A stretch of DNA of 64,000 bases from an uncultured delta proteobacterium (GTDB taxonomy: Bacteria > Desulfobacterota > Binatia > UBA9968), in NCBI GenBank assembly GCA_963737905.1, contig CAVTUQ010000002.1, positions 655,382 to 719,381 on the forward strand, written 5' to 3'. A program made the position numbers and the translations under genes. The notes under the pieces are model-generated. The model was given only the letters and a program-made list of their open reading frames with translations, had not been told where the DNA came from and ran no database searches. This document shows positions 1-64,000 of the stretch, in pieces (position 1 is the first letter of the stretch; each line of letters begins with the position of its first letter).

Positions 1-363
1 CAGGTGGACCCTCATCCGATCTTTGTTCGCGACAACCTGGACATTGTTTGCGACGTTCCCATAAGTTTCGTGCAAGCGGCCCTGGGTACAGAAATCGATG
101 TGCCGACTTTGGACGGCAAAGTTAAAATGAAAATTCCTGCGGGGACGCAATCCGGCAAACTTTTTCGCATGAAGGGCAAGGGTGTGAAAGACGTTCAAGG
201 ATACGAGCAGGGCGACCAGCATGTGCGCGTCGTCGTGGAAACACCGACTCACCTGACGCCACGCCAGAAAGAGCTTCTGAAAGAATTTGCTGTTAGCGGT
301 GGAGAGGAAGTCAATCCTCTCTCGAAAGGCTTTTTTGATAAGGTTAAAGAACTATTCGGGTAG
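1..363 (+). CDS. dnaJ: Chaperone DnaJ, C-terminal part (truncated by window start)
   Basis: DnaJ C-terminal motifs: [45 protein letters not shown]. Confidence 0.93.
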
Positions 364-446
364 ACCTGCGAGTCCCAGGAACATCCCTGTCCGGCTCTTA
401 TTTGCCTCCAACCACTACCAAAGACACGTCGGCCCCAAGATTTGTG

Positions 447-475
447 TTGACCTCTAACCCCACTGTGACTAAGGT
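447..475 (+). promoter_or_regulatory. Putative sigma70 promoter of lon
   Basis: TTGACC-17bp-TAAGGT, 11 nt before the lon ATG. Confidence 0.35.
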
Positions 476-486
476 GATGGAAGATT

Positions 487-2994
487 ATGAGTGAAGCTGA
501 ATGGAAAATTGAAGGTCAAGAGGGCAAGGGGTCGCAGGTAGAGATTCCGGATGTACTGCCTCTTCTGCCGATTCGCGACATCGTGATTTACCCTTACATG
601 ATGTTGCCACTGTTCGTCGGCCGGGACGTCTCAATCCGTGCTGTTGAAGAGTCTCTCTCCCGTGACCGACTCATTTTCTTGGTCGCGCAAAAAAATTCCG
701 CCGAAGAAGTTCCGACTCCGTCGGACATCAACCGCGTCGGAACCATCGCTTCGATCATGCGCATGCTCAAGCTTGCAGATGGCCGGGTTAAGATTCTTGT
801 CCAAGGTTTGTCAAAAGGGGAAGTCGACACCTACTTGCGCGAGCGACCCTTCTTTGAAGTCAAAATACGTAAGGTCATCGAACCCACGCTGCCCGAGGTC
901 CCCATCGAGGTCGAAGCCTTGATGCGTACCGCTAAGGAAAAAATAGAACAGATCCTAAATCTAAAAAATCTGCCGCCTGAAATCGTCATGGTCACGGACA
1001 ACATAAGTGATCCTGGCGTACTGGCGGATCTCGTGGCGTCAAACCTGCGCCTCAAAATTGAAGAGAGCCAGGCGATTCTCGAGATTTTTGATCCCATTGA
1101 CCGTTTAAAAAAAGTCAATGAACTCCTTAGCCGCGAGTTGGAGCTGTCGACGATGCAGGCCCGGATCCAAAATCAAGCCAAGGAGGAGATGAGCAAAACC
1201 CAAAGAGATTATTTTCTGCGTGAACAGCTAAAGCAGATCCAGCAGGAATTGGGTGAGGGCGACGAACGCACTGAGGAAATCAACGAGCTTAAGAAGCAGC
1301 TCGATAAAGCCAAGATGCCCGCGGATGTGAAACGGGAGGCCGACAAGCAACTCAAGCGATTAGAGCAGATGCACCCGGAATCTTCCGAGGCATCCCTAGT
1401 GCGCACCTACCTGGACTGGCTGGTGGACCTGCCCTGGAGCAAAAAAACCAAAGACAATCTCAATATTAAAAAAGCCAAACAGGTCCTCGATGAAGATCAC
1501 TACAACCTGGAGAAAATCAAAGAACGGATTTTGGAATACCTCGCGGTCAACAAGCTGAGACGGAAGATCAAGGGCCCCATTCTCTGTTTTGTCGGTCCCC
1601 CCGGGGTTGGAAAAACTTCTCTGGGAAGATCCGTCGCGCGCGCTTTGGGGAGAAACTTCGTCCGCGTATCCCTGGGCGGTGTTCGCGATGAGGCAGAGAT
1701 TCGCGGCCATCGGCGGACCTATGTGGGCGCTTTGCCGGGTCGTGTCATTCAGGGAATCAAACAAGCCGGGTCGAACAATCCGGTGTTCATGCTAGATGAA
1801 ATCGACAAAGTCGGAGCTGACTTCCGTGGGGACCCTTCAGCAGCTTTGCTTGAGGTTTTGGACCCCGAGCAAAACCATGCCTTCAGCGATCATTACCTGA
1901 ATTTGCCTTTCGACCTTTCTAATGTCCTGTTCATATGCACCGCAAACATGCTGGACCCGATTCCGCCTGCCTTGGCGGATCGGATGGAAGTCATCCATCT
2001 CTCAGGTTACACCAACGAAGAGAAACTGGAGATTGCTCGCAAATACTTGCTCCCAAGACAACTCGAAGACAACGGCATCTCAAGCAAGTATCTCGAGTTC
2101 TCCGATGACGCCGTGTTGCGCATTATCGCCGAGTACACCAAAGAGGCAGGTTTAAGGAACCTCGAGCGGGAGATCGCCTCTATTTGCCGCAAGGTTGCAC
2201 GAAAGATTGCGGAGGAAAAAAAAGATCCTACCCGCATCACCCGCGCCAACCTTCACTCATTCTTGGGCGCGCCAAAATTTCTACCGGAAACCGAACAGGA
2301 ACACCATGAAATCGGCGTTGCCACTGGGCTTGCGTGGACAAGCGCTGGTGGTGAGCTTCTCTTTGTCGAAGCCTCCCTTTCAAAGGGGCGAGGAAATTTG
2401 ACCTTGACGGGACAATTAGGCGATGTCATGAAAGAGTCCGCTCAAGCCGCGGTCAGTTACGCTCGCGCCCACGCACGCAAGTTGGGAATCGAGGAAGATT
2501 TTTATCAGAAGCTCGATATCCACATCCATGTCCCTGCAGGAGCCATCCCCAAGGACGGACCCTCAGCCGGAATCACCGTGGCGACCGCCCTGATTTCCGC
2601 TCTGACAAAGCGGGCGGTAAGCCGGGATGTGGCAATGACCGGAGAGATCACGCTGCGCGGCAGAGTGCTGCCTATTGGCGGGCTAAAAGAAAAATCTTTG
2701 GCCGCCTTTCGGGCAGGGATTAAGACGATTATCCTTCCCGAAAGGAACGAAAAGGATCTTGACGAGGTTCCCAAATCGCTCCGCCGTAGGCTTCGATGGA
2801 TCGTCGTTACGAACATGTCGGACGTGCTAAAAATTGCTTTGCTGCCAGAGCACAGTCGTGCTCGGCGCGCTGAATACACAGGCGCTGCTAAAACAAAACT
2901 TAGAGCACGCAAGGGAAGACGCTGGAAGCGCAGCGAAAGACCTTTACGAAAAAATCAAAGAGAAAGATCCATTCCACTTATACCCAGCCACTAA
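487..2994 (+). CDS. lon: ATP-dependent protease La (Lon)
   Basis: LON N-domain (LPLLPIRD), Walker A GPPGVGKT, RGHRRTYVGALPG, catalytic PKDGPSAG. Confidence 0.98.
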   Translation: MSEAEWKIEGQEGKGSQVEIPDVLPLLPIRDIVIYPYMMLPLFVGRDVSIRAVEESLSRDRLIFLVAQKNSAEEVPTPSDINRVGTIASIMRMLKLADGRVKILVQGLSKGEVDTYLRERPFFEVKIRKVIEPTLPEVPIEVEALMRTAKEKIEQILNLKNLPPEIVMVTDNISDPGVLADLVASNLRLKIEESQAILEIFDPIDRLKKVNELLSRELELSTMQARIQNQAKEEMSKTQRDYFLREQLKQIQQELGEGDERTEEINELKKQLDKAKMPADVKREADKQLKRLEQMHPESSEASLVRTYLDWLVDLPWSKKTKDNLNIKKAKQVLDEDHYNLEKIKERILEYLAVNKLRRKIKGPILCFVGPPGVGKTSLGRSVARALGRNFVRVSLGGVRDEAEIRGHRRTYVGALPGRVIQGIKQAGSNNPVFMLDEIDKVGADFRGDPSAALLEVLDPEQNHAFSDHYLNLPFDLSNVLFICTANMLDPIPPALADRMEVIHLSGYTNEEKLEIARKYLLPRQLEDNGISSKYLEFSDDAVLRIIAEYTKEAGLRNLEREIASICRKVARKIAEEKKDPTRITRANLHSFLGAPKFLPETEQEHHEIGVATGLAWTSAGGELLFVEASLSKGRGNLTLTGQLGDVMKESAQAAVSYARAHARKLGIEEDFYQKLDIHIHVPAGAIPKDGPSAGITVATALISALTKRAVSRDVAMTGEITLRGRVLPIGGLKEKSLAAFRAGIKTIILPERNEKDLDEVPKSLRRRLRWIVVTNMSDVLKIALLPEHSRARRAEYTGAAKTKLRARKGRRWKRSERPLRKNQRERSIPLIPSH

Positions 2995-3075
2995 CTTATA
3001 GTGCACGCAAAGCTGTTTTGGTCCGTCTCGCTGTGATTTCACTCGTTGAATACCAAGTGTAGCGGCCATCCCCCA

Positions 3076-4065
3076 ATGAAACTCAGTCGTTTAGGTGAGT
3101 TTGGTTTGATCGAACGGGTGCGGCACGCGACGGCTCCTGGACGCGGTGTCAACCTAGGCATTGGTGACGATGCGGCCTGGGTCCAGACAAGGTCCGGTTC
3201 ATGTCTATTGACAGCAGATCTTCTGATACAGGGTGTCCATTTCGACCTTAAATGGACATCGCTCTACGCCCTCGGTTATAAGACTCTTGCCGTCAACATG
3301 AGTGACATCGCGTCTATGGGAGGTACACCCGCTTATCTGCTTCTCTCTCTTGGAATTCCTGCCGCCTTTGAGATTGAGGATGTGGAGGAGTTCTATCGCG
3401 GTATTCGCTCTTTGGCTCTAGAGAGCGACGTCTCCTTGGTCGGAGGAGATACCAGCGTCGCGAAATCTTTGTTTATCTCAGCCTGCTTAGTGGGGCAGGC
3501 GCCTTATCGGCCTATCACTCGCAGCGGAGCACAAGTCGGGGACGACATCTATGTCACCGGCACACTAGGCGACTCGGCTCTGGGCTTGAAGTTGCTCAAA
3601 CGAAAGTCGCCTAAGCTCAGACAGCGCGCGGGCAAGTTTCTTGTCTCGCGACATCGATTTCCCAGTGCTAGACTCCGAGCCGGAGCTAAATTAGCGCGAG
3701 AGAAGCTCGCGCGCGCCATGATCGACATCAGCGATGGATTGCTTCAGGACTTAAGCCACATCTGCAAAGCCAGCCATATCGGCGCTGTCGTTGCAGAGGA
3801 GAAGCTACCGCTCTCGCCAGCATATCGCTCTCTGGCTGGACAGTATCGGACGCGTTACGCGCTCGCCGGCGGGGAGGACTACGAACTTCTCTTCTGTGCC
3901 CGGCGACGCGATCGGTCGCGTATCGAAAAACTTCAAGGGCACATTGATACTCCGATTACCCGTATCGGTGTCTGTGTCCGTGCGCGCGACGGCATGACGG
4001 TCTTGAACCGGAAGGGTCAACACATTTCTTTCCGCACTTGGGGTTACGACCACTTTAAACATTGA
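3076..4065 (+). CDS. thiL: Thiamine-monophosphate kinase
   Basis: GEFGLI, GIGDDAA, VNMSDIASMGG, GGDT, DISDGL, GGEDYELLF, GYDHF; start moved to ATG 3076. Confidence 0.96.
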   Translation: MKLSRLGEFGLIERVRHATAPGRGVNLGIGDDAAWVQTRSGSCLLTADLLIQGVHFDLKWTSLYALGYKTLAVNMSDIASMGGTPAYLLLSLGIPAAFEIEDVEEFYRGIRSLALESDVSLVGGDTSVAKSLFISACLVGQAPYRPITRSGAQVGDDIYVTGTLGDSALGLKLLKRKSPKLRQRAGKFLVSRHRFPSARLRAGAKLAREKLARAMIDISDGLLQDLSHICKASHIGAVVAEEKLPLSPAYRSLAGQYRTRYALAGGEDYELLFCARRRDRSRIEKLQGHIDTPITRIGVCVRARDGMTVLNRKGQHISFRTWGYDHFKH

Positions 4066-4119
4066 TAGAAGGGTCCCCAGAATACTGACAGTAGCGCTGT
4101 GATTGAGACAAAGCCCTAA

Positions 4120-4869
4120 ATGGACTCGGAACGTATCGCAGAACTTTTAACAGAAGTTCGGCAGGGAAAAGTTAGCGTAGCGCAGGCGTTGGCGCGCTTG
4201 CGCCATCTCCCCTTCGAAGATCTTGGATTTGCGAAAGTCGATCATCATCGCGCCCTGCGTCGGGGTTTCCCCGAAGTCATCATGGGACAAGGCAAAGAAC
4301 CAAGAGAGATTGCGGGTATTGTACGGGCTTTACGCCGCCGCAAAGCAAACGTACTTGTAACCCGGCTGTCAGCTGAGAAAATGACAGCGGTTAAAAGGCT
4401 GGCTTCCGGGCTCAAATATCATGCCGCGGCGCGCGCCGCGACCTGGATCGGGAAGCCGATAAAGATTACAGGCAAGGGTGCGGTGTTGGTGGTTTGCGCC
4501 GGCACTTCTGATATACCCGTCGCTGAGGAGGCCGCGCTAACGGCTGTTATGATGGGCAACCGAGTCGAAAAGCTTTTTGACGTCGGTGTGGCAGGAATTC
4601 ACCGTCTCCTAGGAAACAGACAGCAGCTATACGCCGCCTCGGTTGTTATCGTAATCGCCGGTATGGAGGGAGCGTTGCCGAGTGTCGTTGCCGGACTGAT
4701 CGATAAGCCGGTTATTGCGGTGCCTACCAGCGTCGGATATGGGGCGAGTTTCAATGGACTTGCCGCGCTGCTGGCAATGCTCAATTCATGCGCCTCTGGC
4801 ATAACGGTGGTCAATATTGATAATGGCTTTGGAGCGGGATTTGCGGCGAGCCTCATAAACCGGGTATAA
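4120..4869 (+). CDS. larB: Nickel-pincer cofactor biosynthesis protein LarB (AIR carboxylase-like)
   Basis: DHHRALRRGFPEV, AGTSDIPVAEEA, DVGVAGIHRL, AGMEGAL, PTSVGYG, VNIDNGFGA. Confidence 0.92.
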   Translation: MDSERIAELLTEVRQGKVSVAQALARLRHLPFEDLGFAKVDHHRALRRGFPEVIMGQGKEPREIAGIVRALRRRKANVLVTRLSAEKMTAVKRLASGLKYHAAARAATWIGKPIKITGKGAVLVVCAGTSDIPVAEEAALTAVMMGNRVEKLFDVGVAGIHRLLGNRQQLYAASVVIVIAGMEGALPSVVAGLIDKPVIAVPTSVGYGASFNGLAALLAMLNSCASGITVVNIDNGFGAGFAASLINRV

Positions 4870-5075
4870 AGAGATTCAGTGTACACACGGCGATCCAACG
4901 AAAGAGAACTTACAACATAACAGACTATCTGTTCCACACCGAAAGAGGAGCATGGTCTTTTCCAACAACGCTAAAGAGGATGCCCCAACCCGCCGATATC
5001 TTAAAAAACGCTCTCTCGTGCTAATTCAACGCCAACCCAGTGATCAGGCCACGACTAATTCCACAGGCATGAATC

Positions 5076-5501
5076 ATGGAGAACCAAAAGAAATATCGTC
5101 TGACACCTCGGCAATCTGAGCTCGCTGTAAGGGTTTCGGGTAACTCTCAAGCCGATCTGTTCGCCAACTCCGCTTTCGCGCTTTTCGACGTCATGACTGA
5201 TGTCGACAAGGTTGATATTAAGGATCGTATCCCTCTGGAGGTAGAGGGGGCGGATCGGGACGACCTCATGGTCAATTGGATGCGCGAGCTACTATATCTC
5301 TATCAGGGAAGCGGTTATGTGCTGAAGGAATTTCATATCCGCGAGACAAAAGATACGCTGGTGAAGGCGGAAGTATGCGGCGAGAAAATCGATCCCGATC
5401 GGCATGAGATTAATAAAGAAATTCTGGGCGTCGCTTACCACCAAAGCCGAATGCAAAAGACCGGTGAGCAGTGGACCGCACAACTGATCTTTGAAATCTG
5501 A
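5076..5501 (+). CDS. Archease family protein
   Basis: LFANSAFALFDVM, LMVNWMRELLYL, GEKIDPDRH, EILGVAYH, C-terminal IFEI (canonical xFDV). Confidence 0.85.
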   Translation: MENQKKYRLTPRQSELAVRVSGNSQADLFANSAFALFDVMTDVDKVDIKDRIPLEVEGADRDDLMVNWMRELLYLYQGSGYVLKEFHIRETKDTLVKAEVCGEKIDPDRHEINKEILGVAYHQSRMQKTGEQWTAQLIFEI

Positions 5502-5507
5502 AAACTC

Positions 5508-6911
5508 ATGACCCAGCTCACGGACACAGAATACGAGGGAACCGCGCTGATCGCTGACCCCATCCACCGTTACATTCAATTCACCGTCCCGCAAAAGAAA
5601 TCCGAAGTCACTGAGAAAGCACTCATCGACTCCCCCTGGGTGCAGCGGTTGCGCTACATTTATCAACTTCAGAGCGCCCGGTGGGTCTATCCTTCTGCCG
5701 AACATAGCCGGTTTCAGCACTCTCTGGGTGCCATGCACATGGCGGGAGAATTTGCCAAACATCTCTATCCTTCCCTAAAAAAAGTGCTTGGCAATGAGTG
5801 TCCTTCGGCTCCCTTTATTGAAGAATATATGCGGGTTACGGGGCTTCTGCACGACGTGGGACACGGACCCTTCGGCCATTTTTTTGATGACAATTTCCTC
5901 TCTACATACGACTTAACCCACGAGGATCTAGGACAGATCATCATTCAAAACCATCTGAGTGAGATTATTAGTCAACTACGACGCAGTCCCAGTGGACCCT
6001 TCGATCCAGGCGAGGAGCTGCGTCCTGAGGATATTGCGTTTCCAATTAAGAAAGATGGCAAGGAAGACCATCGCAAGCCGAAATGGGTAAGATTTCTGGA
6101 ACCTCTCACAAGCGGCATCTTTACCTTCGACAATATGGACTATGTATCGCGCGACTCCTATATGTGCGGGGTCGCAGCGGGCCCGGTAGATCGTGCACGA
6201 CTGATCTACTACACGTTTTTCTCGCCGAAAGGCCTCACCTTGCACAAGGCAGGCAATAGCGCACTGACGATGTTTCTAAACACTCGCCTCTATCTTTACA
6301 CTAACGTCTATTATCACCGCACAACACGGGCCATCGATCTACATCTAAGAGAGATTTTTCCCGAAACCATGCGTGTCCTCTTCCCGGGCAACCCTGCGGA
6401 GCATATGGACGAGTATCTTTATCTGACGGACTGGTCATTACTCGAGGAAGTTTCCCGCTGGCGTCGAAACAACGGCGAGCTCGCGGCATTAGCCAAGGAA
6501 TGGGAAACCGTCCTCCACCGTGAGGTCAAGTGGAAGATGGCGTACGATCGGACCCTGTCCCTCAACGAGCTTCGTTACGGAGTGGCTTTGATCCAAGACA
6601 CCGACTGGGAAAAGCGAATTCGCTCAGCGCTGCCGGCGGTTGCGCGAGATCTAGTGTTCCGGGTAGACATGGCGACCCAAGATCCACGACCGGAAAATCC
6701 GTTCGCCATGGGAAAGAAACAAATTCACATCTTCGATCCTTCCACCGGTGAGATCACCAAAGAGTCCTTGGCGGAGCTTTTCGAGTTTATTCCATCCAAA
6801 GTGGTCCAATTTAGAGTTTTCGCGCTGGACCATGAACAGGATCAGCTATTATCCGAGGTCGCTGAAAGCACACTGAAGGGACAGTCCCCATCCGTAAAAA
6901 CCAGCGTTTAG
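5508..6911 (+). CDS. HD-domain phosphohydrolase (SAMHD1/COG1078-like dNTP triphosphohydrolase family)
   Basis: QRLRYIYQL, HSRFQHSLG, LLHDVGHGPFGH, DNMDYVSRDS, VYYH. Confidence 0.9.
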   Translation: MTQLTDTEYEGTALIADPIHRYIQFTVPQKKSEVTEKALIDSPWVQRLRYIYQLQSARWVYPSAEHSRFQHSLGAMHMAGEFAKHLYPSLKKVLGNECPSAPFIEEYMRVTGLLHDVGHGPFGHFFDDNFLSTYDLTHEDLGQIIIQNHLSEIISQLRRSPSGPFDPGEELRPEDIAFPIKKDGKEDHRKPKWVRFLEPLTSGIFTFDNMDYVSRDSYMCGVAAGPVDRARLIYYTFFSPKGLTLHKAGNSALTMFLNTRLYLYTNVYYHRTTRAIDLHLREIFPETMRVLFPGNPAEHMDEYLYLTDWSLLEEVSRWRRNNGELAALAKEWETVLHREVKWKMAYDRTLSLNELRYGVALIQDTDWEKRIRSALPAVARDLVFRVDMATQDPRPENPFAMGKKQIHIFDPSTGEITKESLAELFEFIPSKVVQFRVFALDHEQDQLLSEVAESTLKGQSPSVKTSV

Positions 6912-7052
6912 CGGCAGGATCGTATGCTCGACAAAGTGTACAGCGAGTTACCAGGGTCGATTAACGCCTCTGTACCTCATCGAGCCACCGCCGAGCACAC
7001 ATCCATGTGCTGGGCTGCCATTCACAACTGCCCGGAGTCCTCCTGATCATTG

Positions 7053-8228
7053 ATGCGTCTAGATCTTCTCATCTTCGGGGGAGGGGCTGCGGGACTATGG
7101 TGTTTAGATCGCTTTCGCCGAGCAGGCTATCTTGCCATCCTCCTCGAAGCGGCGGCTCTCGGCCGGGGACAGACGATTCAGGCACAGGGGATCATCCACG
7201 GGGGAGGAAAATACGCGCTTCGCGGCGTGCGTGATTTTACAGCCGTGCGGGTTACGAGGGAAATGCCGGAGCGATGGCTGCGCAGTCTAGCGGGAGACAT
7301 CAAACCAGATCTGCGCGGCACCCAGGTTCTTTCAGACCAATGTCACCTTTGGCTGCCACGAGGGTCAATAGCAGCACGGGCATTGTCTTGGGGATTCATG
7401 TCGCTTCTTGCACAAGGGGGGCTCCTGTCAACGCCGCCCAAACAGCTTCCGGATTCGATGTGGCCGGAGGCGCTCCGAGGTTCGGCCTTTGCTGTCTATG
7501 CGATGGCGGAACCGGTTGTTGCAACGGGTTCACTCCTTCACACGCTGGCGCGCCCTTACCGCAAGTGGATTTTATCCTACGATGTCTCTACCCTTGATTT
7601 CGCTGGCGAACAAGTGCAGATCGCTGACGCGCTTTTCCAACCGCGCTCGATCGTGTTCGCGGCAGGCGAAGGCAACGCCGAACTTATGCTAAGGGCCGGA
7701 ATCCACGGCGACCTCATGCAGCGCCGGCCGCTTAAAATGGTACTCCTCAGGGGCACGGCCCTGCCCGTGCTGTTTGGCCATTGCATCATGCGTGGAAAAA
7801 CGCAGCTTACAATCACTACGCCCACCCAGGGTATCTGGCAAGTCGGGGGCGAGATTGCGGAACAACTGGCGCACCAGGAAAACTTGGAAGAAGCGCGACA
7901 AGCCGCCATGCGTGAGGTCCGGCGTTGCCTTCCCGGGCTGGATTTCTCGAGTGTCGAGATCGCCATTTACCCGGCTACTCGGGCAGAGGCAAGAACTGCA
8001 GAACAAAAGCGCCCGAGTGGCGTCCACGTCTCGCGCGTCGCCCCCAGAATCGTTGTAGGCTGGCCCACTAAGCTCTCGATGGCGCCGATTCTGGCAGAGG
8101 AAATTTTTGCCTTGGTGAGCGCGGAACTCAAACAACCCGGCGATTACGAGGAGCCATCAGTACCATGGCCGACGCCCCCCGTCGCGCGGTATCCGTGGGA
8201 GGAGATTGAATGGTTTGCCGGTCGCTAG
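7053..8228 (+). CDS. FAD-dependent oxidoreductase
   Basis: Rossmann GGGAAGLW, GQTIQAQGIIHGGGKYAL, RAE, WPTKL. Confidence 0.85.
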   Translation: MRLDLLIFGGGAAGLWCLDRFRRAGYLAILLEAAALGRGQTIQAQGIIHGGGKYALRGVRDFTAVRVTREMPERWLRSLAGDIKPDLRGTQVLSDQCHLWLPRGSIAARALSWGFMSLLAQGGLLSTPPKQLPDSMWPEALRGSAFAVYAMAEPVVATGSLLHTLARPYRKWILSYDVSTLDFAGEQVQIADALFQPRSIVFAAGEGNAELMLRAGIHGDLMQRRPLKMVLLRGTALPVLFGHCIMRGKTQLTITTPTQGIWQVGGEIAEQLAHQENLEEARQAAMREVRRCLPGLDFSSVEIAIYPATRAEARTAEQKRPSGVHVSRVAPRIVVGWPTKLSMAPILAEEIFALVSAELKQPGDYEEPSVPWPTPPVARYPWEEIEWFAGR

Positions 8229-8974
8229 GCCAAACGGGCTTGATTGTAAGTCGCATCGGGCTTGGAACGACCAAACTCGGGAGAAATACCGATGTGAAAT
8301 ACCCTAACGCTTTTGCGCTCCCGTCGGACAAACAGGTTGGTGAGCTGCTCGACAGTGCTTTAACATTGGGAGTGAATTTAATCGACACTGCGCCAGCCTA
8401 TGGTGCGAGTGAGACGCGATTGGGGGCCTTCGTCGGGGACCACCGTGACCGTTTCGTCCTTAGCACCAAATGCGGCGAACAATACGGCAACGGCCGCTCT
8501 ATTTACGATTTTTCCGCGGGCGGCATCACAGCTTCGGTGGAGACGAGCCTCAGGCATCTCAACGTCGATCATGTCGACATCCTCTTATTGCACTCCGACG
8601 GGAGGGACATTGAAATCCTGACGCGAACCGATGCGCTGGAAGCCCTGATCCGTCTGAAACAAGATGGTAAAACAAGGGCCATCGGTATTTCCGCAAGGAC
8701 TGAGGAGGGAATCCGCGAAGCCTGCCGAGGACTCGATGTGGTCATGGCTCCATTTAGCCAGAAAGATCCGGGCCTAGCAGAGGCCCTGCGACACGCGCAC
8801 GAAATGGGGCTTGGCGTGCTGGCGATTAAAGGACTTTCCAGCGGCCATCTGGAAGCGCGCCCCGCCATTGAGTTTGTCCTCCACCATCAATTTATCGATG
8901 CGCTCATTTTGGGAACGACAGATCCGGTACACCTCCACGAAGCGGTTTCAATAGCGGAACACACCGCCAGTTAA
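8210..8974 (+). CDS. Aldo/keto reductase
   Basis: LGQTGLIVSRIGLGT, DTAPAYG, STK, LLH; overlaps upstream gene. Confidence 0.9.
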   Translation: MVCRSLGQTGLIVSRIGLGTTKLGRNTDVKYPNAFALPSDKQVGELLDSALTLGVNLIDTAPAYGASETRLGAFVGDHRDRFVLSTKCGEQYGNGRSIYDFSAGGITASVETSLRHLNVDHVDILLLHSDGRDIEILTRTDALEALIRLKQDGKTRAIGISARTEEGIREACRGLDVVMAPFSQKDPGLAEALRHAHEMGLGVLAIKGLSSGHLEARPAIEFVLHHQFIDALILGTTDPVHLHEAVSIAEHTAS

Positions 8975-9038
8975 ACGGGACTCTCCCAACTTTGCGCCGA
9001 CCCGCATCGGCGGAGGACTAACTAGGCCCGGGTGTTTC

Positions 9039-10288
9039 TCAGTCGGACTGGTTAACCGTGGTTTTTCGTTGGATTCCCGCGAACCAGTAAAAAGTAAGCC
9101 CAGTTAGAGCTATGGAGACGAGTGAAGTGAGCGCCAACCCTGGAGCGGCGCCAAATATTGTCACGAACGCGCCCATCGCCATTGAACCCAAGGAGCGCAT
9201 TCCCTGATCCATCAGAAAAATGCTCATGACCCGCCCGAGCAACTCCCGGGGGGTTTCTATTTGTATAATCAACCGGCTGATCGTGCGAAAGATAATCTGA
9301 GCTCCACCCACGAGCCCGAGTAGAAAAACCGACAGCCATAGGTACGGCGACAGGCAAAACAAAATGAGCAGCAGCGGTGTCGCCTTTGCCGAAAACCAGA
9401 GTAGGCTCACTCGATCCCAGCGTTTCTCAAGGATCCCGAGAATAATCAGACAGAAGACGGCGCCGAGGCCCGGTGCCGCCATGAGCAGCCCCAAACCCTC
9501 CGGACCAACATTTAGAACATCTTTGGCGAACACCGGCAAAAAACGTGTATAGGTTCCCACGAAGATACTGAGCACGTAAGCCGCAATGGTGCTGGCCAGG
9601 ATAAGCGGGGTAGCACGAATATAACGGAACCCTTCCTTAAACTCTTGGACCATATCTCCTTCCGAGTGATGTTGGCCTGTCTTATCTAAACGGATCCACA
9701 GCAATTCAATGCCGGATAATAAGAGGGAAACACCATAGAAAAGAAAGGATCCTCCAACACCGATCCAAAGAATTAAGACTCCCCCAATGGAAGGACCGAC
9801 GATGCGCGCAAAGTTGAACCCGATGGAGTAGAGGGACACGGCGCTCAGCAACTCCGCTTCCGGGACCAAGTCGCGCAGCAGCGATTGGCCCGCCGTGGGG
9901 TTCATGCTGCGCACGATAGAGAGCAACGTTTCCAGCACCACGATGTGCCAGAACTGCAAGATTCCCGCAAAATAGAGCCCCACCAACCCGAATACGGGCA
10001 AACAACAAAGAAACTGAATGCCGGTCAGTAGACGCAAGCGATCGTAGCGATCTACGATCACACCGCCGACGGCGCCCAAGAGTAGTCTCGGCGTGGCTTC
10101 GCAAAAGCCCAGAATACCCAGAGCCAGAGCCGAGCCCGTGATCTCATAGGCGAGCCAGTAGAGCGCTACTTCGCGCACGAACTGACCAATGGAAGCCATT
10201 AGATCGCTTGACCAAAACAGAGCGTAATTCCTGTACCGCAGCGAATGAAAGACGCGAATCGGCAGACTCCCAGAAGGAATTTGTTCAC
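9039..10288 (-). CDS. MFS transporter (probable 1-nt deletion near 5' end)
   Basis: Hydrophobic MFS with GGVIVDRYDR and LLGRVMS. In-frame N-terminal FHSLRYRNYALFW lies upstream of ATG 10199; the SD AAGGAGG + GTG at 10288 is out of frame. Confidence 0.85.
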
Positions 10289-10409
10289 GTGTAGATCCTC
10301 CTTATAACTTTTCCCCTTCTACGTGAAAAGGGATCATGCTTAGCCTTCTTAACCTTTACCTCTACTCCCGTTTCCGTTAGATTCAGTTCACCTACCGCTC
10401 GGCTATCCT

Positions 10410-11192
10410 ATGTTGATAACGCTCACCACCGATTTTGGCTACGCGGACCCCTTTGTGGGGATCATGAAAGGCGTCATCTGTGGAATTAATCCGCAGGTTC
10501 GGATCGTGGACATTAGTCATGGCATACCTGCACAGGACATCCTGGCCGCCGCTCTAGCTTTGCGGTATTCGACACGATACTTTCCACCGAGGACGATCCA
10601 TGTCGTGGTGGTGGACCCCGGTGTGGGCAGTGCACGCCAGCCGTTGCTTCTAGAGTTCGAGGAAAACTATTTCATAGGGCCGGACAATGGAGTGTTGAGC
10701 CTTGCAATGGAAGGAAAGGGGCCTACACGGATCGTTCACCTATCGAATCCGAGTTATCATCTGCGGCCCACCAGCACGACCTTTCACGGACGAGATATTT
10801 TTGCCCCAACGGCTGCGTATCTCTCCCGCGGCGTTGCGCCCGAGGCTTTGGGCGAACTGACAGACCACTTCGCGAGGCTGTCATGGCCCACGGTTGTCAA
10901 AACTGAGACGAGCATGACAGGCGAGATTGTGTACAGTGACGGTTTCGGTAATCTGATTACGAACATCGGCGCGGATGATCTAAAGGAGCTATCGGGACAA
11001 CAACTTAGGATCACGCTTTGCGACCTCTCGATTCCCGGCCTGGCGGCAAATTACGCCGCAGTTGAGCGAAACAGGTATGTCGCGCTGATCAACAGTTGGG
11101 GATTATTGGAAATTGCGATTTACAAGGACAGTGCCCAGAAATGTAGCGGCGCGATCATCGGCGACAAAGTTCAGATCACCTGGGTTCCGTAG
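10410..11192 (+). CDS. SAM hydroxide adenosyltransferase / SAM hydrolase (DUF62)
   Basis: [43 protein letters not shown]. Confidence 0.92.
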
Positions 11193-11217
11193 GAGGAACA
11201 CCAACCGGAGGTCACTT

Positions 11218-11679
11218 ATGAGCGAACGGTTAAGCTGGGATCAATATTTCATGACCATAACGCAACAGGTCGCGGAACGTTCCACGTGTGCCCGCGCCAA
11301 GGTCGGGGCGGTTATCGTCCGGGATAAGAATATCCTCGCCACAGGCTACAACGGCGCACCGGCCGGTATGCCTCACTGTACAGACGTCGGTTGTCTCATC
11401 TATCAATCCAAAACTCCTAACGGGGAGACCGAGGAGAACTGCTTCAGAACCATCCACGCCGAGATGAATGCCATTGCCCAAGCTGCAAAGAACGGCTCAA
11501 GTATAAAAGATGCGGCTATCTATATTACCCATACCCCCTGCATTCACTGCCTCAAGGTGCTAGTCAACACCGGCATCAAGGACATTTACTACTTAAAACC
11601 TTACAAACTTCACACCTTGGACGAGTTGCTTCGCTATACCCAGGTCCATCTTTACGGAGTCGATCTCCCGGCTAAATAA
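11218..11679 (+). CDS. dCMP deaminase (ComEB family)
   Basis: SWDQYFM, RSTC, TGYNG, HAEMNAI, PCIHC; start ATG 11218 after GGAGG. Confidence 0.92.
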
Positions 11680-11708
11680 AAAGGGCGGGGTTCTTCTCCC
11701 CGCCCTTT
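11680..11708. terminator. Bidirectional intrinsic terminator
   Basis: AAAGGGCGGGG-ttcttct-CCCCGCCCTTT between convergent genes. Confidence 0.8.
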
Positions 11709-11731
11709 CGGTTTACGTTGCAATCGCGAGA

Positions 11732-12061
11732 TCAGATCCTACCGGTTAAAATAATCGCGATAACGAAGCCATAAAGTGCTAAAGCTTCCAGCAGCGCGAG
11801 AGTTAGCACTAACGGCAAGAACAGCCTATCGGCGGCGTTCGGATTGCGGCCGATGCTTTCCATCGCGGCGGCGCCCACTCGCCCCTGGCCTAGGGCTGCG
11901 CCGAAGCCGGCGACGGCGACGGCCAAACCGGCGGCAATGGCAATGGCAGCTTTGACCTGGGAATCGCCGCTCGCGGCAGCGCCTTCGGCAGCGGCTATTG
12001 CCGCGCCCGAACTAAAGAGGCTGACGCAAAGTCCGCCCAATAACACAGTTAATTTTCTCAC
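11732..12061 (-). CDS. atpE: ATP synthase Fo subunit c
   Basis: GxGxGxG-like helix, IGRNPNA loop, conserved Glu in LLEALALY. Confidence 0.95.
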   Translation of the reverse strand: MRKLTVLLGGLCVSLFSSGAAIAAAEGAAASGDSQVKAAIAIAAGLAVAVAGFGAALGQGRVGAAAMESIGRNPNAADRLFLPLVLTLALLEALALYGFVIAIILTGRI

Positions 12062-12130
12062 TCCTTCCTCCTTTCCAGCGAATCTGGCCTACCACTCCTC
12101 TGTCCTCATCCTCTCCGAGCGGCCTATCGC

Positions 12131-12922
12131 TTAATGACCTGGTTGATGTGATTCGTGTCCGTGTGCTTCATCATGTCCACTAACAGCCAAAGCGACGTAG
12201 ATCATGCTCAAAACCATGAAGACAAACGCCTGTATTAGCGATACGAGAGTTCCCATAACGTAAAAGGCAACCGGTATGACAAGTTTCGTCAGCCCAGTGA
12301 AGGCACCAATGACTTCGTGGTCTCCCATTATATTGCCAAACAGACGCAAAGAGAGCGAAACCGGCCTAAATCCGTTGGAGAACAGCTCTATGATTAAGAA
12401 AAATATGACTGAGATCAGCAGGACCGGCAGGAATGCCAGCTTTGAGAGGAATCCCTTTCCCGGGAGATAGGTCATAGGCCCTATGAACTGCTTGAAATAG
12501 GCCATTCCCTGCTCGCGCACTCCGATGAGGTTATAGCCAACGAAGGACACCAGCGCTAGGCCCAAAGTCGTGTTGAGGTTACCCGTGGGTGACCCGAATC
12601 CGGGTAGAAGCCCCATCAGATTGCTAAAGAGGATGAAGAAAAAGAAACTCGCAAAGTACGGCACATACTTCCGCCCGCCCTTTCCGATGATAGCGTCACT
12701 TTGGCGTACGATTACATACTCAAGCAACAATTCGACGATATTGCGTGCCCCTAGTTTTTCCTCGGGTACCGTGGGATCCTGGGCTCGCGCTAGCTGAGAG
12801 CGCGCACGTAAAGCAAAGAAAATAAGCAACACGGTTGCCAGGAGAGCGAAAAACGTGTGCTCTTGAAACGCTGCCTGCAACTCATGTGGCAGGAGATAGT
12901 ACCAAGTGAATCCGTGCTCCAT
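12131..12922 (-). CDS. atpB: ATP synthase Fo subunit a
   Basis: NLMGLLP, SPTGNLN, RPVSLSLRLFGN, IQAFVF. Confidence 0.96.
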   Translation of the reverse strand: MEHGFTWYYLLPHELQAAFQEHTFFALLATVLLIFFALRARSQLARAQDPTVPEEKLGARNIVELLLEYVIVRQSDAIIGKGGRKYVPYFASFFFFILFSNLMGLLPGFGSPTGNLNTTLGLALVSFVGYNLIGVREQGMAYFKQFIGPMTYLPGKGFLSKLAFLPVLLISVIFFLIIELFSNGFRPVSLSLRLFGNIMGDHEVIGAFTGLTKLVIPVAFYVMGTLVSLIQAFVFMVLSMIYVALAVSGHDEAHGHESHQPGH

Positions 12923-12925
12923 CGC

Positions 12926-13303
12926 CTATATTCCCAAGCTGGGTCTGGTTCTTATGGCCTCCACAAGAATGGCCAAAAGCAAAGTCGAAAACCCCAAAGC
13001 AAAAGATATCGCATCCAATTGGACCCGAAAGAAGAGCGTAGCCAACAAAGCTATAAAGATCGCGATCTTGACCACTAACAACCCGACACCGGCCTTGACT
13101 CTTCCTCGACTAGCCAAAGGCGTTAACACCCAGGCAACGCCATAACTCAAGAGAAGGAAGTTTATTCCCATGAACAGGCCGCCGATGAGTAATCCTTCCG
13201 GCTCGACGAACCTCCCGGGCGCGAGGGTTACCAGCAGTCCTAAAAGCATGGCAACATGCCATAACTCAATGCGGAGTATTGTCTTTTTCGAGGCGGTTTC
13301 CAT
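12926..13303 (-). CDS. atpI: ATP synthase subunit I-like membrane protein
   Basis: Four hydrophobic helices, directly upstream of atpB. Confidence 0.7.
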   Translation of the reverse strand: METASKKTILRIELWHVAMLLGLLVTLAPGRFVEPEGLLIGGLFMGINFLLLSYGVAWVLTPLASRGRVKAGVGLLVVKIAIFIALLATLFFRVQLDAISFALGFSTLLLAILVEAIRTRPSLGI

Positions 13304-13559
13304 CGGGTTTCCTGGCAAAGTACTTAAACCAGTGCACCAATCTCACAAAGGCTCCAGCGAAAGCGATTGCGCTAAGCGCGATCAAGAACCAAGGAGACGT
13401 ACCTAAATAATTGTCCAACAGGTATCCTACGAACAAGCCCCCCAGTATGGTTCCTGGAAGTTCGAGAGCAACGCCGAGATATAGAGTTGCTCGCCGTAGG
13501 AACGGAGTTTGGCTCTCTTGCTGGCGATCGGGGCGGCCCCCAACTTTCCCCACTGGCAT
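13266..13559 (-). CDS. AtpZ/AtpI family protein (ATPase gene 1)
   Basis: Two TM helices with GYLLDNYLGTSPW signature; first gene of the Fo cluster. Confidence 0.8.
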   Translation of the reverse strand: MPVGKVGGRPDRQQESQTPFLRRATLYLGVALELPGTILGGLFVGYLLDNYLGTSPWFLIALSAIAFAGAFVRLVHWFKYFARKPDGNRLEKDNTPH

Positions 13560-13587
13560 AATTTCCTATCATGAAGGTCTGGGGGGG

Positions 13588-14880
13588 TCAACTTTGGCTT
13601 TCTTCCGCCGCCCATTCATCAAAGGCCGCGATGGTCTTACGTAAGTCCGCTGCAGTATGAGCAAATGACAGGAAGGCTGCCTCAAAGGGCGCTGGAGGCA
13701 TGTAAATCCCCCGTTTCAACATGCCGTGAAAAAATCTTGCGAATTGTTCCCGGTCACACTTTCTCGCTTCGGCAGCATTCCGAACCGTACCGACACCAAA
13801 GAAAATCGTCATCATGGACCCGATCCGGTTAATCGTGGCGCGCATCCGGTATTTTCTCAATACTTTTCCGAACCCCTCTTGCAATGTCTCCCCGCGGGTC
13901 TCCAAAGCCTTATAGATTCCCGGACGCGAAAGCAATGTCAACGTCGTTAACCCGGCGGCCACGGCAAGCGGGTTACCTGAGAGTGTCCCGGCCTGGTAAA
14001 CGGGTCCCTCGGGAGCAAGTAGATCCATAATCTCTCGCCTGCCGCCAAAAGCGGCCAATGGAAGCCCTCCACCTAAAATTTTTCCCAAACAGGTTAGATC
14101 GGGTCGAATTCCATAACACCCTTGAGCACCACCGAGAGCGATGCGGAAACCCGTAATCACTTCGTCAAATATTAACAGCGCGCCGTAACTGCGCGTTATC
14201 ATTCTCAAGAACTTTAGAAATCCCGGCGACGGAGGAATAACTCCCATGTTCCCACAAATCGGTTCGACAATCACCGCCGCGATATTCTTTGCTTGACTAT
14301 TGAAGACTCTTTCCACCGAGTCAGGATCGTTAAATGTTGCGACCAGGGTTTCCCGGGCGAATCCTTTTGGGACGCCGGGACTATCAGGCAAGCCCAGTGT
14401 TGCGACTCCTGATCCGGCTTTGACTAAGAGCCCATCAACGTGGCCGTGGTAGCAGCCATCGAACTTAACGATCTTAGTCCGACCCGTATAGGCCCGCGCC
14501 AAGCGTATGGCGCTCATCGCCGCTTCTGTACCTGAACTCACCAATCGCATCTTTTGGATGGATGGAACAAGTCGACAGACAGTTTCCGCGAGTTTGACTT
14601 CCCTTTCCGTGGGCGCGCCGAGGGTCGTTCCTTTTTTCGCGACTTGTTCGAGGTGACGTAAGACGGTCTCGTTCGCATGCCCCAAAATCAACGGTCCCCA
14701 CGATCCCACAAAATCGATGTACCGCTTGCCGTCAACGTCGGTAATATGTGAGCCTTTCCCCGAGCGGAGAAATTTCGGGCCGCCGCCCACAGCTTTCCAC
14801 GCTCGTACCGGACTGTTGACGCCGCCAGGAATTCTTTCCGCAGCACGTTCGTAAAGTTGCGTTGACCTGCTCGTCGCCAT
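13588..14880 (-). CDS. hemL: Glutamate-1-semialdehyde 2,1-aminomutase
   Basis: PGGVNSPVRA, SSGTEA, GCYHGH, FDEVITGFR, GKILGGGLP, YQAGTLSGNP; start ATG 14880. Confidence 0.96.
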   Translation of the reverse strand: MATSRSTQLYERAAERIPGGVNSPVRAWKAVGGGPKFLRSGKGSHITDVDGKRYIDFVGSWGPLILGHANETVLRHLEQVAKKGTTLGAPTEREVKLAETVCRLVPSIQKMRLVSSGTEAAMSAIRLARAYTGRTKIVKFDGCYHGHVDGLLVKAGSGVATLGLPDSPGVPKGFARETLVATFNDPDSVERVFNSQAKNIAAVIVEPICGNMGVIPPSPGFLKFLRMITRSYGALLIFDEVITGFRIALGGAQGCYGIRPDLTCLGKILGGGLPLAAFGGRREIMDLLAPEGPVYQAGTLSGNPLAVAAGLTTLTLLSRPGIYKALETRGETLQEGFGKVLRKYRMRATINRIGSMMTIFFGVGTVRNAAEARKCDREQFARFFHGMLKRGIYMPPAPFEAAFLSFAHTAADLRKTIAAFDEWAAEESQS

Positions 14881-15191
14881 GAGTGAAGTTCTCGTAACAT
14901 CAGGGTTGCAGACTGTCAAGGTAACTGAAAACAACAAAGAAAAATTTTTATTCAACTTTTTTCTTGCAAACAAATCTGAAAAGGATTATGAAAATTTCTT
15001 CTGGAATCTCGTGCGATAAATTTTTGTTGCGCTCGCACTCAAGCCGATGTTCCAAAAATTTTCTACGGTACTTGTTCATAGAAGAACTGCGGAAAGTCGC
15101 TTTTAGCAAACCAAAACTATTGGCGCACAATTTTGTTGATATCTGTGTTGCTTACACGCGGTAAACGATGAATTTGACGCGTATTTTTGAG

Positions 15192-15211
15192 TTATCCACA
15201 GCTGTGGATAA
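15192..15211. promoter_or_regulatory. Pair of perfect inverted DnaA boxes upstream of dnaA (oriC left part / autoregulation)
   Basis: TTATCCACA (15192-15200) GC TGTGGATAA (15203-15211). Confidence 0.9.
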
Positions 15212-15282
15212 TATTGTTCGTAAGTCTTTGGGAGAGGGTTTCTCCAGCAACGTTTTAATCAGTTAAGAAATTGGTGTTGATC

Positions 15283-16620
15283 ATGGATGCTTTGTGGGAA
15301 GGAGCGCTCCCGGAACTTAGAGAGCAGCTCGGCAAACAAAATTTTGAAGCGTGGATCAAGCCCATCCGTTTTAATGAACAAAAAGGTAACGAAATACGGC
15401 TTGATGTTCCAAACAAGTTCTTTCGCGATTGGCTGACGGATCACTTTATGGCGTCGATCGAGCAAGTATTGAGCTCCATTGCGCGTCACGAAGTAAAGGT
15501 CAGCTTGACCGTCAACGAGAACTTGCAAACTAGAGACGGGCCGTTAAGAGGCGAAAGAAAGATCGATCGGGAGCATGACAGGCCGCCACGTACAAGCAAT
15601 AACCTCATCGCCAAATACACGTTTGAAAATTTTGTTATCGGTGCAAGCAACCAATTTGCCCACGCTGCTTCAATGGCAGTGGCTAACCAACCGGGCGAGC
15701 ATTACAACCCTCTTTTCATTTATGGTGGAGTTGGGCTGGGAAAAACTCACCTGGTTAATGCTATTGGTCACCGGGCTAGTGCTAGACGTCCAAGCCTGAA
15801 GGTTGTTTATCTGAGTTCTGAATCATTCATGAACGAGCTTATCGGCTCACTCAGAAGAGATAAGATGGATGAGTTCAAAACGAAATTCAGAAATGTCGAC
15901 CTGCTTATTTTGGATGACGTCCAATTTATTGCCGGGAAGGAGAGAACCCAGGAAGAGTTCTTTCACACCTTCAACTCTCTCTATGAGTCCCACAAGCAGA
16001 TCGTCATCACCTCGGATAAGTTTCCCAAAGAGATTCCAGGGTTAGAAGATCGACTGCGGAATCGATTTGAATGGGGGCTGATAGCGGACATTCAGCCACC
16101 GGATGTGGAAACGAGAGTCGCAATTCTGCAGAAAAAGGCCGAGACCGAAGCTGTTCAGCTGCCCCACGACGTTGCCATTTTCTTAGCCGCTAATATCGAC
16201 TCTAACGTCAGGGAGTTGGAAGGTTCTCTTACTCGCTTGGGTGCCTTCGCGTCATTGACAAAATCAATCATTACCGTCGATCTTGCAAAAGAGGTCCTAC
16301 GAAATACATTAAAGGGAGCACAACGGGAAGTCACTGTCGAAGGTATTCAAAAAACGATCTGTGATTACTACAACATAAAGCTAGGCGACCTGAAGGCGAA
16401 AAGGCGTACCAAAAACATAGCCTTCCCTAGGCAAGTGGCAATGTATCTATGTCGCAAGTATACTGAGACGTCTTTCCCGGCAATCGGCGACAAATTCGGG
16501 GGCCGCGATCATTCCACCGTAATCCACGCCTCCAAAACCATTGAGAAAAAGATAAAAGAAGACCCCTACATGCAAACAACCATCGAGAAGCTCGAGAGAA
16601 ACCTTAACGTCAAGAAATAG
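15283..16620 (+). CDS. dnaA: Chromosomal replication initiator DnaA
   Basis: YTFENFV, NPLFIYGGVGLGKTHL, QEEFFHTFN, FGGRDHSTV. Confidence 0.99.
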   Translation: MDALWEGALPELREQLGKQNFEAWIKPIRFNEQKGNEIRLDVPNKFFRDWLTDHFMASIEQVLSSIARHEVKVSLTVNENLQTRDGPLRGERKIDREHDRPPRTSNNLIAKYTFENFVIGASNQFAHAASMAVANQPGEHYNPLFIYGGVGLGKTHLVNAIGHRASARRPSLKVVYLSSESFMNELIGSLRRDKMDEFKTKFRNVDLLILDDVQFIAGKERTQEEFFHTFNSLYESHKQIVITSDKFPKEIPGLEDRLRNRFEWGLIADIQPPDVETRVAILQKKAETEAVQLPHDVAIFLAANIDSNVRELEGSLTRLGAFASLTKSIITVDLAKEVLRNTLKGAQREVTVEGIQKTICDYYNIKLGDLKAKRRTKNIAFPRQVAMYLCRKYTETSFPAIGDKFGGRDHSTVIHASKTIEKKIKEDPYMQTTIEKLERNLNVKK

Positions 16621-16830
16621 CTGTGGATATCCTGTGGCCATTTATGGCATTCTAAGTGGGCAACGTGGTTGCTAGAGCGGCCTTGACGGTCTTAGTCGCG
16701 ATACCGGGAAAAAACATCGGTGTAAGCCACAGGCAAGATTATTGAAATTTCAGCGCAATATCGACTTTTCCCGTTTATCCACAGCCTCTACTAGTACTTC
16801 TTAATTACTTTATATTATATAGTTATAGGT
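16621..16830. other. oriC unwinding region between dnaA and dnaN
   Basis: Near-consensus box TGTGGATAT at 16622. Perfect TTATCCACA at 16775-16783, followed by GCCT, trio-like CTA CTA GTA CTT CTT and an AT-rich tract. Confidence 0.85.
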
Positions 16831-16840
16831 AGGAGGTAGT

Positions 16841-17947
16841 ATGGAAATTAAAGCTAAGCGAGGAGATCTTCTCGCCACGCTTTATTGGACGCAAAGCATT
16901 GTCGAGCGTCGAAATACAATGCCTATCTTGGCAAATGTCCTGATAGAAGCTCAAAAGAACGATATCCGTATTACGGCTACTGACCTAGAAGTTGGCGTCA
17001 GAGGCCGAGTCGATGGTGAAGTCATAAAAGAGGGAACGGTCACCGTAAACGCAAAGAAGCTTTATGAGATCATTCGAGAAGTACCGAACGAGCAAGTCCA
17101 ATTGAAACGACTGGAAAATGAATGGGTAGAGATCCGGAGCGGTAAATCGGTATTCAAAATTGTTGGAATGGAGGCACGAGAGTTTCCACAATTCCCTAAG
17201 TTTGATAGCAAAGGACTATCAACGACTCCCGCATCCACCCTGCGCGAGATGATAGAGCGAACCATTTTTTCCGTCTCAACAGATGAGACCCGTTACAGTC
17301 TGAACGGTGTCTTTGTTGAAGAGAGCGAGAAGGGGAAAGTGAGAATGGTGGCAACGGATGGCCATCGTCTAGCTTTTGATGAGCGGAATTTGAGCTCGTT
17401 GGGGTTGACCAAAGGGGTGATCTTGCCACGCAAAGGGCTGGCTGAGCTTAAAAAACTCCTTGAAACTGGTGAAGATGGAGTGGTTTCCATGGGTTTTAAG
17501 GAAAACATGGGATTGGCTATCAAAGACAACGTAGAGCTATTTATGCGGCTCATTGAGGGCGACTTTCCCGATTATACAAAAGTGATCCCGAAGGGGAACC
17601 CTAACACCGTAAAGATCGTGCACAACGAGTTTTTGCAAGCGATACGCCGGGTGTCGATTTTGTCCAGTGAGCGCTACAAAGGAATCAAGCTCGAATTTAA
17701 CGAAGACAAGGTTTCAATATCTGCGAATAATCCTGATTTGGGAGAAGCGGTGGAAGAGCTGGAGGCAGAATACAAGGGGAAATCGGTGGCTATTGGATTT
17801 AATGCGCGTTATCTAATTGACGTGCTTGGGGTCTTGGGAGGGGATGGGGATATCGAGATCGAGTTGAAGGATGAGCTGAGTCCGAGCATCATTCGTAAAG
17901 CTGGAGACGACGGCTATATTTACGTGCTGATGCCTATGCGTCTTTAA
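16841..17947 (+). CDS. dnaN: DNA polymerase III beta sliding clamp
   Basis: MPILANV, ATDLE, VATDGHRLA, FPDY, GFNARYL, LMPMRL. Confidence 0.99.
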   Translation: MEIKAKRGDLLATLYWTQSIVERRNTMPILANVLIEAQKNDIRITATDLEVGVRGRVDGEVIKEGTVTVNAKKLYEIIREVPNEQVQLKRLENEWVEIRSGKSVFKIVGMEAREFPQFPKFDSKGLSTTPASTLREMIERTIFSVSTDETRYSLNGVFVEESEKGKVRMVATDGHRLAFDERNLSSLGLTKGVILPRKGLAELKKLLETGEDGVVSMGFKENMGLAIKDNVELFMRLIEGDFPDYTKVIPKGNPNTVKIVHNEFLQAIRRVSILSSERYKGIKLEFNEDKVSISANNPDLGEAVEELEAEYKGKSVAIGFNARYLIDVLGVLGGDGDIEIELKDELSPSIIRKAGDDGYIYVLMPMRL

Positions 17948-17981
17948 GAAAGTCCTTGTGAGTCATCAATCCAATGCTGCT

Positions 17982-18845
17982 TTAAGTCCGGTATCTCTGA
18001 TCTAGAGAATATTTCTCTTCAAGTCCAACGATTTCATTGAAGTCATCGAACGGCATGAGCCTGTCGAGTATCTTTGTAGTCGAGCCGTCGCGTCGCAATG
18101 TTGAATACACGTCTGTCAATGATTTAGCGACCGAGTACAACGGAGCAAGAGGCCAGACAATAAGATCGAAACCCAATTCTTTCAATTCTTGCGGGCTCAT
18201 TAGAGGGGTGACCCCGCGCTCCAGCATGTTTGCAACCAGGGGTCCAGGCACGTGACTGGCTATTTCCTTCATCTCGTCTTTACTTTCAGGCGCTTCCAAG
18301 AAAACAGCGTCGGCTCCGGCTTCCTTGAAAGCAATTCCACGGGTAATAGCTTCTGTTAAACCGAGGGCCTGACGGGAGTCCGTTCGAGCAACAATATAGA
18401 AGTCATGGTCGTTTCTCGCCTCAATCGCAGCGCGTAGTTTCTTCAACTGCTCATCCAGAGGAATCACCTGTTTTCCCTTCATATGACCGCAACGCTTGGG
18501 CCATATCTGGTCCTCTAGGAACATTCCGGCGGCACCGGCACGGATGAGGTCGTTAACGGTCCTGATGACGTTTATAGCGTTGCCATAACCCGTATCCGCG
18601 TCTACAATGACCGGAGTATCGACAACGGAGCAAATCCTTTGGGCTGCGGTAACAACTTCGGTTTGGGTGAGGAGACCGAAGTCGGGCTCACCCAGTAACG
18701 TGGCGGAAAGACTGTAGCCGGTAATAAAAATCACTTCGAAGCCCGCCCGCGCAGCAATCTTGGCACTCAATGCATCGAAGACGCCGGGCATAACCAGCTG
18801 CCCTTTTTCAGTCAAATATCGACGAACTAGCTTTGCCTTGTCCAT
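17982..18845 (-). CDS. Isocitrate lyase/PEP mutase family enzyme (PrpB-like)
   Basis: DADTGYG, EDQIWPKRCGH, ARTD. Confidence 0.9.
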   Translation of the reverse strand: MDKAKLVRRYLTEKGQLVMPGVFDALSAKIAARAGFEVIFITGYSLSATLLGEPDFGLLTQTEVVTAAQRICSVVDTPVIVDADTGYGNAINVIRTVNDLIRAGAAGMFLEDQIWPKRCGHMKGKQVIPLDEQLKKLRAAIEARNDHDFYIVARTDSRQALGLTEAITRGIAFKEAGADAVFLEAPESKDEMKEIASHVPGPLVANMLERGVTPLMSPQELKELGFDLIVWPLAPLYSVAKSLTDVYSTLRRDGSTTKILDRLMPFDDFNEIVGLEEKYSLDQRYRT

Positions 18846-18915
18846 AAGGCTCCCCCGTTAGCGAAGTTGCTGCTCATGGCTAAACGCAAGCCGAGAGCAA
18901 TGAATAGATTCGGTA

Positions 18916-19278
18916 TTATCTCCCGGGTGACCGGCCGAAACCCCGCTGATGTGTGCTGGGTTCGGGTTTGGGCGATGCACGCAAGAGTTTTGCAGACTTG
19001 AGTCCTAGGATGTCGTCCCCATAGCGCGATTTGTTCAGGTGATCGTAGCGAGCCTTGATTCTCTGACGTATTTGATGCCGCTTGGCCATGTCGTTTTTGG
19101 CCATTTTGAGTTCCTCGAGATCGAGAGAGACCGCGGTTTCATGGACGCGTAGTTTTAAGTGGAGCGTGAATCGTGTGCCTTCACTCTCACGTGCTGTGTA
19201 GTCGATTTTTTTATTGATGCTGCGAATTATGTCGCGCAAAAGCGTTTCTTCTTCCTGGTAGACACCTTTCCCAAACAT
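18916..19278 (-). CDS. Hypothetical basic protein
   Basis: GGAGGAG SD before ATG 19278; 120 aa, no recognised family. Confidence 0.65.
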   Translation of the reverse strand: MFGKGVYQEEETLLRDIIRSINKKIDYTARESEGTRFTLHLKLRVHETAVSLDLEELKMAKNDMAKRHQIRQRIKARYDHLNKSRYGDDILGLKSAKLLRASPKPEPSTHQRGFGRSPGR

Positions 19279-19301
19279 GATCTTCTCCTCCAGTAAGAAC
19301 A

Positions 19302-19475
19302 TCACAATCGCGAGCGAAATCCCTGTCGCGAAGGACCTCCGTCTCCATGGTTACGAATGTCCGTCGTGTTAAGGAATAGCTCGTCAAGAGACATTTTTCT
19401 ACCCAGCAATCCCTGCTCCTGGGAATAGTGAATCAAAGTTTCCAGGTTCTTTCGGTTGCTGTCCCCGAGATCATA
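19302..19475 (-). pseudogene. C-terminal remnant of a 4,5-dihydroxyphthalate decarboxylase-like / SBP-fold protein
   Basis: Minus-strand frame reads YDLGDSNRKNLETLIHYSQEQGLLGRKMSLDELF...; no start before the motif and an in-frame stop just upstream. Confidence 0.6.
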
Positions 19476-19657
19476 AGCGCGCGAATGATCTCATAATCTC
19501 CACATGCTAGCGTGAGGTGCACTTGCTTACCCATGGAGCCTATCTAACACGGTTTCTAAACATTGCCAATGAATCCCAGGCTATATTGAGTTACGTAACT
19601 CCGTCTGGTACGCCATTTGTGTTAAATAATCCGACCCGAGACAATAAACGGAGGTTC

Positions 19658-20644
19658 ATGATGGAGAAACCGAACACAATGATCTGGTTCCTTCTAACGC
19701 TTGTGATTTCGACGGCTCCAGCTTTGGCGCAGAATAAGGTGCGCATCAACTGGACAGCGGTCACTGGAGCCCAAAGCGGTATGTTTATGGCCAAACAGGA
19801 AGGACTGTTTAAAAAGCATGGTTTGGACGTGGAGTTGCTCCATATCCCTTCAAGTTCTCGAGCGATTCAAGCCATACTCGCAGGGGAGATTGCTATTTCC
19901 TTCATGGACGGTTCAAACGCCGTGCAAGCCAACTTGAAGGGAGCGAACTTGGCCCTCGTTGCCGGCGCGACGAACCGCATGGTCTTCTCGCTCATGGCGA
20001 AGCCAGAAATAAGGTTGGTCAGCGGTCTGCGCGGTAAGAAGATCGGTATCACACGGATCGGCTCCTCGACCCATACATCTGCACTGTTTGCCCTGAGCCA
20101 GGCCGGTCTGAAGCCTTCGGACTATCAGATCCTCCCCCTGGTTGAAGTGCCCAATATCTTGACTGCGTTGGCAGCAGGTCAGATCGATGCCGGAGTAGTC
20201 TCCCCACCCACCAACAGCAGGGCGCGCAAGGCTGGATTCAGGGAACTGGTTAATTTGGCTAGGGAGGGGCCGGAGTATGTATCGGTAGCGGTGGGTACAA
20301 GCCGGACTTACATGACTGCCAACGAGGATATCGTCCGGCGCGTTGTTCGTTCTTATACGGAGGGCGTCTACATGTTCAAAAGCAACAAGGCGGTTGCCCT
20401 AAAGATGATTGAAAGCCAGCTGCGAGTGAAAGATATTGATATTCAGGAGGACACTTATAATCAATTTCGTCAGTATCTGGAATACCCACCGTATGTTACC
20501 CGTAAAGCTATGGAGGCGGTCCTGGTAGAGCTAGGCGACAAGGATCTTGCAGCCAGAGCAGCCAAACCAGACGATTTTATCGATATGCGCTTTATCGTAG
20601 AGCTTGAAAAAGAGGGCTTCTTCAAGAAGTTCGCCGTAAAATAG
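19658..20644 (+). CDS. ABC substrate-binding protein, SsuA/TauA/NMT1 family
   Basis: Signal peptide, GLFKKHGLDVEL, LRGKKIGITRIGS, GQIDA; start ATG after GGAGG. Confidence 0.9.
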   Translation: MMEKPNTMIWFLLTLVISTAPALAQNKVRINWTAVTGAQSGMFMAKQEGLFKKHGLDVELLHIPSSSRAIQAILAGEIAISFMDGSNAVQANLKGANLALVAGATNRMVFSLMAKPEIRLVSGLRGKKIGITRIGSSTHTSALFALSQAGLKPSDYQILPLVEVPNILTALAAGQIDAGVVSPPTNSRARKAGFRELVNLAREGPEYVSVAVGTSRTYMTANEDIVRRVVRSYTEGVYMFKSNKAVALKMIESQLRVKDIDIQEDTYNQFRQYLEYPPYVTRKAMEAVLVELGDKDLAARAAKPDDFIDMRFIVELEKEGFFKKFAVK

Positions 20645-20686
20645 CCCCCGGCCCTACCGGTGTCACAAACAACAGAGCCAGCCCGA

Positions 20687-21394
20687 CTAGCCTGTGCTTT
20701 TGCGGAATTTTTTGACCCGACGAACAAAGTAATCCCACATCGAGCCCAATCGATGTGGCGTGTATATCTGCTCGTATTTGACCCTCGCTTCCTCTTCGCT
20801 GGTCCAGGACGGATCACCGCAAGCGAGAGCCATCAACTGGATGCGCGCCGCCTTCTCAAGAAATATGGCGTAAAGGGTTGCCACCTCGATGCTCTCGCCT
20901 ACTACTGTGGAGCCATGATTTTTCATTAGCAGGCCACGGCATTTGCCAAGGCTTTTCGCTACTTCCTTCCCTAGCTCCGCCGACCGAATGAGCGCCGTTG
21001 TGTAATCAAATAGCGGCAGGCCATCGTGGAAGATGTTGCCTTCATGGCTGATGGGCCGGAGCGGCTGCCCGAGCGCGCCGAAGGTAGTGGCATATGGCGG
21101 ATGCGAGTGGACGACACAGTTCACGTCGGAGCGCGCCTTATAGATCTCCGTATGGATAAAGACCTCGGAGTGACGCTCATACTTGCCCTCGACCTTTTTG
21201 CCGTTAAAATCCACGACGATAATGTGTTGGGGGCGGATCTCTTCGAAACCAAAACTATGCGGCTTCATCAAGATACGATCCTGTCCGGGAATCCGCACGG
21301 AAACATGGCCTAGAATGTTATCCCAATGGCCCTCGTAGGCGAGGATATTACAGGAATACGCCAGCGTTTCTTTTAGTTCCTTGATGCTCGGCAT
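20687..21394 (-). CDS. Class II aldolase/adducin family protein
   Basis: GHVSVR, EVFIH, HSH, KNHG metal ligands. Confidence 0.9.
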   Translation of the reverse strand: MPSIKELKETLAYSCNILAYEGHWDNILGHVSVRIPGQDRILMKPHSFGFEEIRPQHIIVVDFNGKKVEGKYERHSEVFIHTEIYKARSDVNCVVHSHPPYATTFGALGQPLRPISHEGNIFHDGLPLFDYTTALIRSAELGKEVAKSLGKCRGLLMKNHGSTVVGESIEVATLYAIFLEKAARIQLMALACGDPSWTSEEEARVKYEQIYTPHRLGSMWDYFVRRVKKFRKSTG

Positions 21395-21425
21395 TGTCTC
21401 TCCCTATTTGCGTGCGGTTTATGCT

Positions 21426-22969
21426 TTAGCCTTGCGTCCGCAGTCGGAATCTTTGGATTTTTCCGGTGACCGTCTTTGGCAGGTCGTCCACAAACTCCAC
21501 CCAGCGGGGATATTTATAGGGCGCGAGTTTGCTCTTTACGTGGGACTGAAGGTCGGTTTGTAACTGGGCGCTTGCCGTGAACTCGCTCTTCAATAAGACG
21601 TACGCTTTGGGTTTGAGCAATCCATCAGCGTCCTGGCCGCCTATGACAGCGGCCTCCAGCACGGCTGGATGCTCCATCAGGGTATTTTCGATTTCTATGG
21701 GCGAGACCCAAAGGCCGCCAACTTTAAGCATGTCATCGGACCGGCCGCAGTACCAATAATAGCCCTCAGCATCCCGGTAGTAGGTGTCGCCGGTCTTGAG
21801 CCATTCACCCTGCATCATTTTCTTCGTCTGCTCGTGCTTGTTCCAGTAGTAGGGCGCATTAGCATCACCCTTGACCATGAGATTTCCCACTTCGCCCACC
21901 GGTACCTCGCGACCCTCGTCGTCAACGATTTTCGCTTCAAAGGCAGGTGTCACTTCGCCGCTGCTTCCCGCCTTGGCCCTTCCTGGCCGATTGGCAAGAA
22001 AGTCGTGAGTTGCCTCGGTGGAGCCTACCACGTCCAAAAGCTCGACGCCGAAGCGATCCTTCCATTGATGAAACAGGGCAGGCGGCAGAGGTTCGCCAGA
22101 GGAGAGACAGACGCGCAGCGAGCTCAAATCGTACTTTCTTTCTACCCGCAGGAAGCGAGCGAAAAGGGTCGGTACGGAAAAAAAGAAAGTGGGCTGATAT
22201 TTCTCGATGACCTGAAGAATTTTTTCGGGATCGGGTTTTTCGGGCCAGAGAACCGTTGTGGCGCCGAAGCGGAACGGGAAATAGAGCGAATTGCCCAAGC
22301 CGTAGGAGAAAAACATCTTGGAAGCTGAGAAGCATAAATCGGTTTCGTTCATTTTAAGTATCGGCTTCACGAACAAGTCGCTGATCGTGATCATGTCGTG
22401 CTGAAGATGAACGGCGCCCTTCGGCGCGCCCGTGCTGCCTGACGTGTAGGCCCAGAAGCCTACATCGTCTTTGCTCGTCTTTTCGGCCTCAAGTTGATCG
22501 GAAGCTTTATCGATAAGGCCCTCGAAGGAAAGCGCTTTTCCGATCGGCTTGCCGACGACGATGATATGTTTAAGAAAGCGGGTGCCGTCCCAGATCTTTT
22601 TGATTTCAGGAAGAACCGATTCATGAGCGATGATCGCCCGCGCGCGACTATCATTTAGCAGGTAGTCATAATCTTTGGCGGCCATCCAGGGATTAGTGGG
22701 AATCGGCACGGCGCCGATCTTGATGGCGCCAAAAAAACTAAAAGCGAATTCAGGTGAGTCCGGCAATACCAATAAACACCCGGTGCTCGATCTCCACACC
22801 TAGTTCTTTGAGGGCGTTGCCGGTTCGGTTAACTTTCTCGAAGACTTCCTGGTAGGTGATCTTTCTGATCCTGATAATAGATCGCCGTGCGTTGACCACG
22901 TCCCTCGGCGATATTATCGTCCACAAAGGTCGTGGTGGCATTGTAAATATCAGGCAGGTCGACGTTCAT
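21426..22969 (-). CDS. Benzoate-CoA ligase family protein (two +1 frameshifts near 5' end)
   Basis: YTSGSTGAPKG, KMFFSYGLGN, GSTE, GRSDDMLKVGG, LPKTVTGK. N-terminus MNVDLPDIYNA from 22969 lies in other frames. Confidence 0.88.
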
Positions 22970-22985
22970 GGATATTTTATACGCG

Positions 22986-23032
22986 TCGAGAATGGAGGAT
23001 CGCGATCCTCCATCCTCGATCTTCTATCCTCG
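22986..23032. repeat. Intergenic palindrome built from heptamer ATCCTC(C/G) repeats
   Basis: TCGAG-A-ATGGAGGATCG|CGATCCTCCAT-C-CTCGA, then ATCTTCT ATCCTCG. Confidence 0.7.
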
Positions 23033-23034
23033 CT

Positions 23035-24507
23035 TCACTCGCCGCCAACCATCTCCGACTGGGTCTCGGTTGCGATCACGACGGACTTCGAGTCGGTGTA
23101 ATGTTCGATGGCCTCCTCGCCGTGCTCTTTGCCCAAACCGCTCTGCTTTACGCCACCGAATGGTAGCTCATCATAGATGATCTGTGCGGAGTTAACCCAG
23201 GTATATCCGGCCTCGATTCTCTCGGCCCCGGCCATGGCCCTGTTAATGTCGCGGGTCCAGATGGAAGAACCCAAGCCAAAGATGGAATTGTTGGCCTGTT
23301 CTATGGCCTGGTCGAGGTTTTTGACCCGAACAATCGGCAGGGCCGGGCCGAAGCATTCCTCCTGCAAGAGCCGAGACGAGGGGTCGACGTTCGCCACCAA
23401 GGTCGGCTGGAGATAGAAGCCTTTGTCGTACTCGTCACTCTTGGGTCGCTGAGCTCCGTACAGGAGCTTGGCCCCACGCTTCACCGCATCCTCCACTTGT
23501 TCTTCGACCTCTTGGCGCTGCTCTTTGGTGTGCAGCGGACCCATAAGAGTATCTTTGCTCAGGCCGTTGCCGACTTTGATTTTCTTAGCTTTTTCGACCA
23601 GTTTTTCCACGAAAGCGTCGGCGATGTTGTCAAACAGATAGAGTCGCTTGACTGCCAAACAGGCTTGACCGCAATTGAAAAAACGTCCAACAGACGCGGC
23701 GCTCACCGCCCGATCGATATCCGCATCGTCGCAGACGATCATCGGATCGCTGCCACCCAGCTCCAAGGTGACGTGCTTAAAGTCCTTAGCGGCGGACTGC
23801 ATCACCCGTCTTCCGGTGTCTGTCGCGCCGGTGAAACCAATCTTGCGCACGGTGGGGTTGACCAGCAGTTCTTCACCGACTACGCTTCCTGGGCCGGTGA
23901 CGACGTTGAGAACTCCCTTTGGGCCACCGCCATCTTGAATCGCCTTGTCGATCAATTCGCAGACCCGAACATCCGTAAGTGGAGTGGTGCCGGCGGGCTT
24001 AACAACTACTGTGTTGCCAGCCAGCAGCGCCGGGCCGAGCTTGTTACCCATCAAGGATACCGGGAAGTTCCACGGCACGATGGCGCCACATACTCCGAGA
24101 GGTTTGCGCAGCACCAAGCCATGGCGACCGTTATCGAGGACGACCGCGCCGGTCCGGAGGCTCTTTGCCATTCCCCCGTAGTGATCCATAGTGTGAACGA
24201 AACGGCGAATTTCCAGTATTGATTCGCGCAACGGCTTACCCTGCTCACGGGTGAGAAGGTCTGCAAGTTCCTTTTCTTGTTGAAGAATTAAATGGCCTGC
24301 CTGGAGTAATATAGAACCGCGCTTGGCCGGTGCCATCAGGGACCATTTTTTCAAAGCATTCGCAGCCACATCAATAGCCCGGCGGATGTCAGCAACTGTT
24401 CCTTTGGGTACCGAATCAACCACCTCGCCCGTAGCCGGATTGCGGACCGGGGTGGTTTCTTTGCTTTCGGAATCAATAAACTCACTGGCGACCAAGAGCT
24501 GTGCCAT
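23035..24507 (-). CDS. NAD(P)-dependent aldehyde dehydrogenase
   Basis: PWNFP, FTGAT, LELGG, NCGQAC, EECFGP, PFGGVKQSGLGKE. Confidence 0.96.
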   Translation of the reverse strand: MAQLLVASEFIDSESKETTPVRNPATGEVVDSVPKGTVADIRRAIDVAANALKKWSLMAPAKRGSILLQAGHLILQQEKELADLLTREQGKPLRESILEIRRFVHTMDHYGGMAKSLRTGAVVLDNGRHGLVLRKPLGVCGAIVPWNFPVSLMGNKLGPALLAGNTVVVKPAGTTPLTDVRVCELIDKAIQDGGGPKGVLNVVTGPGSVVGEELLVNPTVRKIGFTGATDTGRRVMQSAAKDFKHVTLELGGSDPMIVCDDADIDRAVSAASVGRFFNCGQACLAVKRLYLFDNIADAFVEKLVEKAKKIKVGNGLSKDTLMGPLHTKEQRQEVEEQVEDAVKRGAKLLYGAQRPKSDEYDKGFYLQPTLVANVDPSSRLLQEECFGPALPIVRVKNLDQAIEQANNSIFGLGSSIWTRDINRAMAGAERIEAGYTWVNSAQIIYDELPFGGVKQSGLGKEHGEEAIEHYTDSKSVVIATETQSEMVGGE

Positions 24508-24598
24508 GGAATCCTCCGTTTTGTTTCAGAATTTCAAGAACAATCATGTTCATAGGTGGTTGTCAAGAATTAGCGATGCAACACTAGGCAAACACAAA

Positions 24599-24635
24599 CA
24601 TAGGGGCCCGACTCGGGGGAATTCGGGCCCCTATG
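24599..24635 (-). terminator. Intrinsic terminator hairpin
   Basis: 13-bp stem CATAGGGGCCCGA/TCGGGCCCCTATG, followed on the minus strand by a U-rich tail. Confidence 0.7.
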
Positions 24636-24673
24636 GATGAAATCAACCTGGTTGAACTGTCTTGTTCGGCGCG

Positions 24674-25531
24674 TTAGGAGCCCACGGCCTCCTTCAGCCG
24701 TGTTCGCGGTCGGGCACCGGACGCCAGTTTAAGGGTCAGCTCGGCGATCTCGCTACCGCGCGCAAACCAAACCCCCTGGTGCTTTTGTATGTACTGGATC
24801 ATCTCTTTTAAAGCCTTAGCGCGACCCGGCCGGCTCGAAATATAGGGATGGATCTGAAAAGGACAAAAGGTGGGTCCGTTTTTTGACTCCTCGTAGAGTT
24901 CATCGAAAAAAGCTTGCCAAATGACCTCTGCATCGCTCGGGTTTCCCGAGTCTCTGTGAGTGTAGACCCTGCCGTCACCGAAAGGATGTCTAGGCAGCTC
25001 AGCCAGCATACCATTGTCTCTTTCCCAGACGAAGGGAAGATCATGAGAGAATGAATTACTGTTCCAGAGGAATCCGTGCTCCATCAAGAGTTCTAGGCTA
25101 TTGGGACTCTGCGTGCAGGAGCGCCAGCCGACCGGCCGCTTTCCTGTCCGCTTCTCGATCATCTCAATGGTCTTGCGCATGACTTCGCGCTCTTCCTCAC
25201 GGGTCAGATCCCGCGCGACCTCGTGATGATAGCCGTGGCCGGCGATCTCATGGCCTTTTTGAACGATTGCCTTGACCGCTTCGGGATAGCGTTCGGCAAT
25301 GGCACCGCAGGTGAGAAACGTCCCCTTCACGCCGGTCTCGTCCAAGATTCGAAGAATTCTCCAAATGCCGGTCTGGGGACCGTATTCGCCCTGCGTCCAT
25401 TCCTCGTGGTTGATTCTTCCGTTGCGATCCGCCTTCACGTCCTCACCGCCCTGAAAATCAAACGTGAGCACGACGGCCATGCGATATCCATCCGGCCAGC
25501 TTAGCTTTTCTCTGAAATGCAGCTCTTGCAT
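24674..25531 (-). CDS. Polysaccharide deacetylase (CE4)/PuuE-like protein
   Basis: WPDG, TFDF, EYG, HEIAGHGYHH, PVGWR, HPYIS. Confidence 0.88.
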   Translation of the reverse strand: MQELHFREKLSWPDGYRMAVVLTFDFQGGEDVKADRNGRINHEEWTQGEYGPQTGIWRILRILDETGVKGTFLTCGAIAERYPEAVKAIVQKGHEIAGHGYHHEVARDLTREEEREVMRKTIEMIEKRTGKRPVGWRSCTQSPNSLELLMEHGFLWNSNSFSHDLPFVWERDNGMLAELPRHPFGDGRVYTHRDSGNPSDAEVIWQAFFDELYEESKNGPTFCPFQIHPYISSRPGRAKALKEMIQYIQKHQGVWFARGSEIAELTLKLASGARPRTRLKEAVGS

Positions 25532-25737
25532 GATCCTGTTTCTCCCTTCGATTCGGTATTCTAAGGCTGAATCTCGCTCAAACATAACAAAGAGGGTGAC
25601 GGAGTTGCAAGGCGATTCTTGCCTGGCGATTTCAAGCTTGCTCTCAATTTCATCCCTGTGTTAACCATTGGACGTAGAAGACGCTCAGTATCGCAAGACG
25701 CAGCTTGGCCAAACTGCGTTGGGAGGAGTTTGAAACT

Positions 25738-26883
25738 ATGCGAAACGGCTTCAAAATCTTTGACGCGGATACGCATGTGAGACCCGACTCGGATCTTCTT
25801 GAACCCTACCTTTCAACAACGGCGCTTGCAAAACTCGGCCAGTTCGAGCAGTACCGGACAAAAAACAAAGAAGGTGCGGTCACCTATCTTATGGGTACAC
25901 GTCACTATAAGCGCCGGCTCGGAGCTGCTGATGATGAAGCTCCTGAGAATCAAGATTATATGCGGGGCTATAAGAGGCATCAGCACGGCAAACCTGATCC
26001 GCTCTGTGAGCGGGACCCCGCAGCGAGAATCAAAGATATGGATATCGAGGGCGTCGACGTCAATCTGATGCTTCCCTCCGGTTGGTTCGGTGCCTGGACC
26101 ACAATCGAAGATGTGAGCCTAGAGATGGCTCTTTATGAAGCTTACCATCGCTGGATGGCAACTTATTGCGGAGCGTTTCCCAGTCGTCTGAAAGGCGTGA
26201 TTCTCATCTCCGCGCGGGATGTTAGCGGCTCTCTGGCTGAGCTCCACCGTTGTGTAAAGGAGTCATGGCCGCTGGCAGTCTTCGTTTATACCCCTTACCA
26301 GTTTCCACTCGATCATCCGGACTTGGAGCCGGTTTGGAAGGCTGCGGCCGAGAACGATTTGGCCATCGCGCTGCACACTTTCACGGTGATGCCGCCCTAT
26401 GCGCCCGGCGGTTTGGACTCTTGGGATAATTTGTGGTTGCAAAGGTCAGCGGCTCATCCCTGGTGCGGCCAGCGTAACATGGCTGCGATAATCGGCGCTG
26501 GCATCATGGATCGCTATCCAAATATCAGGGTCGGCACATTGGAGGCCGGCCACGGATGGCTGCCGGCCTGGGTGAATCGCTTGGAAGAACACACCAAGCT
26601 CTGTCCTGAAGCTCTGCCGGAGCTAAGCCAAACGATTCGCGATTATGTAACCGGCGGTCGCTATTTTCAAAGCATCGAGGTCTCAGAGGGAGCGGCGCTC
26701 ACTCAGATGGTCATTGATCTTCTGGGCCCCGACATTCTCATGTTCGGTTCGGACTATCCGCACGGCGAAAGCTGGTTTCCGGTGGCCGTGGATACGGTTT
26801 TCGGTTGGAACCTTAAAGAGGATCACATGCGCAAGCTCCTTTGGGACAACGCCGCCCGATATTACCGGCGTTACGCGGGATGA
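25738..26883 (+). CDS. Amidohydrolase family 2 protein
   Basis: FDADTH, DMDIEGVD, LEAGHGW, FGSDYPH, LWDNA. Confidence 0.9.
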   Translation: MRNGFKIFDADTHVRPDSDLLEPYLSTTALAKLGQFEQYRTKNKEGAVTYLMGTRHYKRRLGAADDEAPENQDYMRGYKRHQHGKPDPLCERDPAARIKDMDIEGVDVNLMLPSGWFGAWTTIEDVSLEMALYEAYHRWMATYCGAFPSRLKGVILISARDVSGSLAELHRCVKESWPLAVFVYTPYQFPLDHPDLEPVWKAAAENDLAIALHTFTVMPPYAPGGLDSWDNLWLQRSAAHPWCGQRNMAAIIGAGIMDRYPNIRVGTLEAGHGWLPAWVNRLEEHTKLCPEALPELSQTIRDYVTGGRYFQSIEVSEGAALTQMVIDLLGPDILMFGSDYPHGESWFPVAVDTVFGWNLKEDHMRKLLWDNAARYYRRYAG

Positions 26884-27794
26884 GACCGACAACAAGATTG
26901 CGGCAGCTCCTGCGACGGAAAAATAAGGTCCTCGCCGTCCTTGGTGCCCCTAATGCTTTTCATGCGAAGATCATGGAGGCCAACGGTATCGAGGCCTGTT
27001 TCGTCGGCACGAGCATCACCGGCGGCAACTACACCGGGCTTCCGGATCTCGGCATATTGTCTATGACCGAATGCGTCGAGATTGCCAAGTGGATCGCCCG
27101 CAGCGTGAAGATTCCTGTCATCCTCGATGGCGATACGGGCCATGGTGGGATCATGGCGGTGCGCCGGCTAGTACGAGAATGCATCGATGCGGGCCTCGCG
27201 GGGCTGCGCCTTGACGATCAACCGTTAGAGCAGAAGCGGCGGACAATGTCCGCCGGTATCTCGATCGTCTCGCGCGAGGAGGCCGTCGCACGCTATCGCG
27301 CGGCAGTGGACGCGAAAAATGAAATTGATCCCGACTTCGTGATTATGGCCCAGTGTTATGCGCGTAACGCTGTCAACGGCGGCATGGCAGAGACGCTGAA
27401 AAGGCTTAGGCTATATGAAAGGGAAGGGGGCGTCGATTGGGTGCAGTTCGAAGCGCCCCATTCAATCGATGAGATTAAGCGCGCTCGCAAAGCGGTAAGG
27501 GGACCGTTTTCGGCCATGAAAGGTCAATTGCCGAGGGCTCTAAGTCTAGAAGAGCATAAAGATTTACGGCTCAGCGCGGCTTGGTACACGTTCCTTCCCG
27601 ACCAGGTTCTCAAAGCTTCGGCCTGGTCCTTCTTGCAGGCCTTTAGAGGGCAGGGTATTCGGGCATGGGAAGAGTTTATCGCTGCAAATCCTGACACGCC
27701 GTTTACCGGCGGCAAGAAATGGAGCTGGGATGTGACCGGTATGATGGAGCTGAGTACGCTCGAAGCGAAGTATGCCAGCAAGCGGCGGAGATGA
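26880..27794 (+). CDS. Isocitrate lyase/PEP mutase family protein, atypical active-site loop
   Basis: PDLG, DGDTGHG, FEAP; ATGA overlap with the amidohydrolase stop. Confidence 0.85.
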   Translation: MRPTTRLRQLLRRKNKVLAVLGAPNAFHAKIMEANGIEACFVGTSITGGNYTGLPDLGILSMTECVEIAKWIARSVKIPVILDGDTGHGGIMAVRRLVRECIDAGLAGLRLDDQPLEQKRRTMSAGISIVSREEAVARYRAAVDAKNEIDPDFVIMAQCYARNAVNGGMAETLKRLRLYEREGGVDWVQFEAPHSIDEIKRARKAVRGPFSAMKGQLPRALSLEEHKDLRLSAAWYTFLPDQVLKASAWSFLQAFRGQGIRAWEEFIAANPDTPFTGGKKWSWDVTGMMELSTLEAKYASKRRR

Positions 27795-28828
27795 ACCGAA
27801 TGAGAAGAGTCATTTTTCTTATCGTCTATGTGAGTTTCTTTACGCCGTCGCTTCAGGCACAGAGCGATTTTTACAAAGGTAAACAGATGAAGATTGTCGT
27901 CGGCGCTTCCACCGGCGCAGCCAGCGATCTCTACGCCCGGGTGGTTGCTCATCACCTGCCCAAACAGATTGCGGGAAAGCCTGATATCATTGTGCAGAAT
28001 ATGCCTGGTGGCGGATCCATAACTGCAGCCAACTATGTCTATAGTGTGGCTAAACCCGACGGACTGACTCTTGGAGCGGTTACTGCGCCGGTCTATTTCG
28101 CCCAGCTGCTGGGTCGCAAAGAAGTTCAGTTTGACTGGGGGAAATTCACCTGGATCGGGACGCCGGAAGAGAACGACGAGTTGTTTTTCCTTCGATCGGA
28201 TCAGCCCTACAAGACGTTGCTCGATCTCCGCAAGGCCAGCGAACCGCCGCGCTGCGGTGCCTCGGGAGTTGGCAGCACGGGCTTCTATATTCCTAAACTT
28301 TTGGAGGAGATTTTCAGGTTGAAAATCAACATGGTCACTGGATATCCAGGGGCAGCAGACGTGGATGTGGCCGTGGAAAAAAACGAAGTTCACTGCCGCG
28401 GGACAACGATCAGCGCTTTTTTTGGTCGTGAACCCGGTCGAACCTGGGCCAAGAATGGGTTTGTGAGGTTCCTTGTGCAGACAGGGGACAAGAGAAATCA
28501 TAGACTGCCGGACACGCCGACGATCTGGGAATTGATGGACCAAGAAAAGGGAACGGAGGCAAAAAGGCGTTTAGCACGAGTCGTGCTGGGCCCGGGGGCC
28601 TTTGGTCGGCCGATTTTGGCGACGCCGGGGATTCCCACAGACCGAGTCAAGATTCTGCGCGAAGCCTATACGCAGATGCTTAAAGATCCGGAGTTCGTTG
28701 CTGATGCAAACAAACGACAGTGGGAGATAAATCCCGTCAGCGGTGAGAAGCTGGAAGCTCTGGCCAAAGAGGTTATCAATCAGCCGCCGGAAATCATCGA
28801 GCGGATGAAAAAAGTAATGGGAGAATGA
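27791..28828 (+). CDS. TctC/Bug tripartite tricarboxylate transporter substrate-binding protein
   Basis: Signal peptide, FYKGK, VQNMPGGGS, AKPDGLT, PDTPT. Confidence 0.9.
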   Translation: MNRMRRVIFLIVYVSFFTPSLQAQSDFYKGKQMKIVVGASTGAASDLYARVVAHHLPKQIAGKPDIIVQNMPGGGSITAANYVYSVAKPDGLTLGAVTAPVYFAQLLGRKEVQFDWGKFTWIGTPEENDELFFLRSDQPYKTLLDLRKASEPPRCGASGVGSTGFYIPKLLEEIFRLKINMVTGYPGAADVDVAVEKNEVHCRGTTISAFFGREPGRTWAKNGFVRFLVQTGDKRNHRLPDTPTIWELMDQEKGTEAKRRLARVVLGPGAFGRPILATPGIPTDRVKILREAYTQMLKDPEFVADANKRQWEINPVSGEKLEALAKEVINQPPEIIERMKKVMGE

Positions 28829-28841
28829 TTGGGGGACACCG

Positions 28842-29714
28842 ATGAATATTGAAAAATACATCGTCAAAGCGCGACCGGGGGTCGTCGGCGGAAAGTTCGA
28901 GGAAAAGCGGCCGCTACGCGAGCGCATCGAGCTTCCGGTCAAGAGACACATTTTCATCAACCGTGATTCCCACCCGGATGCCGACATCTATGTCGCGATC
29001 CATGAAGCTAAGGATCTGCCGGCGAACGTGCCGGACTATCAGGTACCCCACTTTCACAACACCGACGAGTTCTACTACTTCATCGGCAATAATCCCGACC
29101 TGTCTGGTCTGGAAGGCCAGATCATCTTCGAAGGTCGGGTGCATAAAATCGTTTCGCCTGCGTGTGTCTATATTCCTACCGGTGCGGTCCACGAGTATAA
29201 AGTCACCCGCGGCGCGGGGACGGTGACGGTGCTGTTCAGAAACCGCGGTTACACACATGAAGATAAGCAACCTGACGTAGAGAAGGGAAATAGAGAAGCC
29301 GCTAAGTTTGCGAGTTACATTATAAAACCCGCAGTGCGCCCGACGACCGAAATCAAATATCACACCGACGCGGCGCCCGGAGTACGTTACGTATTCGTAG
29401 ACGGCAAGCTCAGGCCAGAAGCAGGCTTTTACACCGTCGTTCGGAGTGTCTCCAACGTCCAGCCGACACAGGCTAACTACGTGGAGAAGCACACACACAA
29501 CTGCGACACTCAGCACATCGCGATTGGAACCGGGCCTGAACTTACCGGCCTAAAAATCGAATTCATTATCCGCGACGAGAAAGTGGTTGTCGAGAGCCCG
29601 GTGGGCGTATATATCCCGGCAGGCACGCCACATTGCCAGCGTATTATCGAGGGCTCGGGCCACTTCTTTAACTTCGTCCCGGCAGCCACTTACAACGAGA
29701 GTCTGGTTCAATAG
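28842..29714 (+). CDS. Tandem two-domain cupin-like protein
   Basis: Duplicated motif HxHNxD...G...L.GL...SP..VYIP.G..H in both halves. Confidence 0.75.
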   Translation: MNIEKYIVKARPGVVGGKFEEKRPLRERIELPVKRHIFINRDSHPDADIYVAIHEAKDLPANVPDYQVPHFHNTDEFYYFIGNNPDLSGLEGQIIFEGRVHKIVSPACVYIPTGAVHEYKVTRGAGTVTVLFRNRGYTHEDKQPDVEKGNREAAKFASYIIKPAVRPTTEIKYHTDAAPGVRYVFVDGKLRPEAGFYTVVRSVSNVQPTQANYVEKHTHNCDTQHIAIGTGPELTGLKIEFIIRDEKVVVESPVGVYIPAGTPHCQRIIEGSGHFFNFVPAATYNESLVQ

Positions 29715-29784
29715 CGATCGTTACGAATGAGGAGAAAATGTCGAAGGTAAGAGAACGCGAAGCCACTCGAGATTTGGGGGGAAA

Positions 29785-30345
29785 ATGAGCAACGGCGAAA
29801 AACGAGACATTGCAGTTTTTGGTGGCGGTTGTTTCTGGTGTACGGAGGCGGTCTTCGATGAACTAAGGGGCGTGATCTCGGTGGTGTCGGGTTACGCTGG
29901 AGGCAATACCAAAAATCCGACGTATGAACAAGTTTGCTCGGGAGACACGGGTCATGCAGAAGTGATCCGCATCCAATTCGATCCGACCCAGATTTCCTTC
30001 GGTGATCTGATGACCGTATTCTTCGCGACTCACGATCCGACGACGCTCAATCGTCAGGGCAATGATGTCGGCACGCAATATCGTTCGGCGATTTTTTATG
30101 CCGACGAGGAACAAAAGCAGGAAGCAGAAGCTTTTATAAAGGAACTCAATGATTCAAAAGCCTTTGGCAAGCCGGTTGTTACGACAGTGGAACCTCTCGG
30201 GGAGTTCTATGAAGCCGAAGACTATCATCAGAAATACTATGCGAATAATCCCTACCAGCCTTATTGCCAGTATATGATTCCGCCCAAGCTGAACAAGTTG
30301 CACAAACAATTCAGCGCGCTCCTGAAGTCGCACGGCAAGTCCTAA
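29785..30345 (+). CDS. msrA: Peptide-methionine (S)-S-oxide reductase
   Basis: [30 protein letters not shown]. Confidence 0.97.
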
Positions 30346-30395
30346 AAGGCTGTCTCTGGGAATTTATCAAGGGCTGCTCTGTAGATTTGATCGAG

Positions 30396-31451
30396 TTAGA
30401 TCCAACCCAACGACAACAGGACCGCGGTCCCGGCCATGATGATCAAGCCGAGAGGGACGCCAAGACGCGCCCACTCGGTGCTTTTGATGTGCAACGCGTG
30501 GGCGGCGATGATATTCGGAATATTTCCCGGAATGAGCATCCCGCCGGAGATCAACAGGCCCAGTAGCGCGCTCTTGATTTGAGCTTCGGTCAACGACGGA
30601 CCGATTTCGGCCGCCGCTAGAGTGGCATTGTCCAGGACGGCCGATACCATGTTCATCCAGAACAGAGCTTGGAAGGACATTTTTATCAGATAGGCGTCGA
30701 TGAGCGGCTTGAAGCCGGCGCCCAGAAAGATCAGGGCCATGACAAAAACGTAGACCTTCGCCGCCCGCTTAAAGACCTCGCTTAGTTTTTCTTCTCCTTC
30801 CTCGGCTGCGAGAGAGGCTTCGGTATCATCCATGACTTGGCGCACAAGAAATATTCCAACTATGCTCAAGGCGATGACCGCCGGAACTACGTATGGGGCT
30901 AGAAATTTAGCCAAGTAACCGAAGCCAGCGTGATACGGCGCACCACTCAGCTTGGATACCACGATGGTGGAAAGCGGCTCTCCTAGGGGAGTCAGGGCTG
31001 CCCCAAGACCGATCGCAAAGCAAGCGATGATCGTCAAGTTAACCTCGGCTTGCCGGTGCAGCGGCAAAACCGTGATCAACTCCACCAAGAGCAAGGCGGC
31101 GATGATGGCTGAAATGATGCTTGAGAGGAGACTCAGGATCACAATCCCTGCGCACACGATAGCAGGAAGAGGAACAGTGATCAGCACACGTCGCATTCCT
31201 CTGTCCAGGAACCTTCGCGTATAGTGAAAGAGCACACCCGCCACGAGAACGGCTAGGGTGATATTGATCGGCGCAACGAACCCTTCGTGGATAACCTCCG
31301 AAGTCCAAGCGTTGGAGAAAGTTGCGCTGACGGCTCCCATTACGAAGAGAAAGATTTCCAGATTACTTTCGATCCACCTGTTTAAAAAAGGGCCGATAAG
31401 CACAACCGAGAAGATTATCGTGAGGCCGAACGTCAGTGTGCTGCTGTCCAT
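30396..31451 (-). CDS. DUF1646 family membrane protein (putative cation transporter)
   Basis: GAALTPLGEPLSTI, SAVLDNATLAAAEI, GGMLIPGNIPNII. Confidence 0.85.
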   Translation of the reverse strand: MDSSTLTFGLTIIFSVVLIGPFLNRWIESNLEIFLFVMGAVSATFSNAWTSEVIHEGFVAPINITLAVLVAGVLFHYTRRFLDRGMRRVLITVPLPAIVCAGIVILSLLSSIISAIIAALLLVELITVLPLHRQAEVNLTIIACFAIGLGAALTPLGEPLSTIVVSKLSGAPYHAGFGYLAKFLAPYVVPAVIALSIVGIFLVRQVMDDTEASLAAEEGEEKLSEVFKRAAKVYVFVMALIFLGAGFKPLIDAYLIKMSFQALFWMNMVSAVLDNATLAAAEIGPSLTEAQIKSALLGLLISGGMLIPGNIPNIIAAHALHIKSTEWARLGVPLGLIIMAGTAVLLSLGWI

Positions 31452-31853
31452 GGATTAGCTTCTATGACATCGTCCACACTAAGAAGCAATGCGGATGCCG
31501 CTGCTTGAGTCGATAAGCTTGCCAGGAAAAGGGCGTGATGTGGTTCTTAAATTTTATCTAGAAATATCCTGTTTCCGTTGATAAGGTGAGAAAAATTCGT
31601 TCACGAAAGTCAGTTATGAACCGAAAAACGCGGTTTACCCACGCGACCTTGATCGCGCTAACAACTGACTGCTCATTGCGCGGGCTGCCTGCGCCCAAGA
31701 AATGAGCTTGTGTGATTGTTTAGAACGCGCTCCTCAGGGTTATGGCCCGGATTTGAGTGGGGCAGGACGTGTCGGGTTTCCGAGTTTGTGGTTTGGAATT
31801 GAATCATAGGTGGAGAATCGAAGCTGAATTTAGGTCGTTTCAGGAGGTAGCCC

Positions 31854-32858
31854 ATGGTAATCAGGTTTGCTTTCCTGCTTGTGCTCTTGGTGTTTTGGTC
31901 CAGGCTCTCTTTCGGGCAATCGCCTGAGATTTTGAGCCAAGCCAAAAAAGAGGGCGAGGTGATTCTCTACACGACGATGACAGTGCGGGACTTCGAGTTT
32001 TTCAGCAAGGCCGCCAAGGAAAAATATCCGTTTCTCAATATCCGCCATGTCTACCTTAGCTCAGGCCGGCAGGTGGCGCGCGTCATGCAAGAGTTTCGGG
32101 CGGGTAGAGTACAGGCGGATGTTTTGGGCAACAGTCCGGATCCACTGCTGTACTTTAAGGCACAGGGCGTAACCGGTCCTTACCGTTCTTTGGAAAGTAA
32201 GAATTTGCTTCAGGGCGCGTGGGACACGGACGGCTACTGGTCCGGCATCACGACGGACCTGCTTCTTACCGGATTTAATCCCCGAATGATTTCTAAGGCA
32301 GCGGTGCCTAAGAATTACGATGACTATCTGAAGCCCCAATTCAAGGGGCAAATGGCTATCAATCGTGGGACACCTTATCCATTGTCCGGCATGGTTTCCC
32401 TGCTAGGGGAGGAGCAGGGGATTGCTTACTTCAGGAAGCTCAGCCAGCAAGATCTGAGACCAGTCGAAGGTTACACCCACAACGTCAATATGATGGCCGC
32501 AGGGGAATACCCGCTGACGATCTTTATGCAGGTCTCCAAGCTCGACGCCATGAAGCGAAAAGAGGCGCCCGTCGACTGGGTTGCCAGCTCGCCGACTCTG
32601 GCGACAATTTCCACTGTCGCGATGATCAAGAATCCGCTCCATCCGGCGGCGGCGCAGCTGCTCATTGACTTCTATCTGTCCCCGGAAGGGCAACGGGCAC
32701 TTGCGTCGGCTGGAAAAATTCCACTTCGTCGCGGTGTCAGGAGCGAGTCTCCCGACGTCGACCAGCTTATGGAAAGCGGCAATCTACACGTCCTACGGCC
32801 CGAGGGCGGCTATGACCGGTACATGAAGATGTACAGCGATTTCTTGGGCATTCGCTGA
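31854..32858 (+). CDS. ABC extracellular solute-binding protein (AfuA/Fe3+/thiamine-like)
   Basis: Signal peptide, AKKEGEVILYT, PQFKG, AAGEYP, HPAAAQLLIDFYLSPEGQ. Confidence 0.88.
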   Translation: MVIRFAFLLVLLVFWSRLSFGQSPEILSQAKKEGEVILYTTMTVRDFEFFSKAAKEKYPFLNIRHVYLSSGRQVARVMQEFRAGRVQADVLGNSPDPLLYFKAQGVTGPYRSLESKNLLQGAWDTDGYWSGITTDLLLTGFNPRMISKAAVPKNYDDYLKPQFKGQMAINRGTPYPLSGMVSLLGEEQGIAYFRKLSQQDLRPVEGYTHNVNMMAAGEYPLTIFMQVSKLDAMKRKEAPVDWVASSPTLATISTVAMIKNPLHPAAAQLLIDFYLSPEGQRALASAGKIPLRRGVRSESPDVDQLMESGNLHVLRPEGGYDRYMKMYSDFLGIR

Positions 32859-32962
32859 GTTTGGCGCCGCTCTCGAATAAGCCGAGAATTCTCGGCCTGT
32901 CCCACCAGATCTCGATAAAGGGCGTTGCAAAGCGATCGGAGTGAAGTCACAAGGAGAAAACA

Positions 32963-34036
32963 ATGGATCCATCCACTGAAGGCATGACACGCGTTGATCA
33001 CCGCAAGCTACGCCGCTTGTTGGTCGCATCCTTCGAAAAATTCGGTGTGTCAAGGAGCGATGCCGAGGTTGCGGCGAATGCCCTGGTGATGGCTGATCTC
33101 CGCGGCGTGGACACGCATGGAGTCATCCGGTTTAACCCGTATAGCTGGTATGTAAAGTGGCTCAGCGAGGGTTCCATGAAAGCCAAGCCAGACATCAAAA
33201 TGATCTGTGAGACCCCGTCCTCGGCGCTCTTGGACGGCGACCGCGGTATCGGCATGGTCATCGGTCACCGCGCGATGGAATTGGCGATTCGCAAAGCCAA
33301 AGAGTCGGGCGTGGCCATGGTGGGTGTGCGTAATAGCCGGCACTTCGGCATGTCGGCAAACTACGCGATGCAGGCGTTGCCGCACAATATGATCGGCATC
33401 GCTATGACCAATGCGAGCAGACAGGTGGTTCCAACCTTCGGCCGCGAAGCCAGGTTTGGCACCAACCCGATGTGCTTCGCGGTGCCGGCCGATAAGGAGC
33501 TACCGTTTGTCTTGGACATGGCAACCACGACAGCGGCCGCTGGGAAGCTCGAGTTGGCAGCGCGCCTAGGAAAGTCTGTTCCCGCCGGTTGGGCCCTCAA
33601 TCAGCAAGCCGAGCAAACGACGGATCCGCGAACCGCACAGAAGGCGCGGCGATTATTACCCCTCGGCGGATCGCGCGAAGGCGGCAGCCATAAGGGCTAT
33701 GGGCTCGCCATTCTCGTGGAAATTCTTTGCGGTGTGCTGACGGGGACGATGACCGCGCTTAACGCCGATCAAGATCCGCGCGGTCATTTCTTTGGCGCGA
33801 TTCGCATCGATTCCTTTCGGCCTGCCCATGAATTCAAGCAAGACATGGACAGATTGATTCGAGAGTTGAAATCTACGCCGCCCATCGAAGGCCAAGAGCG
33901 CGTTTACGTGGCGGGCGAGATTGAATTCGAGACCGCACATGAAAGAGTCGAGCATGGCATCCCGTTGCACAGCACGGTGCTTAAAGGCTTGCGCGAAGTG
34001 AGCGAGCAGCTTTCACTCCTCTACGATCTAGAGTAA
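32963..34036 (+). CDS. Ldh_2 family oxidoreductase (malate/L-lactate/sulfolactate/ureidoglycolate dehydrogenase-like)
   Basis: ADLRGVDTHG, NSRHFG, GTNP, LDMAT, HKGYGL. Confidence 0.92.
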   Translation: MDPSTEGMTRVDHRKLRRLLVASFEKFGVSRSDAEVAANALVMADLRGVDTHGVIRFNPYSWYVKWLSEGSMKAKPDIKMICETPSSALLDGDRGIGMVIGHRAMELAIRKAKESGVAMVGVRNSRHFGMSANYAMQALPHNMIGIAMTNASRQVVPTFGREARFGTNPMCFAVPADKELPFVLDMATTTAAAGKLELAARLGKSVPAGWALNQQAEQTTDPRTAQKARRLLPLGGSREGGSHKGYGLAILVEILCGVLTGTMTALNADQDPRGHFFGAIRIDSFRPAHEFKQDMDRLIRELKSTPPIEGQERVYVAGEIEFETAHERVEHGIPLHSTVLKGLREVSEQLSLLYDLE

Positions 34037-34083
34037 AACATGGGTAGCATCGGCTCAACACGCTCTCCCCAGCGCGCCGAATC

Positions 34084-34683
34084 CTAATAGCTCCCGCGTG
34101 AGATGATCACTTCCTGAAGCACCACTTCCTTAATCGGCCGGTCACGAAAATCCCGTGGCACGTTGGCGATGGCATCGACGACGTTTTGGCCTCTGACGAC
34201 TTCGCCGAATACGCTGTGTTTACTGTCGAGCCATGGTGTTGCTTTCTGAATGATGAAGAATTGACTACCGTTCGTATTGGGCCCCGCGTTAGCCATGGAC
34301 AAGATGCCAGGTTTGGAGTGCTTAAGATCGGGATTGAATTCGTCTTCGAAGCGATATCCAGGACCGCCGGTGCCGTTGCCCAACGGATCGCCGCCCTGGA
34401 TCATAAATCCCGGGATGACGCGATGAAAAATTGTGCCGTTGTAGAGCGGCCGCTTCACTTTCGCTGCTGTCTTCGGGTCGGTCCATTCCTTAGTGCCCGA
34501 CGCTAGATCGACGAAGTTGGCGACCGTCTTCGGCGCCTTGTCCTCAAATAGTTGGATCACGATGTCGCCCATACTGGTTTTCAACGTGGCGTAAAGCGGC
34601 CCTTTCTTATCTTGAGCCTCGCCGGCGGATGTGCTCGACGTTCCGAGCAACAATAGTGTAATCAACAGCAAGTTTCTAATCAT
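34084..34683 (-). CDS. Cyclophilin-type peptidyl-prolyl isomerase, secreted
   Basis: [35 protein letters not shown]; signal peptide. Confidence 0.95.
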
Positions 34684-34765
34684 CGTCTCCTCTTTTCTAG
34701 TTGCACAACTGCTCCTTCTTCATTACTCTTGGCAAGTGTCGGATTTTAGCGTGAGGCTCGCTCTT

Positions 34766-34794
34766 TTGACAATGGGTTCCCTGGATGCTATAGA
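34766..34794 (+). promoter_or_regulatory. Putative sigma70 promoter of bactofilin (possibly also the atp genes)
   Basis: TTGACA-17bp-TATAGA with extended TG. Confidence 0.55.
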
Positions 34795-34826
34795 CCAATT
34801 TTGTCCCGAGCAAGGGGTCTCTTGTT

Positions 34827-35372
34827 ATGAATTGGTTTGATCGAAGCCATGTTGGCAAAAAAGAGCCTCAGAAAACTGACAAGAAGCCCGATGTGGTGCA
34901 GCCGATTCCCGACCCGGCTCCAGCTGAAGCCGGACCATCGCTAGCCCTTGCGCCACGCGGGCTCGTTGGCTACCTGTACAAAGGGAGCCGAGTAACGGGT
35001 CAATTGACATTTCAGGGTTCTGCCAGAATAGAGGGCAATGTTGATGGGGAAATCCAGTGTCACGGCACCCTAACGATCGGGGAACGTGCTGAAGTTCGGG
35101 CGAAAATTTCCGGCGATGTTGTCGTTATCCGTGGAAGGGTAGAAGGCAACGTAGTAGCCAAAGAAAAGGTGGAGTTGGTAGCTCCGGCTCGATTGTTTGG
35201 TAATATCGATGCCCCCCGATTGGTCATCACGGAGGGGGTCGTGTTTGATGGTGACTGCTCCATGGGAGTGGCCAGGCAAAAAGGTGGAATCGCAGGTTCA
35301 CAGAATCTGAATGCTGACAAAGCTGCGGCAGCTAAAACGGTGAAGCTGCAACAAGTGGATTTCGAGAAATAG
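34827..35372 (+). CDS. Bactofilin (polymer-forming cytoskeletal protein)
   Basis: Beta-helix repeats: G-L-F-G-ARIEG-V-GEI, LTIGERAEV, GRVEGNV, ITEGVVFDG. Confidence 0.92.
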   Translation: MNWFDRSHVGKKEPQKTDKKPDVVQPIPDPAPAEAGPSLALAPRGLVGYLYKGSRVTGQLTFQGSARIEGNVDGEIQCHGTLTIGERAEVRAKISGDVVVIRGRVEGNVVAKEKVELVAPARLFGNIDAPRLVITEGVVFDGDCSMGVARQKGGIAGSQNLNADKAAAAKTVKLQQVDFEK

Positions 35373-35522
35373 ACTTCGTTTCGCGGTTCATTCCATCCCT
35401 GCATCCTAAGTTCATAGATAGACCGATTGTGAGGGCGGTTTCTTCCAATTGGGCGTTGATTGCTCTTTGCCCGATCGGATTGAAACAAGGACGAAAACGC
35501 AGCTGATCTCAAAAATTAGGCA

Positions 35523-35951
35523 ATGATCTCCCTAGACTATTCTATCGTTTATCAAATCGTTCTTTTTTTGGTCCTTTTTGTCATCCTGAGTAAGGTTCTC
35601 TTCCGTCCCTACTTGAACCTGCTGGAAGAACGCGAACGTAGAACCACGGGAGCCCAGCACGATTCGACGGACTTGGAACATGAAGGGGCTCGATTGCGCG
35701 TGCAATACGAAGAGAAAATCGCCCAAGGACAGGCAGCGGGCTACGCAGCCAAGGAGGCGATCCGGCAAGAAGCCCACCAGCAACGCGAAAGAGTTTTGAC
35801 TCAAGCCCGCGAGGAGGCGATGGTGATGCTCGAAGGGGTACGGCGGGAAGTGGAGAGCCAGATACAGAAAGAAAAGCAATTCGCCGCAGCTGAGGTCGGA
35901 ACGATAGCACAGGAGATGGCGAGCAAGGTCCTCGGGAGGAACGTGGGGTGA
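35523..35951 (+). CDS. atpF: ATP synthase Fo subunit b'
   Basis: N-terminal TM helix, LFRPYLNLLEERE, coiled coil, KVLGR end. Confidence 0.88.
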   Translation: MISLDYSIVYQIVLFLVLFVILSKVLFRPYLNLLEERERRTTGAQHDSTDLEHEGARLRVQYEEKIAQGQAAGYAAKEAIRQEAHQQRERVLTQAREEAMVMLEGVRREVESQIQKEKQFAAAEVGTIAQEMASKVLGRNVG

Positions 35952-36496
35952 GTTTTTTCGAGCTCTTTGGCGTTGCACAAGCATTGGCTTCCACGGCTGA
36001 AGCGGAGCACCACGCGCCGTCTATTCATGAAATCTGGTTCCCGCTCGGTAATTTTCTTATTTTTGCTTTTATCATCATTCGTTACGCGCTGCCGCCAGTC
36101 CGTAACTTTCTCCGATCGCGACGCGACGAAGTCCTAACGACGCTCCAGGAGGCTGCCGCCAAAAAGCAGCAGGCGGAGGCGATGGTCCAAGACTACAAGG
36201 GTCGACTGGCACGAGTGGAACAGGAGCTTCAGTCCATCGCAGCGTCGCTCCGGGCTGAGGGCGAAAGGGAGAAGGCAAAGCTCCTGAGCGACGCGCAGAT
36301 TCTCTCCGCCAAGATAAAGGAGGATGCACGGTTTCTGGCGGATCAAGAAGTCAGAGTGGCGCGGCAAAAAATCCGTGAAGAAATGGCCGCCGAGGCCGAA
36401 GCCAGGGCTCGGGAGCTGGTCCAACACCATCTTTCTTCAACTGATCAGGGGCGCTTGGTCGAAGATTTCATTCAAAGCATCGGACAGGTTACATGA
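35948..36496 (+). CDS. atpF: ATP synthase Fo subunit b
   Basis: NFLIF TM helix, coiled coil, DQGRLVEDFI. Confidence 0.88.
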   Translation: MSFFELFGVAQALASTAEAEHHAPSIHEIWFPLGNFLIFAFIIIRYALPPVRNFLRSRRDEVLTTLQEAAAKKQQAEAMVQDYKGRLARVEQELQSIAASLRAEGEREKAKLLSDAQILSAKIKEDARFLADQEVRVARQKIREEMAAEAEARARELVQHHLSSTDQGRLVEDFIQSIGQVT

Positions 36497-37035
36497 TCGA
36501 AGGCGGTTTAAGTCGGAGATATACCAAGGCGCTCTTTCAGTTGGCTCGCGAGGCGGGGCAAGAAGAGAAAATCGGCCAGGAGATTGAAAGCTTTCTCGGT
36601 GCCTATACAAGCTCAGAGTTGCAGAAGGTCTTGACCAATCCCGCCTTTGTAATAGACAGCCGCAAGAGAGTCGTCATCGAAGTATCGAACCAGCTGCAAC
36701 TTTCGATTTTGGCGATTCACTTCCTTTTGCTCTTGCTGGAGCGTGATCGACTGACTTATCTTCCCTCGATTGCTACTCGTTACCGTCGCTTGCTGAATGA
36801 AAGCAAGGGTCGTGTGGAGGCCAAAGTTGTCAGCCCTAATTCGCTGGAGCCGGTGATGGTGGATCGGCTACGTGAAGTACTGCATCGAATCTCGGGCAAA
36901 GAAATAGTGCTGCAGCAGGAGACGGACGCCAGCCTCATCGGTGGTGTTCTGGTAGAGTTCGAAGGCAAGGTTTATGACGGCAGTGTGCGGACACAGCTCG
37001 CTAATATGAAACAGCGCATCGCGCGCGGATACTAA
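36493..37035 (+). CDS. atpH: ATP synthase F1 delta
   Basis: [24 protein letters not shown]. Confidence 0.94.
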
Positions 37036-37049
37036 GGAGCGATCTATTT

Positions 37050-38558
37050 ATGGAGATCGGGACAGCGGAGATTAGCCGGATCATAAAGGAACAGATCCGG
37101 GACTACGAAAAGTCGGTTGAGGTCCAGGAGATCGGGACGGTTCTTTCGACTGGGGATGGCATTGCCCGCGTATACGGGCTGGACAAAGTCGCGGCAGGTG
37201 AGCTGTTAGAATTTCCTCATGGTATTTTTGGCGTCGCGCTGAACCTCGAAGAGGACAATGTCGGAACCGCTCTCTTCGGCGAAACCCATATGATCAAAGA
37301 GGGTGACACCGTCAAGCGCACCGGGAGGATTGCTGAGGTGCCTGTAGGCCAGGGATTGATCGGACGCGTGGTCAATGCCTTAGGCGAGGCTATTGACGGC
37401 CGTGGCCCCATCGACACGAAGGATCGCCGCAGGATCGAGATCAAAGCCCCTGGTATCGTCGCACGCCAGCCGGTTAAGGAGCCTCTCCAAACGGGATTGA
37501 AGGCTATTGACGGCATGATTCCCATCGGTCGCGGGCAGCGGGAATTAATCATCGGCGATCGGCAGACAGGCAAAACCGCGGTGGCCATCGACACGATCAT
37601 CAACCAAAAAGGCGGCAATGTAGTGTGCATCTATGTCGCCATCGGCCAAAAGAGATCGACTGTTGCACAAGTCGTCGATAAACTCCGAGAATCCGGCGCC
37701 ATGGAGTTTACCATTGTGGTTGCCGCCACGGCTTCCGAGTCGGCTCCGCTCCAATATATCGCTCCCTATAGCGGTTGCACCATGGGCGAGCACATTCGTG
37801 ACAATGGCGGCCATGCTCTCCTGATCTATGACGATCTTTCGAAGCACGCCGTCGCCTATCGTCAGCTTTCTCTGCTGCTGCGTCGGCCGCCCGGACGTGA
37901 GGCGTTTCCCGGGGACGTGTTTTATCTCCACTCTCGGTTGCTGGAACGCGCTGCGAAGATGAGCGATGCCCGCGGCGGCGGATCGCTGACGGCGCTCCCG
38001 ATCATTGAAACCCAAGCCGGTGACGTTTCTGCCTACATTCCGACCAACGTGATTTCCATCACCGACGGACAGATCTTTCTGGAAAGCGATCTTTTCTATT
38101 CCGGTGTCAGGCCGGCCATCAACGTCGGTATATCGGTCTCCCGGGTCGGCGGCAATGCTCAGATCAAGGCGATGAAACAGGTCGCGGGAACCCTACGGCT
38201 GGAACTCGCGCAGTATCGTGAAATGGCGGCCTTCGCGCAATTCGGATCGGACTTGGACCAAGCGACTCAGCGCCAGCTCAATCGGGGTGCTCGTCTCGTC
38301 GAGCTATTAAAACAGGGGCAGTACGAGCCCCTGCCGGTGGAAAAACAGATCCTGATCATCTACGCCGGTACCAACGGTTTCGTTGATGAATTGCCTTTGA
38401 CGGCACTGAAAAAATATGAGCAGGAACTTTATTCTTTCGTCGAATCCAGACACCAGGATATTTTCGCGGACATTCTCAAGAAGCGCGAACTGGATAGTGA
38501 CCTCCGTGCCAAGATGAACAAGACGCTGGAGGAGTTCAAAGCGGTTTTTAAACATTAG
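37050..38558 (+). CDS. atpA: ATP synthase F1 alpha
   Basis: [31 protein letters not shown]. Confidence 0.99.
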
Positions 38559-38588
38559 ATTTCAGGGGTTTCTGGTGGATAAGGGATA

Positions 38589-40884
<2,296 letters not shown>

Positions 40885-40908
40885 CGCGGCTGAGGCGAAG
40901 TTAGCGAC

Positions 40909-40941
40909 TTGAACTGCTTGAACGATTTGAACCTTTTGAAC
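40909..40941 (+). repeat. Tandem TTGAAC repeat, four copies, 9-bp period
   Basis: TTGAAC at 40909, 40918, 40927, 40936 in the atpD-atpC spacer. Confidence 0.75.
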
Positions 40942-41020
40942 GAGAAGCTGACTTTCATTCCAGCCGTCAAAGCATTCAACGGGTTACAGGTGAAACAGCG
41001 ACGTTTGTGACTGAAAAAAG

Positions 41021-41437
41021 ATGGCTGACAAAATCAGACTTAGAGTAGTAACGCCGAGCCGGCTTCTGCTCGATGATGTAGTCGATGAGATCACGGCCCC
41101 GGGCGCCTTGGGCGAGTTTGGTGTTTTGCCGAACCATATCGCTTTTCTTACTCTTTTGGTGCCCGGCGAGATGAGCTATAAAGAGGGGACAACCAGGCAT
41201 TACCTGGCCGTCAGTGGGGGCTATGCCGAGGTATTGGATAATGTTATGACCGTACTGGCTCCCGCGGCCGAATTTGCAGGCGAGATCGATACAGGTCGCG
41301 CACGTCAAGCCAAGGAGTTTGCTGAAATTAGGATCGGGGAGCTAAACTACGAAGATAAAGAGTTCAAAACCGCCGAAGCAGCGCTTCTTTGGGCGAATGC
41401 TCGACTCGATGTCGCTGCTAGAGAAGCGAGAAAATAG
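41021..41437 (+). CDS. atpC: ATP synthase F1 epsilon
   Basis: VVTP, GEFGVLPNH, VSGGYAEV. Confidence 0.96.
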   Translation: MADKIRLRVVTPSRLLLDDVVDEITAPGALGEFGVLPNHIAFLTLLVPGEMSYKEGTTRHYLAVSGGYAEVLDNVMTVLAPAAEFAGEIDTGRARQAKEFAEIRIGELNYEDKEFKTAEAALLWANARLDVAAREARK

Positions 41438-41451
41438 ATAAAGGAGGTCTT

Positions 41452-42600
41452 ATGGCTAAAGTAGCTCAACCAGAACCCATGAAACAAGAGCCCGTCATTA
41501 CGATGTGGAGCAAAGAATTCACCTATGATCGGTGGATGAAAACGAAGGGGATTCCGATTCATACCGGTTATTTTATCCCGGATTTGCGTACCATCGAGCT
41601 GGAGTGGTGGGAAGAACGGGGATGCAAAGCGGCTTTCATCCAACTGCTCGGGCAAGAAGGCGTCAGTGCGTCGCGTGTAACGGAAATTCCCGCCGGCAAA
41701 TCGCTGCCGCCGGTGAAATTTGCTTTGGATGAGATTGTCTATGTTTTATCGGGCCGCGGCCTCACGACGGTTTGGGGTGGAGAAGCCAAACCCAAGAAAA
41801 GCTTCGAGTGGCAGGAGCATGCTTTATTTCTGGTTCCACGCAATCATTACCACGTTTTCAGCAATATGCAGGGCGACAAGCCCGTCCGGCTGTTCCACTA
41901 CAGTTATATGCCCATGGCGATGTCCGCGCTGCCGGAACCCGACATGTATTTCAATAATCCCTATGAATCAAAAAATGGCGCAACCGAAGGGGATTTTTAT
42001 TCCGAGGCAAAGATGGTTCAGGCAGCCGACGCCGATGAAGGTTTGGGTATGCGGGCGTTCTGGTACGGTAATTTCTTTCCGGATATGCGAGCGTGGAACA
42101 AGCTGGACGCCAACGAGCGGCGCGGTGCTGGCGGCAAGAGCGTTTTTATCCAGTTTCCCAATTCAGAACTAACCGCACATATGTCTGTCTTCGCACCGAA
42201 AACCTACAAGAAAGCGCACCGGCATGGTCCGGGTCGCGCCATCATTATTCCGGCCGGGGAAGGCTATTCGATCATGTGGGAGGAAGGCAAAGAGAAGATC
42301 GTGTGCCCGTGGCACGAATGCAGCATGGTCACGCCGCCTAACAAATGGTTCCACCAACATTTCAATGCCGGCGGCGACATGGCGCGCTACCTGGCACTCC
42401 ATCCGCCGATGCAGTTTCATGGGCATGCGGAGAAAATCGAAGACCGCGCCAAAGACCAGATCGAATATCCGAACGAGGATCCCTATATTCGTCAGAAGTT
42501 CGAAGAGGAGCTGGGGAAGCGGGGCATCAAGAGCATCATGCCCGCTGAATGCTATACCAATCCGGACTACGAGTGGTCCAAGGCCATGGGGAAGCAATAA
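41452..42600 (+). CDS. Bicupin (gentisate-dioxygenase-like fold), paralog 1
   Basis: Two cupin barrels: EIVYVLSGRG...FEW...P.NHYH and KKAHRHGPG...GEGYS...WFHQHFN. Confidence 0.85.
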   Translation: MAKVAQPEPMKQEPVITMWSKEFTYDRWMKTKGIPIHTGYFIPDLRTIELEWWEERGCKAAFIQLLGQEGVSASRVTEIPAGKSLPPVKFALDEIVYVLSGRGLTTVWGGEAKPKKSFEWQEHALFLVPRNHYHVFSNMQGDKPVRLFHYSYMPMAMSALPEPDMYFNNPYESKNGATEGDFYSEAKMVQAADADEGLGMRAFWYGNFFPDMRAWNKLDANERRGAGGKSVFIQFPNSELTAHMSVFAPKTYKKAHRHGPGRAIIIPAGEGYSIMWEEGKEKIVCPWHECSMVTPPNKWFHQHFNAGGDMARYLALHPPMQFHGHAEKIEDRAKDQIEYPNEDPYIRQKFEEELGKRGIKSIMPAECYTNPDYEWSKAMGKQ

Positions 42601-42638
42601 GCGATCAGGCGGCAGCGATTCCCAAAAGTCAAATGAAT

Positions 42639-42663
42639 GAATCCCCGCCCCGCGCGGGGATTC
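42639..42663 (+). other. Intergenic hairpin between cupin and eutA-like gene
   Basis: GAATCCCCGC-n5-GCGGGGATTC. Confidence 0.5.
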
Positions 42664-42707
42664 CTGTTTATAAGGTATAGACAAAAATCCATCATTCGAG
42701 GAAATGA

Positions 42708-44225
42708 ATGCACGACGACATCTACGATCACGATCATCCGGAGAACTTTGAAATCAAAGAAGGTGAGATTGTAACCGAAATCGAAGGGCTGGAGATGTTC
42801 TCGCTCAAAAGCGTGGGCATCGATATCGGCTCTTCCACGTCCCATCTGATTTTCTCGCACATCACCTTGCGGCGCCAGGGCGCCTCTCTCTCCGGCAAGT
42901 TCAAGGTGACCAATCGTGAAGTGCTCTATCGCTCCCCGATCATGCTGACGCCCTACTTGTCGGCAACCAAAATCGATACCGACAAGGTGAATCGATTTAT
43001 CCACAATGCCTACGAAGACGCGGGCCTAACGCCGGAAGACGTCGATACCGGGGCAGTCATCATCACTGGCGAAGCGCTGAAGAAAGAAAACGCGCAGCCG
43101 ATTGTCGAATTCTTCGCCAAGTACTCGGGAAAATTCATTTGCGCGGCTGCGGGTCACAACCACGAGGCGCTGCTCGCGGCCTACGGCTGCGGCGCGGTGG
43201 ATCTCTCCAAGTCCGAGCATAAAACGGTTCTTAATGTGGACATGGGCGGCGGCACGACCAAGTTTTCGCTTATCGAAGACGGCATCGTGAGCCAAACGGC
43301 GGCCATCAATATCGGCGCGCGGCTGATTGCTTTTGACGAAAACGACGTGATCACGCGCGTCGAAGACGCGGGCCGGACAATGATGAAGGAGCTGGGCTAT
43401 AAAGTAGAGTTGGGCCAGAAAATCACCGATAAAATGAAGGAGGATTTCGGCGCCTATATGGCGAAGATTCTCTTCGAAGTGATCGAGCAAGGACCTACCT
43501 TGCCGATGGCAAACCAGCTCATGGTGACGCCGCCTTTGGTGAATTACCGCGGTTTAAAACAGGTTCAACATATCGTCTTCTCAGGCGGTGTCTCCGAGCA
43601 TGTCTATGACCGCGACCCCAAGGCCTATGGAGATATCGGTCCGGTGCTCGGAAAGAACGTGCGCGCCCATTTACAACATTTCCCGAAGGAAATTCTCCGG
43701 GAACCCACTGAAGGTATCCGCGCCACCGTCATCGGCGCCGGGGAGTACACGATTCAGGCGAGCGGCAACACCAGCTACGTCTCCAATGAGCAGGCGCTGC
43801 CGGTCCATGGTCTTAAAGTTATCCAGGCGTCGGTTCGCGACGGTCAGCCGGTGAGCGATACGTTGAAGCAATCGCTAAGAAAGTTCGACTTGCCGCGTTT
43901 CACTTCGGGTCTGGCTTTGTCTTTGACCGTGAACGGGGTACCGGACTATCAGTCGGTCAAACGGATCGCAGAGGGAATCGCGGAGATTCTCAAAGATGCG
44001 GATGATCCAAAGTGCCCACTCTATCTCACGTTGGATCTCGATATCGCAAAATCGCTAGGCGGTATGCTGAAGGACGAATTCAAAGTGGCCCGCGACATTA
44101 TCGCCGTGGACGGCATCGAAGTCGGCGATTTGGATTACATCGACATCGGTGAATGCCTCGGGATCACGGAAGTCATACCGGTGACCGTAAAATCGCTGAT
44201 GTTTCCGACGAGTCACGCCGATTAA
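42708..44225 (+). CDS. eutA: EutA-like reactivating factor (ASKHA/actin-like ATPase)
   Basis: SVGIDIGSSTSHLIFS, YRSPI.LTP, TGAVIITGE, E..LAA.G.GA, VDMGGGTT, IGARL, FSGGVSE, IRATVIGAG, DYIDIG, PVTVKSL. Confidence 0.85.
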   Translation: MHDDIYDHDHPENFEIKEGEIVTEIEGLEMFSLKSVGIDIGSSTSHLIFSHITLRRQGASLSGKFKVTNREVLYRSPIMLTPYLSATKIDTDKVNRFIHNAYEDAGLTPEDVDTGAVIITGEALKKENAQPIVEFFAKYSGKFICAAAGHNHEALLAAYGCGAVDLSKSEHKTVLNVDMGGGTTKFSLIEDGIVSQTAAINIGARLIAFDENDVITRVEDAGRTMMKELGYKVELGQKITDKMKEDFGAYMAKILFEVIEQGPTLPMANQLMVTPPLVNYRGLKQVQHIVFSGGVSEHVYDRDPKAYGDIGPVLGKNVRAHLQHFPKEILREPTEGIRATVIGAGEYTIQASGNTSYVSNEQALPVHGLKVIQASVRDGQPVSDTLKQSLRKFDLPRFTSGLALSLTVNGVPDYQSVKRIAEGIAEILKDADDPKCPLYLTLDLDIAKSLGGMLKDEFKVARDIIAVDGIEVGDLDYIDIGECLGITEVIPVTVKSLMFPTSHAD

Positions 44226-44248
44226 TTTTGTTGCACACTCAACTCGAT

Positions 44249-44282
44249 GGCGAAGTCCTCGCGCAACGGCGAGGCCTTCGCC
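44249..44282 (+). other. Intergenic hairpin after eutA-like gene
   Basis: GGCGAAG-t-CCTCGC-gcaacg-GCGAGG-c-CTTCGCC; no U tract. Confidence 0.45.
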
Positions 44283-44329
44283 CCCTGCCGCTTACGTCAT
44301 TCAACATCCTCTCCAAGTGAAGCTTTTTA

Positions 44330-45190
44330 ATGGCTGAATATTTTTCTTTTCAGGCTGCGCTTTGTTTTTCCATCGCCCATATCATGATCCGCCGCGGCTT
44401 GGTCCACTCCAACGCCATGACCGGCGCCTTTATCTCGCTATGCATGAGCGCGGGGATTCTTTGGGTTTTGCTGCTATTCGTGATCCCGCTAAGCGCGTTA
44501 TGGAGTCCGGCTGTCTTCTATTTCATTGCCGCCGGTATCTTTGCACCGGGCATCGGCCGGACCTTGAGCTACGTCGGAATCGAACGAATCGGGGTCGCGC
44601 GCTCAGTCCCCATTGTCAACTCCTCGCCGATCTTCGCATCTCTCTTCGCCGTTATCTTTCTGGGGGAGGTTTGGGTCGGCCAAAATATCATCGGCACAAC
44701 ATTGGTCATTTCCGGTGTCGTGATACTCTCCATGATCAAACCGGCGCAGGGCTCTTGGCGAAAAAGAGATGTCATTTATCCCGTCGTTGGAGCCGTCGCC
44801 TTTGGTATATCGGCGACTCTTCGGAAAGCGGGTCTAGATGTGGTGACGATCCCGGTACTTGCAGCCGCAGTTACGGCCGGAATGGCGGCGTTGTTTTCTT
44901 TTGTTCTTCTACAATTCCAAACCGGGCAGCAAGCATTCAAGCTCACACGAAAAAGCGCCGTTTGGCTAATTCCCGCCGGATTCATCAACACGGCGGCGAT
45001 GTTGTCGGTCTTTTACGCATTGAGCTTCGGCAAAGTCGTGATTGTCGAGCCGCTGGTCAGTTCCAATCCGGTGCTCACCTTGCTTTTAACGGCGATATTT
45101 CTCAGAGACCTCGAAGCGCTTTCTTTCCGCGTTATCATAGGTGCAGTGTTGACGGTGGCGGGAACCATTCTGGTCGTCACGGTAAAATAG
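44330..45190 (+). CDS. EamA/DMT family transporter
   Basis: About 10 TM helices in two repeats: G..R.GVARS.PI...SP and GKVVIVEPL...NP. Confidence 0.9.
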   Translation: MAEYFSFQAALCFSIAHIMIRRGLVHSNAMTGAFISLCMSAGILWVLLLFVIPLSALWSPAVFYFIAAGIFAPGIGRTLSYVGIERIGVARSVPIVNSSPIFASLFAVIFLGEVWVGQNIIGTTLVISGVVILSMIKPAQGSWRKRDVIYPVVGAVAFGISATLRKAGLDVVTIPVLAAAVTAGMAALFSFVLLQFQTGQQAFKLTRKSAVWLIPAGFINTAAMLSVFYALSFGKVVIVEPLVSSNPVLTLLLTAIFLRDLEALSFRVIIGAVLTVAGTILVVTVK

Positions 45191-45253
45191 GGTCATTCTT
45201 TTCGCAATTTGATGATGATATGAGTGATGGATCGTGTAGGAGGTCTGGCTGTA

Positions 45254-46387
45254 ATGTCTAAGGCGATGCAAGCAGAACGGAAAATGTGGAGCAAGCATTA
45301 TACCTATGATGAGTGGATGGAGGCTCAAGGGATTCCCATTTATCGGGGCTATTACATCGAGGATTTGCGAACATTGCAGCTCGGTTGGTGGGACGCGCGT
45401 CAGTGCAGCTCTGCGTTTATCCAGTTGGTGGGCCAAGAGGGAGTCACCTCGGCGCGTGTGACCGAGATTTCCCCCGGCAAAACGCTGCCGCCGCTCAAGT
45501 TCGCTTTGGATGAAATTGTTTATGTGGTCGAAGGACGGGGACTCACCACGATTTGGGCAGGTGAGAAACGTCCGAAGAAAACTTTCGAATGGCAGAAGCA
45601 CAGCATGTTTCTCGTGCCCCATAACTACGCGCACCAGTTCAGCAACATGCAGGGCGATAAGCCGGCGCGGTTGCTGCACTACAACTACATGCCGCTCACC
45701 TTGTCCGGCGTGCGCGACGTGAACTTTGTTTTTGGCAATTCCTATGAAGGTCCCGACATCCAGAACGAGTTAGATTTTTATTCCGAAGCCAAGATGATTG
45801 AGCAAAGCACTCTGGATAGCGCATGGGGCCGAAGGGCCTACTGGTACGGCAACTTCTTTCCTGACATGCGAGCCTGGGACAAGCTGGACGCAAATGTGCG
45901 GCGGGGCGCCGGTGGTCGCAGCGTGTACATTCAGTTTCCCGACTCCGAGATGTCCTGCCACATGTCAGTTTTCGATGCGCGCTTATATAAAAAGGCCCAT
46001 CGCCACGGCCCGGGGAGAGTCATTGTGATTCCGGTCGGCGAAGGCTACTCGATCATGTGGGAGGAGGGAAAAGAGAAAGTCGTGGTCCCATGGCACGAGG
46101 CGAGCTGTTTCGTCCCGCCCAACAAGTGGTTTCACCAGCATTTCAACGCCGGCGGCGAGCCCGCGCGATATCTTGCGCTGCACCCGCCAATGCAGTTTCA
46201 CGGCCACGCAGAGAAAGTCGAAGACCGTGCCAAGGATCAGATCGAGTATGTCAACGAAGATCGATGGGTGCGGGAAAAATTCGAGGCCGAGCTGGCAAAA
46301 CAAGGACTAACATCCCTCATGCCGGAGGCGGCTTACACCGATCCGAGTTTCGACTGGAGTTGGTCCCCGTTTCTACGCGGCAAGTAG
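45254..46387 (+). CDS. Bicupin, paralog 2
   Basis: Long blocks identical to 41452-42600 (WYGNFFPDMRAW, KKAHRHGPGR, PPNKWFHQHFNAGG, ARYLALHPPMQFHGHAEK); start ATG after AGGAGGT. Confidence 0.85.
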   Translation: MSKAMQAERKMWSKHYTYDEWMEAQGIPIYRGYYIEDLRTLQLGWWDARQCSSAFIQLVGQEGVTSARVTEISPGKTLPPLKFALDEIVYVVEGRGLTTIWAGEKRPKKTFEWQKHSMFLVPHNYAHQFSNMQGDKPARLLHYNYMPLTLSGVRDVNFVFGNSYEGPDIQNELDFYSEAKMIEQSTLDSAWGRRAYWYGNFFPDMRAWDKLDANVRRGAGGRSVYIQFPDSEMSCHMSVFDARLYKKAHRHGPGRVIVIPVGEGYSIMWEEGKEKVVVPWHEASCFVPPNKWFHQHFNAGGEPARYLALHPPMQFHGHAEKVEDRAKDQIEYVNEDRWVREKFEAELAKQGLTSLMPEAAYTDPSFDWSWSPFLRGK

Positions 46388-46520
46388 CCGTATCGTGTTC
46401 TCCTGGCTGTGTCGACGCTTGAACGCTGGTTTGGGGTTCGCCTTATCGGCCTGCGCCGAGGGGTTCACTGAGTGGAGAAGCTGCTACTTCCAGCTCTCAG
46501 TCTCGCAGCGCTTCAGCTCC

Positions 46521-47426
46521 TCAGGACTTGAGATTCGGTAAGACCTTTTCGCCGAAGAGATCTAGCTGCGTCGGATCAGGATCGGCCAGGCCGATGATCA
46601 GGGTGTCGAGTCCTCTGGACAAAAAGGCTTCGATACGGTCCGCGACGGCGACGGGGGAACCAACAAGGGACGTGCTTGCGACGTCTCCTCGAAGCCGACC
46701 GTAATAGCGCGTGACGTAGCTGTTTAAGGTTTCCACCGCTGCGGTCGTATTATCGTTGATGACCATGAAAGTGAGGCCGGCTTTTTCGATCTCGGCAGGA
46801 TTCCGTCCGGCTGCGCGCGCATACTGGGCGATTTTCTCCCAGGTGGTAGGGAATTCGGGAATCGCCGAGCTGCCGCAGATGAAGCCGTTGGCCCAGGTAC
46901 CGGCGCGTTTGAGGGAGATTTCTGCGCTGCCGCCGGTGAAGATCGGAATCGGCTTCTGGATCGGCCGTGGCCCAAGCGTGAGATTTTGCAAATTAAAGAA
47001 TCTACCTTTGTGTGTAACATTTTCCTCGGTCCAGAGGCGTTTCATCAACTGAACGCACTCCACCGCCCTGCTGCCTCTTCCTTCGAAGGGAACTTCGACG
47101 GCGGTGAAATCATTTTCGCGGCTACCGAAGCCAATCCCAACGGTAACCCGCCCGTTTGAAATGAAATCGAGGCTTGCCACGATCTTGGCGAGCAGCGCGG
47201 GGTGACGCAGACCCGGCAAAAGTACGGAAGTGCCGATCCTGATCTTTTGAGTCGCGCCGGCGGCGGCGGCAAGAATAGTCAAAGGCTCGAGGTTATCGTA
47301 GGCGATGCGATCAATGGTCCACATGGAATGTAGACCCATCGCTTCGCATTTCCTGGCGAAGTTCACAACGTTTTGCGGCTTGGTTAACGGCGCGGGGTTG
47401 ACGAAGCATAGGCCGATGTTTGCCAT
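46521..47426 (-). CDS. LLM-class flavin-dependent oxidoreductase
   Basis: EPLTILAAAAGAT, IGTSVL, RHPALLAK, LDFISNGR, PRPIQKP. Confidence 0.9.
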   Translation of the reverse strand: MANIGLCFVNPAPLTKPQNVVNFARKCEAMGLHSMWTIDRIAYDNLEPLTILAAAAGATQKIRIGTSVLLPGLRHPALLAKIVASLDFISNGRVTVGIGFGSRENDFTAVEVPFEGRGSRAVECVQLMKRLWTEENVTHKGRFFNLQNLTLGPRPIQKPIPIFTGGSAEISLKRAGTWANGFICGSSAIPEFPTTWEKIAQYARAAGRNPAEIEKAGLTFMVINDNTTAAVETLNSYVTRYYGRLRGDVASTSLVGSPVAVADRIEAFLSRGLDTLIIGLADPDPTQLDLFGEKVLPNLKS

Positions 47427-47530
47427 TGTGGTGTCTCCTTTGGTAAGTAACGTGGCGTGTCAAAATCCGTGGACCGTTCATCATCATTCCGGCCAAGCGA
47501 GCGCAAACTCGCGAGAGCGAAATCCAGTTT

Positions 47531-47558
47531 CAGGAACGGGGTTCAAACCCGCCCCTAC
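47531..47558 (-). repeat. GTAG-type REP-like palindrome
   Basis: Minus strand GTAGGGGCGGGTTTGAACCCCGTTCCTG: GTAG tetranucleotide plus an imperfect hairpin. Confidence 0.55.
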
Positions 47559-47732
47559 TCAATTCCGTCTGCACGCGAATGACGAAGAGTGAGCGTCGCA
47601 TTTTCAACAGTTATTTAATGCAAAGCCTCAGCGCTGTGTTTGTTTGGGCCACGATAGTCCGGCAGCCACCCCTTTTCAAGGTTTAATGTCTGAGATATAC
47701 CGGACAACATACAAACTAAGGAGGACACAGAA

Positions 47733-48167
47733 ATGGAAGCTTCTACATTCAAGCTCAAAACGCCACATATCACCGGCGGGCGCAGCCATATTCCCCTAGC
47801 AGCCACGGAAAATATGTCGGTGGGGCTGAATTACTACACGCAGGGACGGAAGAACAAACTGCACACCCATCCCGGGGAAGACCATACTTTTGTGGTTATG
47901 GAAGGCCAAGCGACCTTTTACAACAAAGAGCATGAGCCCACCGTGCTTAATAAAGGCGAAGGGATCATGCTGCCGGAAAACCATTACTACTATTTTCAAA
48001 ACACGGGTGACGGGCCATTGGCTCTCTTTCGGGTGAGCGCGAAAAAGGGCAATAAACCAAAGGTGGTGCGCGTCGACACCGAAGGCAACCGGAGAACGGA
48101 AGAAGAAAACGAGTTTATTGTCGTCGATGGAACAACCGTAGAGGGAAAATTCTGGGAGCTGGCGTAG
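47733..48167 (+). CDS. Monocupin protein
   Basis: LHTHPGEDHTFVVMEGQ...GEGIMLPENHYY.F.N; SD AAGGAGG. Confidence 0.85.
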   Translation: MEASTFKLKTPHITGGRSHIPLAATENMSVGLNYYTQGRKNKLHTHPGEDHTFVVMEGQATFYNKEHEPTVLNKGEGIMLPENHYYYFQNTGDGPLALFRVSAKKGNKPKVVRVDTEGNRRTEEENEFIVVDGTTVEGKFWELA

Positions 48168-48175
48168 TGCGTCGA

Positions 48176-49330
48176 ATGAAGATCACAGACGTCAAGGCGA
48201 TTCGGTTGCGCGCGACGATTCCCACGGAAGGACAGGTTTTCAGCCGGTCGGGCGTGAGAAACTTTCGGTCGGCGACGCTGGTTCAAATCGAAACCGATGA
48301 GGGAATCACCGGTCTCGGCTCCTGCTCGGGCAACGGCGAGCTGATCGAAGTGATCGTTGGCAAGGTGCTAAAGCCGCTATTGATCGGGATGGATCCGACT
48401 GAGATCGATGAGATCTGGGACAAAGCCTATGTGAGAGGCGGCCATAAGGAGTTTGGGACGCGTGGGATCGGTGTCGTTGCGTTGAGCGGAATCGACATCG
48501 CGCTTTGGGATATCCTCGGTAAGGTTCGCGGTGTTCCTATCTATCAACTTTTAGGTGGCAGGTGGCGTGACAGAGTACCGGTCTACGCAACGGCTCTCTA
48601 CCCGGAAGAGCCGTCGAAAGTAGCGAAGCGGGCCCGTGCCTTCGCCGAGCAAGGATTTCACGGCGTAAAAATCAAAGTTGGTTTCGATTTGGATCAGGAC
48701 ATCGGCATAGTCCGCGCCGTGCGCCAAGAGTTAGGCCAAGATTTAACGGTGATGACCGACGCGAATCAAGGCTATAGCATCGATGTGGCTTTGAAGGCGG
48801 CCGAGGCGTTTTCAAAGTACGGTGTCTTTTGGCTTGAGGAGCCGCTGTTTGTCGAGGATATCGAAGGCCATGCGCGACTCAGAGAGAAGGGTAAAGTTCC
48901 CATCGCCGTTGGAGAGAACCTTAATACGTACTATGCCTTTGAGAATTTCGTCGCGCGGGGCGCGGTGGATTTTCTCCAACCCGATGTCGCTCGCGCCGGC
49001 GGTTTCACGGAAATCAGAAAGATCGCGGCTCTAGCCGCCAATCACAATATGAATGTTTCCTTTCACACCTGGGGGGATGCCGTGGCGCTGGCGGCCAGTC
49101 TCCATTTGTCCGCGGCTTTAAAAGAGTGTGGTGTGATGGAGCTTGACTACACCTACAATCCGCTCCGCGCGGAATTGTTGAAAGAGCCGCTCGAACTGAA
49201 AAACGGCTTTATGATTCCTCCCGATAAACCGGGACTCGGCGTAGAACTTGATCCGCAAACTTTGGATAAGTTCGCCTTCTCCGGATTTGAAGAGATCGGT
49301 TTGAGGCAAAGGACATTGACAGCAGGCTGA
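48176..49330 (+). CDS. Mandelate racemase/muconate lactonizing enzyme (enolase superfamily)
   Basis: SGIDIALWDILGK, KIK, DAN, WLEEP, GEN, QPD, PGLGVE. Confidence 0.93.
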   Translation: MKITDVKAIRLRATIPTEGQVFSRSGVRNFRSATLVQIETDEGITGLGSCSGNGELIEVIVGKVLKPLLIGMDPTEIDEIWDKAYVRGGHKEFGTRGIGVVALSGIDIALWDILGKVRGVPIYQLLGGRWRDRVPVYATALYPEEPSKVAKRARAFAEQGFHGVKIKVGFDLDQDIGIVRAVRQELGQDLTVMTDANQGYSIDVALKAAEAFSKYGVFWLEEPLFVEDIEGHARLREKGKVPIAVGENLNTYYAFENFVARGAVDFLQPDVARAGGFTEIRKIAALAANHNMNVSFHTWGDAVALAASLHLSAALKECGVMELDYTYNPLRAELLKEPLELKNGFMIPPDKPGLGVELDPQTLDKFAFSGFEEIGLRQRTLTAG

Positions 49331-49521
49331 AGACGCTGGGCATTTTCTCTTTGGCTTGTATGGCTGAACTGAAGATGGGCTTCTCGTTCATAAAACGACT
49401 GCCGAGCATTCTTGTCTCGGATTGCCACGTAGTTCCGTTAGCACTGCATACGTCTGCCTACCAGTCGAGTTCATTTAGGTAATTTTAGTAGTTTTGTTCT
49501 GCATTAGTGCCAGACCCCTAG

Positions 49522-49536
49522 TGGCATAGGAGTTGC
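49522..49536 (+). promoter_or_regulatory. Putative sigma54 -24/-12 promoter
   Basis: TGGCAT-AGGAG-TTGC, about 40 nt before ATG 49577. Confidence 0.6.
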
Positions 49537-49576
49537 GCCGACTTCCCCACACTCTAAGAATTCAGGGGAGGCAGGC

Positions 49577-51448
49577 ATGCTTAGGCAGTTTTTTCGTCTC
49601 TTGGCCCAACCCGCCGGCGCGACAGTTTTCGTCATGGCGGCATTCATTTTTCTCTTAGGTTCTGCAGCGCCGGCATTGACGATGAACTCAGTGCTCGGTG
49701 GCTCTTTGCCGCAGCCACTCTTTCCGCGGAACAATTGGTGGAACCGGGATATCAGCAACTGGCCAGTGGATCCGAATTCTGCCAGCTATGTTGCCTTCAT
49801 CAATAATGGCGGTAACCGTCGACTTCACCCGGACTTTGGTGGCAATGCCGGCGGGAACGCGATTTATGGTTTGCCGTATGCTGTGGTGACAAATGTAACC
49901 AACGCTGACCTCAAGCCGGTTGAATTTGAGTATTGGGACGAAAGCGATGGCGTCGATCTACATACAGGCACGGGTTTGCCTTTTTATCCTATCCCGCCGG
50001 AGGCGATCACTCAACCGCGTTGGATTGAAGGCGGCGATCCGGGAAACATCGATCGGCGCAGCAGTCAAGACCGTCATTTGCTGATTGTGGATCGCGACCG
50101 GAACTACCTCTACGAGCTTTTCAACGTATTTTACGATGCGGCGCGTGGAAAGTGGTTGGCCGGCTCGGGCGCATTCTTTGATATGAACACAAACAACCGG
50201 CGCCCGGATACTTGGACGTCGGCAGACGCTGCGGGGTTGGCGATTTTACCGGGCCTGATTCGTTACGACGAAGTTTATGATCCCAATGTGACAGAAATTC
50301 GCCATGCGTTCCGAGTCACGGTGCGTGCGACCAACGGCTATGTTTATCCGGCGTCACATCGAGCCGGTTCCACGTCCGGAGCTCTGCCGATGGGCGCGCG
50401 CTTGCGGCTGAAAGCCACCGTCGATATTAACCAACGCACTAGTGATCCGAACGTCCGGAAGATATTCCGCGCAATGCAGAGATACGGTTTGATCGTAGCC
50501 GATAATGGCTCCGATATGTACATCACAGGCACATACGACACCCGATGGAATAACGGAATTCTCAATCCAGCTTTCGCTGCCTTAACAGCCAGCGATTTCG
50601 AAGTAGTTCAGCTCGGGTACGATCCTCCTGTCGGGCAAGGTAACTTTCCGAAAGCGGATTTCGACGGAGATATGAAGACTGATATTTCGATCTATCGGAG
50701 TGGCGCTTGGTATATTCTTCGATCCTCTGACGGTGGGGTGACAATGAGAGGATGGGGCGGATTGGCGCAGGACATGCCGGTGCCAGCGGACTATGATGGC
50801 GACGGCAAAGTAGATATCGCCGTGTATCGAAATGGTGGATGGTTCATCTTACGCAGTTCTGACGGTGGGGCGACAATGACAGGATGGGGTGGGTTGGCGC
50901 AGGACGTGCCGGTGCCAGCGGACTATGATGGCGACGGAAAGGCGGACATAGCGGTTTATCGAAGTGGTACGTGGTTTATCTTGCGAAGCTCAGATGGTGG
51001 TGTGACGGTGACAGAATGGGGCGGGTTACCGCAGGACGTGCCGGTGCCAGCGGATTACGATGGTGACGGAAAGACAGACTTAGCAGTGTATCGGGACGGA
51101 TTATGGTTTATAAGACGGTCTTCGGATAGCGGACAGACTACGGTCGGCTGGGGTGGGACACTTGCAGATATACCAGTTCAAGCAGACTACGATGGTGATG
51201 GTAAAGCAGACATAGCGGTTTACCGTAGCGGGATGTGGTTTATCTTGCGCAGCTCCGACGGCGGGGTGACAACGAAAGGCTGGGGCGGTTTACCGGAGGA
51301 CGTACCAGTGCCAGCGGACTATGATGGAGATGGTAAGACAGACGTAGCGGTCTACCGTGATGGGTTATGGTTTATCATCCGTTCCGTAGATGGTCTGCAA
51401 GCGGCCGTCGGATGGGGTGGACTGCCGCAAGATATGCCACTCAATTGA
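49577..51448 (+). CDS. Secreted protein: uncharacterised N-terminal domain plus six FG-GAP/VCBS-like repeats
   Basis: Signal peptide; GGD...DRH, TSADAAGL, HAFRVT, YGLIVADNG domain; DxDGDGKxD repeats. Confidence 0.85.
   Translation: MLRQFFRLLAQPAGATVFVMAAFIFLLGSAAPALTMNSVLGGSLPQPLFPRNNWWNRDISNWPVDPNSASYVAFINNGGNRRLHPDFGGNAGGNAIYGLPYAVVTNVTNADLKPVEFEYWDESDGVDLHTGTGLPFYPIPPEAITQPRWIEGGDPGNIDRRSSQDRHLLIVDRDRNYLYELFNVFYDAARGKWLAGSGAFFDMNTNNRRPDTWTSADAAGLAILPGLIRYDEVYDPNVTEIRHAFRVTVRATNGYVYPASHRAGSTSGALPMGARLRLKATVDINQRTSDPNVRKIFRAMQRYGLIVADNGSDMYITGTYDTRWNNGILNPAFAALTASDFEVVQLGYDPPVGQGNFPKADFDGDMKTDISIYRSGAWYILRSSDGGVTMRGWGGLAQDMPVPADYDGDGKVDIAVYRNGGWFILRSSDGGATMTGWGGLAQDVPVPADYDGDGKADIAVYRSGTWFILRSSDGGVTVTEWGGLPQDVPVPADYDGDGKTDLAVYRDGLWFIRRSSDSGQTTVGWGGTLADIPVQADYDGDGKADIAVYRSGMWFILRSSDGGVTTKGWGGLPEDVPVPADYDGDGKTDVAVYRDGLWFIIRSVDGLQAAVGWGGLPQDMPLN
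50654..51445 (+). repeat. Six in-frame 132-bp (44-aa) repeats
   Basis: Unit AD(Y/F)DGDGK.DIAVYR.G.WFILRSSDGG....WGG.P.DVPVP; 792 bp = 6 x 132. Confidence 0.9.
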
Positions 51449-51809
51449 ATCATGCGGAGAACAAAGGTTGACGGCACCACGGGTAACTTCCTGCGCGAGG
51501 GTTGAACCTATGTACTGAACGTGATCAGAGACTTTTCACAATAATGGGTCAAAGACTCGCTTGACTATGTTTAATTCAAACATCATCGATTATCCCGCGC
51601 CAAGATGGGTCGCCGACAGTAGGACTTGAACGCGACCGATTTTCATCCTGTCCTCGATCGCGAAAAGATTGATGATAGCCGTTTCTTAAGCGGTTATCCA
51701 AGAGTGAACCGATTCCCGCCTAAATTTTCCCATCATTTGTATCCTCTTTGACGGCCGAGGATTTATGTTGCCTTCGAAGTCGGAGTTGCTAAGATGAAAC
51801 CGCTTTTCT

Positions 51810-53187
51810 ATGTACAAAGAGGACACGATTGCGGCCATAGCCACGCCTGCCGGCGAAGGCGGAGTCGGCATCGTGCGCCTTAGCGGTCCCGGCGCGGAGC
51901 GAATTGCAACGGCGCTTTTCGTCAGGAGCGGAGGCAAAAACGGCAGGCTGAAATCGCACATGCTTCACTACGGTGCGATCCGGGATCCGAAGAGCGACAA
52001 AATCTTTGACCAGGTCTTGCTGACAATCATGCGCAAGCCGCGCAGCTACACCGGTGAGGACGTAGTAGAGGTTCATTGTCACGGTGGGGTTTTAGTGGTC
52101 CGTCGGATCTTAGGACTGATCCTTGCGCAAGGGGCGCGTCATGCTGAGCCGGGGGAATTTACCAAGCGTGCATTCCTCAACGGAAGACTCGATCTCGCGC
52201 AAGCTGAAGCTGTGCTCGACCTCATCGCGGCGCGCACGGAGAAAGGAGCTGATCTGGCACTGAGCCAGATCAAAGGTGATCTCTCCAATTGGATTGGTGA
52301 TTTGCGCGAACCATTGCTCGATATATTAGCTCAGGTTGAAGCAGCAATCGATTTTCCCGAGGAGGAACTTGAGCTTCTAGAACGTCCTGTCGCTAGTCCG
52401 CAAGATCGATGCCTTAAGATCAAAAATCACTGTAATCTTAGCTACTTACGAATGGGGAAGACTCCTTCGTGAAGGTGCCAAGGTATGCATCTGCGGTCGA
52501 CCCAATGTAGGTAAGTCGAGCTTGTTCAACGCCCTTTTGGGTGAGGAGCGCGTGATTGTTACAGCCATTGCTGGAACCACAAGAGACGTGATTGAAGAGT
52601 CCATTAGTCTTGACGGCCTGCCGGTTGTTTTATGGGACACAGCCGGAATTAGAGATACCGCGGATCAGGTCGAACAGATCGGTGTTAAACTTTCGCGCGA
52701 GCACCTTGAAAAATCGGAAGCGGTGGTGGTTGTGCTCGATGGTTCTGCATCGCTCACCGACGAGGATAAAATTTTTTTGTCCTCAACGACACACAAAATG
52801 GGTCTAATCGCAATCAATAAAATTGACCTCGAACTAAAAGTTGACCACGATCAGCTACGACAGATCGTCGGGGATAAAAAGATTGTGACGGTATCAGCAA
52901 AGCATGGTCACGGTATTCAAGAACTTAGAAAGTCTTTGCGTGAGACTGTCATGCCCATGGAAATTGAACCGCCCTTTGTTTTAACTAACGTTCGCCACAA
53001 GAGCGCCTTGTTATGCGGAGAGCAAGCTTTGGCTGATGCCGGTCTGGCCTTAGACACAGCGCAGGCACCCGAACTAGTTGCGGTGGCGTTACAACAAGCC
53101 CGAGAAAGTCTAGAAGAAGTTATTGGTGTGGTTCAGAATGACGATATTTTAGAACTTATTTTTAGCAAATTTTGCATTGGTAAATAA
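51810..53187 (+). CDS. mnmE: tRNA modification GTPase MnmE (one +1 frameshift at about 52390)
   Basis: DTIAAIATP, SYTGED, GEFTKRAFLNG; after the shift GRPNVGKSSL, GTTRD, DTAG, NKID, FCIGK. Confidence 0.95.
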
Positions 53188-53221
53188 CCACTTAGAATTT
53201 ATATCAGTTGTGATTATCAAA

Positions 53222-53237
53222 TGTTTCACGTGAAACT
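53222..53237. promoter_or_regulatory. parS site
   Basis: TGTTTCACGTGAAACT, 15/16 match to the consensus TGTTTCACGTGAAACA. Confidence 0.9.
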
Positions 53238-55112
53238 ATGAGAAACTCCAAGATTTATGACGTAATAGTGGTGGGAGCCGGCCATGCGGGTATAGAGGCA
53301 TGCCTTGCTGCAGCTCGCATGGGATGCAAAACACTCATGCTGACACTGAATCTCGATCATATCGGGCAGATGTCATGTAATCCAGCGATAGGTGGCATCG
53401 GTAAAGGCCACCTGGTCAAAGAGATCGATGCGCTCGGCGGCGAGATGGGGCACGCGATCGACGAGACCGGTATCCAATTTCGTACTTTGAACACAAAAAA
53501 AGGGCCGGCTGTTAGAGCGTCACGAGCTCAAGCAGACAAGGCTCTCTATCGCCAGCGGATGAAACGGGTTCTGGAGAATTGTCAAAATCTCACCTTACGG
53601 CAAGGAAGCGTTGAGAGGTTAATTGTTGAAGGCTCTGAGGTTAAGGGAGTCGACACGCAAATCGGCGAGCAGTTTTACGGGAGTCGCGTGATTTTAACAA
53701 CCGGGACCTTTCTCCGGGGACTAATTCATATCGGTGACAGAAATTTTGCTGCAGGCAGGGCGGGTGATTTTGCGGTCCAAGGTCTGAGTGAGGCACTTGC
53801 GAATCTCGGGTTTAAAGTGGGGAGACTCAAGACCGGCACTTGCCCTCGTTTAGATAGCCACTCCATCGATTATTCGAGACTACAAGTCCAGCATGGTGAC
53901 GAATCGCCGGTGCCGTTCTCTTTTGGCAATGGAGGAATCGTACAGCGGCAAGTGCCGTGTCATATAACGTACACAAACGATCGCACCCATGAAATTATTC
54001 GGTCTGCGGCTCACCGTTCCCCGATGTATTCCGGAACTATTAAAAGTCGAGGACCCCGCTACTGCCCGTCGATTGAAGACAAGATAGTTCGCTTCGCTGA
54101 CAAGGCGAGGCACCAGATTTTCTTGGAGCCGGAAGGTCTGACTACGGTTGAAGTTTATCCCAATGGTCTATCCACCAGTCTCCCGCTCGACGTTCAGGTT
54201 GAAATGGTTCGTTCTATTGATGGGCTGGAGCGGGCGGAGATAATGCGGCCCGGGTATGCGATCGAATACGATTATGTGGAGCCGACCCAGCTCTATCCGT
54301 CATTGGAGACTAAGCAAGTGCGACATCTTTACCACGCCGGCCAGATCAATGGCACAACCGGCTATGAAGAAGCCGCAGCACAAGGATTGATTGCCGGAAT
54401 TAATGCGGTTTTGAGTCTACGTGGCGAGCGGCCTCTGGTTCCATCCAGAGATCAGGCTTACCTCGGAGTGTTGATCGATGACCTGGTGACTAAAGGAACG
54501 GATGGAGAACCCTATAGGATGTTTACTTCCCGCGCCGAGTATAGACTTCTGTTACGGGAGGACAACGCCGATTTGAGACTGACTGAGATAGGTCATAACA
54601 TTGGTCTAGCGACAGCTGAAGCCCATCAAAGAGTGGCTGCCAAAAAAGCCAAGACGTCAAAGTTGATCGGGTTACTGGAAGAGAGGCAGATCAACCCGAC
54701 GATGGAAATCAATAAGAGACTAGAGGCTATCGGGTCGGCACCCATTCGGAATCAAACCTCGCTCGTTCAACTTTTGCGCCGGCCGGAAATATCGGTTTCT
54801 GATATTGCAATCTTCGCTGCAGAGCTCAACGGGTTTGCTCCAGATATCGCTTTGCAAGCCGAAGTTGAGGTCAAGTACGCCGGATATATTGACCGGCAGA
54901 CGGAGATGGTTGAGAGGTTTAAGAAGATTGAGAATGTCCACCTACCCGAAGATCTGAACTATTTGGACATCAAAGGTCTCTCAGCCGAGGTCTGCGAAAA
55001 GCTGACCAGAATAAAGCCAAGATCATTAGGCCAGGCCAGTCGGATTTCCGGAATCACTCCCGCAGCGGTATCGCTGCTTTCAATTTACTTGCGCAAGAGA
55101 AAAAGTGCCTAG
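53238..55112 (+). CDS. mnmG: tRNA uridine 5-carboxymethylaminomethyl modification enzyme MnmG (GidA)
   Basis: GAGHAG, MSCNPAIGG, GPRYCPSIEDK, AGQINGTTGYEEAAAQG, RMFTSRAEYRL. Confidence 0.99.
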   Translation: MRNSKIYDVIVVGAGHAGIEACLAAARMGCKTLMLTLNLDHIGQMSCNPAIGGIGKGHLVKEIDALGGEMGHAIDETGIQFRTLNTKKGPAVRASRAQADKALYRQRMKRVLENCQNLTLRQGSVERLIVEGSEVKGVDTQIGEQFYGSRVILTTGTFLRGLIHIGDRNFAAGRAGDFAVQGLSEALANLGFKVGRLKTGTCPRLDSHSIDYSRLQVQHGDESPVPFSFGNGGIVQRQVPCHITYTNDRTHEIIRSAAHRSPMYSGTIKSRGPRYCPSIEDKIVRFADKARHQIFLEPEGLTTVEVYPNGLSTSLPLDVQVEMVRSIDGLERAEIMRPGYAIEYDYVEPTQLYPSLETKQVRHLYHAGQINGTTGYEEAAAQGLIAGINAVLSLRGERPLVPSRDQAYLGVLIDDLVTKGTDGEPYRMFTSRAEYRLLLREDNADLRLTEIGHNIGLATAEAHQRVAAKKAKTSKLIGLLEERQINPTMEINKRLEAIGSAPIRNQTSLVQLLRRPEISVSDIAIFAAELNGFAPDIALQAEVEVKYAGYIDRQTEMVERFKKIENVHLPEDLNYLDIKGLSAEVCEKLTRIKPRSLGQASRISGITPAAVSLLSIYLRKRKSA

Positions 55113-55156
55113 CACACCGCTGAAAAAGTTGATAGCGGAGTTACAGACTACTTCTC

Positions 55157-55172
55157 TGTTTCACGTGAAACG
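55157..55172. promoter_or_regulatory. parS site
   Basis: TGTTTCACGTGAAACG upstream of parA. Confidence 0.9.
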
Positions 55173-55263
55173 AAATTATCTTCCAATTCTGCACAGTTTG
55201 TGATAATACACAGACACGTTAGAAAATTAAAATCAGTAAGTAACTGAATTTAAAGGCCTATTT

Positions 55264-56058
55264 GTGAGCAAAGTAATTGCCGTTGCCAACCAGAAAGGGG
55301 GCGTGGGCAAGACTACTACTTCCATTAATTTAGCAGCATCCCTTGCTGTCCAAGGTAAGGGGAGTCTCTTGCTCGACCTTGACCCGCAGGGCAATACTAC
55401 GACAGGACTTGGTATTGACCGGTCGCAGTTATCAGCCAGCCTTTATGATGTACTCGCGGGTGCACGCTCTCTGTTTGATGTCCTTCAACAAACAGAATTA
55501 GCACACCTGTCCATCGTGCCCTCGACAAAAGATCTAGTCGGCGCGGAAATCGAATTAGTGGGCGCTGAACGCCGGGAATATCGAATCAAAGATGCTTTGG
55601 TTTCAATCCATGATCGCTACGATTATGTTTTTCTCGATTGTCCTCCCTCATTGGGCCTCTTGACGGTGAATGCCCTAACCGCGGCTGATTCTCTGTTGGT
55701 TCCGATTCAAAGCGAGTATTACGCCCTGGAGGGATTGAGCTCGCTACTCGAGACGATGAATCTCGTTCAAAGGGGACTCAACCCCAAGCTTCGGTTGGAG
55801 GGAATTGTAATCACGATGTTCGATGGTCGAAACCGAATTTCACACCAAGTTGTCGAGGAGGTGCGTTCCCATTTTCCCGACAAACTTTTTCAAACTATTA
55901 TCCGGAGGAATGTCCGCCTGAGTGAAAGTCCGAGCTATGGGAAGCCGGTCTATTTGTACGACATTACTTCGACGGGATCGCAAGACTATTTAGAGTTGGC
56001 GAAGGAACTCATCAGTCATGGAGAAATCAATGTCACTACCGAAAAAAGGGTTGGGTAG
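55264..56058 (+). CDS. parA: Chromosome partitioning ATPase ParA/Soj
   Basis: NQKGGVGKTT, DLDPQGN, DCPPSLG, EYYALEG. Confidence 0.97.
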   Translation: MSKVIAVANQKGGVGKTTTSINLAASLAVQGKGSLLLDLDPQGNTTTGLGIDRSQLSASLYDVLAGARSLFDVLQQTELAHLSIVPSTKDLVGAEIELVGAERREYRIKDALVSIHDRYDYVFLDCPPSLGLLTVNALTAADSLLVPIQSEYYALEGLSSLLETMNLVQRGLNPKLRLEGIVITMFDGRNRISHQVVEEVRSHFPDKLFQTIIRRNVRLSESPSYGKPVYLYDITSTGSQDYLELAKELISHGEINVTTEKRVG

Positions 56059-56911
56059 AGGGCTCAGCGCGCTGATTCCCGGGGCGTCCGAGCCAAGAAT
56101 TGAGACAGACAGCGAAGCTCTCAGCTTTCGAGTTGAAGTCGATAGGATAACACCAAGTCCCTTTCAACCTCGACGGACGTTCGATGACGCGAAAATTGAG
56201 GAGCTCGCCACTTCGATACGAAACCAAGGCATCATTCAGCCGCTGGTAGTCCGACGCAACGGTGACGGATATGAATTGATCGCCGGAGAGCGCCGGTGGC
56301 GGGCCGCGATGAGAGCGGGATTAACTCACGTGCCCATCGTCCTGCGTGACGCAAGCGATCACGAAGCGCTTCAGCTGGCTCTGGTCGAAAACCTACAACG
56401 TGAGGATCTCAATCCCATCGAGGAAGCCAACGGCTATCGTCGGCTGCAAGAAGAGTTCCATTGGAGCCAAGAAGAGATGGCCGAAAAAGTTGGCAAGAGC
56501 CGGCCAGCCATTGCCAACTCAATGCGTCTTCTCTCGCTTCCTACGGAAGTTCAGCAAGAAGTGACAGCGGGCAATCTACCGGCAGGCCAGGCCAGAGCGT
56601 TGCTCGGATTGCACAGCGAACCCGTGATCCTTTCTGCGTGTCGTGAAGTGATTGCCAAGGGATTGTCAACACGCGACACGGAAAAGCTGGTTCGCCACCT
56701 CACATCCGGTCGAAAAAGACGACGGATCCCGTTTCTCGATCCTGATCTTCGCTCAGTTGTTGAAGAATTGCAGCGCTTGTTGGGGACCAGAGTAAGACTC
56801 TTGCCAAAGGCGAGATCGGCACGGGGCAAGATTGAGATCGAGTACTATTCGCTGCCCGATCTGGATCGCATCATTCAAACCATCCAAAAAAATCCCCCGC
56901 TTCCCTCATGA
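56030..56911 (+). CDS. parB: Chromosome partitioning protein ParB/Spo0J
   Basis: GLGRGLSALI, QPR, AGERRWRA, ENLQREDL, GKSR HTH. Confidence 0.97.
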   Translation: MSLPKKGLGRGLSALIPGASEPRIETDSEALSFRVEVDRITPSPFQPRRTFDDAKIEELATSIRNQGIIQPLVVRRNGDGYELIAGERRWRAAMRAGLTHVPIVLRDASDHEALQLALVENLQREDLNPIEEANGYRRLQEEFHWSQEEMAEKVGKSRPAIANSMRLLSLPTEVQQEVTAGNLPAGQARALLGLHSEPVILSACREVIAKGLSTRDTEKLVRHLTSGRKRRRIPFLDPDLRSVVEELQRLLGTRVRLLPKARSARGKIEIEYYSLPDLDRIIQTIQKNPPLPS

Positions 56912-56963
56912 CAGAGACACGATCGCAGCGAAAGCTGGTGGGAGCGGTCGTTCAAAATATTTT

Positions 56964-59022
56964 TTAGGCGTCGAGAAGCGGCTTTAGCTCCTCCCAATCG
57001 ACCACCGGGCGGGAGCAAGTAAAATTATGACAAACGTATACGGTCGGTTTTCTCTCGATTTGTTTTTTGCCGGCAAGCAGGGACGAAAATTTCTCGAGAG
57101 CGTCGTCCGGACTTGCCAGCTGCAACGTCATATTGGGCAAGTACTGCGAATGAATTTTGGCCAATAGTTCCGCAGTCTCCGGGTCTTTCTTGTCTCCCAC
57201 CAAGACGACTTCCTTCGGTTTCTGAAGGTAAAAGTCCAAGGCCGCGAGCATATGGGCAAAACCGAAGGGTTGATTTTCCATGGCGTTATAATATGCTCGT
57301 AAAACCCTCTCGGCGCGTTTCAAGTAATCCTCTTTTCCCGTATAGTGATACAGTCTCAGTAATACATGGGTCGCCACAGCGTTTCCTGACGGAATCGAGC
57401 CGTCGAAGATCGGTTTTGATTGCGCAATCAGTCGTTCGTGAGAGCGCCCGGTGTAAAAAAAACCGCCTCCCGCTTCATCCCAAAACTCCTGCAACATGAT
57501 TCCAGCGAGTTCCAAGGCGCGGTCCAAGTGTGCACGATTCACCGTTGCCTCGAAAAGGTCCAAGAGCCCCGCCGCTAAGAAAGCATAGTCATCGAGATAT
57601 CCTAGTATCTTGGCGGTTCCGCTCTTGTAGGTGTGTAGCAAATGGCGGTCACGGAACATCTTGGTGAAAATGAAATCCACCGTGCGATCGGCCGCCTCTA
57701 AATAGGCCGGATGCCGGGAAATTTTTATAGCCGCCGCAAATCCGGAAAGCATGAGCCCATTCCATGACGTCAAAATCTTTTCGTCGCGGAATGGCTTGGG
57801 CCTCTTCTCTCGTTCTTGGAAGAGCTTCCCTTTAGCATCCGATACCAGGGTCTCGATTTCTCTAAAGTCGCGCCGGAATAACTTACTTGCTTGTTCCAAG
57901 GTCAGAATCGGATGGAGAATATTCTTTTCCTCGAAGTTACCCTCTTCACTTACATCGTAAATGCGGCAGAAAATCTCGCTCGCTTCCTCGCCGAGAATTT
58001 GCCGGATCTCTTTTTCAGTCCAGACGAAGAATTTTCCTTCTTTCCCTTCGCTGTCGGCATCCTGCGTCGAGTAGAATCCACCCTCGGTGTGAAGCATCTC
58101 GCGCATCAGGTAGGTCATCGTTTCATCGACCACTTGCTTGAAAAGAGGCTCTCCCGTGACGCAATAGACCTCGGCATAAATGCGAACGAGCTGGGCGTTG
58201 TCGTAGAGCATTTTCTCGAAATGGGGCACGAGCCATTTCTCGTCCACCGAATAGCGGTGAAATCCACCGCCTAAATGATCGTAGATTCCCCCCTGGGCCA
58301 TCTTGATTAGGGTGTGGGTCACCATCTCGAGAAATCGGTTCGCCTTTGGAGTGGTGGTAATGCCGCAAAAAAAGCTCATAGACACCCACATTGGGAAATT
58401 TTGGCGCCTTACCCAGCCCGCCATGGTTGCTATCGTAGGCTTGGGCTAGTTGTTCAGCGCTTTGAGCGATGATCTCAGGCGAAAATGGCTGCTGACTTTC
58501 CGTGGATAGAGACATTCGCTGCAGCGCCGCGAGAATCTGTTCGACGCTTCTCTCGACATCCTGGGGTTTTTCACGATAGGCGTTGGCCACGCCCTGCAAG
58601 ATTTTTGGGAATCCCGGAACTCCGTATCGGTCTTCCGGTGGAAAATAGGTGCCGCCGTAGAACGGCTTGCCTTCGGGCGTCAGGAAAACCGTCATGGGCC
58701 AGCCGCCGCGGCCTGTCAGCATCTGTACGGCATTCATGTAAATTTCATCAAGATCCGGCCGCTCTTCGCGATCGACTTTGATATTGACGAAGAGATCGTT
58801 CATGAGAGCGGCGATCTTTTCGTCTTCGAAAGATTCACGTTCCATTACGTGGCACCAGTGACAGGCGGAGTAACCGATACTTAGGAGGATCGGCCGGTTT
58901 TCACTTTTGGCTTTTTGGAAGGCCTCGTCGCCCCATGGGTACCAATCCACTGGATTGTGGGCGTGCTGGAGCAGATAGGGGCTTGTCTCATGAACGAGGT
59001 GATTGGTATGTTTGCGTTCCAT
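56964..59022 (-). CDS. YyaL-like thioredoxin domain + (alpha/alpha)6 protein (one +1 frameshift at about 58340)
   Basis: [30 protein letters not shown]; then [31 protein letters not shown]. Confidence 0.92.
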
Positions 59023-59056
59023 TACCAAGAGGCTAACACAATCAACCGTATGCCGA

Positions 59057-59353
59057 CTAGTGCGATAGGCTGGAAAGCATGGCGGCGATTTTTAGCGTGT
59101 TGGCATCCTGGTCCCCGTAAGCGTTGTGCAGCAGCTCGCGGACTTTTTTTAGAAGGGTCACATAGTCCGACTGAATTTCGCTTCTCACTTCGCTCGCGAG
59201 ATTTTTGAACTCATGGTCGATATTCTGTAACCAGTTGGGAAGGTAACTCTTCTCGACCTTTTCTTCGGCGTAAAGATAACCCTCTAAAGAACCCAATCGC
59301 GACGCGAGATCAAACAGCAAACAATTGGCCGATAGGGATTGAAACTTGTCCAT
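59057..59353 (-). CDS. Hypothetical helical protein
   Basis: SD AAGGAGG, clean 98-aa ORF between the cold-shock gene and yyaL. Confidence 0.65.
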
Positions 59354-59390
59354 CGCAATCCTCCTTTTTCATCCAAGGTCCGGCTACCGT

Positions 59391-59594
59391 TCAGCGGACC
59401 TTCAGATCAAGGGCGACAGGACCCTTCTCGCCTTTTCGAGTCTGAAACTGCACGGTGTCGCCCTCATTAAAGTCCTCAAGCTGGGTTCGAGGAGCGAGAC
59501 TTCCACGGTGAAAAAACACGTCTTCGCTGCCGTCGTCAGGAGTGATGAATCCAAACCCCTTCTGTCGGATGATTTTCTTGATCGTTCCGGTCAT
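59391..59594 (-). CDS. Cold-shock domain protein
   Basis: KGFGFI (RNP1), DVFFH (RNP2), KGP.A. Confidence 0.93.
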   Translation of the reverse strand: MTGTIKKIIRQKGFGFITPDDGSEDVFFHRGSLAPRTQLEDFNEGDTVQFQTRKGEKGPVALDLKVR

Positions 59595-59719
59595 AACCAG
59601 CTTCTCCCCTCTTTTATGCTGCTTATTGTTTGAGCCCCTTCAATCGGATCCGTTCCTTGACAACTCTCCACTCGCATCCTAGGCTTGGATGTTTCCGAAT
59701 ACATACATCCAAAAGCAAC

Positions 59720-60796
59720 TTGAGTTCAATTCTTTACTATATTACCGGCCATGGGTATGGGCATGCAGTTCGTTCCAGCCAAGTCATTGGCAGTCTGAAA
59801 AAGACCTTTCCAGATCTGAAGATTCACGTTCGTACCACGGCCCCTGAATGGCTCTTCCAGGGTCGCGTTTTTCACTCTCGCCAGGCGATTGACGTTGGAA
59901 TAATCCAAAAAGATAGTCTGGATATGGACCTTGATGGAACATTGCGGGCCTGCCAAGCAGCGCATGTCAACGTTACACGTACTATTCTGCAAGAAATTGA
60001 TTTCATTAAACAAAACCAGATTCGTCTGATTGTGGGCGATATTCCGCCACTCTGTTTCGAGATCGCGACGCGAGCGTCGGTGGGTTCTGTGGCGATCGGA
60101 AATTTCACATGGAGCGAGATCTATCGCGCTTATATCAAGAACTATCCCGGCTTCAAATCGCTCGTTAGCGAGATGGAAGCGTTTTATCGCAACGCAACCC
60201 TGGCTTTAACCCTCCCCTATCCTTGCGGCATGGATGTCTTTCCCCGGCGGGAGGCCATACCCTGGATCACCCGGACATCCTTGTTAACCAAGGGACAGGC
60301 GCGGCAGGCCTTTCGCTTACCCCAATCCGCCACGATTGTTCTGTTAAGTTTTGGTGGCTTGGGGTTGGAACGTCTGCCGTGGAGTAACTTGAAGCAGCTG
60401 AGCGAGTTTTTCTTTGTGACGACCGGGGAAACCAAGCAAGCCATCAACAATGTCCGCTTCTTGCCGGAAGCCCAGCACAAGTATGAAGACCTCGTCCGGG
60501 CTGCAGATGTTGTAGTTACCAAGCCAGGGTATGGAATTGTCGCGGATGTCATTTCCCATCAAGTACGGATCTTGTATACACGACGTGGCGAGTTTGCTGA
60601 GTATTCGCACTTGGTACAAGCCCTGGACGAATATACGACAAGTGAGTTCATACCCCAGGAGCAATTATTATCCGGGAACATAGGATCCTACTTGACGCGG
60701 CTGTTAAATAAACAACAAAGTTGGCCCGTCACGCCAATCGACGGTGCAGAAATCGCCGCGGCAAAAATTCTAGCGTTGATTGAGCGCGCTTCATAG
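59720..60796 (+). CDS. GT-B fold glycosyltransferase-like protein (resembles the L-arabinokinase N-terminal domain)
   Basis: YYITGHGYGHAVR, DVGIIQ.D, GDIPP, NFTW, VVTKPGYG, R..FAE; start uncertain (TTG 59720). Confidence 0.75.
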   Translation: MSSILYYITGHGYGHAVRSSQVIGSLKKTFPDLKIHVRTTAPEWLFQGRVFHSRQAIDVGIIQKDSLDMDLDGTLRACQAAHVNVTRTILQEIDFIKQNQIRLIVGDIPPLCFEIATRASVGSVAIGNFTWSEIYRAYIKNYPGFKSLVSEMEAFYRNATLALTLPYPCGMDVFPRREAIPWITRTSLLTKGQARQAFRLPQSATIVLLSFGGLGLERLPWSNLKQLSEFFFVTTGETKQAINNVRFLPEAQHKYEDLVRAADVVVTKPGYGIVADVISHQVRILYTRRGEFAEYSHLVQALDEYTTSEFIPQEQLLSGNIGSYLTRLLNKQQSWPVTPIDGAEIAAAKILALIERAS

Positions 60797-60900
60797 ACAT
60801 CAAAACTAATTGAGTCGAGTTTCGTTTTCTTGGAGCTATCGTGACTCTTGTGGTGTGTATTGACAGGGTTACATCGATCTTACAAACTTGAAGCATACCC

Positions 60901-61848
60901 ATGGCAATACGCAAGGTCATCATAGCACAGCCGCGGGGCTACTGTGCGGGCGTAGAGATGGCCGTGGAGACTGTGGAACGAACGCTGCAGCGACACGGCG
61001 CGCCGGTTTACGTGTTCCATGAAATCGTTCACAACCAGCATGTAGTCCAAGACTTTACCCGGCGCGGCGTGCGTTTTGTGCAATCTATCGATGATGTGCC
61101 TGCCGGTGCCAAGTTGGTTTTTAGCGCCCACGGCGTTTCCCCAGAGGTATGGCAGAAAGCCAAAGAGAAACAAGTCGAAATTGTCATTGATGCAACCTGT
61201 CCTCTGGTCGAAAAGGTCCATCGCGAGGTGCGAAAATTCGCCGCGCAAGGATATTGGATCATATTGGTCGGTCATGAACGTCACGATGAGATCGTCGGAA
61301 CAAGTGGGGAAGCGCCAGAGCGAATCCGGATCGTAGCTGACGTTGAAGATGCGAGGGCTGTCGATATTCCGGATCCTGACAAGGTCGTTGTGTTGACTCA
61401 AACCACGCTGAGCGTCGATGATACGCGCGAGATTGTAACCGCCTTGAAGGAAAGATTTCCCGGCATGATCACGCCGGCGAAAGAAGACATCTGTTATGCG
61501 ACCCAAAACCGGCAGGACGCAGTGAAGCAACTGGCTGGAGAAGTAGATTTGGTTCTTGTGATTGGCTCGCGTAACAGTGAAAACTCAAACCAACTTTGCA
61601 AAGTGGCGCGCGCTTGCGGGACGACCGCCTACCTTGTCGACGATCGTCATGCCATTGATCCGAGCTGGCTCTCGGGGGTGGAACGGGTCGGCATAACATC
61701 CGGCGCTTCGGCTCCTGAAACGCTGGTTCAGGAGATCAGCGACTTTTTCAAAGAGCAAGGTGCCGAAATCACCTACCTTGGTTTTGTGGAAGAGAACATT
61801 CACTTCGCCCTGCCTCCCGAGGTTACATCGGAAAATCTGCCGCATTGA
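60901..61848 (+). CDS. ispH: 4-hydroxy-3-methylbut-2-enyl diphosphate reductase
   Basis: PRGYCAGV, EIVHN, SAHG, DATCPLV, QTTL, ICYATQNRQ, SGASAP. Confidence 0.97.
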   Translation: MAIRKVIIAQPRGYCAGVEMAVETVERTLQRHGAPVYVFHEIVHNQHVVQDFTRRGVRFVQSIDDVPAGAKLVFSAHGVSPEVWQKAKEKQVEIVIDATCPLVEKVHREVRKFAAQGYWIILVGHERHDEIVGTSGEAPERIRIVADVEDARAVDIPDPDKVVVLTQTTLSVDDTREIVTALKERFPGMITPAKEDICYATQNRQDAVKQLAGEVDLVLVIGSRNSENSNQLCKVARACGTTAYLVDDRHAIDPSWLSGVERVGITSGASAPETLVQEISDFFKEQGAEITYLGFVEENIHFALPPEVTSENLPH

Positions 61849-61910
61849 CCGGGCTTCTAGCCGTCAACAAGTTCCGTGGGCTTCGATTTAACATACCCTT
61901 CGTTTTGATT

Positions 61911-61977
61911 TGCCTACTTATTATGCACTTGCCTTTTAGCTAGGCAAAAGGGGATTGCATAATTTCTTATGCAATCC
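61911..61977 (+). promoter_or_regulatory. Putative NtrC-type upstream activator sites
   Basis: TGC-N11-GCA at 61911-61927 and 61930-61946; palindrome GGATTGCATAA-TTTC-TTATGCAATCC at 61952-61977. Confidence 0.6.
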
Positions 61978-62019
61978 ACATATTACTGATAAGAAAAGAT
62001 AAAATGAAATTATCATCTA

Positions 62020-62034
62020 TGGCACATATGTTGC
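62020..62034 (+). promoter_or_regulatory. sigma54 -24/-12 promoter of amtB-glnA
   Basis: TGGCAC-ATATG-TTGC, exact consensus spacing. Confidence 0.85.
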
Positions 62035-62106
62035 CCTACCCTACCAAAATTACCTTTTTTTTCTCTCAATAGATTATTTTTTGAGCAGAGAAAGGGAGGA
62101 CCGGTC

Positions 62107-63525
62107 GTGAATCAACAGAAGAGAAACTGGAGAATATTCTTTGTAGTGCTGTGGATGTTTGTGGTGACGATACCTGCTCCTACGTTTGGTCAGGAATCAA
62201 ACCAACCAGTCGCAACACCTGGAAATACAGCGGCCACGTCATCAGAGACACCTTCGCTTCCGGCTATAGCACCCAGCGCTGCGGCGCCTATTCCACCGGC
62301 GAAACTCGACAAAGGCGACAATGCATGGATGCTAACTTCCGCTGCTTTGGTACTGATGATGACCATCCCAGGCCTTTTTCTCTTCTATGGCGGCTTGGTG
62401 AGAGGGAAAAATGTCCTCGGTACCATCATGCAGAGTTTTATTATTGTCGCTGTAATCAGTATTCAGTGGGTCCTCTGGGGCTACAGTCTCGCGTTTGGAC
62501 CAGACGTAGGTGGAATCATCGGAAATCTCGACTGGTTTGGTCTGAACGGAGTCGGCACGGAACCGAATCCCGACTACGCTGCTACGATTCCCCATCAGAC
62601 TTTCATGGTCTATCAGATGATGTTCGCAGTCATCACTCCCGCGCTGATCACCGGGGCTTTTGCGGAACGCGTGAAATTCAGTGCATTCTTGGTTTTCATT
62701 CTGCTTTGGGCGACGCTTATTTATGATCCACTCGCTCATTGGGTATGGGGCGTAAAGGGATGGATGCGTGAAATGGGCGCACTCGACTTTGCCGGTGGTA
62801 CAGTCGTGCACATTAGTTCGGGAGTCTCTGCTCTTGTGGCGGCTCTCATGTTTGGGCGGCGAATCGGTTATGGCCAAGAAGCGATGCCACCGCATAATCT
62901 TCCCTTCAGCGTCATAGGCGCTTCACTTTTGTGGGTCGGTTGGTTCGGATTCAACGCCGGAAGCGCGCTAGCCGCGGATGGCCTCGCTACGTCTGCTTTC
63001 GTGGCAACCCATATAGCGACATCGGCAGCCGCCCTCTCCTGGATGGCGATGGATTGGATTTTTAGAGGCAAACCGACATGCTTGGGAGCCGCTAGCGGTG
63101 CCGTTGCGGGTCTGGTTGCCATTACACCGGCATCGGGATTTGTCGGTCCCATGTCAGCAATCTGGATTGGGATCGGCGGTGGAGTATTCTGTTCGATCGC
63201 GTGTAGCATAAAGCCAAAGCTCGGTTACGATGACTCTCTTGATGTCGTGGGAGTGCATGGCGTTGGCGGGACCTGGGGAGCCCTGGCGACAGGTCTTTTC
63301 GCTTCTAAAGCCGTAAACGCGGCCGGAAACGACGGTCTCTTCTTCGGCAATCCGGGGCAGCTGTGGGTGCAATTGGTCGCGGTTGTCGCCACTTGGATTC
63401 TGGCTATCGTTGGAACTTACATTCTTCTCTCCGTGGTTAAGGCGATCACGAGTCTCAGGGTAACAGATGACGACGAACGCATGGGCCTGGATTTGAGCCA
63501 ACACAATGAGCGCGCATACGAGTAA
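62107..63525 (+). CDS. amtB: Ammonium transporter
   Basis: LVLMM.PGL.LFYGG, DFAGGTVVH, WVGWFGFNAGS, DDSLDV.GVHG. Confidence 0.97.
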   Translation: MNQQKRNWRIFFVVLWMFVVTIPAPTFGQESNQPVATPGNTAATSSETPSLPAIAPSAAAPIPPAKLDKGDNAWMLTSAALVLMMTIPGLFLFYGGLVRGKNVLGTIMQSFIIVAVISIQWVLWGYSLAFGPDVGGIIGNLDWFGLNGVGTEPNPDYAATIPHQTFMVYQMMFAVITPALITGAFAERVKFSAFLVFILLWATLIYDPLAHWVWGVKGWMREMGALDFAGGTVVHISSGVSALVAALMFGRRIGYGQEAMPPHNLPFSVIGASLLWVGWFGFNAGSALAADGLATSAFVATHIATSAAALSWMAMDWIFRGKPTCLGAASGAVAGLVAITPASGFVGPMSAIWIGIGGGVFCSIACSIKPKLGYDDSLDVVGVHGVGGTWGALATGLFASKAVNAAGNDGLFFGNPGQLWVQLVAVVATWILAIVGTYILLSVVKAITSLRVTDDDERMGLDLSQHNERAYE

Positions 63526-63617
63526 TGACCGGAGCGGGCTGGCTGTCGATTAGAGAATGTGATAACAAAATTTGCGGTCCGAAATAATGTTGATAATGAC
63601 AAGAGAGGAGCAGTGAG

Positions 63618-64000
63618 ATGAGTGTCAAGGACGTATTAGATTTAGTCAAGAAGAACAAAGTAGAGATTGTGGATTTCAAATTTGTCGACGTGCCGGGGTT
63701 ATGGCAGCACTTTTCGATTCCGGCGGCAGAGTTGACGGCGGACTTATTTGAAGACGGGATTGGCTTCGACGGCTCCAGTATACGAGGATTTCAATCGATC
63801 AACGAGTCCGACATGCTCCTCATCCCCGACCCCGACAGCGCCATGATGGACCCGTTCACCGAACATCCGACCTTGAGCTTGGTGTGTAACGTCATCGACG
63901 CGGTCACTCGGGAATCCTACAGCCGAGATCCCAGATACGTAGCGCAAAAGGCCGAGAAGTACTTAAAATCGAGCGGGGTCGCCGACATAAGTTACTGGGG
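63618..64000 (+). CDS. glnA: Glutamine synthetase type I, N-terminal part (runs off window)
   Basis: Translated manually: VDFKFVDVPGLWQHFSIP, FDGSSIRGF, ESDM, DPF, YSRDPR. Confidence 0.95.
   Translation, partial: MSVKDVLDLVKKNKVEIVDFKFVDVPGLWQHFSIPAAELTADLFEDGIGFDGSSIRGFQSINESDMLLIPDPDSAMMDPFTEHPTLSLVCNVIDAVTRESYSRDPRYVAQKAEKYLKSSGVADISYW

Follow-up and report, generated by a model that had tools for sequence, protein, structure and literature searches.

The diol and glycerol dehydratase reactivases DdrAB and GdrAB are Hsp70-like ATPases that pry the dead cofactor from their enzyme. They belong to a different Pfam family from the ATPase described here and have B12 enzymes, not cupins, as clients; together with other B12-enzyme reactivases, they are the source of the mechanistic model borrowed below. 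XylT-type ferredoxins are dedicated helpers that reactivate catechol 2,3-dioxygenase (an Fe(II) ring-cleaving enzyme); instead of ATP, they use electrons passed on by a [2Fe-2S] cluster. Although unrelated in sequence to EutA-like proteins, they provide a precedent for a helper gene that restores an inactivated dioxygenase. Among nickel metallochaperones, HypA is partnered by HypB, a G3E-family P-loop NTPase and not an ASKHA ATPase like the one described here. The nickel site of HypA is an N-terminal MHE (PMC7055735). In the only characterized case, EutA removes a damaged cofactor from its enzyme in a step that requires ATP (PMC5821096). We found no description in print of a EutA-like protein paired with bicupins, the arrangement described below.

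Organization of the module

The module (41452-46387, + strand) lies in a 64-kb stretch of DNA, the whole of which is referred to as the window. It encodes, in order, bicupin A, a EutA-family ASKHA ATPase, an EamA transporter and bicupin B (Table 1). The open reading frames and their translations bear out the gene set and positions given in the initial annotation, as well as the motifs that it reported: IDIGSST and VDMGGGTT in the ATPase and KFALDE, HRH and HQH in both bicupins.

Table 1. Features of the bicupin/EutA-like module and the adjoining ATP synthase genes
Feature	Position	Strand	Size or detail	Basis
F1Fo ATP synthase genes (outside the module)	35523..41437	+	b', b, delta, alpha, gamma, beta, epsilon	Pfam
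Bicupin A	41452..42600	+	382 aa	ORF, translation, Pfam, AF2
Putative metal-site codons of bicupin A, H256-R-H258	42217-42225	+		
Putative metal-site codons of bicupin A, H301-Q-H303	42352-42360	+		
GC-rich hairpin between the bicupin A and EutA-like genes	42639..42663	none		pattern scan
EutA-like ATPase	42708..44225	+	505 aa	PF06277
N-terminal tail of the ATPase	42708..42788	+	residues 1-27 (MHDDIYDHDHPENF...)	pLDDT below 50
EamA/DMT-family membrane transporter	44330..45190	+	286 aa	PF00892
Bicupin B	45224..46387	+	GTG start; alternative start ATG 45254 gives 377 aa	

The bicupin A gene starts 14 nt past the atpC stop codon and has a AAAGGAGG site upstream. The order atpD-atpC-(bicupin)-EutA-like is also found in relatives L003, L005-L014, L018 and L028 (L numbers denote loci); in relative L015, atpD is present and the atpC match is absent. 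The hairpin that follows bicupin A has a 10-bp stem with 7 G-C pairs and a 5-nt loop, and may be a terminator or attenuator ending the atp-bicupin A transcript. Terminator-like sites in the region are not in excess over shuffled sequences (8 found, 8.1 expected). Bicupin B is likely to start at the ATG, which carries an AGGAGG ribosome site, and not at the upstream GTG. The EamA protein has two repeats of PF00892 (86.8 bits), as befits a DMT/EamA transporter, and probably carries the substrate or product. Relatives have two copies of this gene between the ATPase and bicupin B (L003, L007, L009 and L018), one, or none (L005 and L006).

Relation of the ATPase to canonical EutA

The ATPase has the conserved domain PF06277 (EutA; 406.5 bits, E-value: 2e-121) over profile positions 3-474 of 475 and so is a full-length member of the EutA family, as initially annotated. 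Its close relatives are labelled "ethanolamine ammonia-lyase reactivating factor EutA" in public sources. However, all four NCBIfam EutA equivalog cut-offs are missed (352.7/598, 267.9/769, 242.1/952 and 226.6/799). In a 94-row tree (quick IQ-TREE search, LG+G4), a branch whose SH-aLRT support is 99% divides the 89 non-canonical rows, all on one side, from the five EutBC-adjacent EutAs that make up the canonical sample. EutB and EutC were found near the non-canonical genes at 0 of 82 loci (tblastn with E. coli EutB and EutC, E<=1e-5), whereas the same search placed both beside EutA in 5/5 canonical loci (E. coli, Listeria, Haladaptatus, Brevibacillus and Acetoanaerobium). Within the window, no Pfam match to eutB, eutC, BMC-shell or B12-binding families was obtained among the 60 different ORFs scanned, in agreement with the earlier claim that all of these are missing from it. 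The ORFs were taken from a list of 61 of at least 90 aa plus the EamA frame; two minus-strand ORFs of the list (26871-27143 and 35532-35984) and one in the wrong frame (44362-45261) lay outside the scan. The ATPase belongs to a non-canonical EutA clade that has no link to eutBC and, unlike EutA, it adjoins a bicupin.

The ASKHA nucleotide motifs that the protein shares with EutA are well conserved. In alignment A1, the phosphate-1 columns G37, G41 and T44, the phosphate-2 columns D178 and G180-G182 and the adenosine-motif columns G293 and G294 are invariant, and DxGGGT is found in 88 of the 89 non-canonical proteins. By these motifs, the protein is predicted to be an intact ATPase. Its AlphaFold2 (AF2) model (pLDDT 82.0) has the two-lobed fold of the ASKHA superfamily, and the best Foldseek matches are all ASKHA proteins (Ppx/GppA, PilM, ROK kinases, HgdC, MreB and DnaK). 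The closest solved folds are Ppx/GppA phosphatases, matched weakly (TM normalized to the query 0.27-0.38), and sugar kinases rather than a chaperone, which speaks against the chaperone role proposed below; a DdrAB/GdrAB-type reactivase is absent from the matches listed at ranks 1-49.

A further difference from EutA is an N-terminal extension of about 30 residues in the window protein, in which His, Asp and Glu abound. Residues 1-27 are modelled with a pLDDT below 50 and are predicted to be disordered. Among the non-canonical proteins this tail has a median length of 35 aa and contains 10-13 Asp plus Glu. At least three histidines are present in the tails of 77/89 non-canonical proteins and 0/5 canonical ones, while a literal MH[DE] is found in 54/89 and 0/5, respectively (MHD in the window protein). 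Conservation of the tail is incomplete: 12/89 proteins have fewer than three histidines and 35/89 have no literal MH[DE]. HypA has a similar M-H-acidic N-terminal start, and its logic of nucleotide-dependent metal hand-over is the one proposed here; the tail is a putative metal-binding hook. In contrast to this likeness, there is no sequence or fold relation to HypA or HypB, and the shared element is a three-residue motif only. The ATPase lacks the CxxC zinc domain found in HypA as well as any HypA homology, and so does not belong to the HypA family. At some loci the ATPase gene has neighbours that resemble metal transporters: a YjbE/TerC-family gene lies nearby in L001, while L054, L058 and L060 each have one of NicO-like type. 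The tail, these neighbours and the fusion of 5 of 13 long relatives to an ABC permease together hint at a metal. Tails rich in histidine and acidic residues can have other causes.

The bicupins and their pairing with the ATPase

Bicupins A and B are 68% identical (243/359), consistent with the close relationship first ascribed to them, and the bicupin tree resolves them into two distinct orthologue groups, each well supported. Pfam Cupin_2 and Cupin_1 match both proteins weakly and in the N-terminal barrel only (27.1 bits for bicupin A, with a cut-off of 27.2, and 29.8 bits for bicupin B). The AF2 model of bicupin A (pLDDT 88.2, pTM 0.89) has the bicupin architecture, with one double-stranded beta-helix barrel at roughly residues 50-150, a second in tandem at 228-317, and a helical, conserved C-terminal tail (DQIEYxxEDP...). 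With this model, Foldseek gave more than 500 bicupin matches at E<=1e-3, yet the TM to any solved chain is 0.42-0.46. In the C-terminal barrel, residues Y252, K254, H256, H258, Y272, H301 and H303 are invariant in alignment A2 (41 bicupin-family sequences, 28-88% identity); the four histidines, which form an HxH...H motif, are thus present in 41/41. The N-terminal barrel has no histidine ligands in the same alignment (KFALDE). Both observations fit the initial description of an intact C-terminal HRH...HQH site and a degenerate N-terminal one. From cupin motif positions only, the four histidines are predicted to bind metal.

The window bicupins resemble the gentisate 1,2-dioxygenase-type bicupin (PDB 3bu7) in having an AHRH motif and two cupin barrels, but differ from it in that the conserved histidines are in the C-terminal barrel only. 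Among solved structures, 3bu7 is the one closest in sequence to the bicupin profile (E-value: 8e-10, 41 bits, over short stretches; E-value: 0.01 with a single bicupin sequence). Membership of the gentisate/salicylate 1,2-dioxygenase family was rejected because the matches are only partial and remote. The NCBIfam model of 5-aminosalicylate dioxygenase (MabB) gives the bicupins 18-25 bits, with a cut-off of 650. The Mn bicupins OxdC and MncA share the overall fold and are among the best Foldseek matches (E-values of about 4e-15 to 7e-15), but with a TM of 0.43-0.46, an rmsd above 10 A and 10-12% identity to bicupin A. Assignment to the OxdC/MncA type was also rejected, as the His3-Glu sites of both barrels are absent (the N-terminal barrel lacks histidines and no conserved Glu follows the HxH).

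A bicupin gene is located within 400 bp of the ATPase gene and on the same strand at 49/80 genome loci (56/89 EutA-like genes, with the bicupin upstream of 47 and downstream of 9). It is elsewhere in the flanks at 6 further loci and missing at 25, with up to 10 kb of flank searched. By record label, the adjacent loci belong to Binatia/"delta" (19), Chloroflexota (15), Alphaproteobacteria (9), Actinomycetota (2), Betaproteobacteria (1), Acidobacteriota (1) and unclassified records (2), such that the adjacent pairs span at least six phylum-level groups. Clustering of neighbouring genes placed the bicupin cluster at 44 of 82 loci and the runner-up at 13. Among 72,556 plasmids, a bicupin (E<=1e-10) is encoded by four, which are exactly the four with a non-canonical EutA-like gene, and the coordinates put the two genes 160-260 bp apart in 4/4. 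The proteins of the Phyllobacterium pair are 31% (bicupin) and 37% (ATPase) identical to those of the window. In gene trees, 50/54 adjacent pairs fall in matching major clades, and cognate pairing is also kept within single genomes with two pairs (L023 and L045); the counts of clade congruence and label clustering are drawn from related sequences and so do not represent independent events. The number of bicupin genes that accompany one ATPase gene ranges from one to three: the window, L056 and L072 have two and L081 has three. This fits a shared accessory factor.

The initial annotation had proposed a client other than EutBC, probably the bicupins, and had suggested that the two paralogs may form a heteromer or divide substrates between them. 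It had named beforehand two findings that would speak against the different client: clustering with canonical EutA together with eutBC elsewhere in the genome, and cupin adjacency that is not conserved. Neither the clustering nor a lack of conservation was observed, given the tree split and equivalog scores above for the one and the counts for genome loci, plasmids and tree pairs for the other. With the lack of EutB and EutC at all 82 loci and the reciprocity on plasmids, the comparative evidence supports that proposal. That the pairing persists across many bacterial phyla suggests that the ATPase helps a metal enzyme at the expense of ATP.

The association has exceptions. The close Binatia relatives L010 and L014 have no bicupin, and their ATPase gene directly follows atpC; a further ten loci (L030-L038 and L049) form a Binatia paralog clade without bicupins. 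No EutA-bicupin fusion was found among 13 long relatives, while the canonical pair has two EutB-EutA fusions. In other subclades, the gene adjoining the ATPase encodes a UbiD or Amidohydro_2 enzyme, so that an exclusive tie to bicupins does not hold for the family. UbiD is directly upstream in L054, L058 and L060 (most like phenylphosphate carboxylase beta; 296 bits, cut-off 469), and Amidohydro_2 is nearby in L057 and L063.

Proposed role of the ATPase and alternative readings

We propose, with a probability of roughly 0.5 and by analogy with EutA, that the EutA-like protein, driven by ATP, serves a bicupin enzyme with a histidine site as its activase or metal-centre chaperone; ATP-driven service to a partner enzyme is probably common to both proteins. 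The ATPase and bicupins would form one functional module, independent of ethanolamine ammonia-lyase. The bicupins would be metal enzymes, distantly related to gentisate-type Fe(II) ring-cleaving dioxygenases, with an active centre formed by three or four histidines of the C-terminal barrel. Their substrate, probably a carboxylated organic or aromatic compound, would be moved across the membrane by the EamA protein (or by TTT or ABC transporters in other phyla). As accessory factor of the bicupins, the ATPase would bind and hydrolyse ATP to open the bicupin so that metal may be loaded or exchanged, much as EutA frees the dead cofactor from EutBC, and the flexible His/Asp/Glu tail starting with MHD would serve as the metal hook. 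Both bicupin paralogs would be served by the one ATPase. Binding, a chaperone rather than a catalytic role, metal handling, the identity of the metal and the substrate are elements that we infer.

A broader reading is tentative and on balance doubtful: the non-canonical EutA clade may represent a hitherto unrecognized class of metal-centre chaperones or reactivases that have the ASKHA fold and are driven by ATP. Its HypA-like, His-rich MH(D/E) hook at the N terminus would load or exchange the cupin metal, and in sister subclades the metal of UbiD and of (de)carboxylases of the amidohydrolase type. If this is true, EutA-type "enzyme repair" would be a general service to non-B12 metalloenzymes in many phyla.

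Instead of acting on the bicupins, the ATPase could be a catalytic, ATP-using enzyme of the pathway, working either as a kinase of small molecules or as the ATP-dependent half of a system resembling a carboxylase. It would activate the substrate (or bicarbonate) by phosphorylating it, and the subsequent conversion would fall to the bicupin or, in other clades, to UbiD or Amidohydro_2. The ASKHA superfamily includes many kinases, the top structural matches of the ATPase are Ppx/GppA phosphatases and ROK-type kinases, and oxalate decarboxylase is among the best structural matches of the bicupin. The UbiD and Amidohydro_2 neighbours in other subclades are members of (de)carboxylase families, and class II aldolase-family genes, a family whose substrates are usually phosphorylated, adjoin the ATPase gene in L045, L062, L071 and L072. 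However, the Ppx/GppA matches are weak, and no acceptor-binding or catalytic-base feature was identified in the ATPase. A kinase would also leave the disordered His/Asp/Glu tail unexplained, and the presence of one ATPase gene per one to three bicupin paralogs argues against it. The sole characterized family member acts on a protein, not a small molecule (PMC5821096). We regard a catalytic role as unlikely.

Service mainly to membrane transport is quite improbable; here the ATPase would gate or energize uptake, or would take over a metal or ligand after its import, and the bicupins would be downstream users and not clients. In favour of it, five of the 13 long relatives (P0392-P0395 and P0397) are fusions of a EutA-like protein to a double ABC permease, a gene for such a permease adjoins the ATPase gene in L071 and L080, a PhnS2-like binding protein of cluster c8 is encoded in L062 and L080, and EamA is directly downstream of the ATPase in the window and close relatives. 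The fusions are limited to one subclade, though, and may result from gene-call read-through. Across loci the transporter changes (EamA, TTT, ABC or none) while the bicupin is the constant partner, and L005 and L006 are close relatives that lack EamA. The least probable account is that the protein is an ordinary EutA whose eutBC client is encoded elsewhere in the genome, the cupin adjacency being incidental synteny. The strong full-length PF06277 match and the public names of close relatives point that way; the genome is seen here through a 64-kb window, and related Binatia genomes supply much of the adjacency. Against this stand the missed equivalog cut-offs, the tree position apart from EutBC-linked EutAs, the contrast between the 82 loci and the five controls, and a clade-specific tail that canonical EutA lacks. 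Moreover, the adjacency is reciprocal and persists at 30-40% identity in other phyla and on plasmids.

Composition of the module

The module comprises two bicupin (double-barrel cupin) genes, a gene for a EutA-family ATPase and an EamA transporter gene. Bicupin A starts 14 nt past the atpC stop and is preceded by a AAAGGAGG site; the intergenic gaps, in module order, are 107, 104 and 33 nt. The hairpin that follows bicupin A may terminate a transcript running from the atp genes through bicupin A, or it may be an attenuator. Every motif quoted in the initial annotation is present in the module translations. The accompanying statement that the window lacks ethanolamine ammonia-lyase, shell and B12 enzyme genes was borne out by a Pfam scan of 60 window ORFs (three of the 61-ORF list left out), in which no eutB, eutC, shell protein or B12-binding family was found.

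Coordinates of the module features in the window
Feature	Position	Strand	Details
Bicupin A	41452-42600	+	382 aa; ORF and translation
GC-rich hairpin, perfect 10-bp	42639-42663		In the gap that separates bicupin A from the EutA-like gene; CTGTTTAT comes after
EutA-family protein	42708-44225	+	505 aa; PF06277
EamA transporter	44330-45190	+	286 aa; Pfam EamA, two repeats
Bicupin B	45224-46387	+	ATG at 45254 likelier start (AGGAGG site), giving 377 aa

The window ATPase matches PF06277 across the whole profile (406.5 bits) and falls under all four NCBIfam EutA equivalog cut-offs (best score 352.7 against 598). Its ASKHA (actin/Hsp70/sugar-kinase superfamily) phosphate-1, phosphate-2 and adenosine columns are invariant in the alignment. 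The best solved structural neighbours are Ppx/GppA, PilM, ROK kinases, HgdC, MreB and DnaK, none of them close, and no solved EutA structure was found by sequence search. A search of 1.84 billion cluster representatives returns 2,644 EutA-family clusters (774 at E ≤ 1e-30); those nearest to the window ATPase are 40-55% identical, besides fragments of 239-440 aa at 64-94%. Close relatives (84-92% identity) are numerous, mostly from Binatia-type metagenome genomes, and are named 'EutA' by their sources.

Bicupins A and B are 68% identical. In the AlphaFold2 model of the bicupin (pLDDT 88.2), a helical tail follows two barrels. Alignment of 41 members shows that Y252, K254, H256, H258, Y272, H301 and H303 never vary in the C-terminal barrel, that His ligands are absent from the N-terminal barrel, and that the C-terminal segment DQIEYxxEDPxIR is conserved. 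The model matches oxalate decarboxylase, MncA and seed globulins loosely (Foldseek TM 0.42-0.46), and the best solved sequence relative of the bicupin profile is a remote one, gentisate 1,2-dioxygenase 3bu7 (E-value: 8e-10). Similarity assigns the bicupins no function: Pfam gives weak cupin matches in both, NCBIfam scores are far under the cut-offs, PDB sequences reach an E-value of 0.01, every ESM Atlas neighbour is labelled 'cupin' or 'hypothetical', and Foldseek TM is at most 0.46. A phosphonate link, suggested by PhnS2/PhnU2-like and phn_DUF6-like matches, is rejected as unsupported because these matches are weak, with all scores far under the cut-offs. The bicupin family has more than 7,000 matches, many of them from uncultured Binatia and Chloroflexota of soil and groundwater, where it is abundant; culturable carriers are Phyllobacterium, Sinorhizobium, Paenibacillus thalictri and Noviherbaspirillum humi.

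Genomic neighbours of EutA-like genes

Loci around non-canonical EutA-like genes (the clade that includes the window protein) were collected from one genome per species using a 30-sequence alignment as the query. The best 80 of at least 591 relatives (38-90% identity) gave 80 genome loci carrying 89 EutA-like genes; two annotated rhizobial plasmid loci bring the set to 82 (handles beginning with L). By tblastn with E. coli EutB and EutC (E ≤ 1e-5), neither protein was found near the EutA-like genes at any of the 82 loci. As a control, both adjoin EutA at all five canonical loci (E. coli, Listeria, the archaeon Haladaptatus, Brevibacillus and Acetoanaerobium), with 40-65% identity.

Bicupins were located with an HMM built from 48 locus bicupins and the window's two and run across all reading frames. 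At the best 80 loci, a same-strand bicupin lies within 400 bp of 56 of the 89 EutA-like genes (47 upstream, 9 downstream); counted by locus, a bicupin is adjacent at 49, elsewhere in the flanks at 6 and absent at 25. The adjacent loci are labelled Binatia/'delta' (19), Chloroflexota (15), Alphaproteobacteria (9), Actinomycetota (2), Betaproteobacteria (1), Acidobacteriota (1) and unclassified (2). When 1,334 ORFs were clustered all against all, 44 of the 82 loci contained the bicupin cluster and 13 the second commonest neighbour cluster. Greedy ORF calling produced antisense ORFs at some high-GC loci (cluster c11), and because of this mislabelling the adjacency counts were taken from HMM and tblastn coordinates and not from ORF maps. 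This conserved adjacency and the absence of EutBC agree with the initial annotation, which had proposed that the EutA homolog has a client other than EutBC, probably the bicupins. By family transfer, thousands of database proteins have received the name 'ethanolamine ammonia-lyase reactivating factor EutA', yet their neighbours are bicupins and not a lyase; for the whole non-canonical clade this annotation is probably wrong.

The reciprocal search, for the bicupin family in plasmids (E ≤ 1e-10), identified 4 of 72,556 records, from Phyllobacterium zundukense and three Sinorhizobium species. These are exactly the records with a long, non-canonical EutA-family match, and the two genes adjoin each other in all four. 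The Phyllobacterium bicupin, annotated 'hypothetical protein', is 31% identical to bicupin A (E-value: 2e-49), and the ATPase beside it is 37% identical to the window ATPase.

An EutA-family tree of 94 rows (IQ-TREE quick search, LG+G4; two fragments dropped) separates the five EutBC-linked proteins from the 89 others by a branch with 99% SH-aLRT. Bicupin adjacency extends across nearly every deep EutA-like subclade, with 14 state changes against 29.7 in shuffles. The bicupin tree (76 rows) mirrors the ATPase tree, with matching major clades for 50 of 54 adjacent pairs; because the sequences are related, such pair and clade counts describe co-inheritance and not independent events. In the two-pair genomes L023 and L045 like is kept with like, and at L027 a lone bicupin lies between two ATPase genes. 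Exceptions to cognate pairing include three Dehalococcoidia 'second pairs'. We estimate the probability that the EutA-like and bicupin gene families are functionally coupled at about 85%.

The loci without a bicupin are not random. At L054, L058 and L060 (labelled Rhodospirillaceae), a UbiD-family decarboxylase gene lies directly upstream of the ATPase gene, and the genes downstream of it include a NicO-like gene, small cupins and RidA. At the Chloroflexota loci L057 (labelled SAR202) and L063, Amidohydro_2 genes adjoin the ATPase. The family therefore seems to serve several enzyme types, of which the bicupin is the main one, and the UbiD and Amidohydro_2 neighbours suggest that it services several non-B12 enzymes. 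The L069 ATPase also falls in the UbiD-linked clade, on a short contig that shows part of the neighbourhood. A second Binatia paralog (L030-L038, L049; 43-46% identity) has no bicupin and a longer acidic tail (…HEGHDDE…HPMW). An opposite-strand DUF4175/TPR/MoxR-AAA cluster lies alongside it, and metallo-beta-lactamase-fold, TPR and ferredoxin genes are nearby. Both paralogs can occur in one genome: L036 and L015 are on one chromosome record, and L031 and L008, like L035 and L028, share an assembly.

No EutA-bicupin fusion was found among 13 relatives of at least 885 aa, which is weak evidence of absence. Two of these EutA-family proteins (P0396 and P0398) have the right length for such a fusion, but their extensions are unrelated. 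Other long forms join a EutA-like protein to a double ABC permease (five clusters; P0392-P0395, P0397), fuse EutB to EutA, the canonical pair (two clusters; P0401, P0402), or carry an N-terminal domain of about 200 aa with CxxC...HH motifs (P0356, P0372, P0376).

Proposed role of the EutA-like ATPase

In canonical EutA the first phosphate motif begins 8-12 residues after the protein start. Non-canonical members have a tail whose median length is 35 residues, of which 10-13 are Asp or Glu. At least three His are present in this tail in 77 of the 89 non-canonical proteins against none of the five canonical ones, and a literal MH[DE] 25-43 residues ahead of the phosphate motif in 54 of 89 against none of five. 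The window ATPase begins with MHDDIYDHDHPE; residues 1-27 are below 50 in its AlphaFold2 model (pLDDT 82.0), which fits a flexible tail. As described in PMC7055735, the nickel site of the HypA chaperone is an N-terminal MHE, with the terminal amine and His2 as metal ligands; the likeness to the EutA-like tail is limited to these three residues. Further hints of metal are the YjbE/TerC-family membership of the second gene downstream in Phyllobacterium, the position of the NicO-like gene directly after the ATPase at L054, L058 and L060, the ABC-permease fusions (5 of the 13 long relatives) and the long forms with the CxxC...HH domain.

According to PMC5821096, the removal of damaged cofactor from EutBC by canonical EutA requires ATP. 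The proposed model, by transfer from canonical EutA, is as follows. The EutA-like protein would bind the bicupin, use ATP to open it, and load or swap the metal of its His site, with the N-terminal tail holding metal. One ATPase would serve both bicupin paralogs, and EamA would carry the substrate or product. The chances that the EutA-like protein has an accessory role (activase or chaperone) and not a catalytic one are about even, and metal handling in particular is a more tentative proposal. The main rival is that the protein is itself an ATP-using catalyst, for instance a kinase or the partner of a carboxylase; its structural neighbours of kinase type argue for this, as do the (de)carboxylase and class II aldolase genes that neighbour other clades.

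A literature search, with subscription journals mostly outside its reach, found no published work on a EutA-bicupin pairing or an ASKHA metallochaperone; matches for 'EutA' with cupin are to an unrelated ectoine-utilisation EutA or to EutQ. What would be new about this EutA-family ATPase is its client and its putative metal-binding tail. Most metallochaperones are either P-loop GTPases or small proteins that bind metal, and protein metalation research still faces the question of how a weakly binding metal is delivered to the right cupin. If the ATPase services a metal enzyme, ATP-driven enzyme reactivation would reach beyond B12 enzymes and metallochaperones would gain a new fold. The module also gives access to a bicupin family that is large and conserved but without known function, testable in the culturable carriers.

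Surroundings of the module

The window is an origin-proximal stretch carrying dnaA, dnaN, mnmE, mnmG and parAB. Upstream of the module are the ATP synthase genes b', b, delta, alpha, gamma, beta and epsilon (Pfam). The position of the module right behind atpC raised the idea of a functional tie to ATP synthase. The linkage is limited to relatives of Binatia type and may reflect plain synteny as opposed to meaningful co-transcription. The order atpD-atpC-(bicupin)-EutA-like (window 35523-42600) is kept in such relatives down to 66% ATPase identity (L003, L005-L015, L018, L028; L015 has atpD without an atpC match), and at L010 and L014 the EutA-like gene directly follows atpC with no intervening bicupin. 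Genes for Fo subunits a and c and an AtpI-like gene (Pfam ATPase_gene1) are at 11732-13559 on the reverse strand; these Fo genes and the F1 genes lie about 22 kb apart on opposite strands, with dnaA and dnaN in between, and the atp operon is therefore split.

Downstream of the module (46521-49330) are genes for an F420-type luciferase-like oxidoreductase (reverse strand, convergent), a 144-aa cupin and a sugar-acid-dehydratase-like member of the enolase superfamily. This trio is kept alongside the module in the Binatia relatives L009 and L012-L014 and may belong to the same pathway. Elsewhere in the window (27719-29714), a TctC-family binding protein gene precedes another cupin gene, whose 290-aa product has HxH-type motifs and a weak cupin match in its C-terminal part. 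The mnmE gene is broken into two ORFs (51810-53187), with a frame shift near 52390-52470, just before the GRPNVGKS P-loop, reflecting either an assembly error or a pseudogene. At L018 (10001-11517), from a close relative, the EutA-like gene is in three frames (three tblastn pieces) through either sequencing error or decay, and the bicupins of this locus are intact.
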